Positions 1 through 64,000 of a DNA stretch of 64,000 bases are shown in pieces. The translations under genes and the position numbers were made by a program. Position 1 is the first letter of the stretch. The number at the start of each line of letters is the position of its first letter. Where the stretch lies: positions 70,394 to 134,393 of the forward strand of contig CBEVQO010000006.1 in assembly GCA_965552055.1 (NCBI GenBank), in the 5' to 3' direction. The stretch is from an uncultured bacterium (lineage in GTDB: Bacteria > Hydrothermota > UBA3073 > NMUJ01 > CBEVQO01). Under the pieces are notes generated by a model, which was not told where the DNA came from, made no database searches, and saw only the letters and a list, made by a program, of their open reading frames with translations.

Positions 1-1415
1 TCTTTTAAATTTTTTGCAGTCTTAGGTATTGCCTTTGTTATTCTATCAACCTCACTATAGGGTATTTCGAGCACTCTTCCGACATCTCTTATTGCTGCTT
101 TCGCTTGCATCGTATCAAATGTTATTATCTGACAAGTTTTCTCCTGACCATATTTTTTCACGAGATATTCAATAACTTCATCGCGCCTGTCATGCTGGAA
201 GTCTATATCAACATCTGGCATAGATACTCTTTCGGGATTCAAAAATCTTTCAAAAAGTAAGCCATATTTCAATGGGTCTATTTCTGTTACTTTTAAAGCA
301 TAAAGAACTATACTTCCCACTGCTGAGCCTCTTCCCGGTCCTACCCTTATTCCTTTGGCTCTGGCAGCATCAACAAGATCTTTTATTATAAGGAAGTATC
401 CGGCGTAACCCATTTCCTTTATTATCTTCATCTCGTAATTGAAACGCTCAACCACTTCTTTTGGCAAATCAGGGTATCTTTCTCTTAATCCCTGCCATGC
501 GATATGTTCAAGATATTCATAGGTGGTTTTAAAGCCTTCTGGTAAAGGATATTCCGGTAATTTCACTTTTGTAGGGTCTAATTCAAGATTTAAATTACAT
601 CTTTCTGCAATTTCTATCGTGTTATAAATTGCCTCAGGATGATCGGAGAATAAATTTTCCATTTCTTCCTGGGACTTGAAATAAAGTTCTTTACTTTCAA
701 ACTTCAACCTGTTTTGGTCTCTCCTTTTTGATTGTGTTTGAATACAAAGCAATACATCATGTGCATCTGCATCTTCTTTATGTAAATAGTGACAATCATT
801 TGTAGCTACAGTTTTTATCTTCATTTCTTTTGACCATTCCATTAATTTTGCATTTACAATGTCGTTCCCTTCTAAACCCAATCTCATTAACTCAAAATAA
901 AAATTATCCTTTCCGAAAATTTCAAGATATTCTTCTACCGCTTTTTTTGCCCTCTCTTCTTGTCCATTCAGAATATAATAAGGAATTTCTCCATGAAGAC
1001 AACCCGATAATGCAATTAGCCCTTCTTTATACTTTCTAAGGTCATTTTTATCAATTCTTGGTTTATAGTAAAAGCCTTCGGTATAACCTATTGTAGCTAA
1101 TTTCATCAAATTTTTATATCCTTTTTCATTTTCTACAAGTAAAGTAAGATGAAATGCTGGTGTTCTGCCTTCTATCGTTCTTTTTTCAGTTTTATCAAAT
1201 GGCACAAGATATGCTTCCATCCCGATTATTGGCTTGATTCCTGCTTCCTGCATAATTTTATAAAATTGTATTACGCCAAACATATTGCCGTGGTCTGTTA
1301 TAGCAACTGCACGCATTTTGTATTGTTGGGCAAGTTCAGCTAAATCTTTAAGCTTACACGCTCCATCTAACAAACTATAAGATGTATGAACATGTAAATG
1401 TACAAACTCAGCCAT
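1..1415 (-). CDS. dnaE: DNA polymerase III alpha subunit (N-terminal part; runs off window start)
   Basis: Not in ORF track; read manually from ATG at 1415: MAEFVHLHVHTSYSLLDGA.., ITDHGNMFG, GFYYKPRID, GPGRGSAVGS, FERFLNPERVSMPDVDIDF. Confidence 0.97.
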   Translation of the reverse strand, partial: MAEFVHLHVHTSYSLLDGACKLKDLAELAQQYKMRAVAITDHGNMFGVIQFYKIMQEAGIKPIIGMEAYLVPFDKTEKRTIEGRTPAFHLTLLVENEKGYKNLMKLATIGYTEGFYYKPRIDKNDLRKYKEGLIALSGCLHGEIPYYILNGQEERAKKAVEEYLEIFGKDNFYFELMRLGLEGNDIVNAKLMEWSKEMKIKTVATNDCHYLHKEDADAHDVLLCIQTQSKRRDQNRLKFESKELYFKSQEEMENLFSDHPEAIYNTIEIAERCNLNLELDPTKVKLPEYPLPEGFKTTYEYLEHIAWQGLRERYPDLPKEVVERFNYEMKIIKEMGYAGYFLIIKDLVDAARAKGIRVGPGRGSAVGSIVLYALKVTEIDPLKYGLLFERFLNPERVSMPDVDIDFQHDRRDEVIEYLVKKYGQEKTCQIITFDTMQAKAAIRDVGRVLEIPYSEVDRITKAIPKTAKNLK

Positions 1416-1987
1416 TATAACTCCATTATTTTTCGATAAACTTCCTCTGCTAAAATTTTCCTCATTTTTGCATCTGTCTTTGAAGGTATCGTAATTTCCT
1501 TTCCGAATGCCAATCTATATCTTATTCCATTTTTTTCGATTTTCACGGGTAGAATTTTTGCACCTGTTTTTGAAGCAAGATAAATTGCCCCGGGTTTCGG
1601 TGTTACTTTCTCACCCGGTTTTACCATTTTGCCTTCGATAAAAATAAGAAGGTTTCCTTTTTTCAGAATCTCAATTAACTTACGCATAAGCGAAGGCTCT
1701 GGTTTATCACGGTCTATAAAAATAGCACCAGCTCTCTGTGCAAAATAAAGAAAGGGTTTCCTCAAATCTTTAACAAGACCTTTAACCGCAAAGAAATAGA
1801 GCTTCTTCGGAAAAACAGTACACCCTATTAAAATTGGGTCAAGATGGGTTATGTGATTCGAGACAAATAGCAAATTTTTATTTCGTTCAGGAATGTTCTC
1901 TAAACCTTTAATTTTTAAAAAGAAAAGACGATAAACGCGATAAAGAATATAAATTATTGCAAGCATAAACTGGAAAGTGAGCTCCAT
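1415..1987 (-). CDS. plsC: 1-acyl-sn-glycerol-3-phosphate acyltransferase (PlsC family)
   Basis: NHITHLD (HX4D), FIDR and FIEG motifs. Confidence 0.85.
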   Translation of the reverse strand: MELTFQFMLAIIYILYRVYRLFFLKIKGLENIPERNKNLLFVSNHITHLDPILIGCTVFPKKLYFFAVKGLVKDLRKPFLYFAQRAGAIFIDRDKPEPSLMRKLIEILKKGNLLIFIEGKMVKPGEKVTPKPGAIYLASKTGAKILPVKIEKNGIRYRLAFGKEITIPSKTDAKMRKILAEEVYRKIMEL

Positions 1988-1988
1988 T

Positions 1989-2939
1989 TCAGGATTTGTC
2001 TTCTTTGAATAAATCTAAAAATCTATCTTCGTATTTTTTAAATAAATTCCATTTGTCTAATTCTTTTTTCAAAATGTATGCTTTGCTTCTATCTTTTTTT
2101 GCTTCTTCAAATAATTTTTCAATTTTTTCAAGTACAGATTTTGGAACATCTTCTTCAGAATAAGTTTCAATTTCTTTTTCCACTGGTGGAATTGCCTCTG
2201 ATGGTTCCGGCTTTTTTATAAATTGAGTGAACTTTTCTTTTAATGATTTGAGTTCTTTTTCTAATGATTCAATTTGCATATCAAGTTCATATGTATCAAT
2301 TGTTATTCCTATTATTTTGCTCATTGTAAGCACAACTGCTTTTGATGCTTTGGGATTTGGTATTTCGATAGCAAATTGGGGCATGGTGGCAAGAAAACAG
2401 GCAGCGTCTATATCCCAGTCCCTGGCATAGCCTATTATTAAGCCGTTCATACCACGAATGTGTCCTCCCTCCATTATTCTTATCTTATATTTATCATACA
2501 ATAAATTTCTTAATTGTTCAGAATTTGCAACAGCATAAACCACCGAGGGATCTTCAAATGTCTGATTTAACTGGGGGAAAGCAGCTCCTGTCATAATCAT
2601 TCTTACTTTCATCTCTTTTGCGAATGATAAAATTAAGTTTAAAAAGTTTTCACCATCCTTACTTCGCAATTGAATGTTGCTTTCAAATAATATAATGTCG
2701 GGATTTTTCCTATAATAAAAACTATTCATAGGTGGGGGTGCTTTAAAAGTGACCCCATTTTCTACTTCCACATAATCATGCGTAAAAACATCGCTAATAT
2801 CAACCTCTGCAAATTTTTCACAATTCAATTTTCTGCGCAGAAAATCAACAGCTCCAAGAGCAACATTGCCCATACCCGGCCAGCCTGCTATCATTATCGG
2901 AGACCTTACATCTATTCTTTTTAACACTCTAATATCCAT
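1989..2939 (-). CDS. PAC2 (proteasome assembly chaperone) family protein
   Basis: AGWPGMGNV start motif, GHIRGMNGLIIG, PNPKAS, C-terminal coiled coil. Confidence 0.8.
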   Translation of the reverse strand: MDIRVLKRIDVRSPIMIAGWPGMGNVALGAVDFLRRKLNCEKFAEVDISDVFTHDYVEVENGVTFKAPPPMNSFYYRKNPDIILFESNIQLRSKDGENFLNLILSFAKEMKVRMIMTGAAFPQLNQTFEDPSVVYAVANSEQLRNLLYDKYKIRIMEGGHIRGMNGLIIGYARDWDIDAACFLATMPQFAIEIPNPKASKAVVLTMSKIIGITIDTYELDMQIESLEKELKSLKEKFTQFIKKPEPSEAIPPVEKEIETYSEEDVPKSVLEKIEKLFEEAKKDRSKAYILKKELDKWNLFKKYEDRFLDLFKEDKS

Positions 2940-2947
2940 TTCTTTTT

Positions 2948-2974
2948 AATTTAATCGAATATCTCAATTGTCAA
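2948..2974 (-). promoter_or_regulatory. sigma70-type promoter TTGACA-N15-TAAATT
   Basis: -35 at 2974-2969, -10 at 2953-2948, ATG 8 nt downstream. Confidence 0.55.
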
Positions 2975-3918
2975 TCAAATTTTTTATTTTTCCGTAAGAG
3001 ATAGATAAAAAATGGAACACCAAATAAAGATGTAACAACACTTATCGGAAATTCTATAGTCCATATCCTTGAGAGAGTATCTGAAATTAACAGTAGAGAA
3101 GGTCCTATTAACAAAACACTTTTTAAAACTTTTTTATAATCCGCACCGATACAGAGGCGCGCTAAATGAGGAACACAAAGACCAACAAAACCAATCGCAC
3201 CACATAACATAACAGTCAATGCTGTTAAAATACCCGATAATATAAAAATTTTGAAACGCAACTTATTAACATCCACTCCGCACGATAAAGCTTCATATTC
3301 ACCCAGCGATAATAAATTTAATGCTTGAGAATATTTGATAAACAAAAAAATGCAAATAAGTAAAAAGAAGTAGGAAAAAGTTAAAGAAATATAAAATAAC
3401 TTATCGGGAATGACCGATAGCCTCCCCATAAGAAAATAAATTATCTGGGATAAACTTTCGCCATGTAAAACCATTAAAATCATAGTTAAACTGCTGACAA
3501 ATGTGCTAACTATTACTCCCGACAGAATCAAAGTGTGCGGCAAAGCAACTCCTCTTATGCTTCCTAACCTGTAAATTATAAAAATAGAAATAACAGCAAA
3601 TAATAAGGAAAAAGGTTGGTAAAAATTTAAGAATAATTTCCCAAAGATAGCACCCAGACATGCACTACCGGCTACACCAAGGATGTAAGGGTCACATAGG
3701 GGATTGCGCAAAATGCCCTGCAATACAGCACCTGATAATGATAAAGAAATGCCACAAAAAATTCCCAAAATTAATCTCAATACCCTTAACTTCAATATCA
3801 AAGTATTTGATAAGAAGCTAGCAGGTCCTGTGAAGATTTCAAGAAGAATTGAAAAAATTAAAAATAGTATTAATACAATGATTTTAAGATATGTGCCAGT
3901 TTTTCTTGAGTTTGCCAT
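2971..3918 (-). CDS. FecCD/BtuC family ABC permease (cobalamin/iron-chelate)
   Basis: LRNPLCDPYILG, LGEYEALSCGVD (EAA), GAIGFVGLCVPH. Confidence 0.9.
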   Translation of the reverse strand: MANSRKTGTYLKIIVLILFLIFSILLEIFTGPASFLSNTLILKLRVLRLILGIFCGISLSLSGAVLQGILRNPLCDPYILGVAGSACLGAIFGKLFLNFYQPFSLLFAVISIFIIYRLGSIRGVALPHTLILSGVIVSTFVSSLTMILMVLHGESLSQIIYFLMGRLSVIPDKLFYISLTFSYFFLLICIFLFIKYSQALNLLSLGEYEALSCGVDVNKLRFKIFILSGILTALTVMLCGAIGFVGLCVPHLARLCIGADYKKVLKSVLLIGPSLLLISDTLSRIWTIEFPISVVTSLFGVPFFIYLLRKNKKFD

Positions 3919-5066
3919 TGCCCGTATAATACTCCCTGACCTGCCAACCTACCGAGAGCACTTTTTGTTTCATTATCAATAGGGTTCAATTTAGCATTTT
4001 GGAAAGGTGTCCCCGGAAGTGGCATAAAAGTATGTGCATGAATACGCGCACCCATTCCCGAGAGCTCCTCCATAACCCTCACGGTTTTTCGTCTATCTGC
4101 TTGAGTCTCCCCCGGTAATCCAAACATAAAATCAACATGCGGGGTAAAACCTGCCTTTAAAGCATTTTGCACCGCAGTATAAACATCAGAAACCGTGTGA
4201 CCCCTCCCTATCTTTTCAAGCAAACTATCACTGCCTGTCTGTGCACCTATTATCAGATATTGATTATCTACAAATTCTTTTAATAATAAAGCAATGTCCT
4301 CTGTCAAAAAATCAGGACGAACTTCTGAAGGAAAATTGCCAAAAAATATTCTGCCCCTTCTTTTAACCACATCTCTCACCGATTTTAGAAATTCATATAG
4401 CATGTTGTAATCTGCTTTAAATCCATCTGTGCCATACGATAGGGCATTTGGTGTGATAAATCTTATATCCGTTATTCCTACAGCGAGTAAATCGCAAACC
4501 AGATCACAAATTTTTTCTATACTTCTATGTCGCACATCCCTACCAAAGAGATAAGTTGTCTGACAAAATTTACAACCCCATGGACAGCCCCTTGTTATTT
4601 CAATTGCTCCGTATTTCCCGTATTTCTTCACAAAAGGATAAAAATCATCGAGATTTTGAACTTTTTCGCCCTGTATTATTTTCTCCTTTATTTCTTCTCC
4701 TTTTTTCAGTTTTTCGATTAATTTCGGAAAAGAGATTTCTCCTTCACCTTTTATAATGTAATCGAAGCCTCTCCTCAAAGTATTTTCAGGTAATGCACTT
4801 GCATGAGGACCACCTCCTATTATGATTAGTTTATCACCATAAGTATTTTTCAAATCTTTTACAATTTTAAAAATTTCTTTTGCCTGTGTTGAGAAAAAAG
4901 ATATTGCCAAAATTATTTTTTTGTGTTTCTTAAAAAGTTTCGCCAGTTCCCATTGCAAATTTTTTGTTATAAATTTAATTTCATAATCGGGATTTTTTTG
5001 CAGAAGCGAAGCCGTAATCGCCCTCAATCCATTTCTATTCGGTTTTGGATAATATATGCAAAGCAC
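3870..5066 (-). CDS. B12-binding domain radical SAM protein
   Basis: GGPHA, GEGE, RGCPWGCKFC. Confidence 0.9.
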   Translation of the reverse strand: MLCIYYPKPNRNGLRAITASLLQKNPDYEIKFITKNLQWELAKLFKKHKKIILAISFFSTQAKEIFKIVKDLKNTYGDKLIIIGGGPHASALPENTLRRGFDYIIKGEGEISFPKLIEKLKKGEEIKEKIIQGEKVQNLDDFYPFVKKYGKYGAIEITRGCPWGCKFCQTTYLFGRDVRHRSIEKICDLVCDLLAVGITDIRFITPNALSYGTDGFKADYNMLYEFLKSVRDVVKRRGRIFFGNFPSEVRPDFLTEDIALLLKEFVDNQYLIIGAQTGSDSLLEKIGRGHTVSDVYTAVQNALKAGFTPHVDFMFGLPGETQADRRKTVRVMEELSGMGARIHAHTFMPLPGTPFQNAKLNPIDNETKSALGRLAGQGVLYGQWQTQEKLAHILKSLY

Positions 5067-5071
5067 AATAA

Positions 5072-5098
5072 ATGATAATTATAATTTTAAGATGTCAA
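5072..5098 (-). promoter_or_regulatory. promoter TTGACA-N15-TATCAT, GTG start 5 nt downstream
   Basis: -35 5098-5093, -10 5077-5072. Confidence 0.55.
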
Positions 5099-5110
5099 CT
5101 TATAATTTTT

Positions 5111-5220
5111 AGCCCCGCCTCCCAGTCCCCGCCGCCCTCGTGCACACCCCTCCTTTCAGTCGGGGTGTTGACTCACAACCCATATGTAATGCACTCGCTC
5201 CGCTCGTAATAAAAAATTTA
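5111..5220. repeat. GC-rich non-coding island with IS200/IS605-end-like hairpin
   Basis: ACACCCC(5144-5150)/GGGGTGT(5162-5168) hairpin followed by TGAC; motif at 5182-5219 recurs inverted at 63761-63800. Confidence 0.4.
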
Positions 5221-5236
5221 ATAGAGTTATTAAAAA

Positions 5237-6703
5237 TTATTCGCATCTACCACCGAGATGTTTCGCAAGAAATCTTTCCACAGCTTCATAAAATTTTAAT
5301 CTATTTTCCTGAATCAAAAGTCCATGTCCTTCGTTTTCGAAAAGCAAATATTCCACTTCTTTGCCTCTTTCTCTGAGTGCTTTAACGATTTGTTCGCTCT
5401 CCTCTCTCTTTACCCTTGGGTCATTTGCCCCCTGTCCTATGAGTAATGGTATTTTAATTCTATCTACATGGAAATAGGGAGACCTTGACTTTAAAAATTC
5501 TGCTTCTTTATCGGGGTCACCCACCCTTTTCCTTTCTATTGCCCAGTAAGTTTTCCAGTAAGGAGGGATTGATTTCAGATGCGTAATAAGGTTACTGGGT
5601 CCACATAAAGAGATTGCACATTTGAAAAGGTCAGGTGTGAATGTGGCTCCACAAAGTGCAGCATATCCACCGTATGAAAAGCCCTTGATTGCTATCCTTT
5701 CGGGGTCTGCGTAGCCATTTTCAATGCACCATTTAACTGCATCAACAAGGTCATCATGCATCTTGCCACCCCATTCCCTATCACCTGCGTTCAGAAACTC
5801 TTTACCAAATCCCATTGAGCCACGAAAATTAACCTGCAAACATAAATAACCCCTATTTGCGAGCCATTGCACCACAGGGTCAAATGCCCAAAAGTCCCTA
5901 TCCCAGGGACCACCATGCACCTCGAGTACCATAGGCAGATTTTTTCTCGGTAAACCTTTGGGGAATGTGAGATAGCATAACATTCTGTAGCCATCCCTTG
6001 TTCGTATAAATACCGGCATTTTATTGGAAAAGGTATATTTTTTAAGTTCGGGCTGGGTTGAAAATAAAAATTCCAATTTCTTATTATCCCTTTGATAAAG
6101 ATAAAATTCCCATGGTGTATCATCTTTACTAAATGCTATGACCCATATGTTATTATCACTGCTCTGGCTGGTTATCACATAATCGCCTTTCAATTTGTCG
6201 TTTAAAAATTCGATGTCTTCCTTTACTTCATCTGAAACTGCTATCAATTAGCTTTTTCTTTATAAATGCAAACAGCAAGTAGCTCATCGGTATAAGGATG
6301 GAATAACGCCAAACTCCGCATTGGCAAACAATCATATGAGTATTTCATCAGGTCGCGAAGGATGGGCACGAAGTATGCTCGCCTAGACACCCTCAAAAGG
6401 TGTGAGGTCTTTTATCTCGCCTGTTAAAGTGTCTATCCTGTATATGTGCCAGTTTTCGTCACCATCGTAATCTTTCATGTATATTATGTGTCTGCTGTTT
6501 TCAGCCCAATCGTAATTGATTATGCTTCTTTCTTTCTCAAAGGTTAACTGTCTTTCGCCTTTTTCATCTTTCAGCCATATGTTAAGCACATCGTCAGTTC
6601 GCTTTAGATATGACATTTTCCTGCCGTCGGGTGAAACCCCGGGATATGTTATTTCCTCTAGCCCTATGAGCACCTCGCGGGGTATCAGCTCGGGCAATGC
6701 CAT
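5237..6703 (-). pseudogene. S9 family (dipeptidyl aminopeptidase/acylaminoacyl peptidase) pseudogene
   Basis: N-terminal propeller fragment 6383-6703 ends in TAG; homology-like text continues ASILRAHPSRPDEILI, then jumps to YDC..FHPYTDELLAV in another frame, frameshifts again into 5237-6247, which holds HGGP, GFSYGG, DPRV, EGHG. Confidence 0.85.
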
Positions 6704-6722
6704 TTCCCCTCCTTTTTGTTAT

Positions 6723-6798
6723 CTTGTAATCTAAACTTAGATTTGTCAATTAAAATTTTGGTTAAACTGACTTGACAAATTTTTATTTTGGATAATAT
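6723..6798. promoter_or_regulatory. divergent promoters (peptidase, - ; tmRNA operon, +)
   Basis: - strand TTGACA(6749-6744)-N15-TACAAG; + strand TTGACA(6772-6777)-N15-TAATAT. Confidence 0.6.
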
Positions 6799-6813
6799 AT
6801 AAGGGAGCTCTTT

Positions 6814-7128
6814 GGGGGCGAAAAGGATTCGACGGGGGTGACCGCAGCAGGAGGAGCACGCCGGGAGGGGTCCCGTAAACCCTTAAATAAGTGCGGAGTA
6901 TGCCTGGGCTGCATAAGGGCTAGCCCCTGAACCGACGCCCATAGGTTCAGGGGGACGGGTATGGGCTCTTCTGCTACCCTTGACCCCGGGGTGGCAGAGA
7001 AATCCAGGGGTCTGGCTCTGCACTACCGTGCCCCATCCGGGGTGCAGGGCGAGATTAAAGATGGGGCTAAGCGTGTAGTGCCCCTGTTGTGGCACTCTCG
7101 GACGTGGGTTCGATTCCCACCGCCTCCA
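6814..7128 (+). ncRNA. ssrA: tmRNA; tag (A)AEYAWAA at 6893-6916
   Basis: 5' GGGGGCGAAAAGGATTCGACGGG, 3' T-arm GTGGGTTCGATTCCCAC and CGCCTCCA with G3:U70 pair; tag ORF after AAATAAGT. Confidence 0.96.
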
Positions 7129-7129
7129 T

Positions 7130-7201
7130 GCCCCCGTAGCTCAATGGTAGAGCGACGGGCTGTTAACCCGGAGGTTGCAGGTTCGAATCCTGCCGGGGGC
7201 G
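7130..7201 (+). tRNA. tRNA-Asn (GTT)
   Basis: Cloverleaf GCCCCCG/CGGGGGC, loop CT-GTT-AA, TTCGAAT; CCA not encoded. Confidence 0.95.
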
Positions 7202-7202
7202 T

Positions 7203-7275
7203 GCCCCTGTAGCTCAATTGGAAGAGCGTCGGACTTCGGATCCGATTGCTGTGGGTTCGAGTCCCACCAGGGGTG
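7203..7275 (+). tRNA. tRNA-Arg (TCG)
   Basis: Cloverleaf GCCCCTG/CAGGGGT, TCGGA-CT-TCG-GA-TCCGA; CCA not encoded. Confidence 0.95.
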
Positions 7276-7313
7276 CATACTTTTCATTTTTCCCTTTCTT
7301 AATAATCTTTCAA

Positions 7314-7341
7314 TTGACAACTTCAAAAAATAAATTATAAT
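7314..7341 (+). promoter_or_regulatory. promoter TTGACA-N16-TATAAT, ATG 5 nt downstream
   Basis: perfect consensus hexamers; ATG at 7347. Confidence 0.7.
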
Positions 7342-7346
7342 TGTCA

Positions 7347-8315
7347 ATGCAATTTTGTAAGAAAATAGGAATAGCACTTGGTGCAGGTGCTGCTCGTGGT
7401 TTAGCTCATATAGGTGTGCTTCAGGCTATCGAAGAGGAAGGCATAAAAATTGATTTTGTAGCAGGCACAAGCATGGGTGCAATTGTTGGTGCTTATTTTG
7501 CGAAAAATGGCACAGTAAAAGGACTTAAGGAACTTGCGTTGCTGATGGACAGGCTAAATCTTATACGATTAGCCGACCCCAATATCCTTCTTATGTTCAA
7601 GGGATTCATTTCAGGAAAACGGGTTGAAGATTTTTTAAAAATAATTGTGGGTGATATTTATTTTGAAGATTTACAAATTCCTTTCGCGGTAGTAGCTACT
7701 GACTTATATACAGGAAAAGAAGTGGTGATAAAAGAAGGCAGGGTTATTTCAGCAATTAGAGCAAGTATTTCTATTCCTGCAATTTTTGTCCCTGTAAAAT
7801 GGGAAGAAACTTTTTTAGTAGATGGTGCCCTTTCTAATCCCGTTCCCGTAGATATTGTACGCAAAATGGGTGCAGATATTGTGATAGCAAGTAATGTTAT
7901 CCCTGCACCTTCTCACGATAAAGCATTAAAATCTTCGGATATAAAAACAAAAGAAATCAAAAGTAATGCAAATTCCGAAAAGATGCAAAGAGAAATAAAG
8001 AATCTAGTCCAAAAAGATACAACGAAATTTAATTTACTGGAAAATCTTATAAAAAAGATAAAAGAAAGCAAAGCACTGGAAAAATTAAAAGAAGAGATGC
8101 AAGTTCCTAATATTTTTGAAGTATTAATCCGAAGCCTAGAAATAATGGAATATGAAATTGCAAAATTATGTGCTGAAAAAGCAGATATTGTTATTACACC
8201 CGATTTAGAAGGAATAAGTGCACTTGATTTTAAAAATGCTGGCGAAATAATTAAAAGGGGATACGAAAAAGCAAAATTTCTGTTGACAATATTAAAAAGA
8301 AATTATAATAAATGA
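7347..8315 (+). CDS. patatin-like phospholipase (RssA type)
   Basis: LGAGAARG, GTSMG, DGA motifs; start moved to ATG 7347. Confidence 0.9.
   Translation: MQFCKKIGIALGAGAARGLAHIGVLQAIEEEGIKIDFVAGTSMGAIVGAYFAKNGTVKGLKELALLMDRLNLIRLADPNILLMFKGFISGKRVEDFLKIIVGDIYFEDLQIPFAVVATDLYTGKEVVIKEGRVISAIRASISIPAIFVPVKWEETFLVDGALSNPVPVDIVRKMGADIVIASNVIPAPSHDKALKSSDIKTKEIKSNANSEKMQREIKNLVQKDTTKFNLLENLIKKIKESKALEKLKEEMQVPNIFEVLIRSLEIMEYEIAKLCAEKADIVITPDLEGISALDFKNAGEIIKRGYEKAKFLLTILKRNYNK
8283..8309 (+). promoter_or_regulatory. promoter TTGACA-N15-TATAAT
   Basis: perfect hexamers; second ATG (8315) 5 nt downstream. Confidence 0.7.
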
Positions 8316-9178
8316 TGGAAAAATTTATATCCGAATTTTTAATCTATATGGATGGAAAAGGCTCCAGTCCTCATACTCTTATTAACTATGAAAGTGATCT
8401 TAAAAACTTTGCAGATTTTTTGAAAACAAAAAGGATTAAAGATGTAAAAAAGATATCACCTTCAATAATCCGCGAATATATAATGGAACTCTATTCTCTT
8501 TCCATGAGTAAAAGTTCAATTCAAAGAAAAATATCGTCATTAAAGTCTTTTTTCAAATTTTTGTTGAGACGCAAGATAATAGAGAAAAATCCGATGTCAG
8601 ATATAAAAACGCCAAAAAAAGAAAAAAAATTGCCAGAATATGTATCGGAAAAAGAAATGGAAAAACTTTTTGATTTGCCAAATGTTTCTCTCCGTGATAG
8701 AGCGATACTCGAGCTTTTGTATGCTACAGGCATGCGAGCATCCGAACTCATCAGATTGAATGTGAAGGATATCGATTTCAATAGAGGAGAAGTAAAGGTT
8801 CTTGGCAAAGGCAGAAAAGAAAGGATAATTCCGCTCACAGAGAAAGCTAAAGAAATTCTTAAAATGTATCTCGAAAAAGAAGGACGAATTGATAATCTTA
8901 ATTCTCCTTTATTTTTAAGTAAAAGGAAAAAAAGATTAAGTCAAAGGACATTGCAAAGGATAGTAAAAAAATATTTGCAGATGGTATCCGAAGTCAAAAG
9001 AAAGAGTCCCCATGTTATAAGACACACTTTTGCTACTCATTTGCTTCGTGCAGGTTGCGATATAAGGACTATAAAGGAACTGCTGGGTCATTCTTCAATA
9101 TCCACTACGGAAATTTACACCCATATTTTGCCTGATAAAATTTTTGAAGTTTATAAAAGAGCGCATCCGAGAGCATGA
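8312..9178 (+). CDS. xerC: tyrosine recombinase XerC/XerD
   Basis: RDRAILELLYATGMR, HVIRHTFATH, LLGH, C-terminal HPRA. Confidence 0.88.
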   Translation: MMEKFISEFLIYMDGKGSSPHTLINYESDLKNFADFLKTKRIKDVKKISPSIIREYIMELYSLSMSKSSIQRKISSLKSFFKFLLRRKIIEKNPMSDIKTPKKEKKLPEYVSEKEMEKLFDLPNVSLRDRAILELLYATGMRASELIRLNVKDIDFNRGEVKVLGKGRKERIIPLTEKAKEILKMYLEKEGRIDNLNSPLFLSKRKKRLSQRTLQRIVKKYLQMVSEVKRKSPHVIRHTFATHLLRAGCDIRTIKELLGHSSISTTEIYTHILPDKIFEVYKRAHPRA

Positions 9179-9873
9179 TTTATCTTCTTTTGATAATGTT
9201 ATTAAAGGTTGACTGGGGAAGAGATGAAGGAATTTTTGAAAATCCTGCAACATCAATGGAAGGTGTTCTTTTTTCCTATCAAAGATTATTTAATGTCATA
9301 GATTTATTTCAAATAGATTATGGTGGAAAATTTGGAGATACAAAAATTGGTGCAGGAATTGAAGCTTTGACCGAAAGTCCTTATAATGAGTTAACACTTT
9401 CTTTTTCTTATGGTAGATTTATTCACGGATTATTATGGGGAGCAGGTTTTAATTATTATTTTGTTAACTGTGAAGAATATGGGACAGGTGGAGCAATAGG
9501 ATTAAATATGGGGATAAAATATCAGAGAAGTAACTGGGATTTTCATTTTTCAATATTAAATTTCAATTCTCCCCATTTGTGGAAGTCGGAAATACCTGTA
9601 AAAATTGTTGGAAAAGCAGGTGCAAAAATTACAGACAGATTTTATTTTTCAATTTATTCTTTAAAGGAAGGTGGCTTTCCACTCGATGTCCATTATTCTG
9701 TAAATGCAAAATTATCTGAGATTATAAATTTGAGATTTCGAATTGGCACAAATCCTGTTTCTTTTGGCATTGGTTTTAATTTTCTCTATAATAAAATGTG
9801 TTTCGATTTCTTTTTCAGGTTTAATCAATTTCTTGGATTTTCGGAAATCATAACGATTAAACATTCATTATGA
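9175..9873 (+). CDS. putative outer-membrane beta-barrel (PorV/PorQ-like)
   Basis: signal-like N-terminus, IFENPA motif, alternating aromatic beta-strands. Confidence 0.5.
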   Translation: MIYLLLIMLLKVDWGRDEGIFENPATSMEGVLFSYQRLFNVIDLFQIDYGGKFGDTKIGAGIEALTESPYNELTLSFSYGRFIHGLLWGAGFNYYFVNCEEYGTGGAIGLNMGIKYQRSNWDFHFSILNFNSPHLWKSEIPVKIVGKAGAKITDRFYFSIYSLKEGGFPLDVHYSVNAKLSEIINLRFRIGTNPVSFGIGFNFLYNKMCFDFFFRFNQFLGFSEIITIKHSL

Positions 9874-11660
9874 TTTATGTTTTTTTATTTCTTTTTGGGA
9901 TTCAGGAATTTGAAACGGAAACTCCTCTTCCCGAAGACCTTGCAGAAATTTTAGCAGAACTTAAAGAAAATCCAGTAGATATAAATAGGGCAAATGTAAA
10001 GGAGTTACAAAAGATTCCATGGATTGATGAGAGACTTGCGAGAAACATTGTGAAATACAGGAAAAAAAGACCTTTCAAAAGGAAAGAAGATTTGCTAAAG
10101 GTAAAAGGTATGTCTATGCCGATTTTGGTTAAAATTTCTCCTTATATAAAAGTGGGTAAAATAAGCGTAATAAGGGTGAAGAAAAGGAAAAAGCCATTTT
10201 TAAAACAAAGATTCAGGATAAAAGTAAAAGATGGTGAATATAAATCTTATTATAAATTGCAGATTTTCAGGGAAAATCTAAAAGCATTTTTATTATCCGA
10301 TGAAGACCCCGAAGAAAATGGTGTTGTAAATTATCTTACTGGAAAATCAGAAAAATTTGTCCCGGATTACCTGAATTTTGGAGTGCAGATAGAAAATCTT
10401 TATAATCTTGATAAAATAATAATAGGTGCATATACTCTTTCATTTGGCGAAAGACTGGTATTGGGCTCACCTGCGATGTCTGTAAAAGGCACAGGTCTTG
10501 TTAAGTCAAAAGAAAAAGGTGCTTTGTTATATGCCCTATCAGGAGAAAATCTCGGATTGTTCGGACTATGTATGCAGGGAAATATAAAAAGAGTCCTCAC
10601 ATCTTATTTATTTCTTTCACTTAATAAAATTGATGGTGAAATAGAGGATAACAAAATAGTGCCTTATTTTCTTTACGAAGCAGACCATTCCACAATTTCT
10701 GGTGAAGAAAGGAAAGATGCTTTAACAGAAGGATTAATGGGTTTTAGAGCAGAATATCGTAAAATGAATAAAAAATTTGGCTTAACTTTTTATTATTCGC
10801 AAATCGTGAAAGATACTTTTACATTGAAAAACTATCCTGTTGGTTTAGATTATCTTTTTGATTATGATGATTATAGAATTTTTGGAGAATTTGGCTATTC
10901 AAAATCTTTTGCAAATATCACTGGCTTTGAATATTCCTATAAATCTATCGCTATTCGCTTTCTTTATCGTAATATTCCATATAATTACACATCTCCACAT
11001 GCATCTCCTTTTACCGATAAAAAGCCAGATAAAGAAGGGAGGATATCCGATAAAGGATTTTACATAGAAACAGAATTTAAAACAAAGAAATTCGGCATTC
11101 TTGCATATTTTGATGTATTTTCGTATCCCCAAGCTGTTGGAAAATATTTGATGCCGATGATGGCAGGATTTGAAAGAAGAATTATAGCAAACTTTAAGCC
11201 ATCAAAAGGAATAGAATTGCAGATTAATTTTAAGTTTAAACAAAAAGATAATGTTAAAGCAGAATGGAAAAGGTTCGAGTTTTCTTTTTCACCTCTCCCC
11301 CATCTTTCTTTCGATTTTAGAAGCGAAATAATGAAACAAGTTTCTGACAAAGTAGAAAAAGGAGATTTATCTTTTGTTGGTATAAGATATTCATTTGGTA
11401 AATTTTATCTTAAATCAAGGTATATTCTTTTTGATGTTGAACCGTCTTATCCATGGAAAATTTATGAATTTGAAGATGAAATTCCCGGCAGTATGACTAC
11501 AATGGGCTTGTCAGGCGAAGGTAAGCGCTTTTATTTTGTTTTTGGAATAAAAATAATGAAAAATCTCTCATTTCATTCAAAATTTGGAATAACAGAAAAA
11601 TGTGGAGAACCTTTAAGCACATCTTTAAGTTTACAATTAGATAATGTATTTTATCAATGA
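9870..11660 (+). CDS. ComEA-type helix-hairpin-helix domain plus C-terminal beta-barrel protein
   Basis: PVDINRANVKELQKIPWIDERLARNIVKYR..FKRKEDLLKVKGM; beta-rich C-terminus. Confidence 0.75.
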   Translation: MIYVFLFLFGIQEFETETPLPEDLAEILAELKENPVDINRANVKELQKIPWIDERLARNIVKYRKKRPFKRKEDLLKVKGMSMPILVKISPYIKVGKISVIRVKKRKKPFLKQRFRIKVKDGEYKSYYKLQIFRENLKAFLLSDEDPEENGVVNYLTGKSEKFVPDYLNFGVQIENLYNLDKIIIGAYTLSFGERLVLGSPAMSVKGTGLVKSKEKGALLYALSGENLGLFGLCMQGNIKRVLTSYLFLSLNKIDGEIEDNKIVPYFLYEADHSTISGEERKDALTEGLMGFRAEYRKMNKKFGLTFYYSQIVKDTFTLKNYPVGLDYLFDYDDYRIFGEFGYSKSFANITGFEYSYKSIAIRFLYRNIPYNYTSPHASPFTDKKPDKEGRISDKGFYIETEFKTKKFGILAYFDVFSYPQAVGKYLMPMMAGFERRIIANFKPSKGIELQINFKFKQKDNVKAEWKRFEFSFSPLPHLSFDFRSEIMKQVSDKVEKGDLSFVGIRYSFGKFYLKSRYILFDVEPSYPWKIYEFEDEIPGSMTTMGLSGEGKRFYFVFGIKIMKNLSFHSKFGITEKCGEPLSTSLSLQLDNVFYQ

Positions 11661-12111
11661 GATGACAAAGAAAGGATATCTTGAAACACCTATCGGTGTG
11701 CTTGAAATTTGTGTTAAGAATGATAAAATAAAATCAATACAATTTTGTGAGAAAAAAGGAAAAGAAGATAAAGATAAGTTAATTGAGAAGACAAAAAAAG
11801 AGTTAAAAGAATATTTTGAAGGAAAAAGAAAAGAGTTTGATTTACCCGTTGATTTTGAGCAATTTACAGAAAGTCAAAAAAAGGTTTACAAATCTTTATT
11901 ACGGGTAAAATATGGTGAAGTGACTACCTATTCAACATTGGGTAAGGAATGCTTTTTGCATCCGAGGGCTGTAGGTCAAATTTTGAAAAGGAATTGTGTA
12001 TTTATTCTGATACCCTGTCATAGAGTTGTTGATGTTAAAGGTAATCTGAGAGGCTTTAGTGCTGGGCTATGGCGGAAAAAGTATCTATTAGAATTGGAAA
12101 AGAAGAAGTAA
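11644..12111 (+). CDS. ogt: methylated-DNA--protein-cysteine methyltransferase
   Basis: PRAVG and IPCHRV. Confidence 0.92.
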   Translation: MYFINEMTKKGYLETPIGVLEICVKNDKIKSIQFCEKKGKEDKDKLIEKTKKELKEYFEGKRKEFDLPVDFEQFTESQKKVYKSLLRVKYGEVTTYSTLGKECFLHPRAVGQILKRNCVFILIPCHRVVDVKGNLRGFSAGLWRKKYLLELEKKK

Positions 12112-12353
12112 AGCATATTGCAAATCTTGCAAGAATAAAATTTACAGAAGAAGAGCTCGAAAAATTTACAGAAGAATTTAAAAAAATAGTCGAATACATG
12201 AACAAAATAAGAGAAGTTAGCGAAGAAATCGAAATTAAATTCCCGGAGAAAGAGACGAAGTTAAGAGAAGATAAGCCCGTGAACTTCGGCAAAATAAGGT
12301 TACCCCATCAGAAAGGTGAATTCTTTAAATCGCCAAAGATATGGGAAACTTAA
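12069..12353 (+). CDS. gatC: Asp/Glu-tRNA amidotransferase subunit C
   Basis: EEVKHIANLARI, LREDKP, FFKSPKI; precedes gatA. Confidence 0.9.
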   Translation: MAEKVSIRIGKEEVKHIANLARIKFTEEELEKFTEEFKKIVEYMNKIREVSEEIEIKFPEKETKLREDKPVNFGKIRLPHQKGEFFKSPKIWET

Positions 12354-13750
12354 TAGAAAAATCGATTCCCGAGCTTCATAATCTTTTAAAAGAGAAAAAA
12401 ATTTCGGCAAAAGAATTAGTCAGTGAAAATTTGAGAAAAATTAGAGAGAGTGATTTAAATTGTTATATTTCTGTATTTGAAGAAGATGCTTTAAAGATAG
12501 CAGAAGAGATTGATAAAAATGGCAAATTTGAACATTTATTGACAGGGATACCTGTTGCTGTTAAAGATAACATTTGTGTCGCCGGTCATCCTACTACCTG
12601 TGCTTCACGCATACTTGAGGATTTTGTTCCACCCTATGATGCTACGGCGGTAGAAAGGTTAAAGAAATGTGGTGCGATAATTATCGGCAAAACAAATCTT
12701 GATGAATTCGCAATGGGTTCGTCCACTGAATATTCTGCATTTTTCAGGACATTAAATCCGAAGGACAAAGAAAGGGTACCTGGCGGTTCGAGTGGGGGTT
12801 CTGCTGCTGCTGTTGCAGGTGGGGTAGCTGTTTGTGCACTTGGTTCAGATACAGGTGGCTCTGTTCGTCAGCCTGCTTCTTTTTGCGGAATTTTGGGACT
12901 TAAGCCAACATATGGCAGGGTGTCGAGATTTGGACTTGTAGCTTTTGCATCTTCTCTTGACCAGATTGGACCCATGGGAAGAACATGTGAGGATATTGCG
13001 ATTTTACTGAGTGTAATCTCAGGCAAAGATGTAAGAGATATGACATCCGCAGATGTGGAAGTGCCTGACTATTATAAAAATTTGAAGAAAGAAGGAAAAG
13101 GACTTAAAGCTGGCATTCCAAAAGAATATTTTGAAGGTGCCGATGAGAGAGTTTTAAAAGTGTTGGAAGAGCGGATTGAAGATTTAAAAAAGAGGGGGGT
13201 CAATGTAGTGGAAATAAGTTTAAAATATACTGAATATGCTATCCCTACTTATTATTTAATTTCATCTGCTGAAGCTTCTTCGAACCTTGCGAGATACGAT
13301 GGAATAAGATATGGATTAAGGGTAGAGAAAGGAGAGCTTTTTGAGCTTTACTGTGAAACAAGGGCAAAGGGTTTTGGTAAAGAGGTCAAAAGGCGTATTA
13401 TGCTGGGCACTTTTGGTTTGCAGGCAGGTTATTATGATGAATATTATTTAAAAGCGTGTAAAGTTCGTGAATTGATAAAAAGAGATTTTTTGAAAGTATT
13501 TGAAAATGTAGATTTTATTTTAACTCCTACCTCTCCCTTCCCTGCTTTTAAATTTGGAGAGAAATTAGATGACCCGATAAAGATGTATCTGTCAGATATT
13601 TATACTGTTGGTGTAAGTTTAGCGGGTTTACCTGCTCTTTCCTGTCCTGTTGGTGATGTAAATGGTCTTCCTGTGGGCTTACAGATAATAGGCAAGCATT
13701 TTTCTGAGCAAAAAATTTTAAATTTTGCAAAATTTTTACTTGACAGATGA
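12341..13750 (+). CDS. gatA: Asp/Glu-tRNA amidotransferase subunit A
   Basis: VKDN, PGGSSGGSA, GSDTGGSVRQPA, SSNLARYDG. Confidence 0.97.
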   Translation: MGNLIEKSIPELHNLLKEKKISAKELVSENLRKIRESDLNCYISVFEEDALKIAEEIDKNGKFEHLLTGIPVAVKDNICVAGHPTTCASRILEDFVPPYDATAVERLKKCGAIIIGKTNLDEFAMGSSTEYSAFFRTLNPKDKERVPGGSSGGSAAAVAGGVAVCALGSDTGGSVRQPASFCGILGLKPTYGRVSRFGLVAFASSLDQIGPMGRTCEDIAILLSVISGKDVRDMTSADVEVPDYYKNLKKEGKGLKAGIPKEYFEGADERVLKVLEERIEDLKKRGVNVVEISLKYTEYAIPTYYLISSAEASSNLARYDGIRYGLRVEKGELFELYCETRAKGFGKEVKRRIMLGTFGLQAGYYDEYYLKACKVRELIKRDFLKVFENVDFILTPTSPFPAFKFGEKLDDPIKMYLSDIYTVGVSLAGLPALSCPVGDVNGLPVGLQIIGKHFSEQKILNFAKFLLDR

Positions 13751-13767
13751 GATATTTGCTATAATAT
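13740..13767 (+). promoter_or_regulatory. promoter upstream of flgM-motAB
   Basis: TTGACA 13740-13745 with TATAAT (N14) or TAATAT (N16); AGGAGG RBS before 13826. Confidence 0.5.
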
Positions 13768-13825
13768 AAAAAGAGGGTTAAGAAATGACTCAAGGAGACG
13801 AAAATAAGAAAAAAGGAGGAGAGAG

Positions 13826-14113
13826 ATGGATGTAAGAAGGATAGAAGGCTTTGGACCGCATGAGATTTCACAGGAGCCCCAGAAGGCGAAACATTTGCGT
13901 ACGGAAAAACTGAAAGATAAAGTTGAGATTTCGAAGAAAGGCAAAGAATATGGAAGAATTTTCAGAAAAGCGCTCGATGAGCTTAAAAGAATTTATCCTG
14001 TGAAGGAGAAAAAGCTGGAAGAAGTGAGGCTGAGAATCGCCGAGGGCTTTTATGATAAACCAGAAATTAAGGAAAAAGTAGCCTCTGAATTAATTTCCAG
14101 GGGCATCCTGTGA
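13826..14113 (+). CDS. flgM: FlgM-like anti-sigma-28 factor
   Basis: DKVEIS..EKKLEEVRLRIAEGFY pattern, 95 aa. Confidence 0.65.
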   Translation: MDVRRIEGFGPHEISQEPQKAKHLRTEKLKDKVEISKKGKEYGRIFRKALDELKRIYPVKEKKLEEVRLRIAEGFYDKPEIKEKVASELISRGIL

Positions 14114-14964
14114 AAGAAAGAAGGAAAATCGATGTAGCAACATTATTCGGTATTATAGGAGGATTAACATTAGTATTTTTTGCGATAATAAAAAGGGGTC
14201 AGGCGATAGGGACTGCGTTACCACGGGGGATACTCGGTGCTTTTGCTGACCCTGTTTCTGAAGTTACTTCCATTCTTATAACAGTTGGAGGCACATTTGC
14301 CGCTGTTTTTGTTAATTATCCGATTCAAACCGTTGGAAGGATGTTTAAAGTTATGGCAAGAGCTTTGTTTTCAACGGAGCAGGACCCAACTGATGTTATC
14401 GAGCAGCTCATTAAATTCTCGAGAATCGCGAGAAAAGAAGGACCTCTTGCACTTGAGAGAGAATTAAAACATGTTGAAAACAAATTTTTAAAGAGAGCGA
14501 TACAACTTGTTGTTGATGGAGCTTCTTCTGATCGAATTCGTGCCGAATTGTATACTGAAATTAATTTTATGCGTGAGCGTCATAGAATAGGTCAAGAAAT
14601 GTTTCAGATGCTAGGAACTTATTGTCCTGCATTTGGCATGCTTGGCACAATAATAGGTCTTATAATGCTTTTGGGTTCTGTTCAGAATCCTTCCCAGGTG
14701 ACCGCTGGTATGTCTGTTGCTCTTTTAACCACATTCTGGGGAGTTCTTATGGGTTACCTCATTTTCCTGCCGATTGCAGGTAAATTGAAGAGGCGCTCCG
14801 ATGAAGAAGCTTTTATAAATCAAATAATCATTGAAGGTGTTTTATCAATACAGGCAGGAGAGAACCCTATGATAATGGAAGGCAAGCTAAAAGCTTATCT
14901 TGCTCCTCATCTGCGAGAAATACTTGCCAAGCGTAAAAGAATTAGAGTCCCTCTGGTTAAATAA
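14110..14964 (+). CDS. motA: stator A subunit MotA/PomA
   Basis: ARKEGPLALE, PAFGMLGTIIGL, VALLTTFWG, IQAGENP. Confidence 0.92.
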   Translation: MKERRKIDVATLFGIIGGLTLVFFAIIKRGQAIGTALPRGILGAFADPVSEVTSILITVGGTFAAVFVNYPIQTVGRMFKVMARALFSTEQDPTDVIEQLIKFSRIARKEGPLALERELKHVENKFLKRAIQLVVDGASSDRIRAELYTEINFMRERHRIGQEMFQMLGTYCPAFGMLGTIIGLIMLLGSVQNPSQVTAGMSVALLTTFWGVLMGYLIFLPIAGKLKRRSDEEAFINQIIIEGVLSIQAGENPMIMEGKLKAYLAPHLREILAKRKRIRVPLVK

Positions 14965-16433
14965 TGTTATCAAGAAGGTCACCACAGCCTCCTCCTTCAC
15001 TTGTAGAAGGTGAAACAATAGGAATAAGGGGTGCTCCACCCTGGCTTACGACATACGCCGATTTGATGACCCAAATTCTCATCTTCTTTGTAGCATTTTT
15101 TGCATTAACTCCAGTAATGGAAGAGGCTCAAATTCATCAGGTTAAGAAGAAGCTTCAAAAATTTTTAACAGAAAAAGGTTATAGCGAAATGGTTGATGTA
15201 ACTTTAAATGAGAAAGGACTTGTTTTATCGTTAAAAAGCGAATACATGTTTGACCCGGGAAGTGCCGATTTGAAGCCCAGAGCAAAAAGAGTTTTATCCG
15301 ACATCATTGAGTTTCTAAAACTTGTACCCAATAAGATACGAATCGAAGGTCACACCGATAATTTACCTCTCGTGGGCAGGATAAGGGAAAAATTTCCAAC
15401 AAACTGGGAGCTATCGGATGCCCGTGCTACCAATATTCTGCGTTATTTCGTTGAAGAAAAGAATTTCCCTCCTTACAGGGTATCAGGTGCAGGATTTGCC
15501 GAATGGCAACCAAAAGTTACTTTAGCAGAAGCTATAAAATGGGTTGACAGTAATATCCCAAAACTGAAGAAATATAAGTATAAATTTCTGGCGATATTAA
15601 GTAGAACACTGGAAGTAAAAGCCAATAACACAAAGAAACTTCTCGATAAGAAAAAAGATGAAATTTTGAAATTTCTTATTGTTCCGGAATATGGATATAA
15701 CGAAGGTGGCTGGATGGAGATTCTTCGTGGCAGTCTCTACAAAGAAATAGGCAGGAAAAAAGCGGACAAACTTCTTGATAGCTTAAGGGTAATAGAATTA
15801 AAATTACTAAACGATTTTAACAATGAAAGGTATCGTGAGCTTGTAAAAAAGATGAACTTAAATGAAGATTTAAGGAAGTTTAACCGGCGTGTTGAGATTG
15901 TGATAGAGCGATTTGGCACTCCCATTTTGCGTGGCACCCGTGCAACTCTTTTAAAAGGTATCGCTGTTTATGGAGAGAAAGTAAATGTAAATTTAGCAGG
16001 AATGGACGAATTAAAAGACCTACCCGGATTTAATGAGAAGATCGCAAGTGAAATCATAAATTACAGGGATGGTGAAAATCATCTATTTAAATCACCCGAA
16101 GATATTGCTAAAGCAATAAAAGAGAGCGCGTTACGGGACTCGGTGGAGAAGCTATGTAAAACTGTATTAGCACCGATACTCACAACTAAACTCAATCTTA
16201 ATGAAGCAAAGGAAGAAGATATAAGTCATCTTATATTTAAAGCAAAAGAAGCAAAAGTTATCACGGGATATGGGACAATAGAAAGTAGATTGTCTGAAAC
16301 TATTGTAGCACTAAGAAAAGAAGTAGGTGGATTTGAGGATTTAAAGCAAATTGAGAATTTGTTAAAGGAAAGGGGTGAAAAGGAGTTAGCAAAAGCATTC
16401 AATGACCTTCGTCCCTATTTTTGTGTTGAATAA
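14964..16433 (+). CDS. motB: MotB/PomB with OmpA domain insertion and two C-terminal ComEA-like HhH domains
   Basis: WLTTYADL TM, EGHTDN, NWELSDARA, NRRVEI; VNVNLAGMDELKDLPGF and LNLNEAKEED..FEDL..LRPYFCV. Confidence 0.85.
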   Translation: MLSRRSPQPPPSLVEGETIGIRGAPPWLTTYADLMTQILIFFVAFFALTPVMEEAQIHQVKKKLQKFLTEKGYSEMVDVTLNEKGLVLSLKSEYMFDPGSADLKPRAKRVLSDIIEFLKLVPNKIRIEGHTDNLPLVGRIREKFPTNWELSDARATNILRYFVEEKNFPPYRVSGAGFAEWQPKVTLAEAIKWVDSNIPKLKKYKYKFLAILSRTLEVKANNTKKLLDKKKDEILKFLIVPEYGYNEGGWMEILRGSLYKEIGRKKADKLLDSLRVIELKLLNDFNNERYRELVKKMNLNEDLRKFNRRVEIVIERFGTPILRGTRATLLKGIAVYGEKVNVNLAGMDELKDLPGFNEKIASEIINYRDGENHLFKSPEDIAKAIKESALRDSVEKLCKTVLAPILTTKLNLNEAKEEDISHLIFKAKEAKVITGYGTIESRLSETIVALRKEVGGFEDLKQIENLLKERGEKELAKAFNDLRPYFCVE

Positions 16434-16746
16434 ATTTTTTACCCTTTAGGTTCATCAATTTTTGGGCAATTTCTCTCACATATTTATTGGTTGAATACTT
16501 CAATCTGAATAAAATTTCGTCTTCCGGTAATTCGAGTGTTCTCTTATCGATATTGAATTTTTTAATTTCGAGTGCTGTCTGATATGCTTCTACGAGTTTC
16601 TGAAAATCTTCCTCTGCTGTTGGTGATTTATTGTGGTCTGGATGACATTTCAAAGCTTTCTTTTTGAATGCTATTTTAATCTCTTCAATTGAAGCTGATT
16701 CACTTATTCCCAGTATTTTGAATGGGTTTTGCATTTTCTTTTCCAT
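16399..16746 (-). CDS. small J-domain (DnaJ) protein
   Basis: NPFKILG..KCHPDHN..FQKLVEAY. Confidence 0.88.
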   Translation of the reverse strand: MEKKMQNPFKILGISESASIEEIKIAFKKKALKCHPDHNKSPTAEEDFQKLVEAYQTALEIKKFNIDKRTLELPEDEILFRLKYSTNKYVREIAQKLMNLKGKKFIQHKNRDEGH

Positions 16747-18172
16747 AATCTTTTATTTCAATCGAATGCTGTGCTCCTGTATCCATGTCCCTTGCACTTA
16801 CTTTTAAGATGCCGTTAGCATCTATTGTAAAAGTTACCTCGATTCTTGGCTCACCTGCTTTAGCGAGCCTTATTCCTTTCAGTTCGAAATATCCTATAGA
16901 TACATTTTTTGATGCCTTGTCCGATTCTCCCTGTAGCACATGTATTTTTACACTTGTTTGATTATCGGCTACAGTGGTAAATATCCTTGAATTTGAAGTT
17001 GGTATTACGGTATTTCTCGGTATTATCGGTGCGAAGCCATCGTTTTCTATTTCTACTCCGAGTGTAAAAGGTGTGACATCTATTAGCACCACATCTTCCA
17101 ATTCGTTTTCAATAATTGCTGCCTGTATTGCTGCACCCAATGCCACGCACTCATCTGGATTTATATCCCTGACAGGCTCCTGACCTTCTAAAAATTCTCT
17201 CAGCTTACGGCGAACCGCTGGTACACGGGTTGAACCACCTACCAGTATCGCAATATCAATATCTTTCTTGTCAATCTGTGCATCATTTAAAGCACTTTCC
17301 GCAGGAGGTATTAGCTTTTCTAACAGGTCAGATATTAAATCCTCAAAAAGTTCCCTTGTTATCTCCATATCAAGGTGTTTTGGTCCTGTTTCATCTGCTG
17401 TTATAAAAGGCACGCTTATGTGCGCTGTTTCTTCTTCTGATAAAGTTATTTTTGCCTGCTCCGATGCCTCTTTTAACTTCTGGAGAGCAGCTTTATCTTC
17501 TGAGAGGTCTATCCCTGTCTCTTCCTTATACTTCTCAATGACATACTCCATTATTCTCTGGTCAAAATCTTCTCCTCCCAGTTTATTATTTCCGCAACTT
17601 GCTTTTACTTCAAAAACACCTTCACCTACTTCAAGCACCGATACATCATAAGTGCCTCCTCCGATGTCAAATACAATGACATTCTTTATCCCTTCGCGCA
17701 TATTTAATCCGTAAGCCAGGCATGCTGATGTAGGCTCGTTAATCATTCTGATGACATTAAGACCCGCGAGTTCTGCGGATTCTTTGACCTCTTCTCTTTG
17801 CTTTTCATTAAAATATGCAGGCACAGTGATTACACAGTCTTTTACTTCTTCATTTAGAAAATGTTCAGCATCTTCTTTTAATTTGCGAAGTATTATGGAA
17901 GCAATCTGTGGAGCGGTATATTTTTCTCCATCTACTTCGAATACGAAATTTTGACCCATAAATCTTTTTATTGCGAAAACAGTTCTATCTGCGTTTACAA
18001 TCCTCTGAGCCTTGGCGGGTTCACCTACCAGTATTTTATCTTTTAAAAAGCAAACAGCAGAAGGCGTTAATCTATTTCCTCTTCTATTTGGTATTATTTC
18101 AGGATGACCATTTCTAAAAATTGCAATGCTTGAATTTGTTGTCCCGAAATCTATGCCAACAATTTTGCCCAT
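16700..18172 (-). CDS. Hsp70/DnaK paralogue lacking the helical lid
   Basis: GIDFGTTNS, TVPAYF, DIGGGTYD, DVVLIDVTP linker; ends at 490 aa after SBD-beta. Confidence 0.9.
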   Translation of the reverse strand: MGKIVGIDFGTTNSSIAIFRNGHPEIIPNRRGNRLTPSAVCFLKDKILVGEPAKAQRIVNADRTVFAIKRFMGQNFVFEVDGEKYTAPQIASIILRKLKEDAEHFLNEEVKDCVITVPAYFNEKQREEVKESAELAGLNVIRMINEPTSACLAYGLNMREGIKNVIVFDIGGGTYDVSVLEVGEGVFEVKASCGNNKLGGEDFDQRIMEYVIEKYKEETGIDLSEDKAALQKLKEASEQAKITLSEEETAHISVPFITADETGPKHLDMEITRELFEDLISDLLEKLIPPAESALNDAQIDKKDIDIAILVGGSTRVPAVRRKLREFLEGQEPVRDINPDECVALGAAIQAAIIENELEDVVLIDVTPFTLGVEIENDGFAPIIPRNTVIPTSNSRIFTTVADNQTSVKIHVLQGESDKASKNVSIGYFELKGIRLAKAGEPRIEVTFTIDANGILKVSARDMDTGAQHSIEIKDYGKENAKPIQNTGNK

Positions 18173-20310
18173 GGTTTCCTTCTTAACATTTTCGATGCAA
18201 CTTTCACAAGCTCTGGAACATCTAAAATCAATGCTACTCTACCATCGCCCCTTATTGTTGCACCAGTAACATAAGGAGCTGCCCTCGCATGTTTTGATAA
18301 GGGCTTTTTAACTATTTGCTCCTGACCTATTAACTCGTCCACCTCCAGTGCAGCCAGTTTCTCACCCTCCTGCACTATTACCATGTATCTACCAAAGGAT
18401 GTGTCTTTTTCTCTTTTCTCAAATTTCAATTCAAGTAATTCATCGAGTTTTATAACAGGGATTATTTTATCGAGATATCTTAGCACTTCTTTTCCTTCCA
18501 TTGTAGCGATATCATCATCAAAAGCTTTTACAGTTTTGTAAATTGAAGATATAGGTATTGCATAACATTCGGTTCCAACTTTTACAACAAGTGATTTTAC
18601 TATTGCGAGGGTTTTTGGGAAAATTAATCTGAATTTTGTTCCCTTATCTTTTTCTGTTTCGATTTCGACATTTCCACCGAGTTGCTCAACATTTGCTTTT
18701 ACAACATCCATACCAACGCCCCTTCCGGACATGTCATCAACTGTTTTGGCAGTGGAGAAACCAGGTTCGAATATAAACTCGATTATTGAGCGCTCATCTA
18801 GTGATTCTGCTTCCTTTTCGGATATTAAGCCCTTTTCAATTGCCTTACGCTTTACCTTTTCGATATCTATGCCCCTGCCGTCATCCGCTACTTCTATCAC
18901 AACATTTTCACCCTCTGCATAGGCAGCTAATGTAATCTTACCTATGGGAGGTTTGCCCTTTTTCACCCTCTCTTCTTCCGACTCAATTCCATGGTCTATG
19001 CAATTTCTTATCATATGCACAAGGGGGTCTTCTATGTTCTCTATCACTGTCTTATCAAGGGTTGTTGATTCTCCTGTTATTTCGATTTGCACCTTTTTAT
19101 TCCTTTTTCTGGCAATATCTCTTACAATGCGTGGAAAACGATTGAAAACTCTTTGAACGGGTAACATTCTTGCATCCATAACAAGATGTTGCAACTCTTC
19201 GATTAATCTTTCTGTTTCACCCAGCACCGCTCCAAACCTTATTATCGCAGGGTCTTCATATTTTCTCTCAAGCTGGTCATGAATATCTCTCAATGCATTA
19301 TATCTCAACATCAGCTCACCCATCAGGTTCATTAAATCATCGAGTAAATTCACATTTATTCTTACTGTCTCTTCTACCTTGCGTTTAAGAGAAGGTTCTA
19401 CTTTCTTCTGGGCTTCTGGTTTTACTTCTACTTTTTCTTCTTTTTTCTCCTTTATTTCTTCTTTTTTCAAAATTTTATCCAGTTTTTCGATCAATGCAGA
19501 TGTATCCACTTCATCTACTCGATTTTCTTTTACAAGTTCAACCATTACACGCAGTTTATCAAACGATTCAAGAAGTACATCTACCATTTCGGGTGACAGT
19601 TTTAGTTCTCCTTCTCTCAATTTGTTAAATACATCTTCAAGTTTATGACTTAAATTTGACATCTTTTCTAATCCCAGGAATGCGGAAGAGCCTTTTATTG
19701 TGTGTGCAACTCTAAATATTTCGTTTAAAAGATTTGGGTCATCGGGATTTTTTTCGAGTTCGATTAAGATTTCATTTACTCTTTCAAGTAATTCCCTTGA
19801 TTCTGTTATGAATTCATTTATTATATCACCGAGTTCCTGAGCCGTTAGACCTGATTCAACTTTCTCTTCCTTTTCTACTCTTTCCTCTTTTTTTTCCCTT
19901 TCCTCTTTTTTTTCTTTTTTTTCTTTTTTTTCGTGTAATGTTTCTTCGAGTTTCTTTTCGAGTTCGGAGGTATCTGTTTCTGTTTTGCCTTTTTCAGCCA
20001 CTTCTTCTATCAGTTTTTTCAGCATATCTATTCCTTCAAATATTATGTCGAGTATTTCTGGTGTTGGTTTTAATTTACCGTCCCTTATAGCTCCCAGCAG
20101 GTCTTCTACTTTATGGCTAAATTCCGACAGCTGATTTAATTCCAGGAAAGCGGCAGACCCTTTTATCGTGTGAGCAGCTCTAAATATCTCGTTTACCAGC
20201 GATATATCTTCTGGTGATTTTTCGAGTTCCACCAGCTTTTGTTCGGCATTTTCGAGCAGTTCCCTTGATTCTTGTACGAACTCTTTTATTATTTCGTCCA
20301 TTTCGCCCAT
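18151..20310 (-). CDS. cheA: chemotaxis histidine kinase with two HPt domains
   Basis: FRAAHTIKGS and FRVAHTIKGS, RNCIDHG, DDGRG, SGRGVGMD, CheW domain. Confidence 0.95.
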   Translation of the reverse strand: MGEMDEIIKEFVQESRELLENAEQKLVELEKSPEDISLVNEIFRAAHTIKGSAAFLELNQLSEFSHKVEDLLGAIRDGKLKPTPEILDIIFEGIDMLKKLIEEVAEKGKTETDTSELEKKLEETLHEKKEKKEKKEEREKKEERVEKEEKVESGLTAQELGDIINEFITESRELLERVNEILIELEKNPDDPNLLNEIFRVAHTIKGSSAFLGLEKMSNLSHKLEDVFNKLREGELKLSPEMVDVLLESFDKLRVMVELVKENRVDEVDTSALIEKLDKILKKEEIKEKKEEKVEVKPEAQKKVEPSLKRKVEETVRINVNLLDDLMNLMGELMLRYNALRDIHDQLERKYEDPAIIRFGAVLGETERLIEELQHLVMDARMLPVQRVFNRFPRIVRDIARKRNKKVQIEITGESTTLDKTVIENIEDPLVHMIRNCIDHGIESEEERVKKGKPPIGKITLAAYAEGENVVIEVADDGRGIDIEKVKRKAIEKGLISEKEAESLDERSIIEFIFEPGFSTAKTVDDMSGRGVGMDVVKANVEQLGGNVEIETEKDKGTKFRLIFPKTLAIVKSLVVKVGTECYAIPISSIYKTVKAFDDDIATMEGKEVLRYLDKIIPVIKLDELLELKFEKREKDTSFGRYMVIVQEGEKLAALEVDELIGQEQIVKKPLSKHARAAPYVTGATIRGDGRVALILDVPELVKVASKMLRRKPWAKLLA

Positions 20311-20318
20311 TTTGCCTC

Positions 20319-20672
20319 CTATTTCATCAATAGACTTTTGACTTTAAATTTCAAAAGATGTCCAGGAACAGGCTTCACAAGATATAAATTTGCACCTGCC
20401 CTGTATGCTCTCTCGGCTTCGTTCGGCTGTGTTGTAAGCATTATTATCGGTATATCCGCATCCTTTTCCCTTATTGCCTTTGTCAATTCAATTCCATCCA
20501 TCCTCGGCATATTAAGGTCAACTATCATCAGATGTATCTCCTCTGTTGCCCATTTTTCCAGTGCTTCTATACCATCCGATGCCTCGATTATGTTGAAATC
20601 CTCATCCTGTAGCATTCTCGCTACCATCTTTCTTACAACCGCAGAGTCATCTACAACAAGTATGTTATACAT
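20319..20672 (-). CDS. cheY: single-domain response regulator
   Basis: VVDD, DLNMP, LTT, KP. Confidence 0.85.
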   Translation of the reverse strand: MYNILVVDDSAVVRKMVARMLQDEDFNIIEASDGIEALEKWATEEIHLMIVDLNMPRMDGIELTKAIREKDADIPIIMLTTQPNEAERAYRAGANLYLVKPVPGHLLKFKVKSLLMK

Positions 20673-20675
20673 TTC

Positions 20676-21512
20676 CTACTCCTTCTTATATCCAAAAGCT
20701 TTTTTAAAAAACACAAGTTTAAAAGCCCTTGTAACATCGTGCAAAGATTCTGCATGCCCCAGCAAAAGGTATCCACCAGGTTTCAATTTTTCATAAAATT
20801 TGCGAACAACTTCCCTTTTTGAATTTAAATCAAAATAAATAAGGACATTTCTACAAAATATCACATCCTGTTTCTCAATCAGTTGTATCGCAATTTTATC
20901 ATTTAAATTCAGATATTTAAAATCAACGAGTCTTCTAATATCCGGACGCACTTCAAAGAAGCCATTTTCATGTCTCAGGAAATATGTCCTTTTATAGTAG
21001 TCAAGGGTAAACCTCAGAGAATCGCTTTTATAAATCCCCTTTTTTGCTTTTTCCAGTGCAGTTCTGTTTATGTCCGTTGCAAGTATTTTTACATCCCAGA
21101 ATTTTATTTCGTTACCCATTTTCTCATTTACCAGTATTGCGATGGTATAAGGTTCTTCACCTGTAGCACATCCAGCAGACCATATTCTTATTTTTTTTTC
21201 TCTTTCATTTCTTTTCATAATCTCAGGCAGTATTTCATCTTTAAATGCCTCATTCTGGGGTTCTTCACGGAAAAAATAGGTCTCCCCTATTGTTACTATC
21301 TCAAAAAGCTTCTGCATCTCCCTGTATCTCCCTGAATCGTATTTTAAATAGAAGTAATATTCCTCAAACGATTTAAGCCCGAGTTCCTTTAATCTTTGAG
21401 ATAATTTCATCTCAAGGTAATATTTTTTTGTATCGGGAAAAAATATTCCGCTCTCCTTGTATATCAGGTCTCTAATTTCTTTAAAGGTATTGGTATCGAG
21501 TGCGGTTTTCAT
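20676..21512 (-). CDS. cheR: chemotaxis methyltransferase
   Basis: ETYFFRE, WSAGCATGEEPY, IFCRNVLIYF. Confidence 0.95.
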   Translation of the reverse strand: MKTALDTNTFKEIRDLIYKESGIFFPDTKKYYLEMKLSQRLKELGLKSFEEYYFYLKYDSGRYREMQKLFEIVTIGETYFFREEPQNEAFKDEILPEIMKRNEREKKIRIWSAGCATGEEPYTIAILVNEKMGNEIKFWDVKILATDINRTALEKAKKGIYKSDSLRFTLDYYKRTYFLRHENGFFEVRPDIRRLVDFKYLNLNDKIAIQLIEKQDVIFCRNVLIYFDLNSKREVVRKFYEKLKPGGYLLLGHAESLHDVTRAFKLVFFKKAFGYKKE

Positions 21513-22729
21513 TCTTTACTTTCTAATCTCTTTATCACCTCCATTGCTATCTTTCTCACTTCTGCGTCAGGACTCTCTTTAAAATCGATAATTTCTTTTA
21601 CCGTATCTTTATCCCCTATTATCCCGATGGTTCTGAGACCTGCAATCTGTAAGGGTATGGATGGACGCTTCACCAGTTTCAAAACATGTTTTAAAGCTTC
21701 TTTTATCCTCAATTTACCAATCTGTTCTACTGCACGATATTTATGCCAGATATCAAAATTTTCATCTTCAAGAATGTTTATCAATACTCTTGCCAATCTC
21801 TTTTTCTCCACAGGGTCTATTTGTGATAAATCTTCTTTTTGTATTATTTCAAGGATAGCCGTGTAAATCATTCTCTGTATATCTTCGAGTTCATCGTATT
21901 TGCTCATGAGAATATTAACAGACTTATATGTTCCCTTTTGCATTAAAGCCTCAATCAAAGCAGATATCACCCAGTTATCCTGTTCTTCCATCAACCTTTC
22001 TTTTAGCCATTCTTCCACTTTCTCCTCTTCACAATTTAGCAAACCATGTATTGCTGCACATCTTACATTTGGATGCGTATCCCTTAGCTGCTGCAATAAG
22101 AAAGGAACAGCTTCTTTACCAGCATATTGCAATAAATCTGTTAAAAAAATCCTCAAATTGGTATCATCTGATTTCAGATAAGTAGCAATAGTTTTCAATT
22201 CCTTTTTTTCTTTTAGCATTTCCTGTAATATCTCAAAAGCCATCGATCTTTTGGTTGCATCTTCTTTTTGCAAAATTCTTATACAATTTTCAACAACATA
22301 GTCATTGCCTATTTTCGAAAGATTTATTATTGCATTCTCCTGCAAACCCTTATTATCGGAATTCAAAAATGAAAATAAAATATCTATAGCCTCCTTCGTG
22401 CCTATTTCACAAAGATTATTGCATAACATCATTTTCTCATCTAAATTTAAATCCTTCTCCATTTCTTTCAATTTTTCGAGCACCTTCTTTTTTATCTTTT
22501 CATCGGCTTCATAGATAGATATCCCTGCGATATCTTCCGACAGGAAATCTACTTTCCCTTTAATTTTTATATCCTCAAATTCTCCTTCGATTATGCTTCC
22601 TTCACTTACTTTGTCTTCAATGTAAAAACTCGCAGTAATTCTAAACTTTTCTTCAAATTCCTTTGCTTCTTTTACATTCCTCAATTTTCCGAGTAATGGA
22701 TAAATTTTATCTTCAAAAATCTTTTTCAT
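21509..22729 (-). CDS. HEAT-repeat protein, possible degenerate N-terminal PilZ-like barrel
   Basis: repeated L.D....VR..A..AL units. Confidence 0.75.
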   Translation of the reverse strand: MKKIFEDKIYPLLGKLRNVKEAKEFEEKFRITASFYIEDKVSEGSIIEGEFEDIKIKGKVDFLSEDIAGISIYEADEKIKKKVLEKLKEMEKDLNLDEKMMLCNNLCEIGTKEAIDILFSFLNSDNKGLQENAIINLSKIGNDYVVENCIRILQKEDATKRSMAFEILQEMLKEKKELKTIATYLKSDDTNLRIFLTDLLQYAGKEAVPFLLQQLRDTHPNVRCAAIHGLLNCEEEKVEEWLKERLMEEQDNWVISALIEALMQKGTYKSVNILMSKYDELEDIQRMIYTAILEIIQKEDLSQIDPVEKKRLARVLINILEDENFDIWHKYRAVEQIGKLRIKEALKHVLKLVKRPSIPLQIAGLRTIGIIGDKDTVKEIIDFKESPDAEVRKIAMEVIKRLESKE

Positions 22730-23745
22730 AATGCATCTATGATTGCCTCTGGTATTTTTTCCAGTGGTAAAATTTTATCTGCAAGATTTTCTTCTATCAC
22801 AGCTCTTGGCATACCGAACACCACACTTGTTTTCTCATCCTGTGCAATTATTATTCCTCCTTTCTCTTTTATAGCTTTCGCACCTCGCACACCATCATTC
22901 CCCATACCCGTTAGAATTATACCTACCGAATTGGAACGAAAAACTTCACCAACAGATTCCATCATGACATCAACAGAGGGTCTATAAAGAGTATTTGGCG
23001 TTTTGGATAACTGTATCACGACATCTTTTAACACCCTTTTCACCGTTAAATGAGAATTGCCGGGAGCTATATATACATGTGAAGGCTCTGCACGCATGCC
23101 ATCTTCTGCTTTTACCACATTTAACTGACTTAATTTATTTAAACGCTCAGCAAACAATTTTATAAAAGCATCGGGCATATGCTGAGTAACAAAAATGGGA
23201 GACGGAAAATCACCGGGTAAACTTCGCAAAATCGTCTCTATGGCTGAAGGTCCGCCTGTCGAAGCTCCTATCGCTACTCCCTTCTCTCCTTCTACTTTAA
23301 ACTCTCTCTTTATAACTTTTGGTTCACCCGATACCTTTACAACACCTTTCCTTGCTATCGCTTTTACTTTCTCTATTATTTCTTTCTCCTTCTTCAAAAC
23401 ATCAAGAGGGCTCCTTAAAATATCCTTATAAATAACATCTGCTGCTCCTGCCTCGAAAGCTTCGAAAGTAATTTGTGCACCTTCGTATGTCAATGCACTT
23501 ATCACAACCACGGGTACGGGATGCTCTCTCATTATCCTTTTCAAAGTTTCTATGCCACCCATTCCCGGCATATCAAGGTCGAGTGCTATAATATCTGGAT
23601 TCAGTTCTCTGTATTTCTCGAGGCATTCTTCTCCTGTTCCTGCTGTCCCTACTACTTTTATCTCCGGGTCGCTTTCGAGCATCGAGGTTATAGCTTTTCG
23701 CATAAAAGCAGAATCATCCACTACCATTACTTTTATCTTCCTCAT
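22726..23745 (-). CDS. cheB: chemotaxis methylesterase
   Basis: receiver domain plus GASTGGP, QHMP, LTGMGNDG. Confidence 0.96.
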   Translation of the reverse strand: MRKIKVMVVDDSAFMRKAITSMLESDPEIKVVGTAGTGEECLEKYRELNPDIIALDLDMPGMGGIETLKRIMREHPVPVVVISALTYEGAQITFEAFEAGAADVIYKDILRSPLDVLKKEKEIIEKVKAIARKGVVKVSGEPKVIKREFKVEGEKGVAIGASTGGPSAIETILRSLPGDFPSPIFVTQHMPDAFIKLFAERLNKLSQLNVVKAEDGMRAEPSHVYIAPGNSHLTVKRVLKDVVIQLSKTPNTLYRPSVDVMMESVGEVFRSNSVGIILTGMGNDGVRGAKAIKEKGGIIIAQDEKTSVVFGMPRAVIEENLADKILPLEKIPEAIIDAL

Positions 23746-24224
23746 TTAACAACCTCCTTCAGTTTTTCTTTTTCTGCTGGAGTAAGCAATCTATCGAGGT
23801 CCAGTAAAATTATAAGACCTTCATCTAGCCTGCAAATACCGCTTATGTATTCCGATTCAATACCGGCAATTATCGGGGGCGAGGGCTCTATTTGATCCTG
23901 ATAAATCCTTTTTACACCTGTTACTTCATCTACCATAAAGCCAACCATTGAATCGTCTTCCAGCCTGTAGTCTATTACTCTTGTGTACTTGTCAGATGGC
24001 TTGGGCTCAAACCCCAATCTTCTCCTCAAATCAACCACAGGTAATATCCTGCCCATTCTGTTTACCACACCGATAATATAATCGGGAGCCTTGGGCACTT
24101 TTGTAACCTCATCTTCTTTGAAACGATTTATCCTATCTACTTTATGAACATTTATCCCGAATTCCTCATTCTTTAACTTAAAAGTAACAAGCTGTATCTC
24201 TTTTCCTGCTTTAACTTCTTCCAT
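23742..24224 (-). CDS. cheW: chemotaxis coupling protein
   Basis: QLVTFKL, VPKAPDYIIGVVN, GFMVDEV. Confidence 0.93.
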   Translation of the reverse strand: MEEVKAGKEIQLVTFKLKNEEFGINVHKVDRINRFKEDEVTKVPKAPDYIIGVVNRMGRILPVVDLRRRLGFEPKPSDKYTRVIDYRLEDDSMVGFMVDEVTGVKRIYQDQIEPSPPIIAGIESEYISGICRLDEGLIILLDLDRLLTPAEKEKLKEVVK

Positions 24225-24233
24225 AATGCCCTC

Positions 24234-25901
24234 CTACTCAACCAATTTAATCTCTTTAATTCCTTCAAAATTTATTCCCTCTAATTTTCTGTGTAAATCT
24301 TCTACTTTTTGTGAAAATTCCATCAATATACTCATTATTTCCCTAATTTTTGTAGCGTTTTCTTTTGATAGCAAAGAAATAGCCTCAATTTTCTTTGACA
24401 CTTCATTTGCAGCAGTTGATTCTTCCTGGGATGCTATTGCAATTTGTGTCATTACTTCATTCATCAATTTCGCTCCTTCCATTATCTTATCGAGACTCTC
24501 GCTTGTTTCTCTTGCCAGTATAGTAGCTTCATCGGATACTTTTGTAGATTCTTCCATAGCCCTTGCGGAATTCTCGGCTTCCTTTTTAATCTGCTCAATT
24601 ATTTCTATTATCTTAGTTGTAGCATTCCTCGAGCTATCAGCAAGTTGTTTTATTTCATCCGCTACAACAGAAAAACCTTTACCATATTCCCCTGCTCTCG
24701 CAGATTCTATTGACGCATTGAGTGCAAGTAAATTCGTTTGATCAGCAAGCTGGGTGATTATTTTTGCCATCTCACCTATTTCCTCGCTCCTCTCACCCAA
24801 TGCCATGATATTTTGAGCTGCTACTTTTAATACTTCATTCAAAGCGTTAACTTTCCTTATTGCTTCTTTAACTTTTTTACTGCTTTCTTCTGCTAACATA
24901 AGAGCATTTTGTGTTTCTTCCTGTGTCTTCTGGGCATTTTGAGCAGCTGATAGTATAGTTGAAGACATTTCTTCCATTGCATTAGCAGCATCAGCAGATT
25001 CTGTCTCCTGTTTCGCACTGCTATCAGCTACTTGCCTCACACCTTCAAGTATTTTCTTCGACATATCAACAATTTCCCTAGAAGATAAACTTATCTCAAA
25101 TAAAAGCTTGGAAAAAGTTTCTTTAAAACGACGAGCAGAGCGAAACATATCTTCAAGTAAAGGTAAAGAATCATCACATCTTATCTCATAATTAAATCTA
25201 CCTTCACTCCATTTATCAAATAACTCCTTCACCACAGAAATAGCCTTTCGCATTTTATCAATCTCTTCTTCCAAATTTAATTTTATCTCCTCTATTGACC
25301 TCAACCTCTCTTTAATAACTTCAGCAAATTCCTTCAATAAAATCCCGACTTCCGATACCTCATCATTGCCATCGAACTCCACATTAACCTCGATATCTTC
25401 TTTTAACTCCTTCAAATATCTTTTCATCTTGGTTAATTTATTAAGAACATTCCTTGACATCAATGTAAGCAACCCTATCCCTATAAAGCCTATTATCATC
25501 ACCCACATTCCAAAAGAATTAATCCTTTCTATATTTCTTTCCCCCCATTTTGTCATTTGATTTTCAAATCTATAAATCGATTCTAACAATTCATCTTTCG
25601 TTGTCTTATTTTGCATCACGCTTATCATCTGATTTCTTATTTTCTCGATATTTATTTTCAAAACCTCTGGTGCTTTACCTTCCATTTCTTTTAATTTATT
25701 CAAAATTCTCATATAATCCTCGGTGCTACTTGCATTTTCCAACGCTGATTTCAAAAAAATCAAACTGCTACGATAGCTGGCATAAGTCCGCATAAATGAA
25801 CGCACTCTGTAATTATTAAACAATAATATCAATAAAATAAAAATGCCAAACAAACTTAACTTGAAGGGTTCCTTCTTTAAACTCGACAATACTTTCATCA
25901 T
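24234..25901 (-). CDS. methyl-accepting chemotaxis protein
   Basis: two TM segments, QTNLLALNASIESARAGEYGKGFSVVADEI. Confidence 0.95.
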   Translation of the reverse strand: MMKVLSSLKKEPFKLSLFGIFILLILLFNNYRVRSFMRTYASYRSSLIFLKSALENASSTEDYMRILNKLKEMEGKAPEVLKINIEKIRNQMISVMQNKTTKDELLESIYRFENQMTKWGERNIERINSFGMWVMIIGFIGIGLLTLMSRNVLNKLTKMKRYLKELKEDIEVNVEFDGNDEVSEVGILLKEFAEVIKERLRSIEEIKLNLEEEIDKMRKAISVVKELFDKWSEGRFNYEIRCDDSLPLLEDMFRSARRFKETFSKLLFEISLSSREIVDMSKKILEGVRQVADSSAKQETESADAANAMEEMSSTILSAAQNAQKTQEETQNALMLAEESSKKVKEAIRKVNALNEVLKVAAQNIMALGERSEEIGEMAKIITQLADQTNLLALNASIESARAGEYGKGFSVVADEIKQLADSSRNATTKIIEIIEQIKKEAENSARAMEESTKVSDEATILARETSESLDKIMEGAKLMNEVMTQIAIASQEESTAANEVSKKIEAISLLSKENATKIREIMSILMEFSQKVEDLHRKLEGINFEGIKEIKLVE

Positions 25902-25903
25902 TA

Positions 25904-25931
25904 AAAATAAATGAAGTATTCAATTTGTCAA
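25904..25931 (-). promoter_or_regulatory. che operon promoter TTGACA-N16-TATTTT
   Basis: ATG 25898 lies 5 nt downstream. Confidence 0.45.
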
Positions 25932-26362
25932 GTCAAATATTTTACAAAAGAGAAAACTTTTTCTTTGCCTCTTTTTTTAATTTCTACTTTATCCATTAAT
26001 TTTCTGATGCAATATATTCCCAGTCTTAGAGAACCACTTTCTTTTAATGATTTTTCAATGTATTCCCTTGTCAATATATCAGGGATGTTATCGAGGCTGA
26101 AAATACGCCCCCTGTCTATTACCTCGACTTTTATCCTTTTGGGATTACCATCGAGCACCACTTCTAATTTCTTTTCTTTATCATCGGGTGAATAGGCATG
26201 ATGAACTACATTACTGCAGCTTTCGTTTACGGAGAATAGTATCCTGTGAGTATCCGATTCGCTTAATTTCATCGCTTTACAAAATGATTTAACAACATCT
26301 TTTATAACTTTTAAATTTTCGGGATATGCTTCGGTCGTAATTTTAATCCTTATTTTACTCAT
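25928..26362 (-). CDS. RsbW/SpoIIAB-like anti-sigma factor kinase
   Basis: VNESCSNVVHHAY, IDRG, LGIYCIRKLMD. Confidence 0.85.
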   Translation of the reverse strand: MSKIRIKITTEAYPENLKVIKDVVKSFCKAMKLSESDTHRILFSVNESCSNVVHHAYSPDDKEKKLEVVLDGNPKRIKVEVIDRGRIFSLDNIPDILTREYIEKSLKESGSLRLGIYCIRKLMDKVEIKKRGKEKVFSFVKYLT

Positions 26363-26367
26363 TAAAT

Positions 26368-26394
26368 ATTGTAATAAAATTTCGAAATTGTCAA
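26368..26394 (-). promoter_or_regulatory. promoter TTGACA-N15-TACAAT, ATG 5 nt downstream
   Basis: -35 26394-26389, -10 26373-26368. Confidence 0.65.
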
Positions 26395-27803
26395 GTGATT
26401 TTTTTATACGAATTTATTGAAATTTTTCCATCGTCTGTTATTGTGAATATGACCTCGAGGCGAACATTTTCATCTGTCACATTTACATTTATGCCCCTTT
26501 CCTTTAGCTCTTTGGCTGTGCCAACTGTCCTGAAAATAGGACGGGGATTACCGGGTCCAAAGGGTCCCCTTTCGATAACCGATTGAACAAATTCTTTTGT
26601 GATATCCTCTAATTTTATATCACTAATTTTTTCTGCAGGTAACTTCGGTTGTTCCTTAAAAATGTATTTTTCCAATCTTTCCCTAAATTTCTTCACATTT
26701 TCTTCTGTTATTGAGAAACCACAGGCAAGTTTATGTCCTCCAAAATCTTCAAAAAGGTCTCTGTTTTCTTTCAGAATATCCAGCAGATTGATATTCACAA
26801 AAGGTGTCCTGCATTCACCGCATAATATGCCATTTTCTCTCCTGCCGATAACTACCGTTACTTTCTTGAACTTCTGTGCAAGCTTATAAGCACAGGAACC
26901 TATCAAAAATTCTGGCAAATTAGTGGTATAAACGAATAATACCTCTCCACAAACTCTTGCCCTGGAAATGCATTCCTGAATGGCATTATTCAACATACTT
27001 TGCCATGTTTCCTGCAATTTCTTAAGCTCCTTTATCCTCTTTTTGCACTCTTCTTCATCCTCTATTATAAAAAGGTCAAAAGCGGGATTCCATTCTTTAC
27101 ACATTCTACCGGCAGAAATTACAGGTATAATGCTACTCAAAATTTCATAAATTTTAGTTCCTTCAATTTTCATCTCCTCTTTCAAAGCTCTCAGCCCCAC
27201 TATCTTTGGATTCTCCATTTCTTTTAAGCCAAGTTTTACAAATTCTCTATTTTCATCAACAAGGGGTGCTTTATCTCCGAGTATCCCTATCATTACCAAT
27301 GGAAGCAAATCTTTTCTCACAGTTAGCCATTGGTTCTCATTTATACCTATCTGACGCATCGCAACCGCCTGAGCAAATTTAAATGCTACAGCAGCTCCAC
27401 ATAAACCTTTAAATTCATAGTCAATCTTGGGATTCACAATAAATTCTGGTATTTTTTCCTGTAACTCATGATGGTCGGTAACTATTATTCTCAAGCCACT
27501 TTTTTCTGCTTTCTTTATTATATCGTAATCTGATGTGCCACAATCAACGGTAACAACGAGCCTCACTCCATTTTCCATGAATTCCATTAATCTTTCGTAA
27601 TTGAGACCCACTTTCTCACAGTATCTCCTGGGGATATAATATTCTACTTCATAACCGAGGTCTTTCAGCACGGTGTATAAGATGGTGGTAGATGTTATTC
27701 CATCGGCATCCTCATCGCCCCACACAAGTATCTTTCTTCTACTATGCTTGAAGAACTCATCAACACATTTTTCCATATATTTAAGAGCAAAAGGAGACCT
27801 CAT
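26391..27803 (-). CDS. recJ: RecJ-like DHH/DHHA1 exonuclease
   Basis: GDEDADG, TVDCG, TDHH, GGH, GPFGPGNP. Confidence 0.85.
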   Translation of the reverse strand: MRSPFALKYMEKCVDEFFKHSRRKILVWGDEDADGITSTTILYTVLKDLGYEVEYYIPRRYCEKVGLNYERLMEFMENGVRLVVTVDCGTSDYDIIKKAEKSGLRIIVTDHHELQEKIPEFIVNPKIDYEFKGLCGAAVAFKFAQAVAMRQIGINENQWLTVRKDLLPLVMIGILGDKAPLVDENREFVKLGLKEMENPKIVGLRALKEEMKIEGTKIYEILSSIIPVISAGRMCKEWNPAFDLFIIEDEEECKKRIKELKKLQETWQSMLNNAIQECISRARVCGEVLFVYTTNLPEFLIGSCAYKLAQKFKKVTVVIGRRENGILCGECRTPFVNINLLDILKENRDLFEDFGGHKLACGFSITEENVKKFRERLEKYIFKEQPKLPAEKISDIKLEDITKEFVQSVIERGPFGPGNPRPIFRTVGTAKELKERGINVNVTDENVRLEVIFTITDDGKISINSYKKIT

Positions 27804-28432
27804 TTTTTGAATATTATTTTTACTTTATTTATCCTGCTACTTAAGCCCTCCGGTATTTTAATTTCCGCCTCAACAGTGTCTCCGGGTTTGCCCGGTTTTA
27901 TCTTCTCGGTCCTGAGTATAACGGTTGCATTGAGTTTGCTTAGTGTTCCTTTCAGGGTAATGGTATCTGGTATTACTTCATACCTGTATTTCGGACGAGC
28001 AGTGAATCTTGGAATTATTCTATATTTCCTTGATGCTATCTGGTCGATGTCCAGAAAGAAGCTTTTAGGATTAATGTCCACGATTTCTACATTTACCCAA
28101 TCTGGCAATTTTATATTCTCTTTGCTTATTTTAATATATTTCCTGCCTCTTTTAACGCCTTTAAGGTCGCAATATATTCTCCTGAGATTAGGTGCGAGCA
28201 GTAGTCTCAAAATATCCTTACCCCTGCCCCTCACCCTCACCCCGATATAACCAGGACCTTTCACAACATAATTTTTCTTTAAATTTAAATAAATTAAATT
28301 AAACTTTAATTCCTTTTCTGTTTCTCTTTCCGTTTTTGCGTGTAGCCATATTACTATTGATAGGAATAAAGCAACTGCCTTAAGTCCCGGATTTGTGCGT
28401 AAAAATGCCCTTAGCCTCTGTTTCACATTCAT
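27800..28432 (-). CDS. YbbR/CdaR-like protein
   Basis: LKAVALFLSIVIW TM followed by YbbR-like beta repeats. Confidence 0.7.
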   Translation of the reverse strand: MNVKQRLRAFLRTNPGLKAVALFLSIVIWLHAKTERETEKELKFNLIYLNLKKNYVVKGPGYIGVRVRGRGKDILRLLLAPNLRRIYCDLKGVKRGRKYIKISKENIKLPDWVNVEIVDINPKSFFLDIDQIASRKYRIIPRFTARPKYRYEVIPDTITLKGTLSKLNATVILRTEKIKPGKPGDTVEAEIKIPEGLSSRINKVKIIFKK

Positions 28433-29898
28433 CCTTTCCTCGCAACCTCTGAAAAATGTATTACCATCTCCTGCAGGGATATTCCACCATGTTGAAATGT
28501 GCCTTTATACCTTTGTGTATATTCTCTCTCTTTCGTCGGGAAAATCAAATAATTTATGGATTTAGCGATGGCTATCTGTGCTCCTCTCATTATGCCATAT
28601 TCTTCCGGATGCTTTATCAAAAGAACCGCTCTTTCATCGCATTCCAGTTTTTTATCTATTTTAAACCTTATTTGAGGCGAAGGATGCAAACCGGTTTTTA
28701 TTATCTGCGCTTTACGCACAATTATAGAACCATGGTCTGTCGTAACAAATATTTTCCTACCGGTCTCCCCCATCTTTTTGAATAATTCAAAAATTAAAGA
28801 ATTTTCGAACCACACTTTTGTTAGGTTCCTCAAAGCTTTTTCATCGGGTGCAAGCTCCTCAAGAATCCTTTCGCCCTTTTTTGAATGCAAAAGAAAATCA
28901 AGAAACTGAATAACAATAGCTACCAAACTTTCCTTATATTTCGGTAAATCCTTTAGCAATCTCTCTGCATCTTCCCTCCTCCTTATCAATATGTAATTCG
29001 AATCTTCCCAATTTATTTTTAAAAGCTCATCTTCCGATAAATTCGGATAAAGATTTTCTATTTTTAGTGGCATCATTCCTGCAAATATTGCTCTCCTTGA
29101 ATACTGAGTCGCACTGGGCAAAATCGCACAACAATACCTGTCTTCAATGTAAAATTCCTCTTTTAAAACTTTCTTTATAGCAAACCACTGATCTAATCGC
29201 ATACAATCAAAAACTATAAGATAAATTTTCTCTCCTTGTTTTAACAAAGGTAAAATAAATCTTTTCAAAATATCCTTCGTCATAATTGGAGCATTTTCTC
29301 CTCTTAGCCACATTAAATAATTTTCTTCAACAAATTCAGAAAAATAATCTTCACATAACCTGATTAAATCTCTATGTATTTGATGCATTTCAGGATAATT
29401 CTCAAATTCAATGTCCCACCTTATAAGTTCAAGATAAATTTTTACCCACTCTGAAAAATCTCCTGCTTTTTCTATTTTTTCCTTTATTTCGCCATAAAAA
29501 GCAGAATATTCTCTTGGCAAATTTTCTCTCTTTATCTCTTCCATTTCAATCAATTTTTTTATCGTAGCGAGTAACTGCTGAAACTTTATTGGTTTAACCA
29601 AAAAATCATTTACTCCATACCTGTAGGCATCATCTATTAGTTTTTCGTCTTCGCTTTTCGTAAGCATTATCACAGGAGTTGCTTCTGTGAGCTCCCTGAT
29701 CTCTGACACTGTTTCAATACCTGACTTACCCGGCATTATCTGATCGACTATTATTAAATCATAAGTCCTTTTAGAAAGTAATTTAAGCCCATCATAAGCA
29801 CTAGCAATACCCGTTACATCGTATCCCCTTTCTTTAAGTAAATTAATTAAAGGTTTCAAAGTATCTATCTCATCATCTATCCACAAGATTTTTTTCAT
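28429..29898 (-). CDS. PorX-like response regulator (receiver + PglZ domain)
   Basis: ILWIDDEID, TKSEDE, DCMRLDQW, LPSATQYSR, TTDHG, TFQHGGISLQEM. Confidence 0.85.
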   Translation of the reverse strand: MKKILWIDDEIDTLKPLINLLKERGYDVTGIASAYDGLKLLSKRTYDLIIVDQIMPGKSGIETVSEIRELTEATPVIMLTKSEDEKLIDDAYRYGVNDFLVKPIKFQQLLATIKKLIEMEEIKRENLPREYSAFYGEIKEKIEKAGDFSEWVKIYLELIRWDIEFENYPEMHQIHRDLIRLCEDYFSEFVEENYLMWLRGENAPIMTKDILKRFILPLLKQGEKIYLIVFDCMRLDQWFAIKKVLKEEFYIEDRYCCAILPSATQYSRRAIFAGMMPLKIENLYPNLSEDELLKINWEDSNYILIRRREDAERLLKDLPKYKESLVAIVIQFLDFLLHSKKGERILEELAPDEKALRNLTKVWFENSLIFELFKKMGETGRKIFVTTDHGSIIVRKAQIIKTGLHPSPQIRFKIDKKLECDERAVLLIKHPEEYGIMRGAQIAIAKSINYLIFPTKEREYTQRYKGTFQHGGISLQEMVIHFSEVARKG

Positions 29899-30947
29899 CT
29901 CGGTATTACAATTTTAAACTTCGCAGGTTTCGATTTCTCAAGTATTATCTTGCCGTGATGATATTCCACTATCCTCTTTGTAAGTGTTAATCCCAAGCCC
30001 CATCCGTGTTCTTTTGTGGAAAAACCAGGTGAGAAAATCCTTTTGCCATCTTTTATCCCGATACCATTATCCTCAACGGTTATCTCAACTTTGCCATCGT
30101 GTTCAATGCAATCTATTTTGATAACATCTGCTTTGGCATCGAGTGAATTTTTTAAAATATTTTCAAGCCCCCATTTTAACAGCTCTTTGTCTACTCTCGC
30201 TTTAACATCATCACATTTTAACAAAAATTTGACATTCCCGGGACTCCTCTTTCTCATATAATCGATGATTTCCGATAAAATGTTTTTTAAATTTTCTTCT
30301 TTCAACCTTAACTTTGTACTTAATTTATTGAATCTCTCTGCAACTTTTGCGATTTTATCGAGGTCTTTTTCTATTTCTTTCCTTATTTTTTCATCCTGTA
30401 TTTGTGTGAGCCATGCATAAAGCGAAGATAGCGGTGTGCCCAGCTGATGTGCAGCTTCACGCAGTATACCGGAGTAAATGTGGTCTTCCTCTGTCCTTTT
30501 AAGAGTTCTAAACCAGATAAATCCTACGAATAGAAGGACAATCGCTATAGCAAGCTGTAAATACTCGGCAAAACGCATTATTTTCAAACTTCTTGGCTCA
30601 CCATAATAAATGTAAGATAAAACTTTGCCACCGTAAACTAATTTCACCGGTTTATTTATTTTCGCCAATTTTTTTAACATCGCACTATCCGGCTTTTCAA
30701 CATTTCTATAAGAAATTATATTACCTTTGGCATCTGTAACGATAACCGGAAAATCTATTTTCTTTATGATTTCATCGAAAATTATAGATGTCTCATTTAA
30801 CGGCTCTCTGCAAAATCTTCCGTAAATTCGTGTAAAAATATTTATCCTTTCTTCTATCTTCTGCATCATAAAATTAGAATAGATTAAAAATCCAGAAATC
30901 ACTATCAATGCACAGAGTATTACAAAAATTTTCAATCTCCCGTACAT
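29895..30947 (-). CDS. membrane sensor histidine kinase
   Basis: EAAHQLGTPLSSL, KNSLDA, DNGIG, GWGLGL. Confidence 0.92.
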   Translation of the reverse strand: MYGRLKIFVILCALIVISGFLIYSNFMMQKIEERINIFTRIYGRFCREPLNETSIIFDEIIKKIDFPVIVTDAKGNIISYRNVEKPDSAMLKKLAKINKPVKLVYGGKVLSYIYYGEPRSLKIMRFAEYLQLAIAIVLLFVGFIWFRTLKRTEEDHIYSGILREAAHQLGTPLSSLYAWLTQIQDEKIRKEIEKDLDKIAKVAERFNKLSTKLRLKEENLKNILSEIIDYMRKRSPGNVKFLLKCDDVKARVDKELLKWGLENILKNSLDAKADVIKIDCIEHDGKVEITVEDNGIGIKDGKRIFSPGFSTKEHGWGLGLTLTKRIVEYHHGKIILEKSKPAKFKIVIPR

Positions 30948-31390
30948 ACCATTGAATTTATTATCTTTACGAAGCGCTCGGCTTTCTCCTCGATAGGTAA
31001 ATCATTTTCAACATCTATTCTCATATTTATATGAGGCGAATTTAAAAAACCCATTTTCATTTTGGCAGATACCATCGCACTGAAAATATCGGTGTCTTCA
31101 TTAAAATCAATACTTACAGTTGGCTTTATATTTTTTATCTCCTTTTTCAATTTGAAGAACTGAGAAGAAAACGTTCTTAATTTTCCACGATAAACTATTA
31201 CTTTATCAAATAAATTATAAACATCTTTTGATAGGTCTCCTTCTTCGCAAAAAGCGATAAATTGTGAATTTGAGAAAAGATTCTTTAACCGCTTCAAAGA
31301 GCCAAAAATTTTATCAAATGTATTTTTGGGAATTATTACAAGAATTTTTTCCGGATGATTCAAAATCTGAAGGGGTCTAATTTTCTCCAT
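30932..31390 (-). CDS. hypothetical protein (resembles GT9 N-terminal domain)
   Basis: own promoter, operon position, KILVI..IDF pattern. Confidence 0.5.
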   Translation of the reverse strand: MEKIRPLQILNHPEKILVIIPKNTFDKIFGSLKRLKNLFSNSQFIAFCEEGDLSKDVYNLFDKVIVYRGKLRTFSSQFFKLKKEIKNIKPTVSIDFNEDTDIFSAMVSAKMKMGFLNSPHINMRIDVENDLPIEEKAERFVKIINSMVCTGD

Positions 31391-31395
31391 CCTAT

Positions 31396-31457
31396 ATTTT
31401 AAACAAAAAATTTCTATGTCAATATTTTTCTTGACATTTTTACATTCGAATTATAAT
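31396..31457. promoter_or_regulatory. back-to-back divergent promoters, both with 15-bp spacers
   Basis: - TTGACA(31422-31417)-N15-TAAAAT; + TTGACA(31431-31436)-N15-TATAAT. Confidence 0.7.
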
Positions 31458-31467
31458 ACATAAAGAT

Positions 31468-31710
31468 ATGAATGAAGAATTTCAAAAAGACCTTCTCCAA
31501 TTTCTTTATGCCAAATATCCAAATCATGCTACACCTTTTGAACTTGCTGATTTTTTTGCAGAAAAAAATGTAGACGCTGACACAGTATCTAAGACAGTTG
31601 AATATTTGAGAGAAAAAGGGTACATTATAAAACTATGGAACTTTAGTTTAAAAATTACAGCACAGGGTATAGATTACTTTTTAATAAGAAAATCGCTCGC
31701 AATTAGATGA
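31468..31710 (+). CDS. small winged-helix protein
   Basis: VEYLREKGYI..KITAQGID pattern; ATGA overlap with glyS. Confidence 0.6.
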   Translation: MNEEFQKDLLQFLYAKYPNHATPFELADFFAEKNVDADTVSKTVEYLREKGYIIKLWNFSLKITAQGIDYFLIRKSLAIR

Positions 31711-33770
31711 AAAAAAGTTTTTTGCTTGAGATAGGGACAGAGGAGTTGCCTTCTTCATTTTGTGAAGCAGGGGCAAAAACTCTTTGCAATATAATTACAG
31801 ATTTCTTAAAAGAAAATAAAGTAAATTTTGAAAAGTCAGATTATTTTTATACACCAAGAAGATTAACTTTATTAATCGAAGGACTTCCCGAAAAGCAACC
31901 CGATATTGAAGAAGAAATCGTGGGTCCACCTAAAAAAATCGCTTTCGACGAAAAGGGTAATCCAACACAGGCGTTACTCGGATTTATGAAAAAATATGGA
32001 ATTGACGAGAAAAATATAAAAATCGTAAAAAAAGGCAATAAAGAATTTGTAGCAGGAAAGGTAATCAGGAGAGGAAAAAATTTAAAAGAACTTTTTGAAG
32101 AAAATCTCCCCGATTTACTTAAAAAGCTGAAATTTCCCAAGGAAATGGACTGGGGTAAAGGGATAACTTTTGCACGCCCTGTAAGATGGATAGTATGTCT
32201 GCTTGATGAAAATATCATAAATTTTGAATTCGCAGGCGTTAAATCTGGAAAAATATCAAAAGGATTTAGATTCGCGGGAGATGTTGAGATAAATCATCCA
32301 TCTGAATATTTTGAAAAACTCAAAAAAGTAGGTGTGATAGTGAATCAAGAGGAAAGGAAAAAGAAAACTCTGGAACAAATTGAAAAAATATGCAGAGAAA
32401 ATGACCTGGAATGGGTAAGGGATGTAGAATTACTGGATGAAGTTGTAAATTTATGTGAGCATCCTGTTTGTCTTCTCGGTAAATTTGATGAAAAATTTTT
32501 GTCACTTCCATGTGAAGTTATAATTGCAGCTCTTAAAGAGCATCAGAGATATTTTGCACTCCAAAAAAATGGTAAATTGAAAAATTTCTTTATATGCGTA
32601 GCAAATGTGATTGAGGGTAATAAGGGGAAAATAATAGATGGACACGAGAGAGTATTAAAAGCACGCCTTCAGGATGCAGAATTTTATTATCAGGAAGATA
32701 CAAAAAGACCTTTATCTTCTTACATTGATGAACTTAAAGGAATGATATGGCAGACAAAACTCGGTAATATGTTTGAAAAGAAAGAGAGATTAAAAGAGAT
32801 AGCCCTTTATTTACAAAAATTTGTAGGCGGTGATATCGAAAAGATTAAAAGAGCATCAGACCTTTCTAAAACCGACCTTTTAACAAATATGATTAAAGAT
32901 GGAAAAGAATTCACAAAATTGGCAGGATTTATAGGTATGGAATATGCCAGAAAATCAGGTGAAGATGAAATAGTTTGTAAAGCAATTTTTGAACATTATT
33001 TGCCGAGATTCACTGGTGATTTGCTTCCCGAGACAAAAGAAGGAATATGTTTATCGCTCGCCGAACGCATAGACAACCTTATAGGTGCCTCCCTGCTTTC
33101 TAAACTGCCGACAGGAGCAGCTGACCCAATGGGAATAAGAAGAGGATTAACAGGTCTATTCACAATCTTAATCGAGAAAAAAATATCTTTGAGTTTAAAA
33201 GATATAATTAAAAAAGCGATTGAAATTTACAAAAGGAATTTCGAAAAACTTTTTGAAAAAAAGAAAGAAGAAAACCTTTTTAAATTTTTAAGTCAAAGAA
33301 TAGAGGCATTTTTTACTGAAAAAGGATATGATATCGACCTTGTTCGTTCGATGCTTATTTTTGATGATATTTATGGAATTTATTTGAGATTAGAGGCACT
33401 CACAAAACTAAAAGATAAAAAAGAATTCAATGATTTATTAATTCTTGCACGAAGAGTGCAAAATATCCTTGAGGGATACGATGAAAAGGAAAAACCAGAC
33501 CCATCTTTATTTATCGAAAAAGAAGAAAAAGAACTCGCAGATGCTGTTAATAGAATAGAAAAAGAATTTTACGATAATGTGAAAAATAAAGAATTTGATA
33601 AGGCGATGGAAAAGTTGTTGAGTATTGAAAAAGAAATTCATTCGTTTTTTGATAATGTACTCGTAATGACAGAAGATATGAAATTGCGTCTAAATAGAAT
33701 AAGGTTGCTTACACAGTTAAGCAAAATGTTTTGTGAAATCGCCGATTTCAGTAAGATAACACCAAGATGA
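31707..33770 (+). CDS. glyS: glycyl-tRNA synthetase beta subunit
   Basis: LLEIGTEELP, TPRRL, FARPVRW, HQRYF, ARLQDA. Confidence 0.96.
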   Translation: MKKSFLLEIGTEELPSSFCEAGAKTLCNIITDFLKENKVNFEKSDYFYTPRRLTLLIEGLPEKQPDIEEEIVGPPKKIAFDEKGNPTQALLGFMKKYGIDEKNIKIVKKGNKEFVAGKVIRRGKNLKELFEENLPDLLKKLKFPKEMDWGKGITFARPVRWIVCLLDENIINFEFAGVKSGKISKGFRFAGDVEINHPSEYFEKLKKVGVIVNQEERKKKTLEQIEKICRENDLEWVRDVELLDEVVNLCEHPVCLLGKFDEKFLSLPCEVIIAALKEHQRYFALQKNGKLKNFFICVANVIEGNKGKIIDGHERVLKARLQDAEFYYQEDTKRPLSSYIDELKGMIWQTKLGNMFEKKERLKEIALYLQKFVGGDIEKIKRASDLSKTDLLTNMIKDGKEFTKLAGFIGMEYARKSGEDEIVCKAIFEHYLPRFTGDLLPETKEGICLSLAERIDNLIGASLLSKLPTGAADPMGIRRGLTGLFTILIEKKISLSLKDIIKKAIEIYKRNFEKLFEKKKEENLFKFLSQRIEAFFTEKGYDIDLVRSMLIFDDIYGIYLRLEALTKLKDKKEFNDLLILARRVQNILEGYDEKEKPDPSLFIEKEEKELADAVNRIEKEFYDNVKNKEFDKAMEKLLSIEKEIHSFFDNVLVMTEDMKLRLNRIRLLTQLSKMFCEIADFSKITPR

Positions 33771-34828
33771 GAGTACTTTTTATTACACTTTCGGGACTCG
33801 GTGATACACTGATGCATGTTCCAATGATGGAAATTTTAAAGGCTAAAATGCCAGATGCCGAAACTCATGCTTTAACAAAGTTTATTGGCTCAAAAGAAGT
33901 TCTCGAAGGCAATCCTGCACTCGATAAAGTTATGCATTTTGACTTTGAGAGAGAAGGAGTTTTCGGCACTTTAAAATTTGTTAGTAAGTTAAGAAACTAT
34001 TATGATGTTACGATTACCTGTTATCCTGCGAATCGCATCCATTATAACCTTTTTCAGTTTTTGATGGGCGGGAAAATAAGATTAGCCCACTCTTATCGCC
34101 ACTGGAACATTCTAAATTGCTGGTTCTTAAATCACACAATAATGGAAGACGATAATTTACACAATGTCGATGAAAATATAAGGTTACTTAAATTTCTGGG
34201 AATAAATTATGACAATAGCGATAAAAAGTATGTGCCAAAAATTTATCTGTCAGAAGAAAATAAACAATTTGCCAAAAAGTATGTCGAAAAGTTAAGAAAT
34301 GGAAAATTGTTGATAGGAATGCATACATGGAGCACAGAATTTAAGAACATGCATAAAAAATGCTGGGGACAGGAGAAATTTGCAAAATTAATTGACCTTC
34401 TTTATGAAGAATTAAATGCGATTACTTTAATTTTTGAAGGTCCCAATGATAAAAAAGCAGTGGAATTTATAATGGAGAAGACGAGACATAAACCGCATGT
34501 GGTAAGAGATTTAAAGATAAAAGATATGGCGGCAATAATTCAGCAGTGTGACCTTTTCATAACGAATGATTCTGGTATAATGCATGTTGCAGAAGCAGTA
34601 GGTGCACCTTTATGCGTTATTTTCGGACCAACGAACCCTGCATGGTCAGGTCCTTATGCAGGCAAATTCAAAATCATAAGAAAAAATCTAAAATGTATGC
34701 CATGTTTCAGATATTCGCCTGAACCTTTAAAATGTAAAGTTTACGGAGATTTCAGATGCCTGAAAGACCTTGAAGTTGACTATGTCTTTGAAGAAGTAAA
34801 AAATTTCCTTGACGAAATGAAAAAATGA
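33767..34828 (+). CDS. glycosyltransferase family 9 (heptosyltransferase-like)
   Basis: GLGD, TNDSGIMHVA, IFGPT. Confidence 0.9.
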   Translation: MRVLFITLSGLGDTLMHVPMMEILKAKMPDAETHALTKFIGSKEVLEGNPALDKVMHFDFEREGVFGTLKFVSKLRNYYDVTITCYPANRIHYNLFQFLMGGKIRLAHSYRHWNILNCWFLNHTIMEDDNLHNVDENIRLLKFLGINYDNSDKKYVPKIYLSEENKQFAKKYVEKLRNGKLLIGMHTWSTEFKNMHKKCWGQEKFAKLIDLLYEELNAITLIFEGPNDKKAVEFIMEKTRHKPHVVRDLKIKDMAAIIQQCDLFITNDSGIMHVAEAVGAPLCVIFGPTNPAWSGPYAGKFKIIRKNLKCMPCFRYSPEPLKCKVYGDFRCLKDLEVDYVFEEVKNFLDEMKK

Positions 34829-34835
34829 TTAAGAT
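34809..34835 (+). promoter_or_regulatory. promoter TTGACG-N15-TAAGAT
   Basis: ATG 7 nt downstream. Confidence 0.5.
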
Positions 34836-34842
34836 TTAAGAT

Positions 34843-36480
34843 ATGATGGTGATGAGGAAAATAAGGAAAAGTGTTAAGTGGATGTTTTATGCTGTTGCGA
34901 TTGCTTTCATTGGATTTATTTTCTTAGAATGGGGGATGAATGTTCAGCGTTCTCTCGGCGTATCGATGCTTCAAAAAGGCATAGTTGGGCGAGTTAATAA
35001 AACCTATCTTTCGCTTACTGATTTCAGGAGGGTCGCAGACAAATATCGATGGACAAGAAATGCAGATATGCTTGCGTTCGAAGAAATGGTACAAAATGTA
35101 TTGATATCGGATCTAATAAGGAAAAGAGGGCTTGAAATGTCCGAAAAAGAGCTTAATGAATTTATAAGAGAAAATCCACCGCCAGAACTTTTAAGAGATA
35201 CATCATTCTGGTTACCAGATGGCTCTTTTGACTTCGAAAGATACAGAAATCTTATAACAAACCCGAATTTCCGGAGATTTTTTGAATATTATAAACAAAG
35301 AACGGCTTTCACATTACCAAGACAAATTTTAAGATTAGATGTACTCAACATGATAAGACCCGTAACTTTTGAAATCTATCCAGAATTTCTCGCAAACTAT
35401 ACAAAAATGAAGATAAAATACACAGAGTTAAATCTTGAAAAAATAGGGATAACTTATAGTGAAGAAGACCTTCGCAGATTTTTTGAAGAAAATAAAAAGA
35501 AGTTTACAATTCCTTTTAGGCAGAAAAAATATTATGTTTTCTTTGAAGTATCTCCAACTCATAGAGATACTATTGAGTTTTTAAGTACCCTGAAAGATGC
35601 TCTAAACGACGCAAAAAGGGGAGAAAGTTTTGATACACTTTCAGCAATGTATAATTGTGGATACATTGACACAGTATTTTCACCCGATGCTGGTACTCTC
35701 TGGAAGTTCGTTAAAAATCTGAAAGAAAATGAAATTGGTGGATATTATAACATCGGTCGCGATTATTACATTGCAAAAAGAAAAGGTAAAAGATTGCAGA
35801 TTTTACATTTCATTCTTATGCCTTCAGATGAAACATTTGAATCAATAAGAGAAGAAGTTGAAAGCTTTTACAATATAGCAAAAGAAGACTTTTTCCTCGC
35901 AGTACAGCAATTTAAAATGAAAGTCGAATCAACCTATTCTGACACTTTTGGAGGTTTTCTCATTCATTTCTCTGACAGAAAAGAAGGCAGATTAGTCGGT
36001 CCTGTTGAGACAGATTACGGTTTTTATCTAATATTACTCGGTAAAAGAGAAAAGAATATTGTTCCCTCCTTTGAAGAAATTAAAGCTAAAATTGAAAGTT
36101 TGTATGTATCAGAAATGTTCGCTGGCAAGCGCTTTATAATTTACAATGATTTTAAAAATGATTTCGATAAAGCATCAAAGAAATACGGAAAAGGAGTAAT
36201 AAAAACAGGCTGGATTAATATCAAAAATTGTCCGGAAGGGGAAAAGTTTTTCAAAAAAATCGTAAGATTAAAAGAAGGAGAATTATCTTTGCCTTTTGAA
36301 GTAAATCGCAAATTTTATATTGTAATGTGTCTTAAGAAAAAAGAACCTTCACAGGATGAGATAAAAGAAAACTTTCCAAAATTTCAAGCCCAGTATTTTG
36401 ACAAAATCAGGACGGAATTTTACAGAAACTGGCTTTTATCTTTGCGTAAACATGCTAAAATTGTAGATTATAGATGGTAA
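34843..36480 (+). CDS. PpiD/SurA-N-domain periplasmic chaperone
   Basis: N-terminal TM FIGFIFLEWGM, GSFDFERY, GPVETDYG, C-terminal KIVDYR. Confidence 0.75.
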   Translation: MMVMRKIRKSVKWMFYAVAIAFIGFIFLEWGMNVQRSLGVSMLQKGIVGRVNKTYLSLTDFRRVADKYRWTRNADMLAFEEMVQNVLISDLIRKRGLEMSEKELNEFIRENPPPELLRDTSFWLPDGSFDFERYRNLITNPNFRRFFEYYKQRTAFTLPRQILRLDVLNMIRPVTFEIYPEFLANYTKMKIKYTELNLEKIGITYSEEDLRRFFEENKKKFTIPFRQKKYYVFFEVSPTHRDTIEFLSTLKDALNDAKRGESFDTLSAMYNCGYIDTVFSPDAGTLWKFVKNLKENEIGGYYNIGRDYYIAKRKGKRLQILHFILMPSDETFESIREEVESFYNIAKEDFFLAVQQFKMKVESTYSDTFGGFLIHFSDRKEGRLVGPVETDYGFYLILLGKREKNIVPSFEEIKAKIESLYVSEMFAGKRFIIYNDFKNDFDKASKKYGKGVIKTGWINIKNCPEGEKFFKKIVRLKEGELSLPFEVNRKFYIVMCLKKKEPSQDEIKENFPKFQAQYFDKIRTEFYRNWLLSLRKHAKIVDYRW

Positions 36481-36848
36481 TAGAGAAGAAGATAAAATTG
36501 CGTGGTTCAAAAGGCGAAAAAGAATTAACCGCTGTATTTGATAGCGGCGCAACTTATTCCTGTATTCGCACTGAAATTGCTAAAGAACTCGATACCTTAC
36601 TTGCTTTAACTGAACCTATAAAATTTGTGACTGCTGAATCGGATAGGCAGATAAAAGCCGAAAGTCGGGTTTTACTTGATTTTTACATTAATGGATATAG
36701 ATTTTCGGACGAATTTATTGTAATTGAAAACTTATCAGAAGATGTTATAATCGGTGCAACAACGATGCAAAAATGGAGATTAAAACTTGATTTTGAAAAA
36801 GAAGAAGTAATAATTGACCCAAAAGTAACAAAATTAAGGTTATTATAA
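36474..36848 (+). CDS. retropepsin-like (clan AA) aspartic protease
   Basis: FDSGAT and VIIGA motifs, 124 aa. Confidence 0.8.
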   Translation: MVIEKKIKLRGSKGEKELTAVFDSGATYSCIRTEIAKELDTLLALTEPIKFVTAESDRQIKAESRVLLDFYINGYRFSDEFIVIENLSEDVIIGATTMQKWRLKLDFEKEEVIIDPKVTKLRLL

Positions 36849-38627
36849 TCCGAGTTGTTTCAGCTTTTTAGATGTGGGTATGCCGTTTTTATCCCATCCT
36901 CTTAACTCATAGTATCTGGATAACTTTTTTTCAAATTCTTCTTTGTCTATTATCCCGGGTTTTGCCTGTGGTACTTCCATCTTTTCTTCGAAGAAGCGCT
37001 GAGGGAGTGTATCGTCTTTGCGGGAGATACCTTCTCTAACTGCAAATAGCCGTGCAAGATTCCAGATTCTTTCCCCCATCTCAATGTAATCTTTTTCTGT
37101 TAGGTCAAATCCTGTTGCAAGATTTATAAGTTTAACCACATGGGCAGGTGTAAGTGGAACAAAGTCACACAATACTACAGAAAAACATGAACACCTTTCA
37201 TCCTGCACTTCTTTTACAAATTGTTCATAATTTTCTTTTAAAATGCCATAAAGTTCTGCACGGGGTGTCCAGCAGCGCTGATGACAGCCACCTCTATCTG
37301 CTGTGGCAAAAGCAATCGCCATACCCCAGGAAGCACGGGGGTCAACTCCAGCCAGCTCGAGTCCTTTCACATGGATTGCAAATTTATAAGAATCACCCCC
37401 TATTTTCTCACTCGCACGCTTAACACCATCAGCAAAAAGGTCTCCTATACCTTCTCTTTTACTTACCAGATCAATGAATTTAAGCAAACTTTCTGCATCA
37501 CCAAATCGTGGAGCATCTTTATCTTTTATCAAACCTTTTTCAACGCATTCCATCGCAAAACCAGCAACATTGCCCATAGAAATAGCATCAACACCCACAT
37601 CGTTACACATTATATGAGCCGAAGTTATATAGTCGAGGTCATAAATATCACAGTTTATACCGAGTAAAGCTACAGGTTCATATTCCGGTGCTTCGTATTT
37701 CTTACCTTTATAACTTGTTTTCTTAACTTCAGATATCTTTGTGCACTTTATCGGACAGGCAAAACAGGTTGTCCTTCCTTTGTCTATTCCTTTCATTAAA
37801 AGATATTCTGGAGCTGTCTCAACAATGCGATTGGAAAATTTACCACTATAATTGCGAACAGGAATTATACCGCTTTCAATTCCCTCCCATATGCATACCA
37901 TTGTACCAAAGATATGTCTTTTATGTTTTGTTGGATGAGTTTCAACATATTTATGAAGATTTTTCGCATATTCTGTAAACTCTTCTTTCTTATAAAGATT
38001 GGGACGCCATTTTCCCTGAGTTACGCAAATAGCTTTTAAATTTTTCGAACCCATCACTGCACCAGGTCCGCATCTACCAGCCTGACGCCCCTTATCAAAG
38101 CTTATACAGGCGAATCTGCAAAGCTTTTCACCTGCTACACCAATAACAGCTGTTGATACACCTTTGTGTCGCTCTTTCAAAATGTCATCAACTTCAAAAA
38201 TGTTTTTACCCCAGAGGTCACTCGCATCTTTTATCTCTACCTTGCCATCATCTATCAACAAATATACCGGTTTATCCGCTTTCCCTCTTATTATCAAAAA
38301 ATCTATTCCCTGTGATTTAAACTTTGCTCCAAAAAATCCTCCAACATAGCCATCTGTATGTATGCCTGTTAATGGTGATTTTGTAACGACACACAATCTT
38401 CCGGCAGTCGGCGTTATGGTATAAGTAAGGGGACCTGTAAGAAATATCAATGCGTTATCTTCCGATAACGGGTCTGTTCCTTCTTTTACTCTATCGTAAA
38501 GAAGTTTTATACCGAGTCCCTTTCCTCCGAGATATTTTTGTAGAATTTCTGTCTCCACATAAATTTCTTCTATTTTGCCCGATGATAAATCAACTTGCAG
38601 TCCCTTTCCTGCGTATGCGTAACTCAT
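36843..38627 (-). CDS. aor: aldehyde:ferredoxin oxidoreductase (tungstopterin family)
   Basis: KSPLTG, GAVMGSKNLKAI, CFACPIKC, HVKGLE, YYELRGWD. Confidence 0.93.
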   Translation of the reverse strand: MSYAYAGKGLQVDLSSGKIEEIYVETEILQKYLGGKGLGIKLLYDRVKEGTDPLSEDNALIFLTGPLTYTITPTAGRLCVVTKSPLTGIHTDGYVGGFFGAKFKSQGIDFLIIRGKADKPVYLLIDDGKVEIKDASDLWGKNIFEVDDILKERHKGVSTAVIGVAGEKLCRFACISFDKGRQAGRCGPGAVMGSKNLKAICVTQGKWRPNLYKKEEFTEYAKNLHKYVETHPTKHKRHIFGTMVCIWEGIESGIIPVRNYSGKFSNRIVETAPEYLLMKGIDKGRTTCFACPIKCTKISEVKKTSYKGKKYEAPEYEPVALLGINCDIYDLDYITSAHIMCNDVGVDAISMGNVAGFAMECVEKGLIKDKDAPRFGDAESLLKFIDLVSKREGIGDLFADGVKRASEKIGGDSYKFAIHVKGLELAGVDPRASWGMAIAFATADRGGCHQRCWTPRAELYGILKENYEQFVKEVQDERCSCFSVVLCDFVPLTPAHVVKLINLATGFDLTEKDYIEMGERIWNLARLFAVREGISRKDDTLPQRFFEEKMEVPQAKPGIIDKEEFEKKLSRYYELRGWDKNGIPTSKKLKQLGL

Positions 38628-39339
38628 TTTCAAGCACCTCCTTCATTGAATATAGACCAGGTTTTGCTTTCACAACAAATCTTATAGCCGGTAATGTGCC
38701 TCTTGCAAAAACTTCCCTTGCATGTACTTCATGGGTTATCGTGAGTGTTTCTGCACTTCCTGCAAAAATTATGGTGTGAACACCTCTTATATCCCCTGCT
38801 CTTACAGAATGAATGGGTATTTCTTTGCCTATCACTTCTTTCAATTTCAAAGCAGTACCACTTGGGGCATCACGCTTCGCTTTCCTGTGCATCTCTATTA
38901 TCTCAATGTCATAATCTTCCATAAGGTTTACAAGGTCTGGCAAAATCCTGAAAAGGATATTTATTCCGAGAGACATATTTGGCGATAATACAATTGGAAT
39001 TTCTTTTGCAGTTTCTTCAATTTCTTTCATTTCATCTTTCTTAAATCCTGTAGTTCCAATAACCATTGGTATTTTATATTCTTTTGTTTTATGAAGATGA
39101 GAAATTGTTGCCTCTGGAGTTGAGAATTCAACAAGGCAATCCATATTTTCCGTTACTTCTGATGTTAATTTCACATCGAGTTTGCCTATTCCCAGTATTT
39201 CTCCTATGTCCACTCCCAGTGATGGATTTTCGGGTGATGCTATAGCTGCCGTAAGCTTCATATCCTGTTCCTGTGCAATTATTTTCACAAGTGTGCTGCC
39301 CATTCTGCCTGTTGCACCAGATACTCCCACTCTTATCAT
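38590..39339 (-). CDS. dapB: 4-hydroxy-tetrahydrodipicolinate reductase
   Basis: GATGRMG, GTTG, KRDAPSGTA. Confidence 0.92.
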   Translation of the reverse strand: MIRVGVSGATGRMGSTLVKIIAQEQDMKLTAAIASPENPSLGVDIGEILGIGKLDVKLTSEVTENMDCLVEFSTPEATISHLHKTKEYKIPMVIGTTGFKKDEMKEIEETAKEIPIVLSPNMSLGINILFRILPDLVNLMEDYDIEIIEMHRKAKRDAPSGTALKLKEVIGKEIPIHSVRAGDIRGVHTIIFAGSAETLTITHEVHAREVFARGTLPAIRFVVKAKPGLYSMKEVLENELRIRRKGTAS

Positions 39340-39830
39340 GCCAGCTCCTTTTTAAACTTAACCAAAACAACATAATTTAAAACAAATACCCCAAAAGATA
39401 TTAAAACAGTTCTTACAAAATAATATTTTATGATTTCTGGTGCAGTCATATAAATCCAGTGGCTATATTTTGCCACATAACGCATTGTGAAAATAAACAA
39501 TGCATATCCTATGAATGGCGTTATTAATTCTTTCTTTTTATCCCAGATTAATCTTGCGATATCAAATCCTATTCCCATACAAGTAATACCTGCAAGATGA
39601 CACCAGTAAGGAGCGGTGCCCATTGCTTTAAATCCTGCGGATATTAAGCCCAGCAGTGTACCGGAAAGAGGAAATTCTTTCACATAGCCCCACAGTATTA
39701 GCATAATAGCAATTATATTGAGATAAACCGAACTGAATTTGACGCCAAAATGGTAAAGCGCTTTACCAAGAAAAAGCTCGCACAGTCCCCAGATAACACC
39801 CGCAATTAGAAACTTACCCCATTTATTCAT
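39336..39830 (-). CDS. membrane protein (possible ECF-type substrate component)
   Basis: multiple hydrophobic segments, WGLCE. Confidence 0.5.
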   Translation of the reverse strand: MNKWGKFLIAGVIWGLCELFLGKALYHFGVKFSSVYLNIIAIMLILWGYVKEFPLSGTLLGLISAGFKAMGTAPYWCHLAGITCMGIGFDIARLIWDKKKELITPFIGYALFIFTMRYVAKYSHWIYMTAPEIIKYYFVRTVLISFGVFVLNYVVLVKFKKELA

Positions 39831-40885
39831 ATCTCCCTCCCTATTTTATATACCACCTCTTTTATTTTCTTTTCCGCCTCATTTTTATCCATTTCATCTG
39901 TCTCATACACATAATCTTCTTTTATTTCACTTTTGCCACAAATTACAAAAAATCTTTTCCCATATTTATCACAGAGTGATTTTAATCTTCCTGTTATTTT
40001 ACCGTAAAAGCTTTGTTTATCAAACTTTCCTTCACCTGTTATTACAGCATCACATTCTTTTATTTTTTCCTCGATATTCCATAGTTTAAAAGCAAAATCC
40101 GTTCCATTTATTATTTCTGCATCGAAAATCATTTTAAATCCAAAAGGAAATCCACCGCACGCACCCATACCCTTCTCTTTTGATATTATAATACCATTAC
40201 TAAAAAGTAAAGCAAAATTTTTCAATCCTTCATCAAGTAATTTAACTTCTTCTTTACCGGCTCCCTTTTGTGGTGCATAAACATAAGCTGCTCCTTCTTT
40301 ACCATAAAGAGGATTATCTACATCAACAAAAATTTTAAACTTTACATTAAAATTTTTTTCAATCTCATAAGAACTTATTTTGATTAAATCTCTGCCCACT
40401 GGGAATTTTAATACTTTCCCTTCGTTGTCTTTAAATTTCACACCGAGAGCAGATAGTGCTCCTGCACCTGCATCACAGGTAGCACTGCCTCCTGCACCTA
40501 TCCACACCTCTTTTGCACCATTTTCTATCGCAGACATTATAACCTGTCCGACACCATAAGATGTAGTATTAAGGGGATTTCTCCTTTCGGGTGGGATTAG
40601 TGCTAAACCACAAACTTTTGCATATTCAATAACAGCAATTTTGTCATCAAATAAATAATAAGTTTCAAAGTCATCGAGCAGGGGATTTTTTACCTTTAAT
40701 TTTATCTCTTCAAATTTGAATTTTTCTTTTATCATTTCGATAAATCCATCCCCGCCATCCGATAAAATCGCTTTTTCAACGATAAAATTAAATTTTCTTA
40801 AACATCCTTCGATTATTTTTGCAACCTCTTTTGCTGAAAGAAATTCTTTAAAAGAAGCAGGTGCTACCAGTATCTTAAAATTCAT
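39827..40885 (-). CDS. glycerate kinase (GlxK family)
   Basis: APASFKE, SDGGDG, GGSATCD, TGEGKFD. Confidence 0.92.
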   Translation of the reverse strand: MNFKILVAPASFKEFLSAKEVAKIIEGCLRKFNFIVEKAILSDGGDGFIEMIKEKFKFEEIKLKVKNPLLDDFETYYLFDDKIAVIEYAKVCGLALIPPERRNPLNTTSYGVGQVIMSAIENGAKEVWIGAGGSATCDAGAGALSALGVKFKDNEGKVLKFPVGRDLIKISSYEIEKNFNVKFKIFVDVDNPLYGKEGAAYVYAPQKGAGKEEVKLLDEGLKNFALLFSNGIIISKEKGMGACGGFPFGFKMIFDAEIINGTDFAFKLWNIEEKIKECDAVITGEGKFDKQSFYGKITGRLKSLCDKYGKRFFVICGKSEIKEDYVYETDEMDKNEAEKKIKEVVYKIGREI

Positions 40886-41450
40886 ATTTTAGTAAGGAAA
40901 AAGTATCTTTTTCGATGATAAATTTGACTGCTCCGATATTGGGAGAAAGCCATACAAAAGAAGAATCGTCATTAAGAATTATCGTTAATTTATAGCAATT
41001 TGAATATTGATAGAACTTTCCAACAAAATCACATCTTCCTTTCAGTTTATAATCGTAGGATATGGTATCACCGAGCAAGGTAGTTATGCCTTTCACACTA
41101 TCCGACCACACAGCACCATCACACAAAGGAAGTGGACACAATTTAATCCAGCTTTTAACAATATCGTAATAATCGCCATTTATATTGCATCTATCCCATA
41201 ACAAAAAATAAATTTCTTTATCTTCTTCGCAAATATAATATTTATCAAAACCAATTTCAATGACTTTAGCATTTTTGCCCAAAATTTCTTCTTCTGATAT
41301 AACTTCAACTTTAATCGTATCTCTGTCTATTAGATAATACCATTTATTGTTTAATGAAAGCGGGAAATAATCTTTCTCGAGTTTTTTCAACAGTGTATTG
41401 GTTGAGCATGAAATTAGCAGTATAAAGGTTATTCTGTAAATTCTTCCCAT
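40875..41450 (-). CDS. hypothetical lipoprotein
   Basis: LLISC lipobox, DYFPL. Confidence 0.6.
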   Translation of the reverse strand: MGRIYRITFILLISCSTNTLLKKLEKDYFPLSLNNKWYYLIDRDTIKVEVISEEEILGKNAKVIEIGFDKYYICEEDKEIYFLLWDRCNINGDYYDIVKSWIKLCPLPLCDGAVWSDSVKGITTLLGDTISYDYKLKGRCDFVGKFYQYSNCYKLTIILNDDSSFVWLSPNIGAVKFIIEKDTFSLLKYEF

Positions 41451-41944
41451 GCAATAATTTCTTCTAATCTTTTGCGGATTTTAGGACGCTCTGGTTCGGC
41501 TGGATAACCAAGGGTAAGCAATGCCACTACTTTATATTTTTCCGGTATTTTTAGAATTTTCCTTACTTTATCCTGTTCAAATGCACCTATCCAGCATGTT
41601 CCCAATCCCTCTTCTACTGCCTGAAGTGCCATGTGCTCTACTGCGATAGCAACATCAACCGCATAAGACGGCACACCGCATCTCATTTGCCTTTCGGGAT
41701 TTAGTCCAACAGCTGCTATCACAACGGGTGCTTCTTCGACAAAATGCTGATTTAATGCCGCTTCCCTTAATTCCCTGCGCCTTTCCTTATCCCTTACTAT
41801 AACGAATTTCCATGGTTGTAAATTCCTGGCAGATGGAGCAAGCCTTGCGGCTTCCAAAATACGCATGAGCTTATCCTCTTCCACATCTTTATCAAGATAC
41901 CGTCTAACACTATATCTTCTTTTTATTGCTTCAAAAACATTCAT
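41429..41944 (-). CDS. nitroreductase family protein
   Basis: RRYSVR, APSARNLQPW, GLGTCWIG. Confidence 0.93.
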   Translation of the reverse strand: MNVFEAIKRRYSVRRYLDKDVEEDKLMRILEAARLAPSARNLQPWKFVIVRDKERRRELREAALNQHFVEEAPVVIAAVGLNPERQMRCGVPSYAVDVAIAVEHMALQAVEEGLGTCWIGAFEQDKVRKILKIPEKYKVVALLTLGYPAEPERPKIRKRLEEIIAWEEFTE

Positions 41945-43452
41945 TTTACCCTCACTATTGCAAGTGCTATATCATCATTACGCTCAACTCCTTTTGAAAA
42001 CTCATTAACATCTTCTATTATTTTTTGAGCAAGTTCCTGTGGCGGACTTCCATGGTATTTCATTATGCAATCCACCAATCTTGCTTTGCCGTAAAACTCG
42101 CCTTTTTTGTTAAGTGCCTGTGTAAGACCATCGGTGTAAAATACTATGGTATCCCCGGAATCAATCGTTATTTCTTCAAAATTTATTTTCTTAAGGAATT
42201 CTTCGTAAGGCAATATTCCGATTACTATTCCTTCGGTTGTTAAAAATCTGTATTTTCCGTTTTTCGCGCTTATGAATACAGGTGATGGCACACCACCTCG
42301 CATATACTTTATTTTACCTTCCTTTGTGTCAATCATAGCAAAGAAAAACGCTATAAAAATTTCAAAAATCGATTCCTTTTTAAGCACAGTATCTTCATAT
42401 ATCAATCTGTTTAAATTAGCCAGTATTTTATCTGGTGGCAGTCCAAGTTTTGTCAATGTCTTAAATGCACTCCTGAATTCTGCCATCAGCAAGCTCGCAG
42501 GTATACCTTTACCTATTGCATCACTTATGATAACATAAATTTTACCGTCACCTGTTTTCACAAAATCATAATAATCTCCTCCTACATGTCTCGCCGGTAA
42601 GGTTAAGCCAAAAACTTCAACATATTCATCTTCGGGAAATTCAACGGGTAACAATCCTTCCTGTATTTTTCTCGATAAATTAAGTTCGTGCATTAATTTT
42701 TCGCTCTCCGCTACTCTCTGGGCATATCTTTTTATGTAATCTTTTAAATCTTCTTTCATTTTATTCATTATCTCTGCAAATTCACCGATTTCGTCTTTAC
42801 TCTTTATTTCTATTTTGTGGTCAAGGTCACCGAGTCCTATTCTTCTGGCACTTTCTGCTAACCTCCTTATTGAAGATGTAAGCCATCTTGTTAAAAAGCC
42901 AGATGCTAACATACCGCACAGCATAATTATCAAGCCAACATAAAGTATCTTTGATATCATCGAATACACAGCATTTACAATCTTTTGAGAAGAAAAACCT
43001 ACTTCTATTTCACCAAATTCTTCTTTAAATAACGGGTCTTTTAATTTACTCTTCAAAATATAAATTTTGCGTCCTTCATATTGTCCGAAGATAATCTCAT
43101 AATTTTCTACCTGCTTGCTACTGCACATTTTCACTTTAAGATAGTCTATTTCTGTTTCAAGTAATGTTGCACCATCTTTAGTCGTTAGTTTAACAAACAA
43201 AATATCGGGATTATCACAGATTGTTTTCATCTCGTTTTGCAACCTTACAAAATTCGTAATGCTCCTTTCTTTTAAAAATCGAAGAATTGAAAATTTAAAG
43301 AACTCGGTTAATTCTCTTGAATTATTCAGGAACTCCATTTCCATTTTCTTTTTTTCAAATCTTATAAGTACTGATGTGAAAATAAAGATAACCACTGCTA
43401 TCATTCCAGCGGATGAGAGAGCCAGTTTCCATCTTATTGAAATACTTTTCAT
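41941..43452 (-). CDS. membrane HAMP + SpoIIE/PP2C phosphatase (RsbU-like)
   Basis: 2 TM, DEIGE, VGGDYYD, DAIGKG, YTDG, DDIA. Confidence 0.92.
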   Translation of the reverse strand: MKSISIRWKLALSSAGMIAVVIFIFTSVLIRFEKKKMEMEFLNNSRELTEFFKFSILRFLKERSITNFVRLQNEMKTICDNPDILFVKLTTKDGATLLETEIDYLKVKMCSSKQVENYEIIFGQYEGRKIYILKSKLKDPLFKEEFGEIEVGFSSQKIVNAVYSMISKILYVGLIIMLCGMLASGFLTRWLTSSIRRLAESARRIGLGDLDHKIEIKSKDEIGEFAEIMNKMKEDLKDYIKRYAQRVAESEKLMHELNLSRKIQEGLLPVEFPEDEYVEVFGLTLPARHVGGDYYDFVKTGDGKIYVIISDAIGKGIPASLLMAEFRSAFKTLTKLGLPPDKILANLNRLIYEDTVLKKESIFEIFIAFFFAMIDTKEGKIKYMRGGVPSPVFISAKNGKYRFLTTEGIVIGILPYEEFLKKINFEEITIDSGDTIVFYTDGLTQALNKKGEFYGKARLVDCIMKYHGSPPQELAQKIIEDVNEFSKGVERNDDIALAIVRVK

Positions 43453-44891
43453 CTCTTTATCTCATAAGCGAATATATACATGTCCTGCCTTGGCTCCCAT
43501 TTTATGCCTTTTCGAACAATATATAAAGGAGGAAAACTCAACAAAGGGATAACAGGGGATTCTTCTCGTAGTATCCTCATACAATCCTGCAGGATGCGTA
43601 ATCTTTTTAACGGGTCTATCTCAACCTCGCTTTCTTCGATTAATTTATCTAACTCTCTGTTAGAATAACCACCATCGTTAAGAGTCCCGTAATTACCCTC
43701 GGGAGTATGACAGTTCCTTGCAAGGAAGTCCCATACATCTGGTATGGTGAAAGCCCAGCCCACATAAGCAAGTTCATAATCCCTTTTTCCCAATTTTTCC
43801 CAGAACTCGTTGAAATCCGCGTAATCTAATTTCAATTTAATATTGGCTCTGCCCATTTGCCCTTTTAAAATATCGAGCCATCTTGTTAAGCCCTTTGCTG
43901 CCATCAGAGTTATCTTTAAAGTATCAATCCCTGCCTTTTTCAGCAGGATTTTTGCGGAATCAGGCATATACTTTATCTCAGGCAAACGAGGATTATAACC
44001 AGCGATGCCAGGCAACGCCAGCTGATTTGCCGATACTGCCAATCCCTTATAAATTTTTTCACTTAATTCATGGCGATCAATAGCATAAGAAATCGCTTTC
44101 CTCACTTCTTTTTTACATAAAACAGGTATTTTAAAATTGGCAACTATATAACCAATAGTAATAGCGCTTCCCCTTTTTAAATACGCTTCTTTTATCTTTC
44201 CTGCTTCTTTAGTAAATCTGCCAGAAATCCTTGCAATATCTATTTTTTTCCTTCTAAACTTATTAAGCAAATCTCCGGATGACCTTCCTGATACAAATAT
44301 TACCTTTTTAAAAAATGGCTTCTTTCCCCAGTAATCTTCAAATCTTTGAAGTATAACCACACTATCACCTTCCATTGCTGAAAGCATGTAAGGTCCTGTT
44401 CCATACAATTTGCCATTTTTCTCTTTAATTATTCTTATCGCCCTCAAATATTGCAAAAGCATAGGTGCGGGTTTTTCTGTGATTATATCCACTGTAAATG
44501 AATCTATAACTTTAACATCCTTTATCAATCTAACAAGTTCTTTTACCTGTGAACCTTTTAATGTCTTTGCTCTCATTATGCTTTTTCTTACATCCCATGC
44601 TGTCAATATATCACCACAATGGAATTTCACTCCTTTCCTTATATAAAATCGCCAGCAACAAGGATGTTTCTGCTTCCACTTATATGCTAAACACGGTAAT
44701 AACCTCATCCTTTTATCAAATTCCACAAGTGCCTCATAAATGTTATACAAAACCTGATTCACAGCAAAAAGTGAAGAACAATGAGGGTCAGTCGTACGCA
44801 AAGTGCCTCTTATCCCTATCTTTATAACATCATTTTCTTCCACCTGTTTGCAACAAAAAGTTAACAGCAGAAGTATAAAAAATCTTCTCAT
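43449..44891 (-). CDS. family 5 ABC substrate-binding lipoprotein
   Basis: lipobox, GVKFH, GTGPY, VRKAISYAIDR. Confidence 0.88.
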   Translation of the reverse strand: MRRFFILLLLTFCCKQVEENDVIKIGIRGTLRTTDPHCSSLFAVNQVLYNIYEALVEFDKRMRLLPCLAYKWKQKHPCCWRFYIRKGVKFHCGDILTAWDVRKSIMRAKTLKGSQVKELVRLIKDVKVIDSFTVDIITEKPAPMLLQYLRAIRIIKEKNGKLYGTGPYMLSAMEGDSVVILQRFEDYWGKKPFFKKVIFVSGRSSGDLLNKFRRKKIDIARISGRFTKEAGKIKEAYLKRGSAITIGYIVANFKIPVLCKKEVRKAISYAIDRHELSEKIYKGLAVSANQLALPGIAGYNPRLPEIKYMPDSAKILLKKAGIDTLKITLMAAKGLTRWLDILKGQMGRANIKLKLDYADFNEFWEKLGKRDYELAYVGWAFTIPDVWDFLARNCHTPEGNYGTLNDGGYSNRELDKLIEESEVEIDPLKRLRILQDCMRILREESPVIPLLSFPPLYIVRKGIKWEPRQDMYIFAYEIKR

Positions 44892-45766
44892 TTTTTAAAC
44901 ATTTTGTAAATCAAAGCTTTCTGCACATGCAATCTGTTTTCTGCCTGCTCATAAACAACCGAGTTTTTACCATCTATTACATCATCCGTTATCTCTTCTC
45001 CTCTATGTGCTGGTAAACAATGCATCACAATAACATTTGATTTAGCATGTTTCAACAATTCCGAATTTATTTGAAATTTTCTAAAAATCTCCCTGCGCTT
45101 CCTGGCTTCATCTTCCTGACCCATCGAATACCATACATCGGTGTAAATGACATCTGCATCTTTCGCAGCTTCTAAGGGGTCATTTATAATTATATGTTCT
45201 GTTACTTTTTTATACTTATCTTTTGGTTCATAACCTTCTGGAGTTGCTATTGTCATTTTAACGCCAAGAATTTGCGTAATCAACATGAGAGAATGGCAAA
45301 CATTATTACCATCACCGATATAAGCGAATTTTATTCCTTTAAGTCCTTTTAACTTCCAGATTGTATAAAGGTCTGTGAGTGCCTGACATGGGTGTTCGTC
45401 ATCAGATAGTGCATTTATAACGGGTATGCTTGCATTTTCTGCAAGTTCTTCAACTTTTGAATGCTCAAATACTCTTGCGATTATTAAACCTGTCCAGCGT
45501 GATAAATTGCGTGCAACATCTTTTATGGCTTCACGCTTGCCAAGCCCTATATCCTGTGGAGAAAGATAAACAGGATAACCGCCCAGATCATATAACGCCG
45601 TCTCAAAAGTTACCCTTGTGCGTAAAGAGGGCTTCTCAAAGATTAAAGCACCTACCCTGCCCTTTAAAATATTCACTCTTTTACCTTTTAATTTATCGGT
45701 AAGCTTGAAAATCTCTAAAATCTCTTTTTCGCTTAAATCACTTGCAGATAAATAATCCTTTTTCAT
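44888..45766 (-). CDS. argF: ornithine carbamoyltransferase
   Basis: SLRTR, HPCQ, SMG, HCLP. Confidence 0.95.
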
Positions 45767-45978
45767 TTCCCCTCCTTCTTACCTGCTTCGTATCTTTCCA
45801 TAAATTTCTCCAATCTTCCGGAAGTATCCACTATTTTCCTCTTACCTGTTGAATATGGGTGACATTTTATACAAACTTCCACTGTCAGATTTTTCCTCGT
45901 TGACCTTGTTACTACTTTGTTACCGCATGCACATGTTATCGTTGTTACTTCATATTTTGGATGAATCCCCTTCTTCAT
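45763..45978 (-). CDS. rpmE: 50S ribosomal protein L31 (Zn-ribbon type)
   Basis: MKKGIHP, CACG, CIKCHP. Confidence 0.97.
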
Positions 45979-45995
45979 GACCCCTCCTTTTTTCT

Positions 45996-46022
45996 ATTTT
46001 AACTCTTTTACAAATTTGTCAA
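45996..46022 (-). promoter_or_regulatory. promoter TTGACA-N15-TAAAAT
   Basis: followed by AGGAGG RBS of rpmE. Confidence 0.65.
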
Positions 46023-48124
46023 GAAGAATATAAGCATTTTGGACAGATTAATTTTTTGCCTTTTCTTATCATAAAAGGATTACCGCACTCGGGGCACTGC
46101 ACTGCCACGGGTCTTTTTGTGATTGAGTACTTGCATCCTTCTCTATTACATGCATAAATCAGGTATTTTCCTTTTAAAAGTTTTGCCACAAGTTCGCCTC
46201 CACATTGCGGACATCTTGCACCTGTTTTTATCTCGGAAAATTCTCCACAGTTTGGACACAAAAATATATCACCGCTTTTTGTAGAAACAACCTGAATATA
46301 AGCACCGCATACAGGACACGGCAACTTCGTTTCTTTACCCAAATCATGAGAGTATTTACACTCAGGATACCTTTCACACGATAAAAATCTACCGTAGCGA
46401 CCCCATTTTATCAAAAGATTGGCTCCACAAAGAGGACACTTTAAATCTGTTTTCACTTCCAACAAACTGAGTTTATCCGCTACTTTAAATCTTTCGAAAT
46501 TTTGTTTAAATTTTTCGTAAAAGATTTTAAGCAAGGACAGAGAAGAATTTTTGCCTTCTTCTATAAGGTCGAGATTTTCTTCCATCCATCTTGTGAACCT
46601 AACATCAAATATATCCGGGAAAAAATGTAATAAAAGTTTTGATACTGCTTCGCCGAGCGCTGTTGGAACGATTTTGCCACGCTCTTTACGAACATACTTG
46701 CGATGAAAGAGCTTGCTTATTATTGTCGCATAAGTTGATGGCCTGCCTATTCCTCTCAATTCCAGCTCCTTTACAAGTGAACCCTCTGTAAACCTTTGAG
46801 GAGGAGATTCTTTTTCTTTTTTGACTATTATCTCTTCGGGAATTAAAATTTCTCCTTCTTTCAATTCAGGATATTCTTCGGGCAATATCTCGTATTCCGG
46901 TACATAAACTTTTAAAAAACCATCAAAAGATATTCTGGGAAAGGTCACTCTAAATGTTAAATCCTTTGCTTTTAATTTATAAATCTTTGTCTCATAAATT
47001 GCAGGGGTCATTTGTGATGCTACAAATCTTCTCCAGATTAAAGTATAAAGCTTAAACTGGTCTTCTGACAAATATCTGTAGAGTAGCTCCGGTGTGTAAT
47101 CGACATAAACAGGTCTTATTGCTTCATGCGCACCCTGTATCTTACCCCTTTCTTTATAAACATTTGGATGAAGTGGAAGATAACTTTTGCCATAAGTTCT
47201 CTTTATAAAATCTCTCACTTCTTTTAATGCTTTCTCCGATATTCTATAAGAATCTGTTCTCATGTAAGTTATCAAACCAATTTGTCTGCCTTCTATTTCT
47301 ACCCCTTCATATAATTCCTGTGCTATCTTCATCGTATATTGTGGTGAAAATTTTAATTTTTTGGCAGAATCTTCCTGTAATGAACTCGTAGTATAAGGAG
47401 GTAAGGGTTTTCTTTTCAAAGTTCTTTCTGAAATTTCAACGATTTTAAATTTCGCTCCTTTCAATGACTCTTTAATCATTTTTGCTTCTTCCTCTTTATG
47501 TATTAATTTTTCGGATATCGCCCAGAATGCTGTTTCTCCTTTTTTAAACTTGCATTTTATTTTATAATATGTTTTTCCCCTGAATTTTCTTATTTTTTCT
47601 TCTCTCTCACATATAAGTCGCAGTGCTACACTCTGCACTCTGCCGGCTGACAGGTCATTCTTACGGAAGACACGCCACAGCTCCGGGCTTATAAAGTAGC
47701 CCACAATCCTATCAAGGATGCGACGGGACTTCTGAGATTCTACCTTCTTCATATCAATTTCTCCTGCTTCCTCCAGAGCATTTAATATTGCTTCTTTCTC
47801 AATTTCGTATAGCAAAATTCTTTTTGCAGGTTTTGACAAAAATTGTGAAATATGATAAGCAATGGCTTCTCCTTCTCTATCCGGGTCTGTTGCTATAAAA
47901 ATTTCATCCGATTTTTCGGACAATCTTTTTATTTCTTCAATCTCTTTCTGTTTATCGGGCAATATCACATAGCGTGGTGTAAAGTTCTTTTCGATATCTA
48001 CTCCGAGTTCATTTTCCGGCAAATCCATTATATGACCCTTTGTTGCTATTACTTTAAATTCTTTACCAAGAAAACCCTGTATTGTTTTGGCTTTCCTTGG
48101 GGACTCACAGATTATCAGCTTCAT
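46019..48124 (-). CDS. topA: DNA topoisomerase I
   Basis: ICESP, DPDREGE, SAGRVQS, ITYMRTD, C-terminal Zn ribbons; start moved to MKLII. Confidence 0.96.
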   Translation of the reverse strand: MKLIICESPRKAKTIQGFLGKEFKVIATKGHIMDLPENELGVDIEKNFTPRYVILPDKQKEIEEIKRLSEKSDEIFIATDPDREGEAIAYHISQFLSKPAKRILLYEIEKEAILNALEEAGEIDMKKVESQKSRRILDRIVGYFISPELWRVFRKNDLSAGRVQSVALRLICEREEKIRKFRGKTYYKIKCKFKKGETAFWAISEKLIHKEEEAKMIKESLKGAKFKIVEISERTLKRKPLPPYTTSSLQEDSAKKLKFSPQYTMKIAQELYEGVEIEGRQIGLITYMRTDSYRISEKALKEVRDFIKRTYGKSYLPLHPNVYKERGKIQGAHEAIRPVYVDYTPELLYRYLSEDQFKLYTLIWRRFVASQMTPAIYETKIYKLKAKDLTFRVTFPRISFDGFLKVYVPEYEILPEEYPELKEGEILIPEEIIVKKEKESPPQRFTEGSLVKELELRGIGRPSTYATIISKLFHRKYVRKERGKIVPTALGEAVSKLLLHFFPDIFDVRFTRWMEENLDLIEEGKNSSLSLLKIFYEKFKQNFERFKVADKLSLLEVKTDLKCPLCGANLLIKWGRYGRFLSCERYPECKYSHDLGKETKLPCPVCGAYIQVVSTKSGDIFLCPNCGEFSEIKTGARCPQCGGELVAKLLKGKYLIYACNREGCKYSITKRPVAVQCPECGNPFMIRKGKKLICPKCLYSS

Positions 48125-48768
48125 GCCCTTGCAAGCGTAGATGCAAATATTTTGCCCGCACCATTTTGCAACAACATACGAGCACACTCAGATAAAGTAC
48201 TTCCCGTGGTTATAACATCATCTATTAACAATATACTTTTTCCTCTTATTTTTTCTCTATTTTTTACTTTAAAGGCATTTTTTACATTTTCGACTCTTTC
48301 TATCTTCGTCAAATTAGTTTGCGATTTTGTGTTCGTCCTCCTGACCAGTATTTTATTCAGTAGCTCTTTTTTAAAGTAATGGGATACTGCTTTTGCTATT
48401 ATTTCGCTTTGATTGTATCCCCTTAATCTTTTTTTCGCAGGATGTAGGGGCACAGGAATTATAAAATCAAAATTCACAAAATTATTATTTGCCATGCATT
48501 CTGCTAACAATACACCAAGTTTATATCCAAGCGACTTTTTGCCAAAATATTTCAATTGATAAATTAAATCATGTAAATTTTCGTATCTGGCAATACTAAA
48601 AACTTTCTCAATATAAGGTATATTCTCTGTAATTATGGCTTCTTTTTTTATGCCTGTAAAACAGTTTTTACAAATCACATCTTCATCTTTCAAATATCTA
48701 CCGCATCTGATACAAAACGCAGGGAATAGGAAATTTACGAACGCTTCAAATAAAGATATCGCAGACAT
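48121..48768 (-). CDS. comF: ComF family protein
   Basis: Zn finger, RGYNQS, IDDVITTGST. Confidence 0.9.
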   Translation of the reverse strand: MSAISLFEAFVNFLFPAFCIRCGRYLKDEDVICKNCFTGIKKEAIITENIPYIEKVFSIARYENLHDLIYQLKYFGKKSLGYKLGVLLAECMANNNFVNFDFIIPVPLHPAKKRLRGYNQSEIIAKAVSHYFKKELLNKILVRRTNTKSQTNLTKIERVENVKNAFKVKNREKIRGKSILLIDDVITTGSTLSECARMLLQNGAGKIFASTLARA

Positions 48769-49499
48769 ATTATACTCACTATTATTACGATTATGGATAT
48801 TATCTGTGTTTCTACGAGTGGTCCTATTCTTACCTGTTTTTCATAAAATCTCAGAAAGTCAATGGAAAAACGCCACACCCCGTATCCACCTGTAAATACG
48901 AAAAAGAGAGCACCTCGAGGAAGGTTAACGCGTTCAAGCCTCCTCAAGACAAAAAACATAAATAAACCAAATGCCGATTCATATAATTGAGTGGGATGAA
49001 TTTTCTCACCCGGAAAGTAAAAATAAGGAATACTACCTGGCGGAAATTTAACCCCAAGGAAAAACTTGGTGGGTTTACCGAAGCAACATCCGTTTAAAAA
49101 GCAACCTATACGGGTTAGACAAAGACCAAGTGCAAGAGCAGGTGCTATTATGTCCATCATCAAAGTTATAGAAATTTTTTTCTTTTTAAGATAAGCAATA
49201 GACCCAATTGTAGCCAGTATAAATCCACCGTAAAATGTGAGCCCACCCCTCCATATTGCCAGGAAGTCAAAAAACGAACGAAATTCTTTTGGATGCTCAA
49301 CAGCGTAATTTATTCTGCTACCTATAATCGCACAAATTAAAATTACAACAGCAAGGTCAGGTACTATCTGGGGATTTATACCCTGTAATCTGCATCTACG
49401 CTGAGAAAGCCATATCCCCAGTATGAATGAAATGAATAACATCACCCCCCAGCTCCTTATTTCAACAGGACCTGCAGAGAAAAGTGTAGGATACATCAC
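48735..49499 (-). CDS. lgt: prolipoprotein diacylglyceryl transferase
   Basis: WRGGLTFYGG, RIGCFLNGCC, HPTQLYE. Confidence 0.95.
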   Translation of the reverse strand: MMYPTLFSAGPVEIRSWGVMLFISFILGIWLSQRRCRLQGINPQIVPDLAVVILICAIIGSRINYAVEHPKEFRSFFDFLAIWRGGLTFYGGFILATIGSIAYLKKKKISITLMMDIIAPALALGLCLTRIGCFLNGCCFGKPTKFFLGVKFPPGSIPYFYFPGEKIHPTQLYESAFGLFMFFVLRRLERVNLPRGALFFVFTGGYGVWRFSIDFLRFYEKQVRIGPLVETQIISIIVIIVSIICLRYLYLKRS

Positions 49500-50692
49500 A
49501 CACCTCCTTTTTTAAGCAGGTAATACACTATGCCACCTATAATCGAAGTGCTCAAATTATCGTCAATACCCAAAGGCAAAACTTCAATTAAACCCATTAC
49601 AAATGATATGAGCAAAATTTCAATTACTTTAACAGGTAAATAATGCAGGAGAACAGTACCTATCGCAATACAGGAAGATACATAAAATAAAAAACCTTCA
49701 ACTGTTTTATGAAATAACTTTCTTTTGCCAAATTTCAATCCAAAATATTTTGCAAACATGTCTCCAAAAATCAGATAGACAAAAATAGTATAAGCAATTT
49801 CTTTTTCAAATAGCAAAAATAAAATTGTGCCACTTATCAAAAATAAAGTCATAGAACTGAATCTGTGTTTTTCTGTCTCCTTAAATCCGAGGACAAAATT
49901 TTTGAAAAGAAAAATATTTACTCCCGAATGCAAAAGACGAACAGCTTCCATTATCAAAAAGCATATCGTCACAGCACCTATTAAAGTAACTGCAAATACT
50001 TTTCCGAATAATTCATAAAATAAAATGAAAAGCAAAGCAAAAGGACGCAAATAAAAACGCCAGGGCTTTAAATGAGCGGATAAATCAGCAAAACTCAGTA
50101 AATTCCTGTCTATAATCTCATAAATACCCATGATGAGTATATATGCAATTACTATTGCAGCGAATATCAGTAAAAGCGATGAAGGTTTCCAGAAAATTAT
50201 ATCATAAAGCAACAATGGAAGGAAAAAAGCCCATGTTATAGCACCACTGTGAGTTATAGAAATAAGACAGAGAACAAAAGGCACCAGCATCGAAATTTCA
50301 ACATAAGGCAATTGATTTTCTTTTATCATCAAAAAAATATTCCTTAGCAATATTCCGACTGCAGCTGCTACACCTTTTCCTCCTCTAAATCCCAGATAAA
50401 ATGGAAAACGATGCCCAGCAATCGCACATAAGCCACTTATATACGAAATTAAAGGAGTAGCGCCTATTTTTCCACTTAACCATATTGCAATTATTCCCTT
50501 CAATGGGTCATAAACAGCTGGTATCCATGCCCATCTCCAGCCAAGCACATGCGCACAATTCATGGTACCAAGATTGCCAGAACCATGCTCCCTCAAATCA
50601 ATCCCTCTAACAAGTTTGCCAAGAAGATACGAAGGATTTAAAGAACCAAGAAAATATCCAAGTAAAATTGATATAACATCCACATAGCTCAT
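49496..50692 (-). CDS. plsY: PlsY fused to CTP-dependent kinase (dolichol/phytol kinase-like) domain
   Basis: GSGNLG, GHRFP, GGKGVA; then GDMFA, KTVEG, IDDNL. Confidence 0.8.
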   Translation of the reverse strand: MSYVDVISILLGYFLGSLNPSYLLGKLVRGIDLREHGSGNLGTMNCAHVLGWRWAWIPAVYDPLKGIIAIWLSGKIGATPLISYISGLCAIAGHRFPFYLGFRGGKGVAAAVGILLRNIFLMIKENQLPYVEISMLVPFVLCLISITHSGAITWAFFLPLLLYDIIFWKPSSLLLIFAAIVIAYILIMGIYEIIDRNLLSFADLSAHLKPWRFYLRPFALLFILFYELFGKVFAVTLIGAVTICFLIMEAVRLLHSGVNIFLFKNFVLGFKETEKHRFSSMTLFLISGTILFLLFEKEIAYTIFVYLIFGDMFAKYFGLKFGKRKLFHKTVEGFLFYVSSCIAIGTVLLHYLPVKVIEILLISFVMGLIEVLPLGIDDNLSTSIIGGIVYYLLKKGGV

Positions 50693-52233
50693 GTTTTAAA
50701 TTTTTTAAAGGCAAAGATATTTTCTACTATTGAGAACACATTATAAGCTGTCCAGTATAGCACTATTCCTGCAGGGAATCTGAAGAATATTATGGTTATG
50801 AGTATTGGCATCATGAGTGAAAATAGGCGTTGATTGGGGTCTTGAGGTGTGCCCTGTAGTTTTTGCTGTAAAAACATTAATATACCCATAATGATTGGCA
50901 GGGCAAAATAAGGGTCGGGTTGCGAAAGGTCATTTATCCAGCCCTTGATGAATACTGCTCCCCTTAATTCAAGTGTCGATTCAAGCACAGCGTAAAGAGC
51001 AAAGAAGATTGGTAACTGTATTAAAAGAGGAAGACAGCCGGAAAACGGACTTACACCATATTTCCTGTATAAATTCATAACCTCTTCATTTAATTTTCTG
51101 GGATCTTTGGCATATTTTTTCTGCAAAGCTATGATTTGAGGCTGTAATTGTTGCATTTTTTTCATAGACCTGTAGCTGTAAAGCGTAAGCGGTATGAAAA
51201 CAAGGTTCATTATAAAGGCAAAAACTATTAGCACAACGCCGTAATTCTTTATACCTTTATGAAGGAAGATTAAAAACTTAAGAATTCCTCTTGCTATTGG
51301 TCTTATCCATTTCCATCCGAAATAGCATGCATGCTCTAAGCCGATTTTATATTTTTTGAGCTGTTCATAATCAAGGGGGCCTACATAAATTTTATAATTA
51401 AAAATTCCTTCTCCTTCTGTTGCTACATGGTATGCCATTTTATAATCTATTGGGCGTAATCGGGGCTCAGGTGCACATCTACAGCCACCACCAACAAACC
51501 TCTTTGTAAATCGTTTAAATCCATAATAAGAAACTGGATTCTCAGGTATTATCGCTGACAAAAAGTATTTATTCTTAATACCAACAAAGTTTATTTTGCC
51601 ATATTCTTTTGAAAAAGAAGTATCAAGTTTAGATAAAGATATCTGTTCAGCTCCCTTACCTATTCCTATAACCGCAGAAAAATATTTGAATTCTTCTGGA
51701 GTTTTCTCTGTCTTCGACAGTCCACAATCCCAATAAATATCATACACATTTTTGCCTTCAACTTCTATTTTTAAATCCACAATGTAATCTGTATCATTAA
51801 AAGTATAAATCTTTCGATAAATCTTATCTCCTGCTCTTGTCTCGTAAATATATTTTTTATCCTTCTTCAGAACAAGTTCAAATTTCTTATCTTTTGTATT
51901 TTTATCCGTAAGTGCAACACCGCTTTTTATCAGATTTACAAAATTTCCTTTGTAATCTTTGAACTTTTTAAGAATAAAAGATTTTAATCCAGCACCTTTC
52001 CGTGTGATAACAGCAGTGTAAAGGGGAGTTTCAATTGTATCTTCTTTTGCTTCAATTTCTTCCATCACTTTTTTCTCTACAATTTTTTCTTCTTCCTTTA
52101 GTTCTTCTCTTTTTATTCTCCTTTCTACTTTTGTAACAGGTCTCTTTATTTTTCCTGTTTTTTCAAGATAATACTGCCATACCGCTACAATCAGGAATAT
52201 CAAAACCATTGCTATTAAAAAGCGTAGATTCAT
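50689..52233 (-). CDS. yidC: membrane protein insertase
   Basis: [21 protein letters not shown]. Confidence 0.96.
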
Positions 52234-52460
52234 CTTACAGGGTCGTAGCCCCCTTTGCTAAAAGGATTACATCTTAAAATCCGCCATAAACTCATAGCTC
52301 CGCCCTTTAAAACACCGTATTTCTTAATCGCTTCTATGGCATAATTTGAACATGTTGGATAAAATTTACAGGAAGGCGGTAAAACATTTCCCAGAGTCAT
52401 CTGATAAAATCTTATCATCTTTATTGCGATATCCTTTAAATCAAACTTTTGCCATCTCAT
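52230..52460 (-). CDS. yidD: membrane protein insertion efficiency factor
   Basis: [19 protein letters not shown]. Confidence 0.95.
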
Positions 52461-52809
52461 TTTTTATCTTCTGCAATGCTTTTAAAAATTCTTCATGAAA
52501 ATCCCAGAAAGTCGCACAAATCGCATTCTCATTCACCAAAACAACTATATGTGCATCCGGGAATTTCTCTTTATTTTTTCTAAAAATTTCCCTTATCCAC
52601 CTTCTTATTTTATTTCTCACAACAGGTCTTCCTACTTTTCTACCCACTCTTACTGCTATTTTCTTATGTTCCGCTGGCAAATACTTGAGACAAAAATATT
52701 TAGCACCAACAGTTCTACCATTTCTCACAATCTCTGAGATTTCTTTATCACCTGTTAATCTATATTTTTTTGGAAATCCTTCTTTTTTCTCTAAACCGTT
52801 AATCTCCAT
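52441..52809 (-). CDS. rnpA: ribonuclease P protein
   Basis: [13 protein letters not shown]; rpmH-rnpA-yidD-yidC synteny. Confidence 0.92.
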
Positions 52810-52931
52810 CTGCCTTTCCTTCGCCTCCTGCTCAGGATTTTCCTGCCAGACCTCGTTCTCATTCTCTTCCTGAAACCATGTTTCCTTTTCCTCTTTATCT
52901 TACTGGGTTGATATTCTCTCATTGGACTCAT
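52791..52931 (-). CDS. rpmH: 50S ribosomal protein L34
   Basis: Not in ORF track: [50 protein letters not shown] overlap with clpX. Confidence 0.95.
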
Positions 52932-54127
52932 GCCATCCTCCTTTCTTTGTAAACTTTGTAAATCGGCTTACCACTGCCTGTTATTACATCCTCTGTAATT
53001 ATACATTTTCTTACATCGGGAATTTGTGGCAATTCGTAAGCTATTTCGAGCATTTTCTCCTCGAGTATTGTTTTCAAAGCCCTTGCTCCTGTTCCCTTTT
53101 TATAAGCCAGCTCAGCAACCTTATCCAGTGCCTTTTCTTCAAAAATAAGTTCCACACCTTCTAAACTAAATAATTTCTTATATTGCTTACAAATTGCATT
53201 CTTCGGTTCTACCAGTATTCTTTTCAAATCCTCTTTTGTCAAAGGAGATAGCTCTACAACCACCGGAAATCTGCTTACAAATTCTGGAATAAAGCCATAC
53301 TTTATAAGGTCATCCGGCTCTATTTTTAAAGGTTTTTCTTCCTTCCCGTCATCAACTTCAAATCCTATTCTCTTACCTTTTACCCTTTTTTCAACAATTT
53401 CTTTTAAGCCACTAAATGTCCCTCCTCCGATGAATAAAATATTTGTTGTATCCATCGTTATGTATTCTTCTGTCTGGCGTTTCCTGTATGGCACATTTAT
53501 CTTTGTTCCTTCAATGATTTTAAGTAATGCCTGTTGAACGCCTTCACCAGATACATCTCTGCCTGTGTCCGACATCCCTGCATTCCTCCTTGCTATCTTA
53601 TCGATTTCATCGATATAAATTATTCCAATTTCTGCCTGTCGCAAATTAAAATCGGCAATTTGAAGCAAACCAGCAAGCATATTTTCAACATCTTCACCTA
53701 CATAACCTGCTTCTGTATAACGGGTAGCATCGGCGATGAAAAAAGGCACATCGAGCATCTGGGCAAGAGTACGCGCTAAAAGCGTCTTACCAACACCAGT
53801 AGGCCCTATCAGCAAAATATTTGTCTTCTCTATTTCTCTACCAGCTTTGCTGAAAACCCTTTTATAATGATTATAAACTGCAACTGACAAAACTTTTTTC
53901 GCATACTCCTGACCTATTACATACGAATCAAGGTATTTTTTAATCTCATGTGGTGGGGGTAAATTTCCTATTCTCTTAAATGCAAATTTGCCTTCTTCAT
54001 CTTCTATTTTATCTGCAAGAAATTTAACACAATCCCAGCAAATAGCACCATCACGACCTATTATCATCCTGTCATAAACTTCATAGGATGTTCTTCCACA
54101 AATTATGCATCGCTCATTTAAGGACAT
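52928..54127 (-). CDS. clpX: Clp protease ATP-binding subunit
   Basis: C4 Zn domain, [16 protein letters not shown] loop, GARAL. Confidence 0.96.
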
Positions 54128-54737
54128 CTTTCCTCCTCACAACTATTTTATCAACAAGACCATATTGTAAAGCTTCTTCTGCACTCATCCAGAAATTTCT
54201 ATCTGTATCCTTTTCTATTTTCTCAACAGGTTGTCCTGTATGATAGGCTAATATTTTATTTATCTCATCCCTTGTTCTCATTATTTCTTTCGCATCTATC
54301 ATTATGTCAACTGCCTGACCAACTGCTCCTCCCCTCGGCTGATGCAGCAAAAAGCGAGCATGCGGTAATGCATAACGCTTACCCTTTGTGCCAGCTGCAA
54401 ATAAAACAGCTGCCATGGAAGCAGCTATACCCATACAAATCGTAACTATATCGGGTCTCACATATTGCATAGTGTCATAAATCGCCAAACCGGCTGTAAC
54501 ATAACCACCGGGACTGTCAATATACATGTATATGTCCTTATGAGGGTCCTCGGATTCAAGAAAAAGCAGTTGCGCAATAACAGAAGCTGCTAACTGGTCC
54601 GTAATCTCACCGCCTATTATTATGATTCTGTCTTTCAACAATCTCGAGAATATATCGTATGCTCGCTCGCCCCTACCTGTTTGTTCAATAACTATTGGCA
54701 CAAGATACATCTCTCCTCCTTTAAAGTTATCAGACAT
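54114..54737 (-). CDS. clpP: Clp protease proteolytic subunit
   Basis: [15 protein letters not shown]. Confidence 0.97.
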
Positions 54738-55920
54738 AACTTATCTTGGCATTTTCAATCAAAAAGTCAATCACTTTCTCCCTGATAAAATAAGACCTCG
54801 CTGCACTTTCCAATCCCTTTTGCCTTATCTCACGCTTCAACTCCTGTAAAGTTTTTCCTTCCTCTTCAGCCCATTCTTTTAATTTTTCTTCAAATTCTTC
54901 TTCTGTTAATTCTATCTTCTCCTTTTGTGCAATTTTATCAAGTATCAGCCTTTTCCTTGCATTCCATACGCTTAATTCCTTTATCTTATCTTCGGGATAG
55001 CCCTGTTCTTTAAAATCATCTTCATAAATTTTAACAATAGATGGAGGCGGTTCAAATTTTGTTTTCTCAATTAACTTATCGATTATCTCCCTTACCGCAT
55101 TCTGACGAAATTGATGTTCCTTCCTTTGCTCCAGTCTTTTCCTGACATCTTCCCTCAATTCCTCAAAATTGTTATATCCTATTTCTTTCGCCAATTCATC
55201 ATCCGATTGCAATAATCTTTTTTCCTTTATCTCCTTTATTTTAACACTATATTCGGTGCCTCCCACATTCACCTTTACATTATCTCCGGGCATCTTTCCA
55301 ATCACTGCCTGCGATAACTCCGGTGCTATCTTTTTATCACCAACGATAAAAGCATAATTATCAACTTTCTGGGGTCTGTAAATTCCTTTCTCTTTTCCAT
55401 AAAATTCAAGGTCACATATTATCATATCTCCTTCCTTTGCTCCTCTCGTCATCACAGGAAAATACTGAGCATATTGCTCCCTCAAATTCATAATCTCCCT
55501 TTCTATCTCTTCTTCTCTAACATCCTTAGGAGGAACTTTAACTTCGATTCCCTTGTAATCTTTCTCATCAATATCAAATTCTGGCATTATCTCGTATCTT
55601 ACTTTAAATTTTAAACCTTCTTTTTCATCGAATTTCAATTCCTTAATCTCTGCCTGTGTGAGTGGGCTTATTTTCTCTTTTTGCAATGCCTTTTGATATG
55701 CATCCTGCACAACATTATTTATTGCCTTCTGCTGTATCTCTTTTCCAAATTTCTGATAAATTATCTGTGGAGGAACCCTGCCCTTTCTAAATCCTTCAAC
55801 CTGCACCGTTGCCTGATACGCAAAGATAAGATTCTGAACCTCATTCTTCACCCTGTCCACAGGTACCTTTATCTCCATCTCCTCAACGCAATCGGATATT
55901 CTTTTCCTCAAAACTTCCAT
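54730..55920 (-). CDS. tig: trigger factor
   Basis: GFRKGRVP; tig-clpP-clpX synteny; start moved to ATG 55920. Confidence 0.93.
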
Positions 55921-55925
55921 CCTTT

Positions 55926-55952
55926 TATTTAATCTTTTTCCCAAATTGTCAA
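55926..55952 (-). promoter_or_regulatory. tig promoter TTGACA-N15-TAAATA, ATG 5 nt downstream
   Basis: -35 55952-55947. Confidence 0.55.
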
Positions 55953-55982
55953 GGGTAAAATGAAAAAAATGGATTTTTATGT

Positions 55983-56010
55983 TTGTCATTATTATTTTGT
56001 CATTATTATT
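55983..56010 (+). repeat. tandem 14-mer TTGTCATTATTATT x2
   Basis: 55983-55996 and 55997-56010. Confidence 0.9.
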
Positions 56011-56030
56011 AAGTAGAAAAGGGAGGAAGT

Positions 56031-57059
56031 ATGAAGTACTTAGGAGTAGACGCGCATAAACGATATGTGGTGATATGTGTTGTAGACGAGTACGGTAAAG
56101 TGCGAGGATTTAAAAAACTTTACTCGCGCGAAGACATTGTGAACTTTGTGCGATCAATTAAAGATGATTGCAAGGCCGTTGTAGAAGCTGGTAGATGCTG
56201 GGGAACTATTTACGATTTACTCGAAAGAATTGAGAATGTAAAAGAAGTAGTACTTGCTAATCCATTACATGTAAAGCTTATAGCACAAAGCCAAAAGAAG
56301 ACCGATAAAATAGATGCCCACACACTTGCACAATTACTCCGGGTTAATTTAATTCCAAATGTTTATGTTCCTCCTCAAGAAACACGCTTATTAAAATATT
56401 TGTTAAGACACAGATGTTTTTTAGTCTGGCAACGAACTACAATCAAAAACAGAATTCATGTTATAATTGATAGAAATCATGTTTCTCCGCCCCCTGTCAC
56501 TAACCTATTTGGGAAATATGGGATGGAGTTTTTGAAGAATGTAAAATTGCCTGATTCTGAACGATACCTTTTAGATAGGCATTTAGAATTACTTAACATT
56601 CTAAATAAGGAAATTGAGAAAACAGAGAGAAAAATTTACAAATTTCTCCTTAAGAATAAAACTACAAAATTATTAATGTCTGTTCCCGGGATAGGAAAGT
56701 TTTTTGCTGCTCTCATTCAATTGGAGATACATGATATTAGAAGATTCCCTTCGCCTCGAAATCTCTTTTCTTATGCAGGATTGGTACCCTCTACCTATGC
56801 TTCAGGAGGTAAAATTTACCACGGAAGGTTAATTAAGTGTTGTAATAAATGGTTAAGATGGGCTTTTATAGAAGCTGCGCACTCTGCAATTCGTAGTTCT
56901 CCTTATTTTAAGAATTATTATTCAATAATGCGTGCAAAGAAAGGCTCAAGTACAGCAATAATAGCTACTGCAAGGAAATTAGCAAAAGCAGTTTATTATG
57001 TGCTTAAAGATGAGAGACCTTATGAAGAAATATATAGCCCTGACCGCCTTCAAATTTAG
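56031..57059 (+). CDS. IS110 DEDD transposase/recombinase
   Basis: GVDAH, VVEA, KTDKIDA, VPGIG, YAGLVPSTYASG, ATARKL. Confidence 0.96.
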   Translation: MKYLGVDAHKRYVVICVVDEYGKVRGFKKLYSREDIVNFVRSIKDDCKAVVEAGRCWGTIYDLLERIENVKEVVLANPLHVKLIAQSQKKTDKIDAHTLAQLLRVNLIPNVYVPPQETRLLKYLLRHRCFLVWQRTTIKNRIHVIIDRNHVSPPPVTNLFGKYGMEFLKNVKLPDSERYLLDRHLELLNILNKEIEKTERKIYKFLLKNKTTKLLMSVPGIGKFFAALIQLEIHDIRRFPSPRNLFSYAGLVPSTYASGGKIYHGRLIKCCNKWLRWAFIEAAHSAIRSSPYFKNYYSIMRAKKGSSTAIIATARKLAKAVYYVLKDERPYEEIYSPDRLQI

Positions 57060-57145
57060 TTGTCCCTTAGAGGACCTGGTCAAGGATAAGGGGTCAGGGC
57101 TCGCATACGATACGATGCGCTACAAGCGCCAAAAGAAGAATGAGC
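57036..57145 (+). ncRNA. putative bridge/seek RNA
   Basis: 10-bp stem 57036-45/57092-101 enclosing internal loop and GTCC/GGAC hairpin; second loop with GCGCT/AGCGC hairpin; loop strands match insertion flanks. Confidence 0.65.
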
Positions 57146-57163
57146 AAATTAATCATCATTATA

Positions 57164-57190
57164 ATTGTAATCGGGAAAAGGGGATGTCAA
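57164..57190 (-). promoter_or_regulatory. antisense promoter in IS right end TTGACA-N15-TACAAT
   Basis: -35 57190-57185, -10 57169-57164. Confidence 0.6.
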
Positions 57191-57230
57191 TGAATTTTCA
57201 GCTTGACTTTTTTTCAAAGAAGCTAAATCA

Positions 57231-59156
57231 TTAATCAAATCCTTCAATCATTATAAAGTTAACCTTCGGTCTTAAACTTTTATCATAATCAAATCCGAAA
57301 CAAATTTTATATTCCCTCTTATTACGCAAAAATTCATAATTAAAAAAAGCACCAAAATAAAGTTTGCTATCCCTGTATCCATCAAGCAAAGTCCAATAGT
57401 TTGTATTCTCCTGATATTCAAATAAAAAAGCAAAACTCATCTTATCCCTGAAAATATCCAGAGAAATACCATAAAAGCCACTGTTAAATTCTTCGCCTCT
57501 CAATTCCCCTATCTTCGCAGAAAAATTACACCCATATCTATTAAATGTGAAATCATAGAAAAATCTCAACATCTTATCGTAAAGGGATAAATCCTCCGAA
57601 ATTAAATCAATTTTGCCAAAATCATATTCGAGCGAAAAACCATCAAAAACTTTTTTCCTGAAAAATAAATAATTTTTGCGATAAATATCATCATACGAAA
57701 ATTTATATCCTATCGCCTCTTCTCCCAGATCAAGCATCATCCTGTTATTCATCTCGACAGGAGACAAGTCCGAAAGATTCATTTCACAATTAAACCTTAA
57801 TTTTTTTAATTTGAAATCACACCATAAATGTGAAAATTGTGAACTATCCTGTGGATAGGAATAAAGATGCAAAAATTTATTCCTTAAGTTTAAATAATAT
57901 CTCAATCTTTTACCCAGCAAAATTGATAAAGCACTTTCTCCTCTCTTCAATGTAAAAATCTTAAAATGCCGTGTTCTACAGGCTTCTATTACATTCGTCC
58001 CAGATTTTATCGCTATGCCCTTCATATCACTTGATTGCGAAAGAGAAAATGTAAATTCGGGGAAAGTAAGAAAAAGAGATATTCCCCTGCTAATCTTCAC
58101 AACAAAATTATCTGTGGCAACTTCCGATACAAAAGAGCTTAAATCTTCATTCCTCTTTGACTTTAAATTAAATTTAAATTTATTCCCACACAAAAATATA
58201 CTTCTCTCTTCAAAATCATACCTTTTCATAAAATTAACCTTACATTTTACATTTTTGAAATAAAATTTTTTTGAAAAATCATATTCGTAAAGAGCGTCAC
58301 CAAATTTTAATCTATTCTCCTTATAGCCAAGAGTAAAAGAAATATTTCTCCTGCATCCTTTGTAATGAATTTCAATTACATCGCCATCTTTCAAAACAAT
58401 ATGAGGATAAATTAAAAATTCACCTTTGTCATAATCGATCTCATAATCTTTACCCTGAATTAATTTTTTTGAATTCAAATAAATTTTTTCGCTACCCGGA
58501 ATAATTTTTTCACGCAACGAATACTTTTGTTTGCCACACTTTGCTCTCACAATTTTTACATTCTCTATCTGCGAAAATTCTACACCCGTTGTGAAATTAT
58601 AAAAAAGAAGCGATACACGATTATTGCGAAACTCAGCACACTTCCTGCCAGAAATTATCTGTAAACCACCGGATAAATCTCCAGGTGAGAAAGTTTTTTC
58701 TCCTTCACTTATATTATCAATGTTACCCCTTATAATGCAATTACCGTACCTGCCTTCCAGTGAAATCGAAGTATTGTTGTAAATTTTTAGACCTGCATCA
58801 TATCCTATACCGATTGACTTACTGCCACAAATTTTTATTTCTCCTGCTTCCGATCCATTACTTTGACAGGTCGTATCTTTAACTCCTGCTGGCTTAAAAA
58901 GAAAATATTCCTTTCTTAACCCCAAATCCAGACCTTTATAAATCACAAGAACCGTATCCCCCGGATAAATCCTTTCTTTAAAAAATATCTTATCACCTAT
59001 TAATGCAAAATCTTTACCCTCTTTCAATTCTCTATGGTTTAGCAATATCCTCAAAGAATCCTTGCAAATTATAAAATGAAAAGGATAAGGTCCTCTTATT
59101 CCTTTTCCTATTATCGTATCACAAAATATTATCTGGAAAAGAAGAATATACCCCAT
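57231..59156 (-). CDS. hypothetical outer-membrane protein
   Basis: beta-rich; IIPGSEKIYLN..GKDYEIDYDKG motif. Confidence 0.5.
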   Translation of the reverse strand: MGYILLFQIIFCDTIIGKGIRGPYPFHFIICKDSLRILLNHRELKEGKDFALIGDKIFFKERIYPGDTVLVIYKGLDLGLRKEYFLFKPAGVKDTTCQSNGSEAGEIKICGSKSIGIGYDAGLKIYNNTSISLEGRYGNCIIRGNIDNISEGEKTFSPGDLSGGLQIISGRKCAEFRNNRVSLLFYNFTTGVEFSQIENVKIVRAKCGKQKYSLREKIIPGSEKIYLNSKKLIQGKDYEIDYDKGEFLIYPHIVLKDGDVIEIHYKGCRRNISFTLGYKENRLKFGDALYEYDFSKKFYFKNVKCKVNFMKRYDFEERSIFLCGNKFKFNLKSKRNEDLSSFVSEVATDNFVVKISRGISLFLTFPEFTFSLSQSSDMKGIAIKSGTNVIEACRTRHFKIFTLKRGESALSILLGKRLRYYLNLRNKFLHLYSYPQDSSQFSHLWCDFKLKKLRFNCEMNLSDLSPVEMNNRMMLDLGEEAIGYKFSYDDIYRKNYLFFRKKVFDGFSLEYDFGKIDLISEDLSLYDKMLRFFYDFTFNRYGCNFSAKIGELRGEEFNSGFYGISLDIFRDKMSFAFLFEYQENTNYWTLLDGYRDSKLYFGAFFNYEFLRNKREYKICFGFDYDKSLRPKVNFIMIEGFD

Positions 59157-59910
59157 TTTCCGTAATTATTTTGCAAACGAAACTCAAAGGTATTTTTTCG
59201 AAATAAAAATTATAAATCCTTATATTTGTATCTTTTACATTCCAGACCTCTTTTTTATCCTTCTCATCTTCATGAAAAATAAAACTTTTTAGAAATTTAT
59301 CTTGTTCTGCAACGATATAAAACTTTTTATCGAATTCCTTTGACATAACTGCAAGAGCATAAGTTCCTATTTTATTTACGAAATACTCAGATGTTATCGC
59401 ATCAGCACCTGTTACTACACAATCAACTTCTTTCAGGAAATTAAAGATATAAGCATCCACACAAAAATGAACTTTTTTACCACATTCTAAAAGCTTTTGC
59501 GCTAAAAGCCTGCCTTCGCAAACAGGACGACCCTCAGAAAGATATACTTCGCAATCCAAATTCTTCAAAACTTCCAGCACCGTCCCACTGTAACTGTATG
59601 TCAAAATTTTCTTATAACTTTTTAACTCTTCCTTCGCATTCCTTATCAAATCTTCAATGCTTTCTTTTTTGCTTAAAAACTCAAGAACTTTATCATACCC
59701 TTCTTCAATCAACCTCTCTACATTATTACAGAGATTCAACAAAGGCGCCATCGGTTTACTTTTTCTTATTTCTTTTAACAGCTCTCTCAATTCTTCCTCT
59801 TTTATTCCCTTCTCAACCAAATTTTTCAAAAATTCTTTTGTATATCTTTTTATTTCGGATGCACCCGATTTATTATCGCTCTTTAACTTATTTAAAAACT
59901 TTTGATACAT
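59119..59910 (-). CDS. eIF-2B alpha/beta/delta-like (IF-2B) family protein
   Basis: SGASE, EGRP..EG, GADAI, NKIGT, YFEKIP. Confidence 0.85.
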   Translation of the reverse strand: MYQKFLNKLKSDNKSGASEIKRYTKEFLKNLVEKGIKEEELRELLKEIRKSKPMAPLLNLCNNVERLIEEGYDKVLEFLSKKESIEDLIRNAKEELKSYKKILTYSYSGTVLEVLKNLDCEVYLSEGRPVCEGRLLAQKLLECGKKVHFCVDAYIFNFLKEVDCVVTGADAITSEYFVNKIGTYALAVMSKEFDKKFYIVAEQDKFLKSFIFHEDEKDKKEVWNVKDTNIRIYNFYFEKIPLSFVCKIITENGVYSSFPDNIL

Positions 59911-60418
59911 CTAACTGCAATTTTTCTGCCCAATTTTTGATGTAATTTTTATCAATTTTTTGCACTTCTGCGATATTCTTTGCATCTATAAAATCATGTT
60001 CACGACCGCTCATTAATTTTAACAAAATTATATCTTCTGGAGTGGCTATCTTAATCTTCTTGCCCTCAAAATCTATTTCCCTGCCCCTATTTATCACATT
60101 CATAAAAAAATCTTCATCTGAAAAAACAAAATCAACCGTTATAAAATCATCACCAACAGGATAAAGAGCTCTTAAAAATTTCATTCTTCTAAATTCCATA
60201 ATCTCATCGTGTGTTAAAAATTTTTCGCTTCCCAAAATGTCTATCAGTTTTTTGAAATTTTTTGATTTCATTGCAATTAAAACATCTACATCAACGGTAG
60301 CACGGGGACGAGACCACACACTCACCGCTATCCCGCCAATTATGGCATAATCCAGATTATTATCCTGCAATAACTTCACAACTTTTAACATTACATCAAT
60401 TAAATCATTTGACTTCAT
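59888..60418 (-). CDS. nucleotidyltransferase (GG.A..RAT.DVD type)
   Basis: IIGGIAV, RATVDVD, PEDIILLKL..R..D..D. Confidence 0.8.
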   Translation of the reverse strand: MKSNDLIDVMLKVVKLLQDNNLDYAIIGGIAVSVWSRPRATVDVDVLIAMKSKNFKKLIDILGSEKFLTHDEIMEFRRMKFLRALYPVGDDFITVDFVFSDEDFFMNVINRGREIDFEGKKIKIATPEDIILLKLMSGREHDFIDAKNIAEVQKIDKNYIKNWAEKLQLDVSKVFK

Positions 60419-60581
60419 CTATTTTGCATCTTCTCATAATTTCTTTCTTTATCTCTTTTTCTGTCCAATCTTTATTTTCCGATTTTATCTGTGCACGCAT
60501 AAGATTTATGCACAAAGATGTTATTTCAGCCCATTTTCTTATTTTATCTTCAGGATTATTTTCTGATTTTCTCCGTTGCAT
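60405..60581 (-). CDS. small helical protein, probable partner of the nucleotidyltransferase
   Basis: Not in ORF track: 58 aa MQRRKSENNPEDKIRKWAEI..DWTEKEIKKEIMRR; overlaps both neighbours and fills the gap. Confidence 0.6.
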   Translation of the reverse strand: MQRRKSENNPEDKIRKWAEITSLCINLMRAQIKSENKDWTEKEIKKEIMRRCKIDEVK

Positions 60582-61464
60582 TCAAAGCAGCTATTGCACC
60601 TTCTGCACAGGCACAAACAACCTGTTTCACAGAACCACTCCGCACATCACCACATGCAAATACATTCTCCAAATTCGTCTCAAATTTATCGTCCGTTATT
60701 ATAAATCCTTTTTCATCAAGTTTTATTTTATCTTTTAAGAATGCGGTATTTGGAGATACTCCGATATAAACAAAAAGCCCATCAACATCGAGTTCGAGCT
60801 TTTTGCCTGTATCAAGTTCTTCAATTACAACTTTCTCTAATTTCTCTTTGCCTTTCAATTCTCTTATTTCATATCCAAGATAAAATTTTGTATTTTCTTT
60901 TTTCTTTACTCTATCTGCTAATAACTTATCTCCTGCTATAAATTTGTGAGATGCTACAAAAATAACTTCTTTTGCGAGTTCAGAAAGATAAAGACCTTCC
61001 TGAAGTCCTGAGTTACCGCATCCGCGCACCACAACGCGCTTGCCACGATAAAAATGACCATCACAAACAGCACAAAAAGAAATGCCCCTGCCTATAAACC
61101 TGTCTTCCTCGGGTAAACCCAGCTTCTTCGGACTTACACCCGTAGCAATTATCACACCTTTTGCTTCAATTTCTTTCTCATAAGTTTTAACAAGATAAAA
61201 ATCACCTTTGGGGACCAAATCTATAACTTCATCCATCAAAATCTCTATTTCAAAATATTCAAGCTGTTTTCTCATATTTTCAGCAAGTTCAAATCCTGTT
61301 ATTCCCTGCGGGAAGCCAGGATAATTTTCAATCTTATGGATTTTCGATAGCATACCACCGATGCCAAGTTTCTCAATCAAAATAGGCTCAACACCTGCAC
61401 GCTTTGCATAAATAGAAGCAGTTACACCTGCAGGACCACCGCCTATAACGGCAAGCTCTACCAT
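60556..61464 (-). CDS. trxB: thioredoxin reductase
   Basis: GGGPAG, ENYPGF, CAVCDG, FACGDV. Confidence 0.92.
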   Translation of the reverse strand: MVELAVIGGGPAGVTASIYAKRAGVEPILIEKLGIGGMLSKIHKIENYPGFPQGITGFELAENMRKQLEYFEIEILMDEVIDLVPKGDFYLVKTYEKEIEAKGVIIATGVSPKKLGLPEEDRFIGRGISFCAVCDGHFYRGKRVVVRGCGNSGLQEGLYLSELAKEVIFVASHKFIAGDKLLADRVKKKENTKFYLGYEIRELKGKEKLEKVVIEELDTGKKLELDVDGLFVYIGVSPNTAFLKDKIKLDEKGFIITDDKFETNLENVFACGDVRSGSVKQVVCACAEGAIAALNATEKIRK

Positions 61465-61754
61465 TTTAACCCCCTCAACCATTCTTCATCAACATTAAAA
61501 ACTTCTTTAACACGATTTATCAACCAATCAGGCACTTCTACATCTAATCTTTCGTATTTTTTATATTCTTCCTCTTTTAATCCCAATTTTTCTGCAAATT
61601 CCCTTTCTGTAAGATTTAATTTCTCGCGTAATATCCAGAGACGAACAGATGCGCCATCCCTTCCATGCCATACATCATTCAAACGAAAACTACGGGATGA
61701 CACATTGCGTGAAACAAATTTAAGGAATTCAACAAAATCTTTAAGCATTTTCAA
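61458..61754 (-). CDS. XRE-type HTH protein
   Basis: LREKLNLTEREFAEKLG..YE..FNVDEEWL. Confidence 0.75.
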   Translation of the reverse strand: MKMLKDFVEFLKFVSRNVSSRSFRLNDVWHGRDGASVRLWILREKLNLTEREFAEKLGLKEEEYKKYERLDVEVPDWLINRVKEVFNVDEEWLRGLKW

Positions 61755-62232
61755 TCTCCTTTAACTTTTCTATATCATTTAAATCAATAGGTCTGCCTGC
61801 TTTTTCTTTCAATTTTATGAGATTTGATTTACTTATCACCCATACTTCAAAATCGTTTATCTTTTTTCTCTCCCTTTCAATTTCATCATACTTTTCTGTT
61901 AAACTCACATCTACCTGAAGTGGAAAAGGGAAACCAGATAAATCAACAAAATTTATAACCTTTGCACCTTTCCATTTTATCCATTCCTCTCTTTTTTCTT
62001 CAAACATCAAATCTTCGGGATTTATGGGAACTCTCGGCTTTAAATTAAACTTTTTAAGGATTTTCAAAAATTTTTTAACATTTTCTTTTTCAAAATTTAT
62101 AATTATATCAATATCTGCGGTAAATCGTAGCACACCGTGCAATATAACCGCTATCCCGCCAATTAATACATATTCAACTTTTTCTTCTTCAAGTGATTTT
62201 AAAAATGAAGTTATTTTTTCTGTAAAACTCAA
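61741..62232 (-). CDS. nucleotidyltransferase (GG.A..RFT.DID type)
   Basis: LIGGIAVILHG, RFTADID, LIKLK..GRPID..D. Confidence 0.8.
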   Translation of the reverse strand: MSFTEKITSFLKSLEEEKVEYVLIGGIAVILHGVLRFTADIDIIINFEKENVKKFLKILKKFNLKPRVPINPEDLMFEEKREEWIKWKGAKVINFVDLSGFPFPLQVDVSLTEKYDEIERERKKINDFEVWVISKSNLIKLKEKAGRPIDLNDIEKLKEIENA

Positions 62233-63704
62233 GCAGTTACGAGAGCTTCTTCTTTCTCTGGTACAGGGATTCCGTTTTTCTCCATATATTCATAATAGTA
62301 TTTTCTATTGAGGATGCATCCAGGGTCAGGACCTTTATAATCGTTGAAATAGGCGTATGCCCTTGCTCTACAGCCTCCACAAACCGCCTGATACTCGCAT
62401 TTGGCACAATGACCCCACAAACCTTTGGGGTCCCTTATCTCCTTCATTATTGGATGTTCCCACAGCTCTCTGAATGATTTTTCTTTCAAATTACCGATTG
62501 TCAAATACGGCATGTAAACACAGGGTGTTAAGCGACCATCTGGCTGAATCGCACAATAAGACCTGCCTGCACCACATCCACCAACTATATGCGCTATTGT
62601 ACCCAGTTCCTTTGCTTTCGCATCAGCATAATGAGAGAAAATTATCGTATCTCCACCCTGCTGGATGCAGTATCTAGCAAGCTGTGGAGCAGTTGACGCT
62701 ACACAGTGATAGCCCATATCAAGCTGGTCATACATTATTTTAAATGCTTCTTCTCTTTGCTCGGGTGTAGGGTCAAATTCAAAATCTCCCCTCCCAACAG
62801 GTATATAATTGTAAACTATCAATTTATATGCTCCAAGTTCTCGCAGTAATTTAAACATACCTGGTAAATCTTTATAACTTTGTCTCGTTAATGTAAACTG
62901 AATACAGGTTGTTATCCCAACATCTATAAGGTTTTTAATCCCCTGCACCGCCTTCTCCCACATTCCAGGTACACCTCTAAATTCGTCGTGACGCTTTGGA
63001 TCAGGCGAATCTATACTAACAGCGATGTAGCCAAATCCTATTTCTTTTGCCCTTTCAGCATATTCTTTATTCGCAAATAATGTTCCGTTTGTCGCTATTG
63101 AAATGTAAAAGCCACGCTTTTTCGCTTCCTCTGCAATCTCAAAGAAATGAGGATGTATTAAAGGCTCTCCCCCAGAGAAAAATATCGTTGGTACCCCTTC
63201 TTTATCCAGCTCTTCCAAAACTTTATATTTCTCTTCAAGGGTTAATTCATCCTTTTTACCTTTTCGCAAAACTCCTGCATCTTCATAACAGTGTTTGCAA
63301 CGCAAATTACACATATAAGTGAAATTCCAGACAACCATAACAGGTGAATAAAACCACTGGGGAGTCCTCAATCCATATTTATCAAGCGACTTAAATGAAA
63401 GCAACAAAATTTTTCTTATCGTTCTATCTTTCAGATATTCTTTAAATTCCTCCTCTGTCCTGTTAAACGCTCTCCTCACTATATCAATGACCTTTCGCAA
63501 CGGATAATCCCTTATCCTTTTGAGTATGTTCCTGTTTTTGTGAGAATCGTTTATATAATCATCAAGGATATGCTCAAGCCGTGTCCTTCCATCGGGTTCA
63601 ACTTTTACGGCATCCCTTATTATAGACTTGGATAGTGCATTCTCGAGCATAAATTTTACCCTGACTACATCGAATTTACGCTTAGATACTACCCATAAAC
63701 CCAT
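62229..63704 (-). CDS. radical SAM/SPASM protein (NirJ/Ahb-like) with N-terminal extension
   Basis: CNLRCKHC, SGGEP, CGAG..TPC..CAKC..CGGCRARA..DPGC. Confidence 0.9.
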   Translation of the reverse strand: MGLWVVSKRKFDVVRVKFMLENALSKSIIRDAVKVEPDGRTRLEHILDDYINDSHKNRNILKRIRDYPLRKVIDIVRRAFNRTEEEFKEYLKDRTIRKILLLSFKSLDKYGLRTPQWFYSPVMVVWNFTYMCNLRCKHCYEDAGVLRKGKKDELTLEEKYKVLEELDKEGVPTIFFSGGEPLIHPHFFEIAEEAKKRGFYISIATNGTLFANKEYAERAKEIGFGYIAVSIDSPDPKRHDEFRGVPGMWEKAVQGIKNLIDVGITTCIQFTLTRQSYKDLPGMFKLLRELGAYKLIVYNYIPVGRGDFEFDPTPEQREEAFKIMYDQLDMGYHCVASTAPQLARYCIQQGGDTIIFSHYADAKAKELGTIAHIVGGCGAGRSYCAIQPDGRLTPCVYMPYLTIGNLKEKSFRELWEHPIMKEIRDPKGLWGHCAKCEYQAVCGGCRARAYAYFNDYKGPDPGCILNRKYYYEYMEKNGIPVPEKEEALVTA

Positions 63705-63722
63705 AACCCCTCCTTATCATTT

Positions 63723-63749
63723 TTAATAATCAAATGACAGGTTTGTCAA
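63723..63749 (-). promoter_or_regulatory. promoter TTGACA-N15-TATTAA
   Basis: followed by AAGGAGG RBS. Confidence 0.5.
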
Positions 63750-63949
63750 GTATAAAATGAAAAAATTTTTAATGCGAGCGTAAGCGAACCTATTACATAT
63801 CTTTCAAAAAATCAAAATCTTCATCCGATGTGTCACCTACTGCTGAAATCGAATATTTTGAAGGCTTTAATACTGCCTGACAAAGACGAAATAAAAGAGA
63901 ACAGATTAGAATAAATTCGTTTCAAGAGTTAATGCAAATACTTTGATTT

Positions 63950-64000
63950 TTATTTGATTTTCACAACCTTTATCGCCTTCGTCTCGGTTCCTTTCTTTAC
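63950..64000 (-). CDS. C-terminal end of a protein with T9SS-type sorting tail (partial)
   Basis: ..VKKGTETKAIKVVKIK*. Confidence 0.4.
   Translation of the reverse strand, partial: VKKGTETKAIKVVKIK

Follow-up and report, generated by a model that had tools for sequence, protein, structure and literature searches.

A second motAB pair with a predicted ComEA-fold tail on MotB in a flagellated, uncultured bacterium

What an ion-driven motor of the MotAB type could do with a domain resembling the DNA-binding protein ComEA at the end of its B subunit is the question raised by a gene pair in the window, by which is meant the whole stretch of 64,000 nucleotides that was analysed, from an uncultured bacterium of the phylum Hydrothermota. 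The pair, placed at 14110..16433 by an earlier sequence-only reading, was confirmed and consists of motA2 (14110..14964, + strand, 284 aa, assigned by Pfam and NCBIfam and by a tree position with 100/100 support) and motB2 (14964..16433, + strand, 489 aa), which overlap by TAATG. The stop codon of the preceding gene, flgM (13826..14113, + strand; anti-sigma-28; Pfam FlgM, E 3.1e-5), overlaps the motA2 start (GTGA); its product shares 37-40% identity with FlgM-like ORFs from two relatives in the class and, by a single genome match, it is the sole flgM copy found in the genome. Proteins encoded around the pair are FlgM, GatA, DnaJ-domain and Hsp70 proteins, with flgM and gatA upstream. The adjacency of flgM and motA2 is known in one genome only, and flgM has different neighbours in relatives. 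An extended -10-like element (TG-n-TATAAT) at 13757..13765 on the + strand was identified by reading the sequence as a candidate promoter of flgM-motA-motB. A promoter scan placed a 10/12 site at 13740-13767, yet returned 7 sites where 9.2 were expected by chance, and this match is not evidence for promoter function. Scanning with a sigma-28 pattern found no site before flgM and also none before flagellin and is hence uninformative, and no Rfam element was found near the flgM-motA2-motB2 operon.

The transmembrane (TM) motif WLTTYAD, previously read as carrying an intact aspartate, was found at residues 27-33 of MotB2 and includes Asp33; since the protein has a single hydrophobic segment, all parts after it are predicted to be periplasmic. 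Pfam matched MotB_plug at residues 25-66, OmpA at 95-184 and HHH_3 in two stretches (54.7 bits). The TM helix, with Asp33 and a glutamine (Gln37) typical of the stator clade described below, is followed by a short helix (together 15042..15218, + strand) and by no canonical plug-linker: Asp33 and Gly85 are 52 residues apart, the position of the plug-linker is a gap in the MotB alignment, and the distance from Asp to OmpA is likewise 52 in 22/22 MotBs of the clade, compared with 82-121 in 26/26 flagellar MotBs. The OmpA-like peptidoglycan-binding domain recognised earlier is present, with its main part (residues 76-184) at 15189..15515 on the + strand (Pfam OmpA, E 2e-16), and contains the GHTD and ELS..RA motifs. 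What had been missed is an interruption of about 113 residues (185-297; 15516..15854, + strand), delimited by alignment with ordinary MotBs, as was the last part of the domain, which resumes near residue 298 with the strand NRRVEIVI (15855..15914, + strand). The insert has a net charge of +10, and neither Pfam nor the Atlas gave a match for it. Owing to the insert, the spacing of the OmpA motifs is 123 in MotB2; it is 75 in 8 clade members and 146-149 in 8 others, compared with 12 in all 78 measurable cases among 209 other MotBs, and the stator clade is thus tolerant of inserts at this site. Homology between the MotB2 insert and the clade inserts was not supported, as 277 and 1633 of 2000 shuffles scored as high. 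The model of whole MotB2 had a pLDDT of 42 and was hence unused, and Atlas scores for the whole protein were below 0.9.

After the OmpA domain, two HhH-like units matching a ComEA pattern had been proposed, of which one is clear and the other weak. Unit 1 (residues 337-407; 15972..16184, + strand) matched Pfam HHH_3 on its own with 40.7 bits (E 2.5e-10), has GFN in place of GIG at its first hairpin, lacks the second hairpin and has a net charge of -3. Unit 2 (residues 408-489; 16185..16430, + strand; net charge -2) has an insertion at the first hairpin and reached 24.3 bits, below the cut-off of 27; a home-made profile gave it 28.6 bits, whereas none of 2000 shuffles scored above 10.1, and it is therefore regarded as a genuine but distorted unit. 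The tail (residues 330-489) was modelled on an alignment of 28 tandem ComEA-like proteins, with a pLDDT of 83.9; given that input, the fold match is partly circular. The best structural match of modelled unit 1 was ComEA (8dss; Z 10.3, rmsd 1.5 over 65 residues), followed by Tex (Z 8.7), 2duy (8.5), PsbU (7.2) and GspK (5.7), the last two values being modest for a helical domain. PsbU and GspK are extracytoplasmic proteins with a ComEA-like fold and partners different from those of MotB2, and neither is known to require DNA binding for its function. No ComEA-family protein was the top structural match of unit 2, which leaves the fold possible there, and a Foldseek structure search returned no match at E <= 0.001. 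As modelled, the fold of the tail is that of ComEA, with the motif eroded.

The extent of this erosion bears on what the tail may bind. Unit 1 shares with ComEA (8dss, 8dfk, 2duy) the fold and the core residues N-x-A, I-x-x-YR and F, but differs in having lost hairpin glycines and the key lysine, in lacking the second hairpin, in being net acidic and in being fused to a stator. The earlier claim of a ComEA pattern thus stands for the fold of unit 1 and is overstated for the motif, because only 1/4 hairpin glycines is kept in each tail unit, compared with 4/4 in the genome's own ComEA, encoded at C6:31010-31387, and 35/390 related units likewise have 1 or 0 of the four. Aligned to 8dfk, unit 1 has Ile360 and Asn357 at the key lysine and glycine positions of ComEA, the correspondence to V. 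cholerae numbering having been made by motif. Extracts of two papers (PMC3879209, PMC9747964) report that K63 and G60 of V. cholerae ComEA and K164 of the B. subtilis protein matter for DNA binding, and in those of the former both HhH motifs are needed, as V. cholerae variants without either appeared to lose DNA binding (PMC3879209). DNA binding by the MotB2 tail is doubtful on these grounds, but the case against it is soft, because in a set of related units picked for likeness to the tail K/R stands at the key lysine position in just 88/375, the genome's own ComEA also lacks it, and 37% are as acidic as the tail units. The ligand of the extra domains would more probably be a protein or a component of the wall than DNA; a ComEA relative is able to bind protein through these motifs, according to part of one report (PMC2601033).

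The same pattern had been noted for the gene at 9870, which lies 2.4 kb upstream of the pair and encodes a predicted outer-membrane barrel protein; its HhH is present but also degenerate (1/4 glycines). Among 11 loci of relatives, degenerate units of this type stand behind comEA in 1 and, in 6, behind a gene which we take to be recA-like. A link of the genes at 9175 and 9870 to two Riemerella transformation genes proved wrong, as the latter are annotated otherwise, one as a carboxypeptidase-regulatory-domain outer-membrane protein and the other as a DUF5689/DUF5017 protein (PMC8459023).

Misassembly as the origin of the fusion was ruled out by one independent contig of 5857 nt, from another run, that spans the whole locus, and by two near-identical MotB2 proteins in the collection searched, one of them from JGI/IMG. 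A match with a 5-nt gap in run X5 was rejected as an allele, since it covers just 35 nt of an unrelated contig and is loose at either end. Strain variants in motB2 were synonymous in 12 of 16 listed cases (P about 0.0003) and those in the tail in 7 of 10 (P about 0.012), with a strong transition bias allowed in both; this excess is suggestive only, because 40 of the 46 rows of variants were covered and there is linkage between sites. Such as it is, it suggests that the tail is maintained under purifying selection. The named holders of the locus are metagenomes from hydrothermal vents and sediments, and no RNA dataset is among the holders listed.

All known instances of the fusion come from a single uncultured species. 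HHH_3 was found in 0/119 other MotB matches, among the best 120 of 121 in one search and likewise among the best 120 of 292 in a second, and MotB or OmpA in 0/149 other matches to the tail (150 of 205 listed). There was no second MotB-HhH fusion among 60 relatives, in 239 loci, or among plasmids or viral contigs, the scans of genomes and metagenomes having covered 12 and 4 of 64 parts, respectively. No description of a MotB with ComEA, HhH or such an extra domain was found in the open-access literature. The view that the architecture is without described precedent therefore held, in that neither sequence nor open-access literature searches produced a second example, and a MotB with a ComEA-like tail appears to be undescribed.

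To which motor the pair belongs was approached through phylogeny. MotA2 is a flagellar-type A subunit without a cytoplasmic tail, and its closest MotA is P0276, from a 2.6-kb contig and 65% identical; the nearest MotAs, some of them named Elusimicrobiota, are 55-65% identical. R108 and E116 in its torque helix align with R in 30/30 and E in 26/30 flagellar MotAs, and presumably correspond to R90 and E98 of E. coli MotA, as assigned by motif since that protein is absent from the alignment; they are weak discriminators, being also present in 18/36 and 31/36 MotAs of the clade, respectively. In a MotA tree from which four long rows were left out, MotA2 falls in a clade of 37 rows with 100/100 support, comprising 21 rows from operons (four of these, L108, L109, L210 and L215, labelled by hand), 15 unlabelled rows and none from a flagellar context. 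The MotB2 core falls, on a long branch (0.6), in a clade of 23 rows (100/99) that includes 20 operon rows. Grouping of MotA2 with the genome's own MotA was rejected (p-AU 0.0008). MotB2 also has the TQ signature of the clade, although TQ alone is seen in some flagellar MotBs as well.

The operons in question are those of a FliF-FliG fusion machine. Pairs of the MotA2B2 clade are carried by 19/23 matched genomes, and a flagellin match was found in 0/19 of these, compared with 8/8 genomes with a flagellar-type MotA; FlhA was absent from the two of the 19 that were tested. Long FliG_C proteins occur in 18/19, and two from clade operons that were scanned both contain FliG_M, FliG_C and TPR, one of them also YscJ_FliF_C. 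A set of 14 clade loci, from 14/19 genomes, was chosen for having the fusion and motA on one contig. In all 14 the fusion gene is followed by the giant coiled-coil gene and then by motA; motB comes directly after motA in 13, and a barrel-TPR gene heads the group in 13. None of these three, barrel-TPR, fusion rotor or giant coiled coil, lies in front of motA2. Part of a preprint on non-flagellated Elusimicrobiota (bioRxiv 10.1101/2022.07.08.499144) describes motAB, flbD and fliG, of unclear role, in such genomes. A related fusion operon is also held by one flagellated genome, G064. Within the host's own phylum a pair of this type was found in 1/272 genomes, which suggests transfer, and a motor lineage of non-flagellated bacteria is the likely source of motA2B2.

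The recipient genome (2.23 Mb, 97% complete, 15 contigs) encodes a complete flagellum, with FliG, FliF, export, rod, ring, hook, flagellin and cap genes, but the pair is not its ordinary stator, since a separate, canonical motAB (263/224 aa) lies beside fliL and fliM in the flagellar cluster. Two of the 22 proteins, which we take to be FliL and FlgN, were without an NCBIfam match. A che operon (chemotaxis genes) lies 1.7 kb downstream of the pair on the other strand. One FliG and one FliF were detected. The fusion and the giant coiled coil were not found in the assembly with profiles from 21 fusion and 14 coiled-coil proteins or by tblastn with 6 of the former and 4 of the latter, all matches being to TPR repeats, to weak coiled coils or to the canonical FliG; the flagellar FliG is thus the sole rotor detected.

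MotA2B2 accordingly shares features with two kinds of motor. With flagellar stators (MotA5B2, PomA5B2 and MotPS, the FIT group in extracts of PMC12505986) it has in common the torque-interface region, conserved MotA TM residues, the MotB TM Asp, the OmpA-like wall-binding domain and a flagellar rotor in the host genome, and its best solved structural relatives are 6ysf, 8ucs and 9ljk. It differs from them in a plug-linker about 30-70 residues shorter, in Gln37 in the TM helix, in the 113-aa OmpA insert and in the 170-aa ComEA-fold tail; the plug-linker is listed as a flagellar hallmark in the same extracts (PMC12505986). With the fusion operons it shares the clade, the TM signature, the 52-residue spacing and the insert site, but its host is flagellated, neither the fusion rotor nor the giant coiled coil was detected, and it follows flgM. 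Within the clade the HhH-like tail occurs in MotB2 only.

In MotA5B2 motors, ions cross at the MotB Asp, and MotA, rotating about a MotB dimer fixed to the wall, pushes on FliG. The sections of PMC11946911 on these motors describe the plug and the anchoring of MotB, which is anchored and static, and present ZorB as plug-less, with gating by anchoring proposed (PMC11946911). The reading given about an even chance is that MotA2B2 is a second, plug-less stator pair acting on the host's flagellar FliG, with the insert and the tail as accessory periplasmic parts. Ions would cross at Asp33, and MotA2 would turn around the wall-anchored MotB2 dimer and push flagellar FliG. Without a plug, the unit would be activated through anchoring or by a partner, along the lines put forward for ZorB, and the insert and the ComEA-fold tail would serve as periplasmic docking or gating parts, setting when or where the unit engages. 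Because MotB is anchored and static, the tail would be placed to sense or to dock and could not reel in DNA. The pair is read as a second flagellar stator because the fusion rotor was not found; counting against this, an assembly that is 97% complete and in 15 contigs could be missing that rotor, and G064 is a flagellated genome that has one. Both points, together with the position of motA behind the fusion and coiled-coil genes at all 14 chosen clade loci, favour instead a pair that serves a FliF-FliG fusion rotor in unassembled DNA, as a flagellum-free envelope motor unrelated to swimming. This is quite unlikely, given the high completeness, the lack of any trace of the N-terminal part of the fusion or of the coiled-coil protein in the assembly, and a pair that lies away from its usual operon and is joined to flgM. 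The rarity of the pair in the phylum, the long MotB branch and the eroded motifs would also fit a transferred, rotor-less orphan that lost its machine and keeps a passenger tail of little function, but the predominance of synonymous variants in motB2, the intact ion-path and wall-binding motifs and the coupled reading frames make this most unlikely.

The remaining explanations give the tail DNA as its ligand. In one, periplasmic DNA would be bound by the tail, alone or together with the basic insert, and the stator unit would thereby be opened, recruited or jammed; flagellar output or ion flow would in this way become coupled to the entry of DNA. The structural match of unit 1 to ComEA, the apparent purifying selection on the tail, the four units that a MotB dimer would present and the degenerate units that adjoin recA-like or comEA genes elsewhere (7/11 relatives' loci) are in its favour, as is the missing plug, which calls for another gate and for which ZorB, in the sections cited above, offers a plug-less sensor as precedent (PMC11946911). 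Set against this are the glycines kept at 1/4 per unit, the net acidic charge, the replaced key lysine, the apparent failure of V. cholerae ComEA without either HhH motif to bind DNA in the extracts of PMC3879209, the partial circularity of the fold match and the restriction to a single species. It is thus unlikely, though worth keeping in play, that the tail gates the stator through DNA, and equally so that tail-bound DNA would switch flagellar torque and the cell alter its swimming on meeting DNA. An uptake motor, one of the two functions suggested by the sequence-only reading, in which MotA2B2 ion flow would pull tail-bound DNA into the periplasm in place of a pilus, is poorly supported and very unlikely. 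ComEC and ComEA are encoded in the genome, and no secretin and, by a crude pattern search, no PilB/PilT or prepilin motif was found there, but ComEA and ComEC are genes separate from the pair, the DNA-contact motif of the tail is eroded, MotB, being anchored to the wall, is the part of a motor that stays fixed, and the operon showed no TonB/TolA-like partner. The nearby HhH-bearing barrel gene at 9870 might be taken to favour uptake; it occurs in 19/21 other genomes of the class, none of which has this stator, and its proximity is therefore likely due to chance. Poorly supported, too, is the other suggested function, a sensor of injected phage DNA repurposed as in Zorya (ZorA5B2), with which the pair shares the 5:2 motor family, a plug-less B subunit and weak ZorB profile matches (E down to 1.6e-14). 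These matches are far weaker than those to MotB, and MotA2, of the FliG-driving type and only 284 aa long, has neither a PADLOC match to ZorA nor its tail, which is essential in type I Zorya according to the same sections of PMC11946911. With 0/6 neighbouring proteins tested matching a Zorya profile, ZorC, ZorD and ZorE included, a Zorya-like role is most improbable.

If the tail did bind DNA, MotA2B2 would act as a stator gated by a ligand, and no described example of such a stator was found. The locus would be a natural swap that has placed a stator of a flagellum-free and as yet uncharacterised motor lineage in a flagellated cell. Should MotA2B2 turn the flagellar FliG, as the second-stator reading has it, the two machines would share a torque interface, and the pair would offer a tractable view of how a stator without a plug is gated.

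Downstream of motB, genes for a short Hsp70 (490 aa, without the usual C-terminal lid length) and a DnaJ-domain protein (115 aa) are paired on the minus strand (16399-18172), between motB and the chemotaxis operon, and this stretch overlaps the end of motB by 35 nt. Within the chemotaxis operon (18151-26362, minus strand) a HEAT-repeat gene sits between cheB and cheR, and an RsbW-like gene lies upstream; the CheA of this operon seems to carry two HPt domains at its N-terminus. Elsewhere in the window, a tmRNA and one tRNA (6814-7275) are located ahead of the patatin-xerC run, and a transposase-like ORF (56031-57059) is presumably of the IS110 type, judging by its motif.

The FliF-FliG fusion, here extended by TPR repeats, was found in operons whose order (barrel-TPR, FliF-FliG-TPR fusion, coiled coil of 1000-1650 aa, motA, motB) is kept across loci L188, L189 and L225-L236, taken from genomes G061, G062 and relatives. 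No flagellin match was obtained in the genomes bearing this operon, and the Arg of the canonical FliG torque helix is absent from the fusion. A different sort of FliG-fusion operon, with motA-motB(-motB), was observed at loci L190, L192, L193 and L237-L239. Three fusion loci occur in G062 and a single one in G064, a KSB1 genome that is flagellated. In flagellated class relatives (L023/L196 and L024/L195; G006, G020) a tandem pair of motB genes comes after motA. Among other MotB-like proteins, P0002 and that encoded at L069:7482-8924 are 473-480 aa long, P0002 having an internal TM segment with an OmpA-like domain on either side, two in all.

Upstream in the window (9175-11660), a PorP/PorQ-like barrel gene is followed by one encoding a predicted 596-aa barrel with a degenerate, basic (+12) HhH at its N-terminus. 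Counterparts of the latter were identified in 19 of the 21 other class genomes, often immediately after comEA or a recA-like gene. This HhH-barrel is a candidate DNA-uptake outer-membrane protein; the genome carrying it gave no secretin match.

Follow-up and report, generated by a model that had tools for sequence, protein, structure and literature searches.

The 64,000-nt window, which is the whole stretch of DNA that was analysed, contains an intact IS110-family element of the IS1111 group (55954-57222, 1,269 bp), with a predicted bridge RNA at its 3' side, between the trigger factor gene tig and a 641-aa ORF (Table 1). The empty intergenic gap between these two genes is 41 bp, and the element landed inside it. 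The likely tig start is the ATG at 55920-55918. Its distance to the C of CTTGAC is 33 nt, the mode for the ATG among 173 perfect promoters of the host genome (G000). The earlier note had placed the element just upstream of the tig promoter, said to be left intact, and had read GTCAAG as the reverse complement of CTTGAC, the likely tig -35 box. The sequence bears out this complementarity and the position on the promoter side of tig; the cut, however, falls right where the -35 hexamer begins on its upstream side, since the core and the right target guide together spell CTTGAC. The -35 and -10 boxes were indeed kept, but the upstream (UP) region was replaced by the A/T-rich left end of the element, and transcription reading through from the 641-aa ORF into tig, if any, is cut off. 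Every promoter named here is a motif prediction. The host genome harbors 1 full copy of the element along with several fragments, and the sequencing runs containing the window are mostly labelled as hydrothermal vent metagenome.

The recombinase matched the profile NF033542 with 246.8 bits (cutoff 140). Both domains that define the IS110 family (DEDD_Tnp_IS110 and Transposase_20) were identified, together with the catalytic residues D7, E52, D92, and D95 and a serine, S258, in a GL-P-x4-SG motif (the serine was counted by hand in the translation). The enzyme is thus of the IS110 type and not a Mutator-like DDE transposase as in TnGBS/ISLre2-type elements. Features of the IS1111 group were present as well, including 9-bp subterminal repeats (7-17 bp in the group) and a long downstream noncoding region, with 163 nt at the right end versus 77 nt at the left end; on these sequence features the element is assigned to the group. 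A plasmid relative (H30; 43% identity) was also noted.

Table 1. Features of the element and of the tig locus (positions in the window)
Feature	Position	Strand	Description
tig (trigger factor), host	54730..55920	-	Pfam Trigger_N/Trigger_C; first gene of tig-clpP-clpX
Predicted tig -10 box	55926..55931	-	TAAATA; 3/5 consensus letters; 15-nt spacer from -35
Predicted tig -35 box	55947..55952	-	TTGACA; right half of target; first T is second base of CT core
Core dinucleotide, left copy	55952..55953	+	AG; from empty-site joint; AG precedes left end in all relatives examined
Left end	55954..56030	+	7-nt extension; TAAAAT (55956-61), -10 half of predicted junction promoter; RBS
Left subterminal inverted repeat	55961..55969	+	9 bp; perfect match to 57208-57216
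IS110-family DEDD recombinase	56031..57059	+	342 aa, intact; PF01548, PF02371
Predicted target-binding loop hairpin of bridge RNA	57036..57102	+	z -3.25; 5' half overlaps last codons of recombinase
Left target guide (predicted)	57053..57061	+	AATTTAG (57053-59) and core-facing TT; reads AT-rich DNA upstream of -35
Right target guide (predicted)	57078..57086	+	GGTCAAG (57078-84), complement of CTTGAC, and 2-nt handshake GA
Right donor guide (predicted)	57132..57140	+	AAAGAAG (57132-38) and handshake AA; predicted donor-binding loop
Right end	57203..57222	+	TTGACT (57203-08), -35 half of predicted junction promoter; repeat 57208-16; core AG 57221-22
Right flank, host DNA	57223..57229	+	CTAAATC; left half of target; 2 nt short of stop codon of next ORF
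641-aa ORF, host	57231..59156	-	No known family; transcribed towards element

Element ends, core and empty site

We searched for the empty site in the contigs of runs X1-X4 and then X5-X8, of which X1 is possibly the source sample. Contigs from X1, X2, and X4 (3 of 8 runs, 2 studies) join 55953 to 57223, skipping exactly 1,269 bases (55950 to 57220, with the 3 letters AAG ambiguous); no joint across the element was found in X3 or in X5-X8 contigs. This joint sets the end of the left flank at 55953 and the start of the right flank at 57223, with AG (CT on the minus strand) as the core common to both; CT is also the core described for IS621 (PMC11208158). The insertion is precise at the short core, with no added bases in the empty site of the 3 runs. 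Loose contig ends start after 57222 in X1, X3, and X4, the left end is identical at the 2 other sites L036 and L038, and the inverted repeats covary between both ends in relatives. Once joined, the ends give TTGACT and TAAAAT with a 16-nt spacer, the host preferring 15 (304 versus 57 sites). A target of 7+7 without a core, an idea taken from this 15-nt host spacer, was ruled out by the empty-site joint.

The sequences listed in the earlier note were found in place (GTCAAGGGTA at 55948-57, GTCAAGGATA at 57079-88, CAAATTTA at 57051-58, and TAAATCAT at 57224-31), and the 9/10 match of 57079-88 to the left flank (55948-57) was reproduced; when the noncoding region was shuffled by dinucleotides, only 17 of 3000 shuffles reached it. 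Read in the register of the note, with TA as the core, the element would have its ends at 55958 and 57223/57225, an 8-nt left match, and a corresponding empty site. Such a register would account for the 9/10 match and would give a junction spacer of 15 nt, suited to host promoters, but it is practically untenable: the contigs that skip 1,269 bases with the AAG ambiguity contradict its empty site and show AG as the core, the element runs from 55954 to 57222, and right ends in relatives stop after GAAG. The GGTA following GTCAAG is part of the left end of the element, the extra matching letters are element sequence opposite the handshake guide, and the TA at 57224-25 is host flank. The match of a guide to the right flank was real, but not in the 5-nt register proposed; AATTTAG gives 6/7 once the register is corrected. 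This 6/7 match taken alone lies within chance, being reached by 905 of 3000 dinucleotide shuffles, and its support is the covariation in relatives described below.

Predicted bridge RNA and guide covariation in relatives

Both target-matching segments sit in the internal loop of the predicted hairpin, whose outer stem has each pair formed in 15-21 of 21 relatives with several pair types, and the 2 target guides occupy gap-free alignment columns in these 21 related elements of the same phylum. When IS621 conventions are applied, the target reads along the minus strand. The right donor guide matches the right end of the element (57216-22) in 7 of 7 positions and changes together with it in relatives (ATAGAAG, ATAGCAG); no left donor guide was identified in the RNA of the element. 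A search of Rfam gave no real match for the RNA (1 hit, E 0.94).

Left guides agreed with right flanks at 5.11 of 7 positions versus 2.19 under permutation (37 flanks from 19 lineages; 0 of 20,000 permutations), and right guides with left flanks at 4.31 of 5 versus 3.07 (12 lineages, 35 flanks; 1 of 20,000). The pattern used to pick left guides was tuned after the flanks had been seen; it agrees with the flank-blind alignment. Poor left-guide fits were G119, with 2/7 twice, and L001 and L006, with 2-3/7 in strict register. The first flank base tracked the handshake base of the donor loop (0.76 versus 0.38), a dependence likewise described for IS621. The 2 guides of the target-binding loop covary with the target halves, as is required of an IS110 bridge RNA.

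The right guide GTCAAG was identified in 10 of the 21 elements, on both main branches of the recombinase tree, and the left guide is different in all 10. This tree was built from loci of this phylum only, and its support is limited to the 2 main branches, as one outgroup row (L023) is very long and the rows of L028, L030, L047, and L048 are short. In relatives with other guides, the flanks follow their own guides.

Left junctions and host promoters

Left junctions found by element sequence alone ended in GTCAAG in 8 of 8 cases in G111, 5 of 5 in G166, and 6 of 6 in single-copy genomes, and all 4 long left ends of this lineage (the window, L036, L038, and a piece in X7) abut CTTGAC. The proposal of the earlier note that the RNA is programmed for the -35 box, which it asked to be examined in other copies, is supported by the loop, which encodes CTTGAC, and by these copies, which adjoin it. 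The copies with other ends or with flanks unrelated to GTCAAG that the note had named as counterevidence were not encountered, because copies with the GTCAAG guide abut CTTGAC and relatives with other guides have other flanks. In G000, 10 of 36 sites with AG followed by GGTAAAAT (the core and the first eight left-end bases) were preceded by GTCA, versus 0.3% of AG sites genome-wide. Searches with left-end patterns yielded no further junctions, and no left end was found for G119.

The promoter motif TTGACN-N15-TAnAAT was identified at 304 sites in G000, versus 10-33 at most other spacings, and an ORF-opening ATG lay 32-36 nt from the C in 70 of 173 perfect promoter cases. The ATG of an ORF of 80+ aa was located 32-36 nt downstream at 135 of 794 CTTGAC sites, versus 1%-2% for 4 control hexamers. 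With a crude ORF mask, CTTGAC was intergenic at 375 of 794 sites, ranking second among 256 CT+NNNN hexamers (median 9.5%).

A perfect -10 box, defined as TAnAAT at a spacer of 15-17, was identified at 8 of 12 junctions in the G000 lineage (10 of them short remnants, the set being filtered for CTTGAC with 3 non-TTGAC rows dropped; 8 of 15 if included), versus 27.5% of 794 CTTGAC sites (p 0.005). It was further identified at 4 of 8 junctions in G111 versus 149 of 1153 CTTGAC sites (12.9%; p 0.013), at 3 of 5 in G166 versus 93 of 990 (9.4%), and in 2 of 6 single-copy elements with the GTCAAG guide. Pooled, 17 of 31 junctions with the GTCAAG guide had a perfect -10, and of those with any other right guide 1 of 16 (Fisher p 0.001); as kin are not independent, pooled p-values overstate the significance. 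Intergenic location alone, however, already gave a perfect -10 at 156 of 353 CTTGAC sites in G000, and 8 of 12 is not significantly above intergenic CTTGAC sites (p 0.14, calculated with 47%, the measured share being 156 of 353); selection may therefore do part of the sorting.

The ends, the AG/CT core, the empty site, the covariation, and the CTTGAC at every left junction with this guide are all observed. The locus is probably best read as an IS1111-group element of the IS110 family that carries the -35 box of its host in the predicted bridge RNA, with RNA-guided insertion at the upstream edge of CTTGAC likely. The inserted element has its left end at the -35, from which the promoter faces away. 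By analogy with IS621, it would be excised as a circle in which the joined ends restore a promoter; the core and TGAC(A) would then be bound by the right target guide, pairing of the left guide with the AT-rich DNA upstream would be loose, and the handshake bases would favour the forward reaction. As in IS621 and ISEc11, the RNA would pair with DNA and strands would be exchanged at the core (circle, junction promoter, pairing, and strand exchange as presented in PMC11208160, PMC13626964, and PMC11187229). Because nearly half of CTTGAC sites are intergenic, this guide likely opens, at little cost, hundreds of sites where insertion is tolerated, with purifying selection likely removing the remaining insertions. 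Copies in 3 bacterial lineages lie behind predicted promoters, and the element has likely spread in this way without breaking genes.

The data do not separate the choice of true promoters from the loss of genic insertions. The chances are about even, in our view, that selection kept the right guide on the sigma-70 -35 hexamer across 2 deep branches while the left guide drifted, which would be promoter homing programmed by RNA, converging on the protein route of TnGBS, rewriting promoter upstream regions genome-wide, and leaving left-end stubs as re-entry sites. In this sense, we infer that the "safe harbour" of the earlier note could be an adaptation. Alternatively, and somewhat doubtfully, the promoter association is a by-product of survivorship, with CTTGAC read anywhere, the guide derived from a repeat-targeting ancestor, and genic insertions purged. 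The lack of a significant excess over intergenic CTTGAC is in line with this, as are sister elements that target GC-rich repeats (5 distinct right flanks of G013 all begin with CACCGTC), most other right guides being 1-3 letters away from GTCAAG, and 3 of 10 GTCAAG-guide elements (L002, L012, and L026) with GC-rich left guides and non-promoter flanks; the -10 of L025 scores 3/5. Against it, CTTGAC is the second most intergenic of the 256 hexamers, which means that much of the sorting is built into the guide; the right guide was kept in both branches as the left guide turned over; and the AT-rich left guide of G000, G111, and G166 resembles the DNA upstream of -35 boxes. The off-promoter elements and the GC-rich targets of the sisters mean that the GTCAAG guide may be ancestral, promoter homing having possibly arisen once the left guide turned AT-rich.

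An assisting role of the host is improbable, but was considered on account of the -10 boxes, the RNA fixing the hexamer and the sigma factor, RNA polymerase, or promoter opening recruiting the recombinase, as proposed for TnGBS. All 13 junctions of G111 and G166 score at least 4/5 at the -10, and 7 of 13 are perfect, against a background of 9%-13% perfect, and a protein-based precedent is described (PMC3942029). Selection accounts for the same -10 excess, however, and near-identical recombinases with changed guides go to non-promoter sites. On the preferred reading of insertion guided by RNA, the element would be a naturally occurring, programmable recombinase whose target is the most general intergenic signal in bacterial genomes and not a specific repeat. 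With many mapped junctions, these elements provide a natural guide-swap set for IS1111-group bridge RNAs, and they make it testable whether transposons choose harmless sites or only leave survivors there, since the choice sits in a swappable 7-nt guide.

Comparison with known systems and left-end remnants

The element resembles the bridge recombinases IS621 and ISCro4, as described in PMC11208160, PMC11208158, and PMC13626964 (PDB 8wt6, 9t56), in the DEDD and serine recombinase, the CT core, the handshake dinucleotides, the 7+2 left guide, the right guide overlapping the core, the predicted donor loop matching the element end, and the predicted junction promoter. In contrast to these, the RNA is located 3' of its gene, target and donor are read from the strand that does not encode the recombinase, there are subterminal repeats of 9 bp, and the target is a promoter motif and not REP; the protein similarity to them is only remote (E about 1e-13). 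It shares with ISEc11, ISPa11, and ISKpn4, for which seekRNA is described (PMC11187229), the downstream noncoding region, subterminal repeats, 7-nt left extension, 342-aa enzyme with GL-P----SG, absence of target duplication, natural redirection of guides, and a segment pairing with the top strand located 5' of the one pairing with the bottom strand. The guide order is reversed relative to the IS110 group, as in the same source. Targets reported for these elements are a short motif, REP, and attC, and no -35 target was found in the sections and supplements that were searched; ISPpu10 and IS621 are described as targeting REPs (bioRxiv 10.64898/2026.03.19.712850). The Mutator-like elements TnGBS, ISLre2, and ISKra4, which use DDE transposases with specificity tied to a protein motif, are described as inserting in one orientation 15-17 bp upstream of the -35 of housekeeping promoters (PMC3942029). 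The element described here works like TnGBS/ISLre2 but is no member, as its site is the -35 edge itself, without the 15-17 bp distance, and is written in RNA.

A full-text literature search, mostly open-access and with ISfinder target lists outside it, returned no IS110 element with a guide encoding a -35 box, and a motif search of the supplements of 2 papers gave, among the matches listed, only synthetic promoters, aligned ends, and primers. With this coverage, a precedent may have gone unnoticed. The machine is known; its target choice has no printed match that we found, with multi-copy evidence in 3 host lineages. IS900, also of the IS110 family, is said to target translation initiation signals (Doran et al. 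1997), unlike the transcription signal targeted here.

Left-end stubs number about ten in G000, and none was found for the right end. At one stub site of G000, a close strain (L036) has a long left end along with the gene start; the flank of L038 has no counterpart in G000, and for 2 right flanks known as loose ends, empty sites were not found in G000 in matching context. Such stubs suggest a route by which IS remnants could reshape promoter upstream regions. Candidate explanations for the excess of left stubs are one-ended transfer, as described in bioRxiv 10.1101/2025.10.25.684509, and deletions stopped by the essential -35. Further, of 5 right-end junctions seen in this lineage, 2 continue into a left-end stub that is present as a stub in G000, which is improbable as a coincidence (p 0.007, roughly counted), and right ends abutting left-end stubs would fit the donor-half "half-match" insertion described in bioRxiv 10.64898/2026.08.31.748434.

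Promoter geometry and possible leaderless transcripts in the host

A whole-genome motif count in the host of the insertion element (G000) returned 304 promoter motif sites with a 15-nt spacer between the -35 and -10 boxes, versus 57 with 16 nt and 27 with 17 nt. CTTGAC sites at the 15-nt spacing numbered 173 in this genome but only 1-2 in four other genomes of the phylum, and most of the sites listed for G111, G113, and G166 have a 16-nt spacer. An unusual sigma factor may be the cause of the host's 15-nt spacing.

At many host promoters, the ATG that opens an ORF lies 5-6 nt past the predicted -10 box, with 33-34 nt from the C of CTTGAC to the ATG in 52 of the 173 perfect CTTGAC promoters, which suggests, from sequence, that leaderless mRNAs are widespread in this genome, tig among them. 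Several abundant GC-rich repeats, starting TTAGCCCC or GCGAGCG, lie directly behind promoters in host intergenic regions among the sites listed, and these are possibly REP-like or MITE families. The 641-aa ORF at window 57231-59156 had no match in Pfam or NCBIfam.

Features of the host genome and of the element and its derivatives
Feature	Location	Details
Example of host promoter motif	window 55926-55952	
Duplicated 15-nt unit, left end	window 55983-56009	forms TTGTCA and TATTAT boxes, 15 nt apart
Antisense promoter-like motif, right non-coding end	window 57151-57190	directed back into bridge RNA; host's 15-nt geometry
Orphan target-loop hairpin copy	G000:C5:37460-37530	guide letters differ; T run after hairpin
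Internally deleted derivative	G000:C1:358245-358433	
Internally deleted derivative	G000:C1:171684-171835	

Promoter-like motifs and variant junctions

Judged by its boxes, the left-end motif could be a weak internal promoter for the recombinase, and the right-end motif could possibly exert antisense control. Among related elements, L027 (G113:C38) carries AC as the core at its right junction together with a core-facing guide of GT, a possible natural core change. A tandem pair of right ends, approximately 70 bp apart, was observed in L050 (G243:C46).

Derivatives elsewhere in the host genome

Both internally deleted derivatives retain the target loop whole or in part and have lost the recombinase and right end; after each of them comes a TTGAC promoter of the host. 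The orphan target-loop hairpin has possibly been reused as a terminator; the sequence just before it resembles the 3' end of a 23S rRNA.
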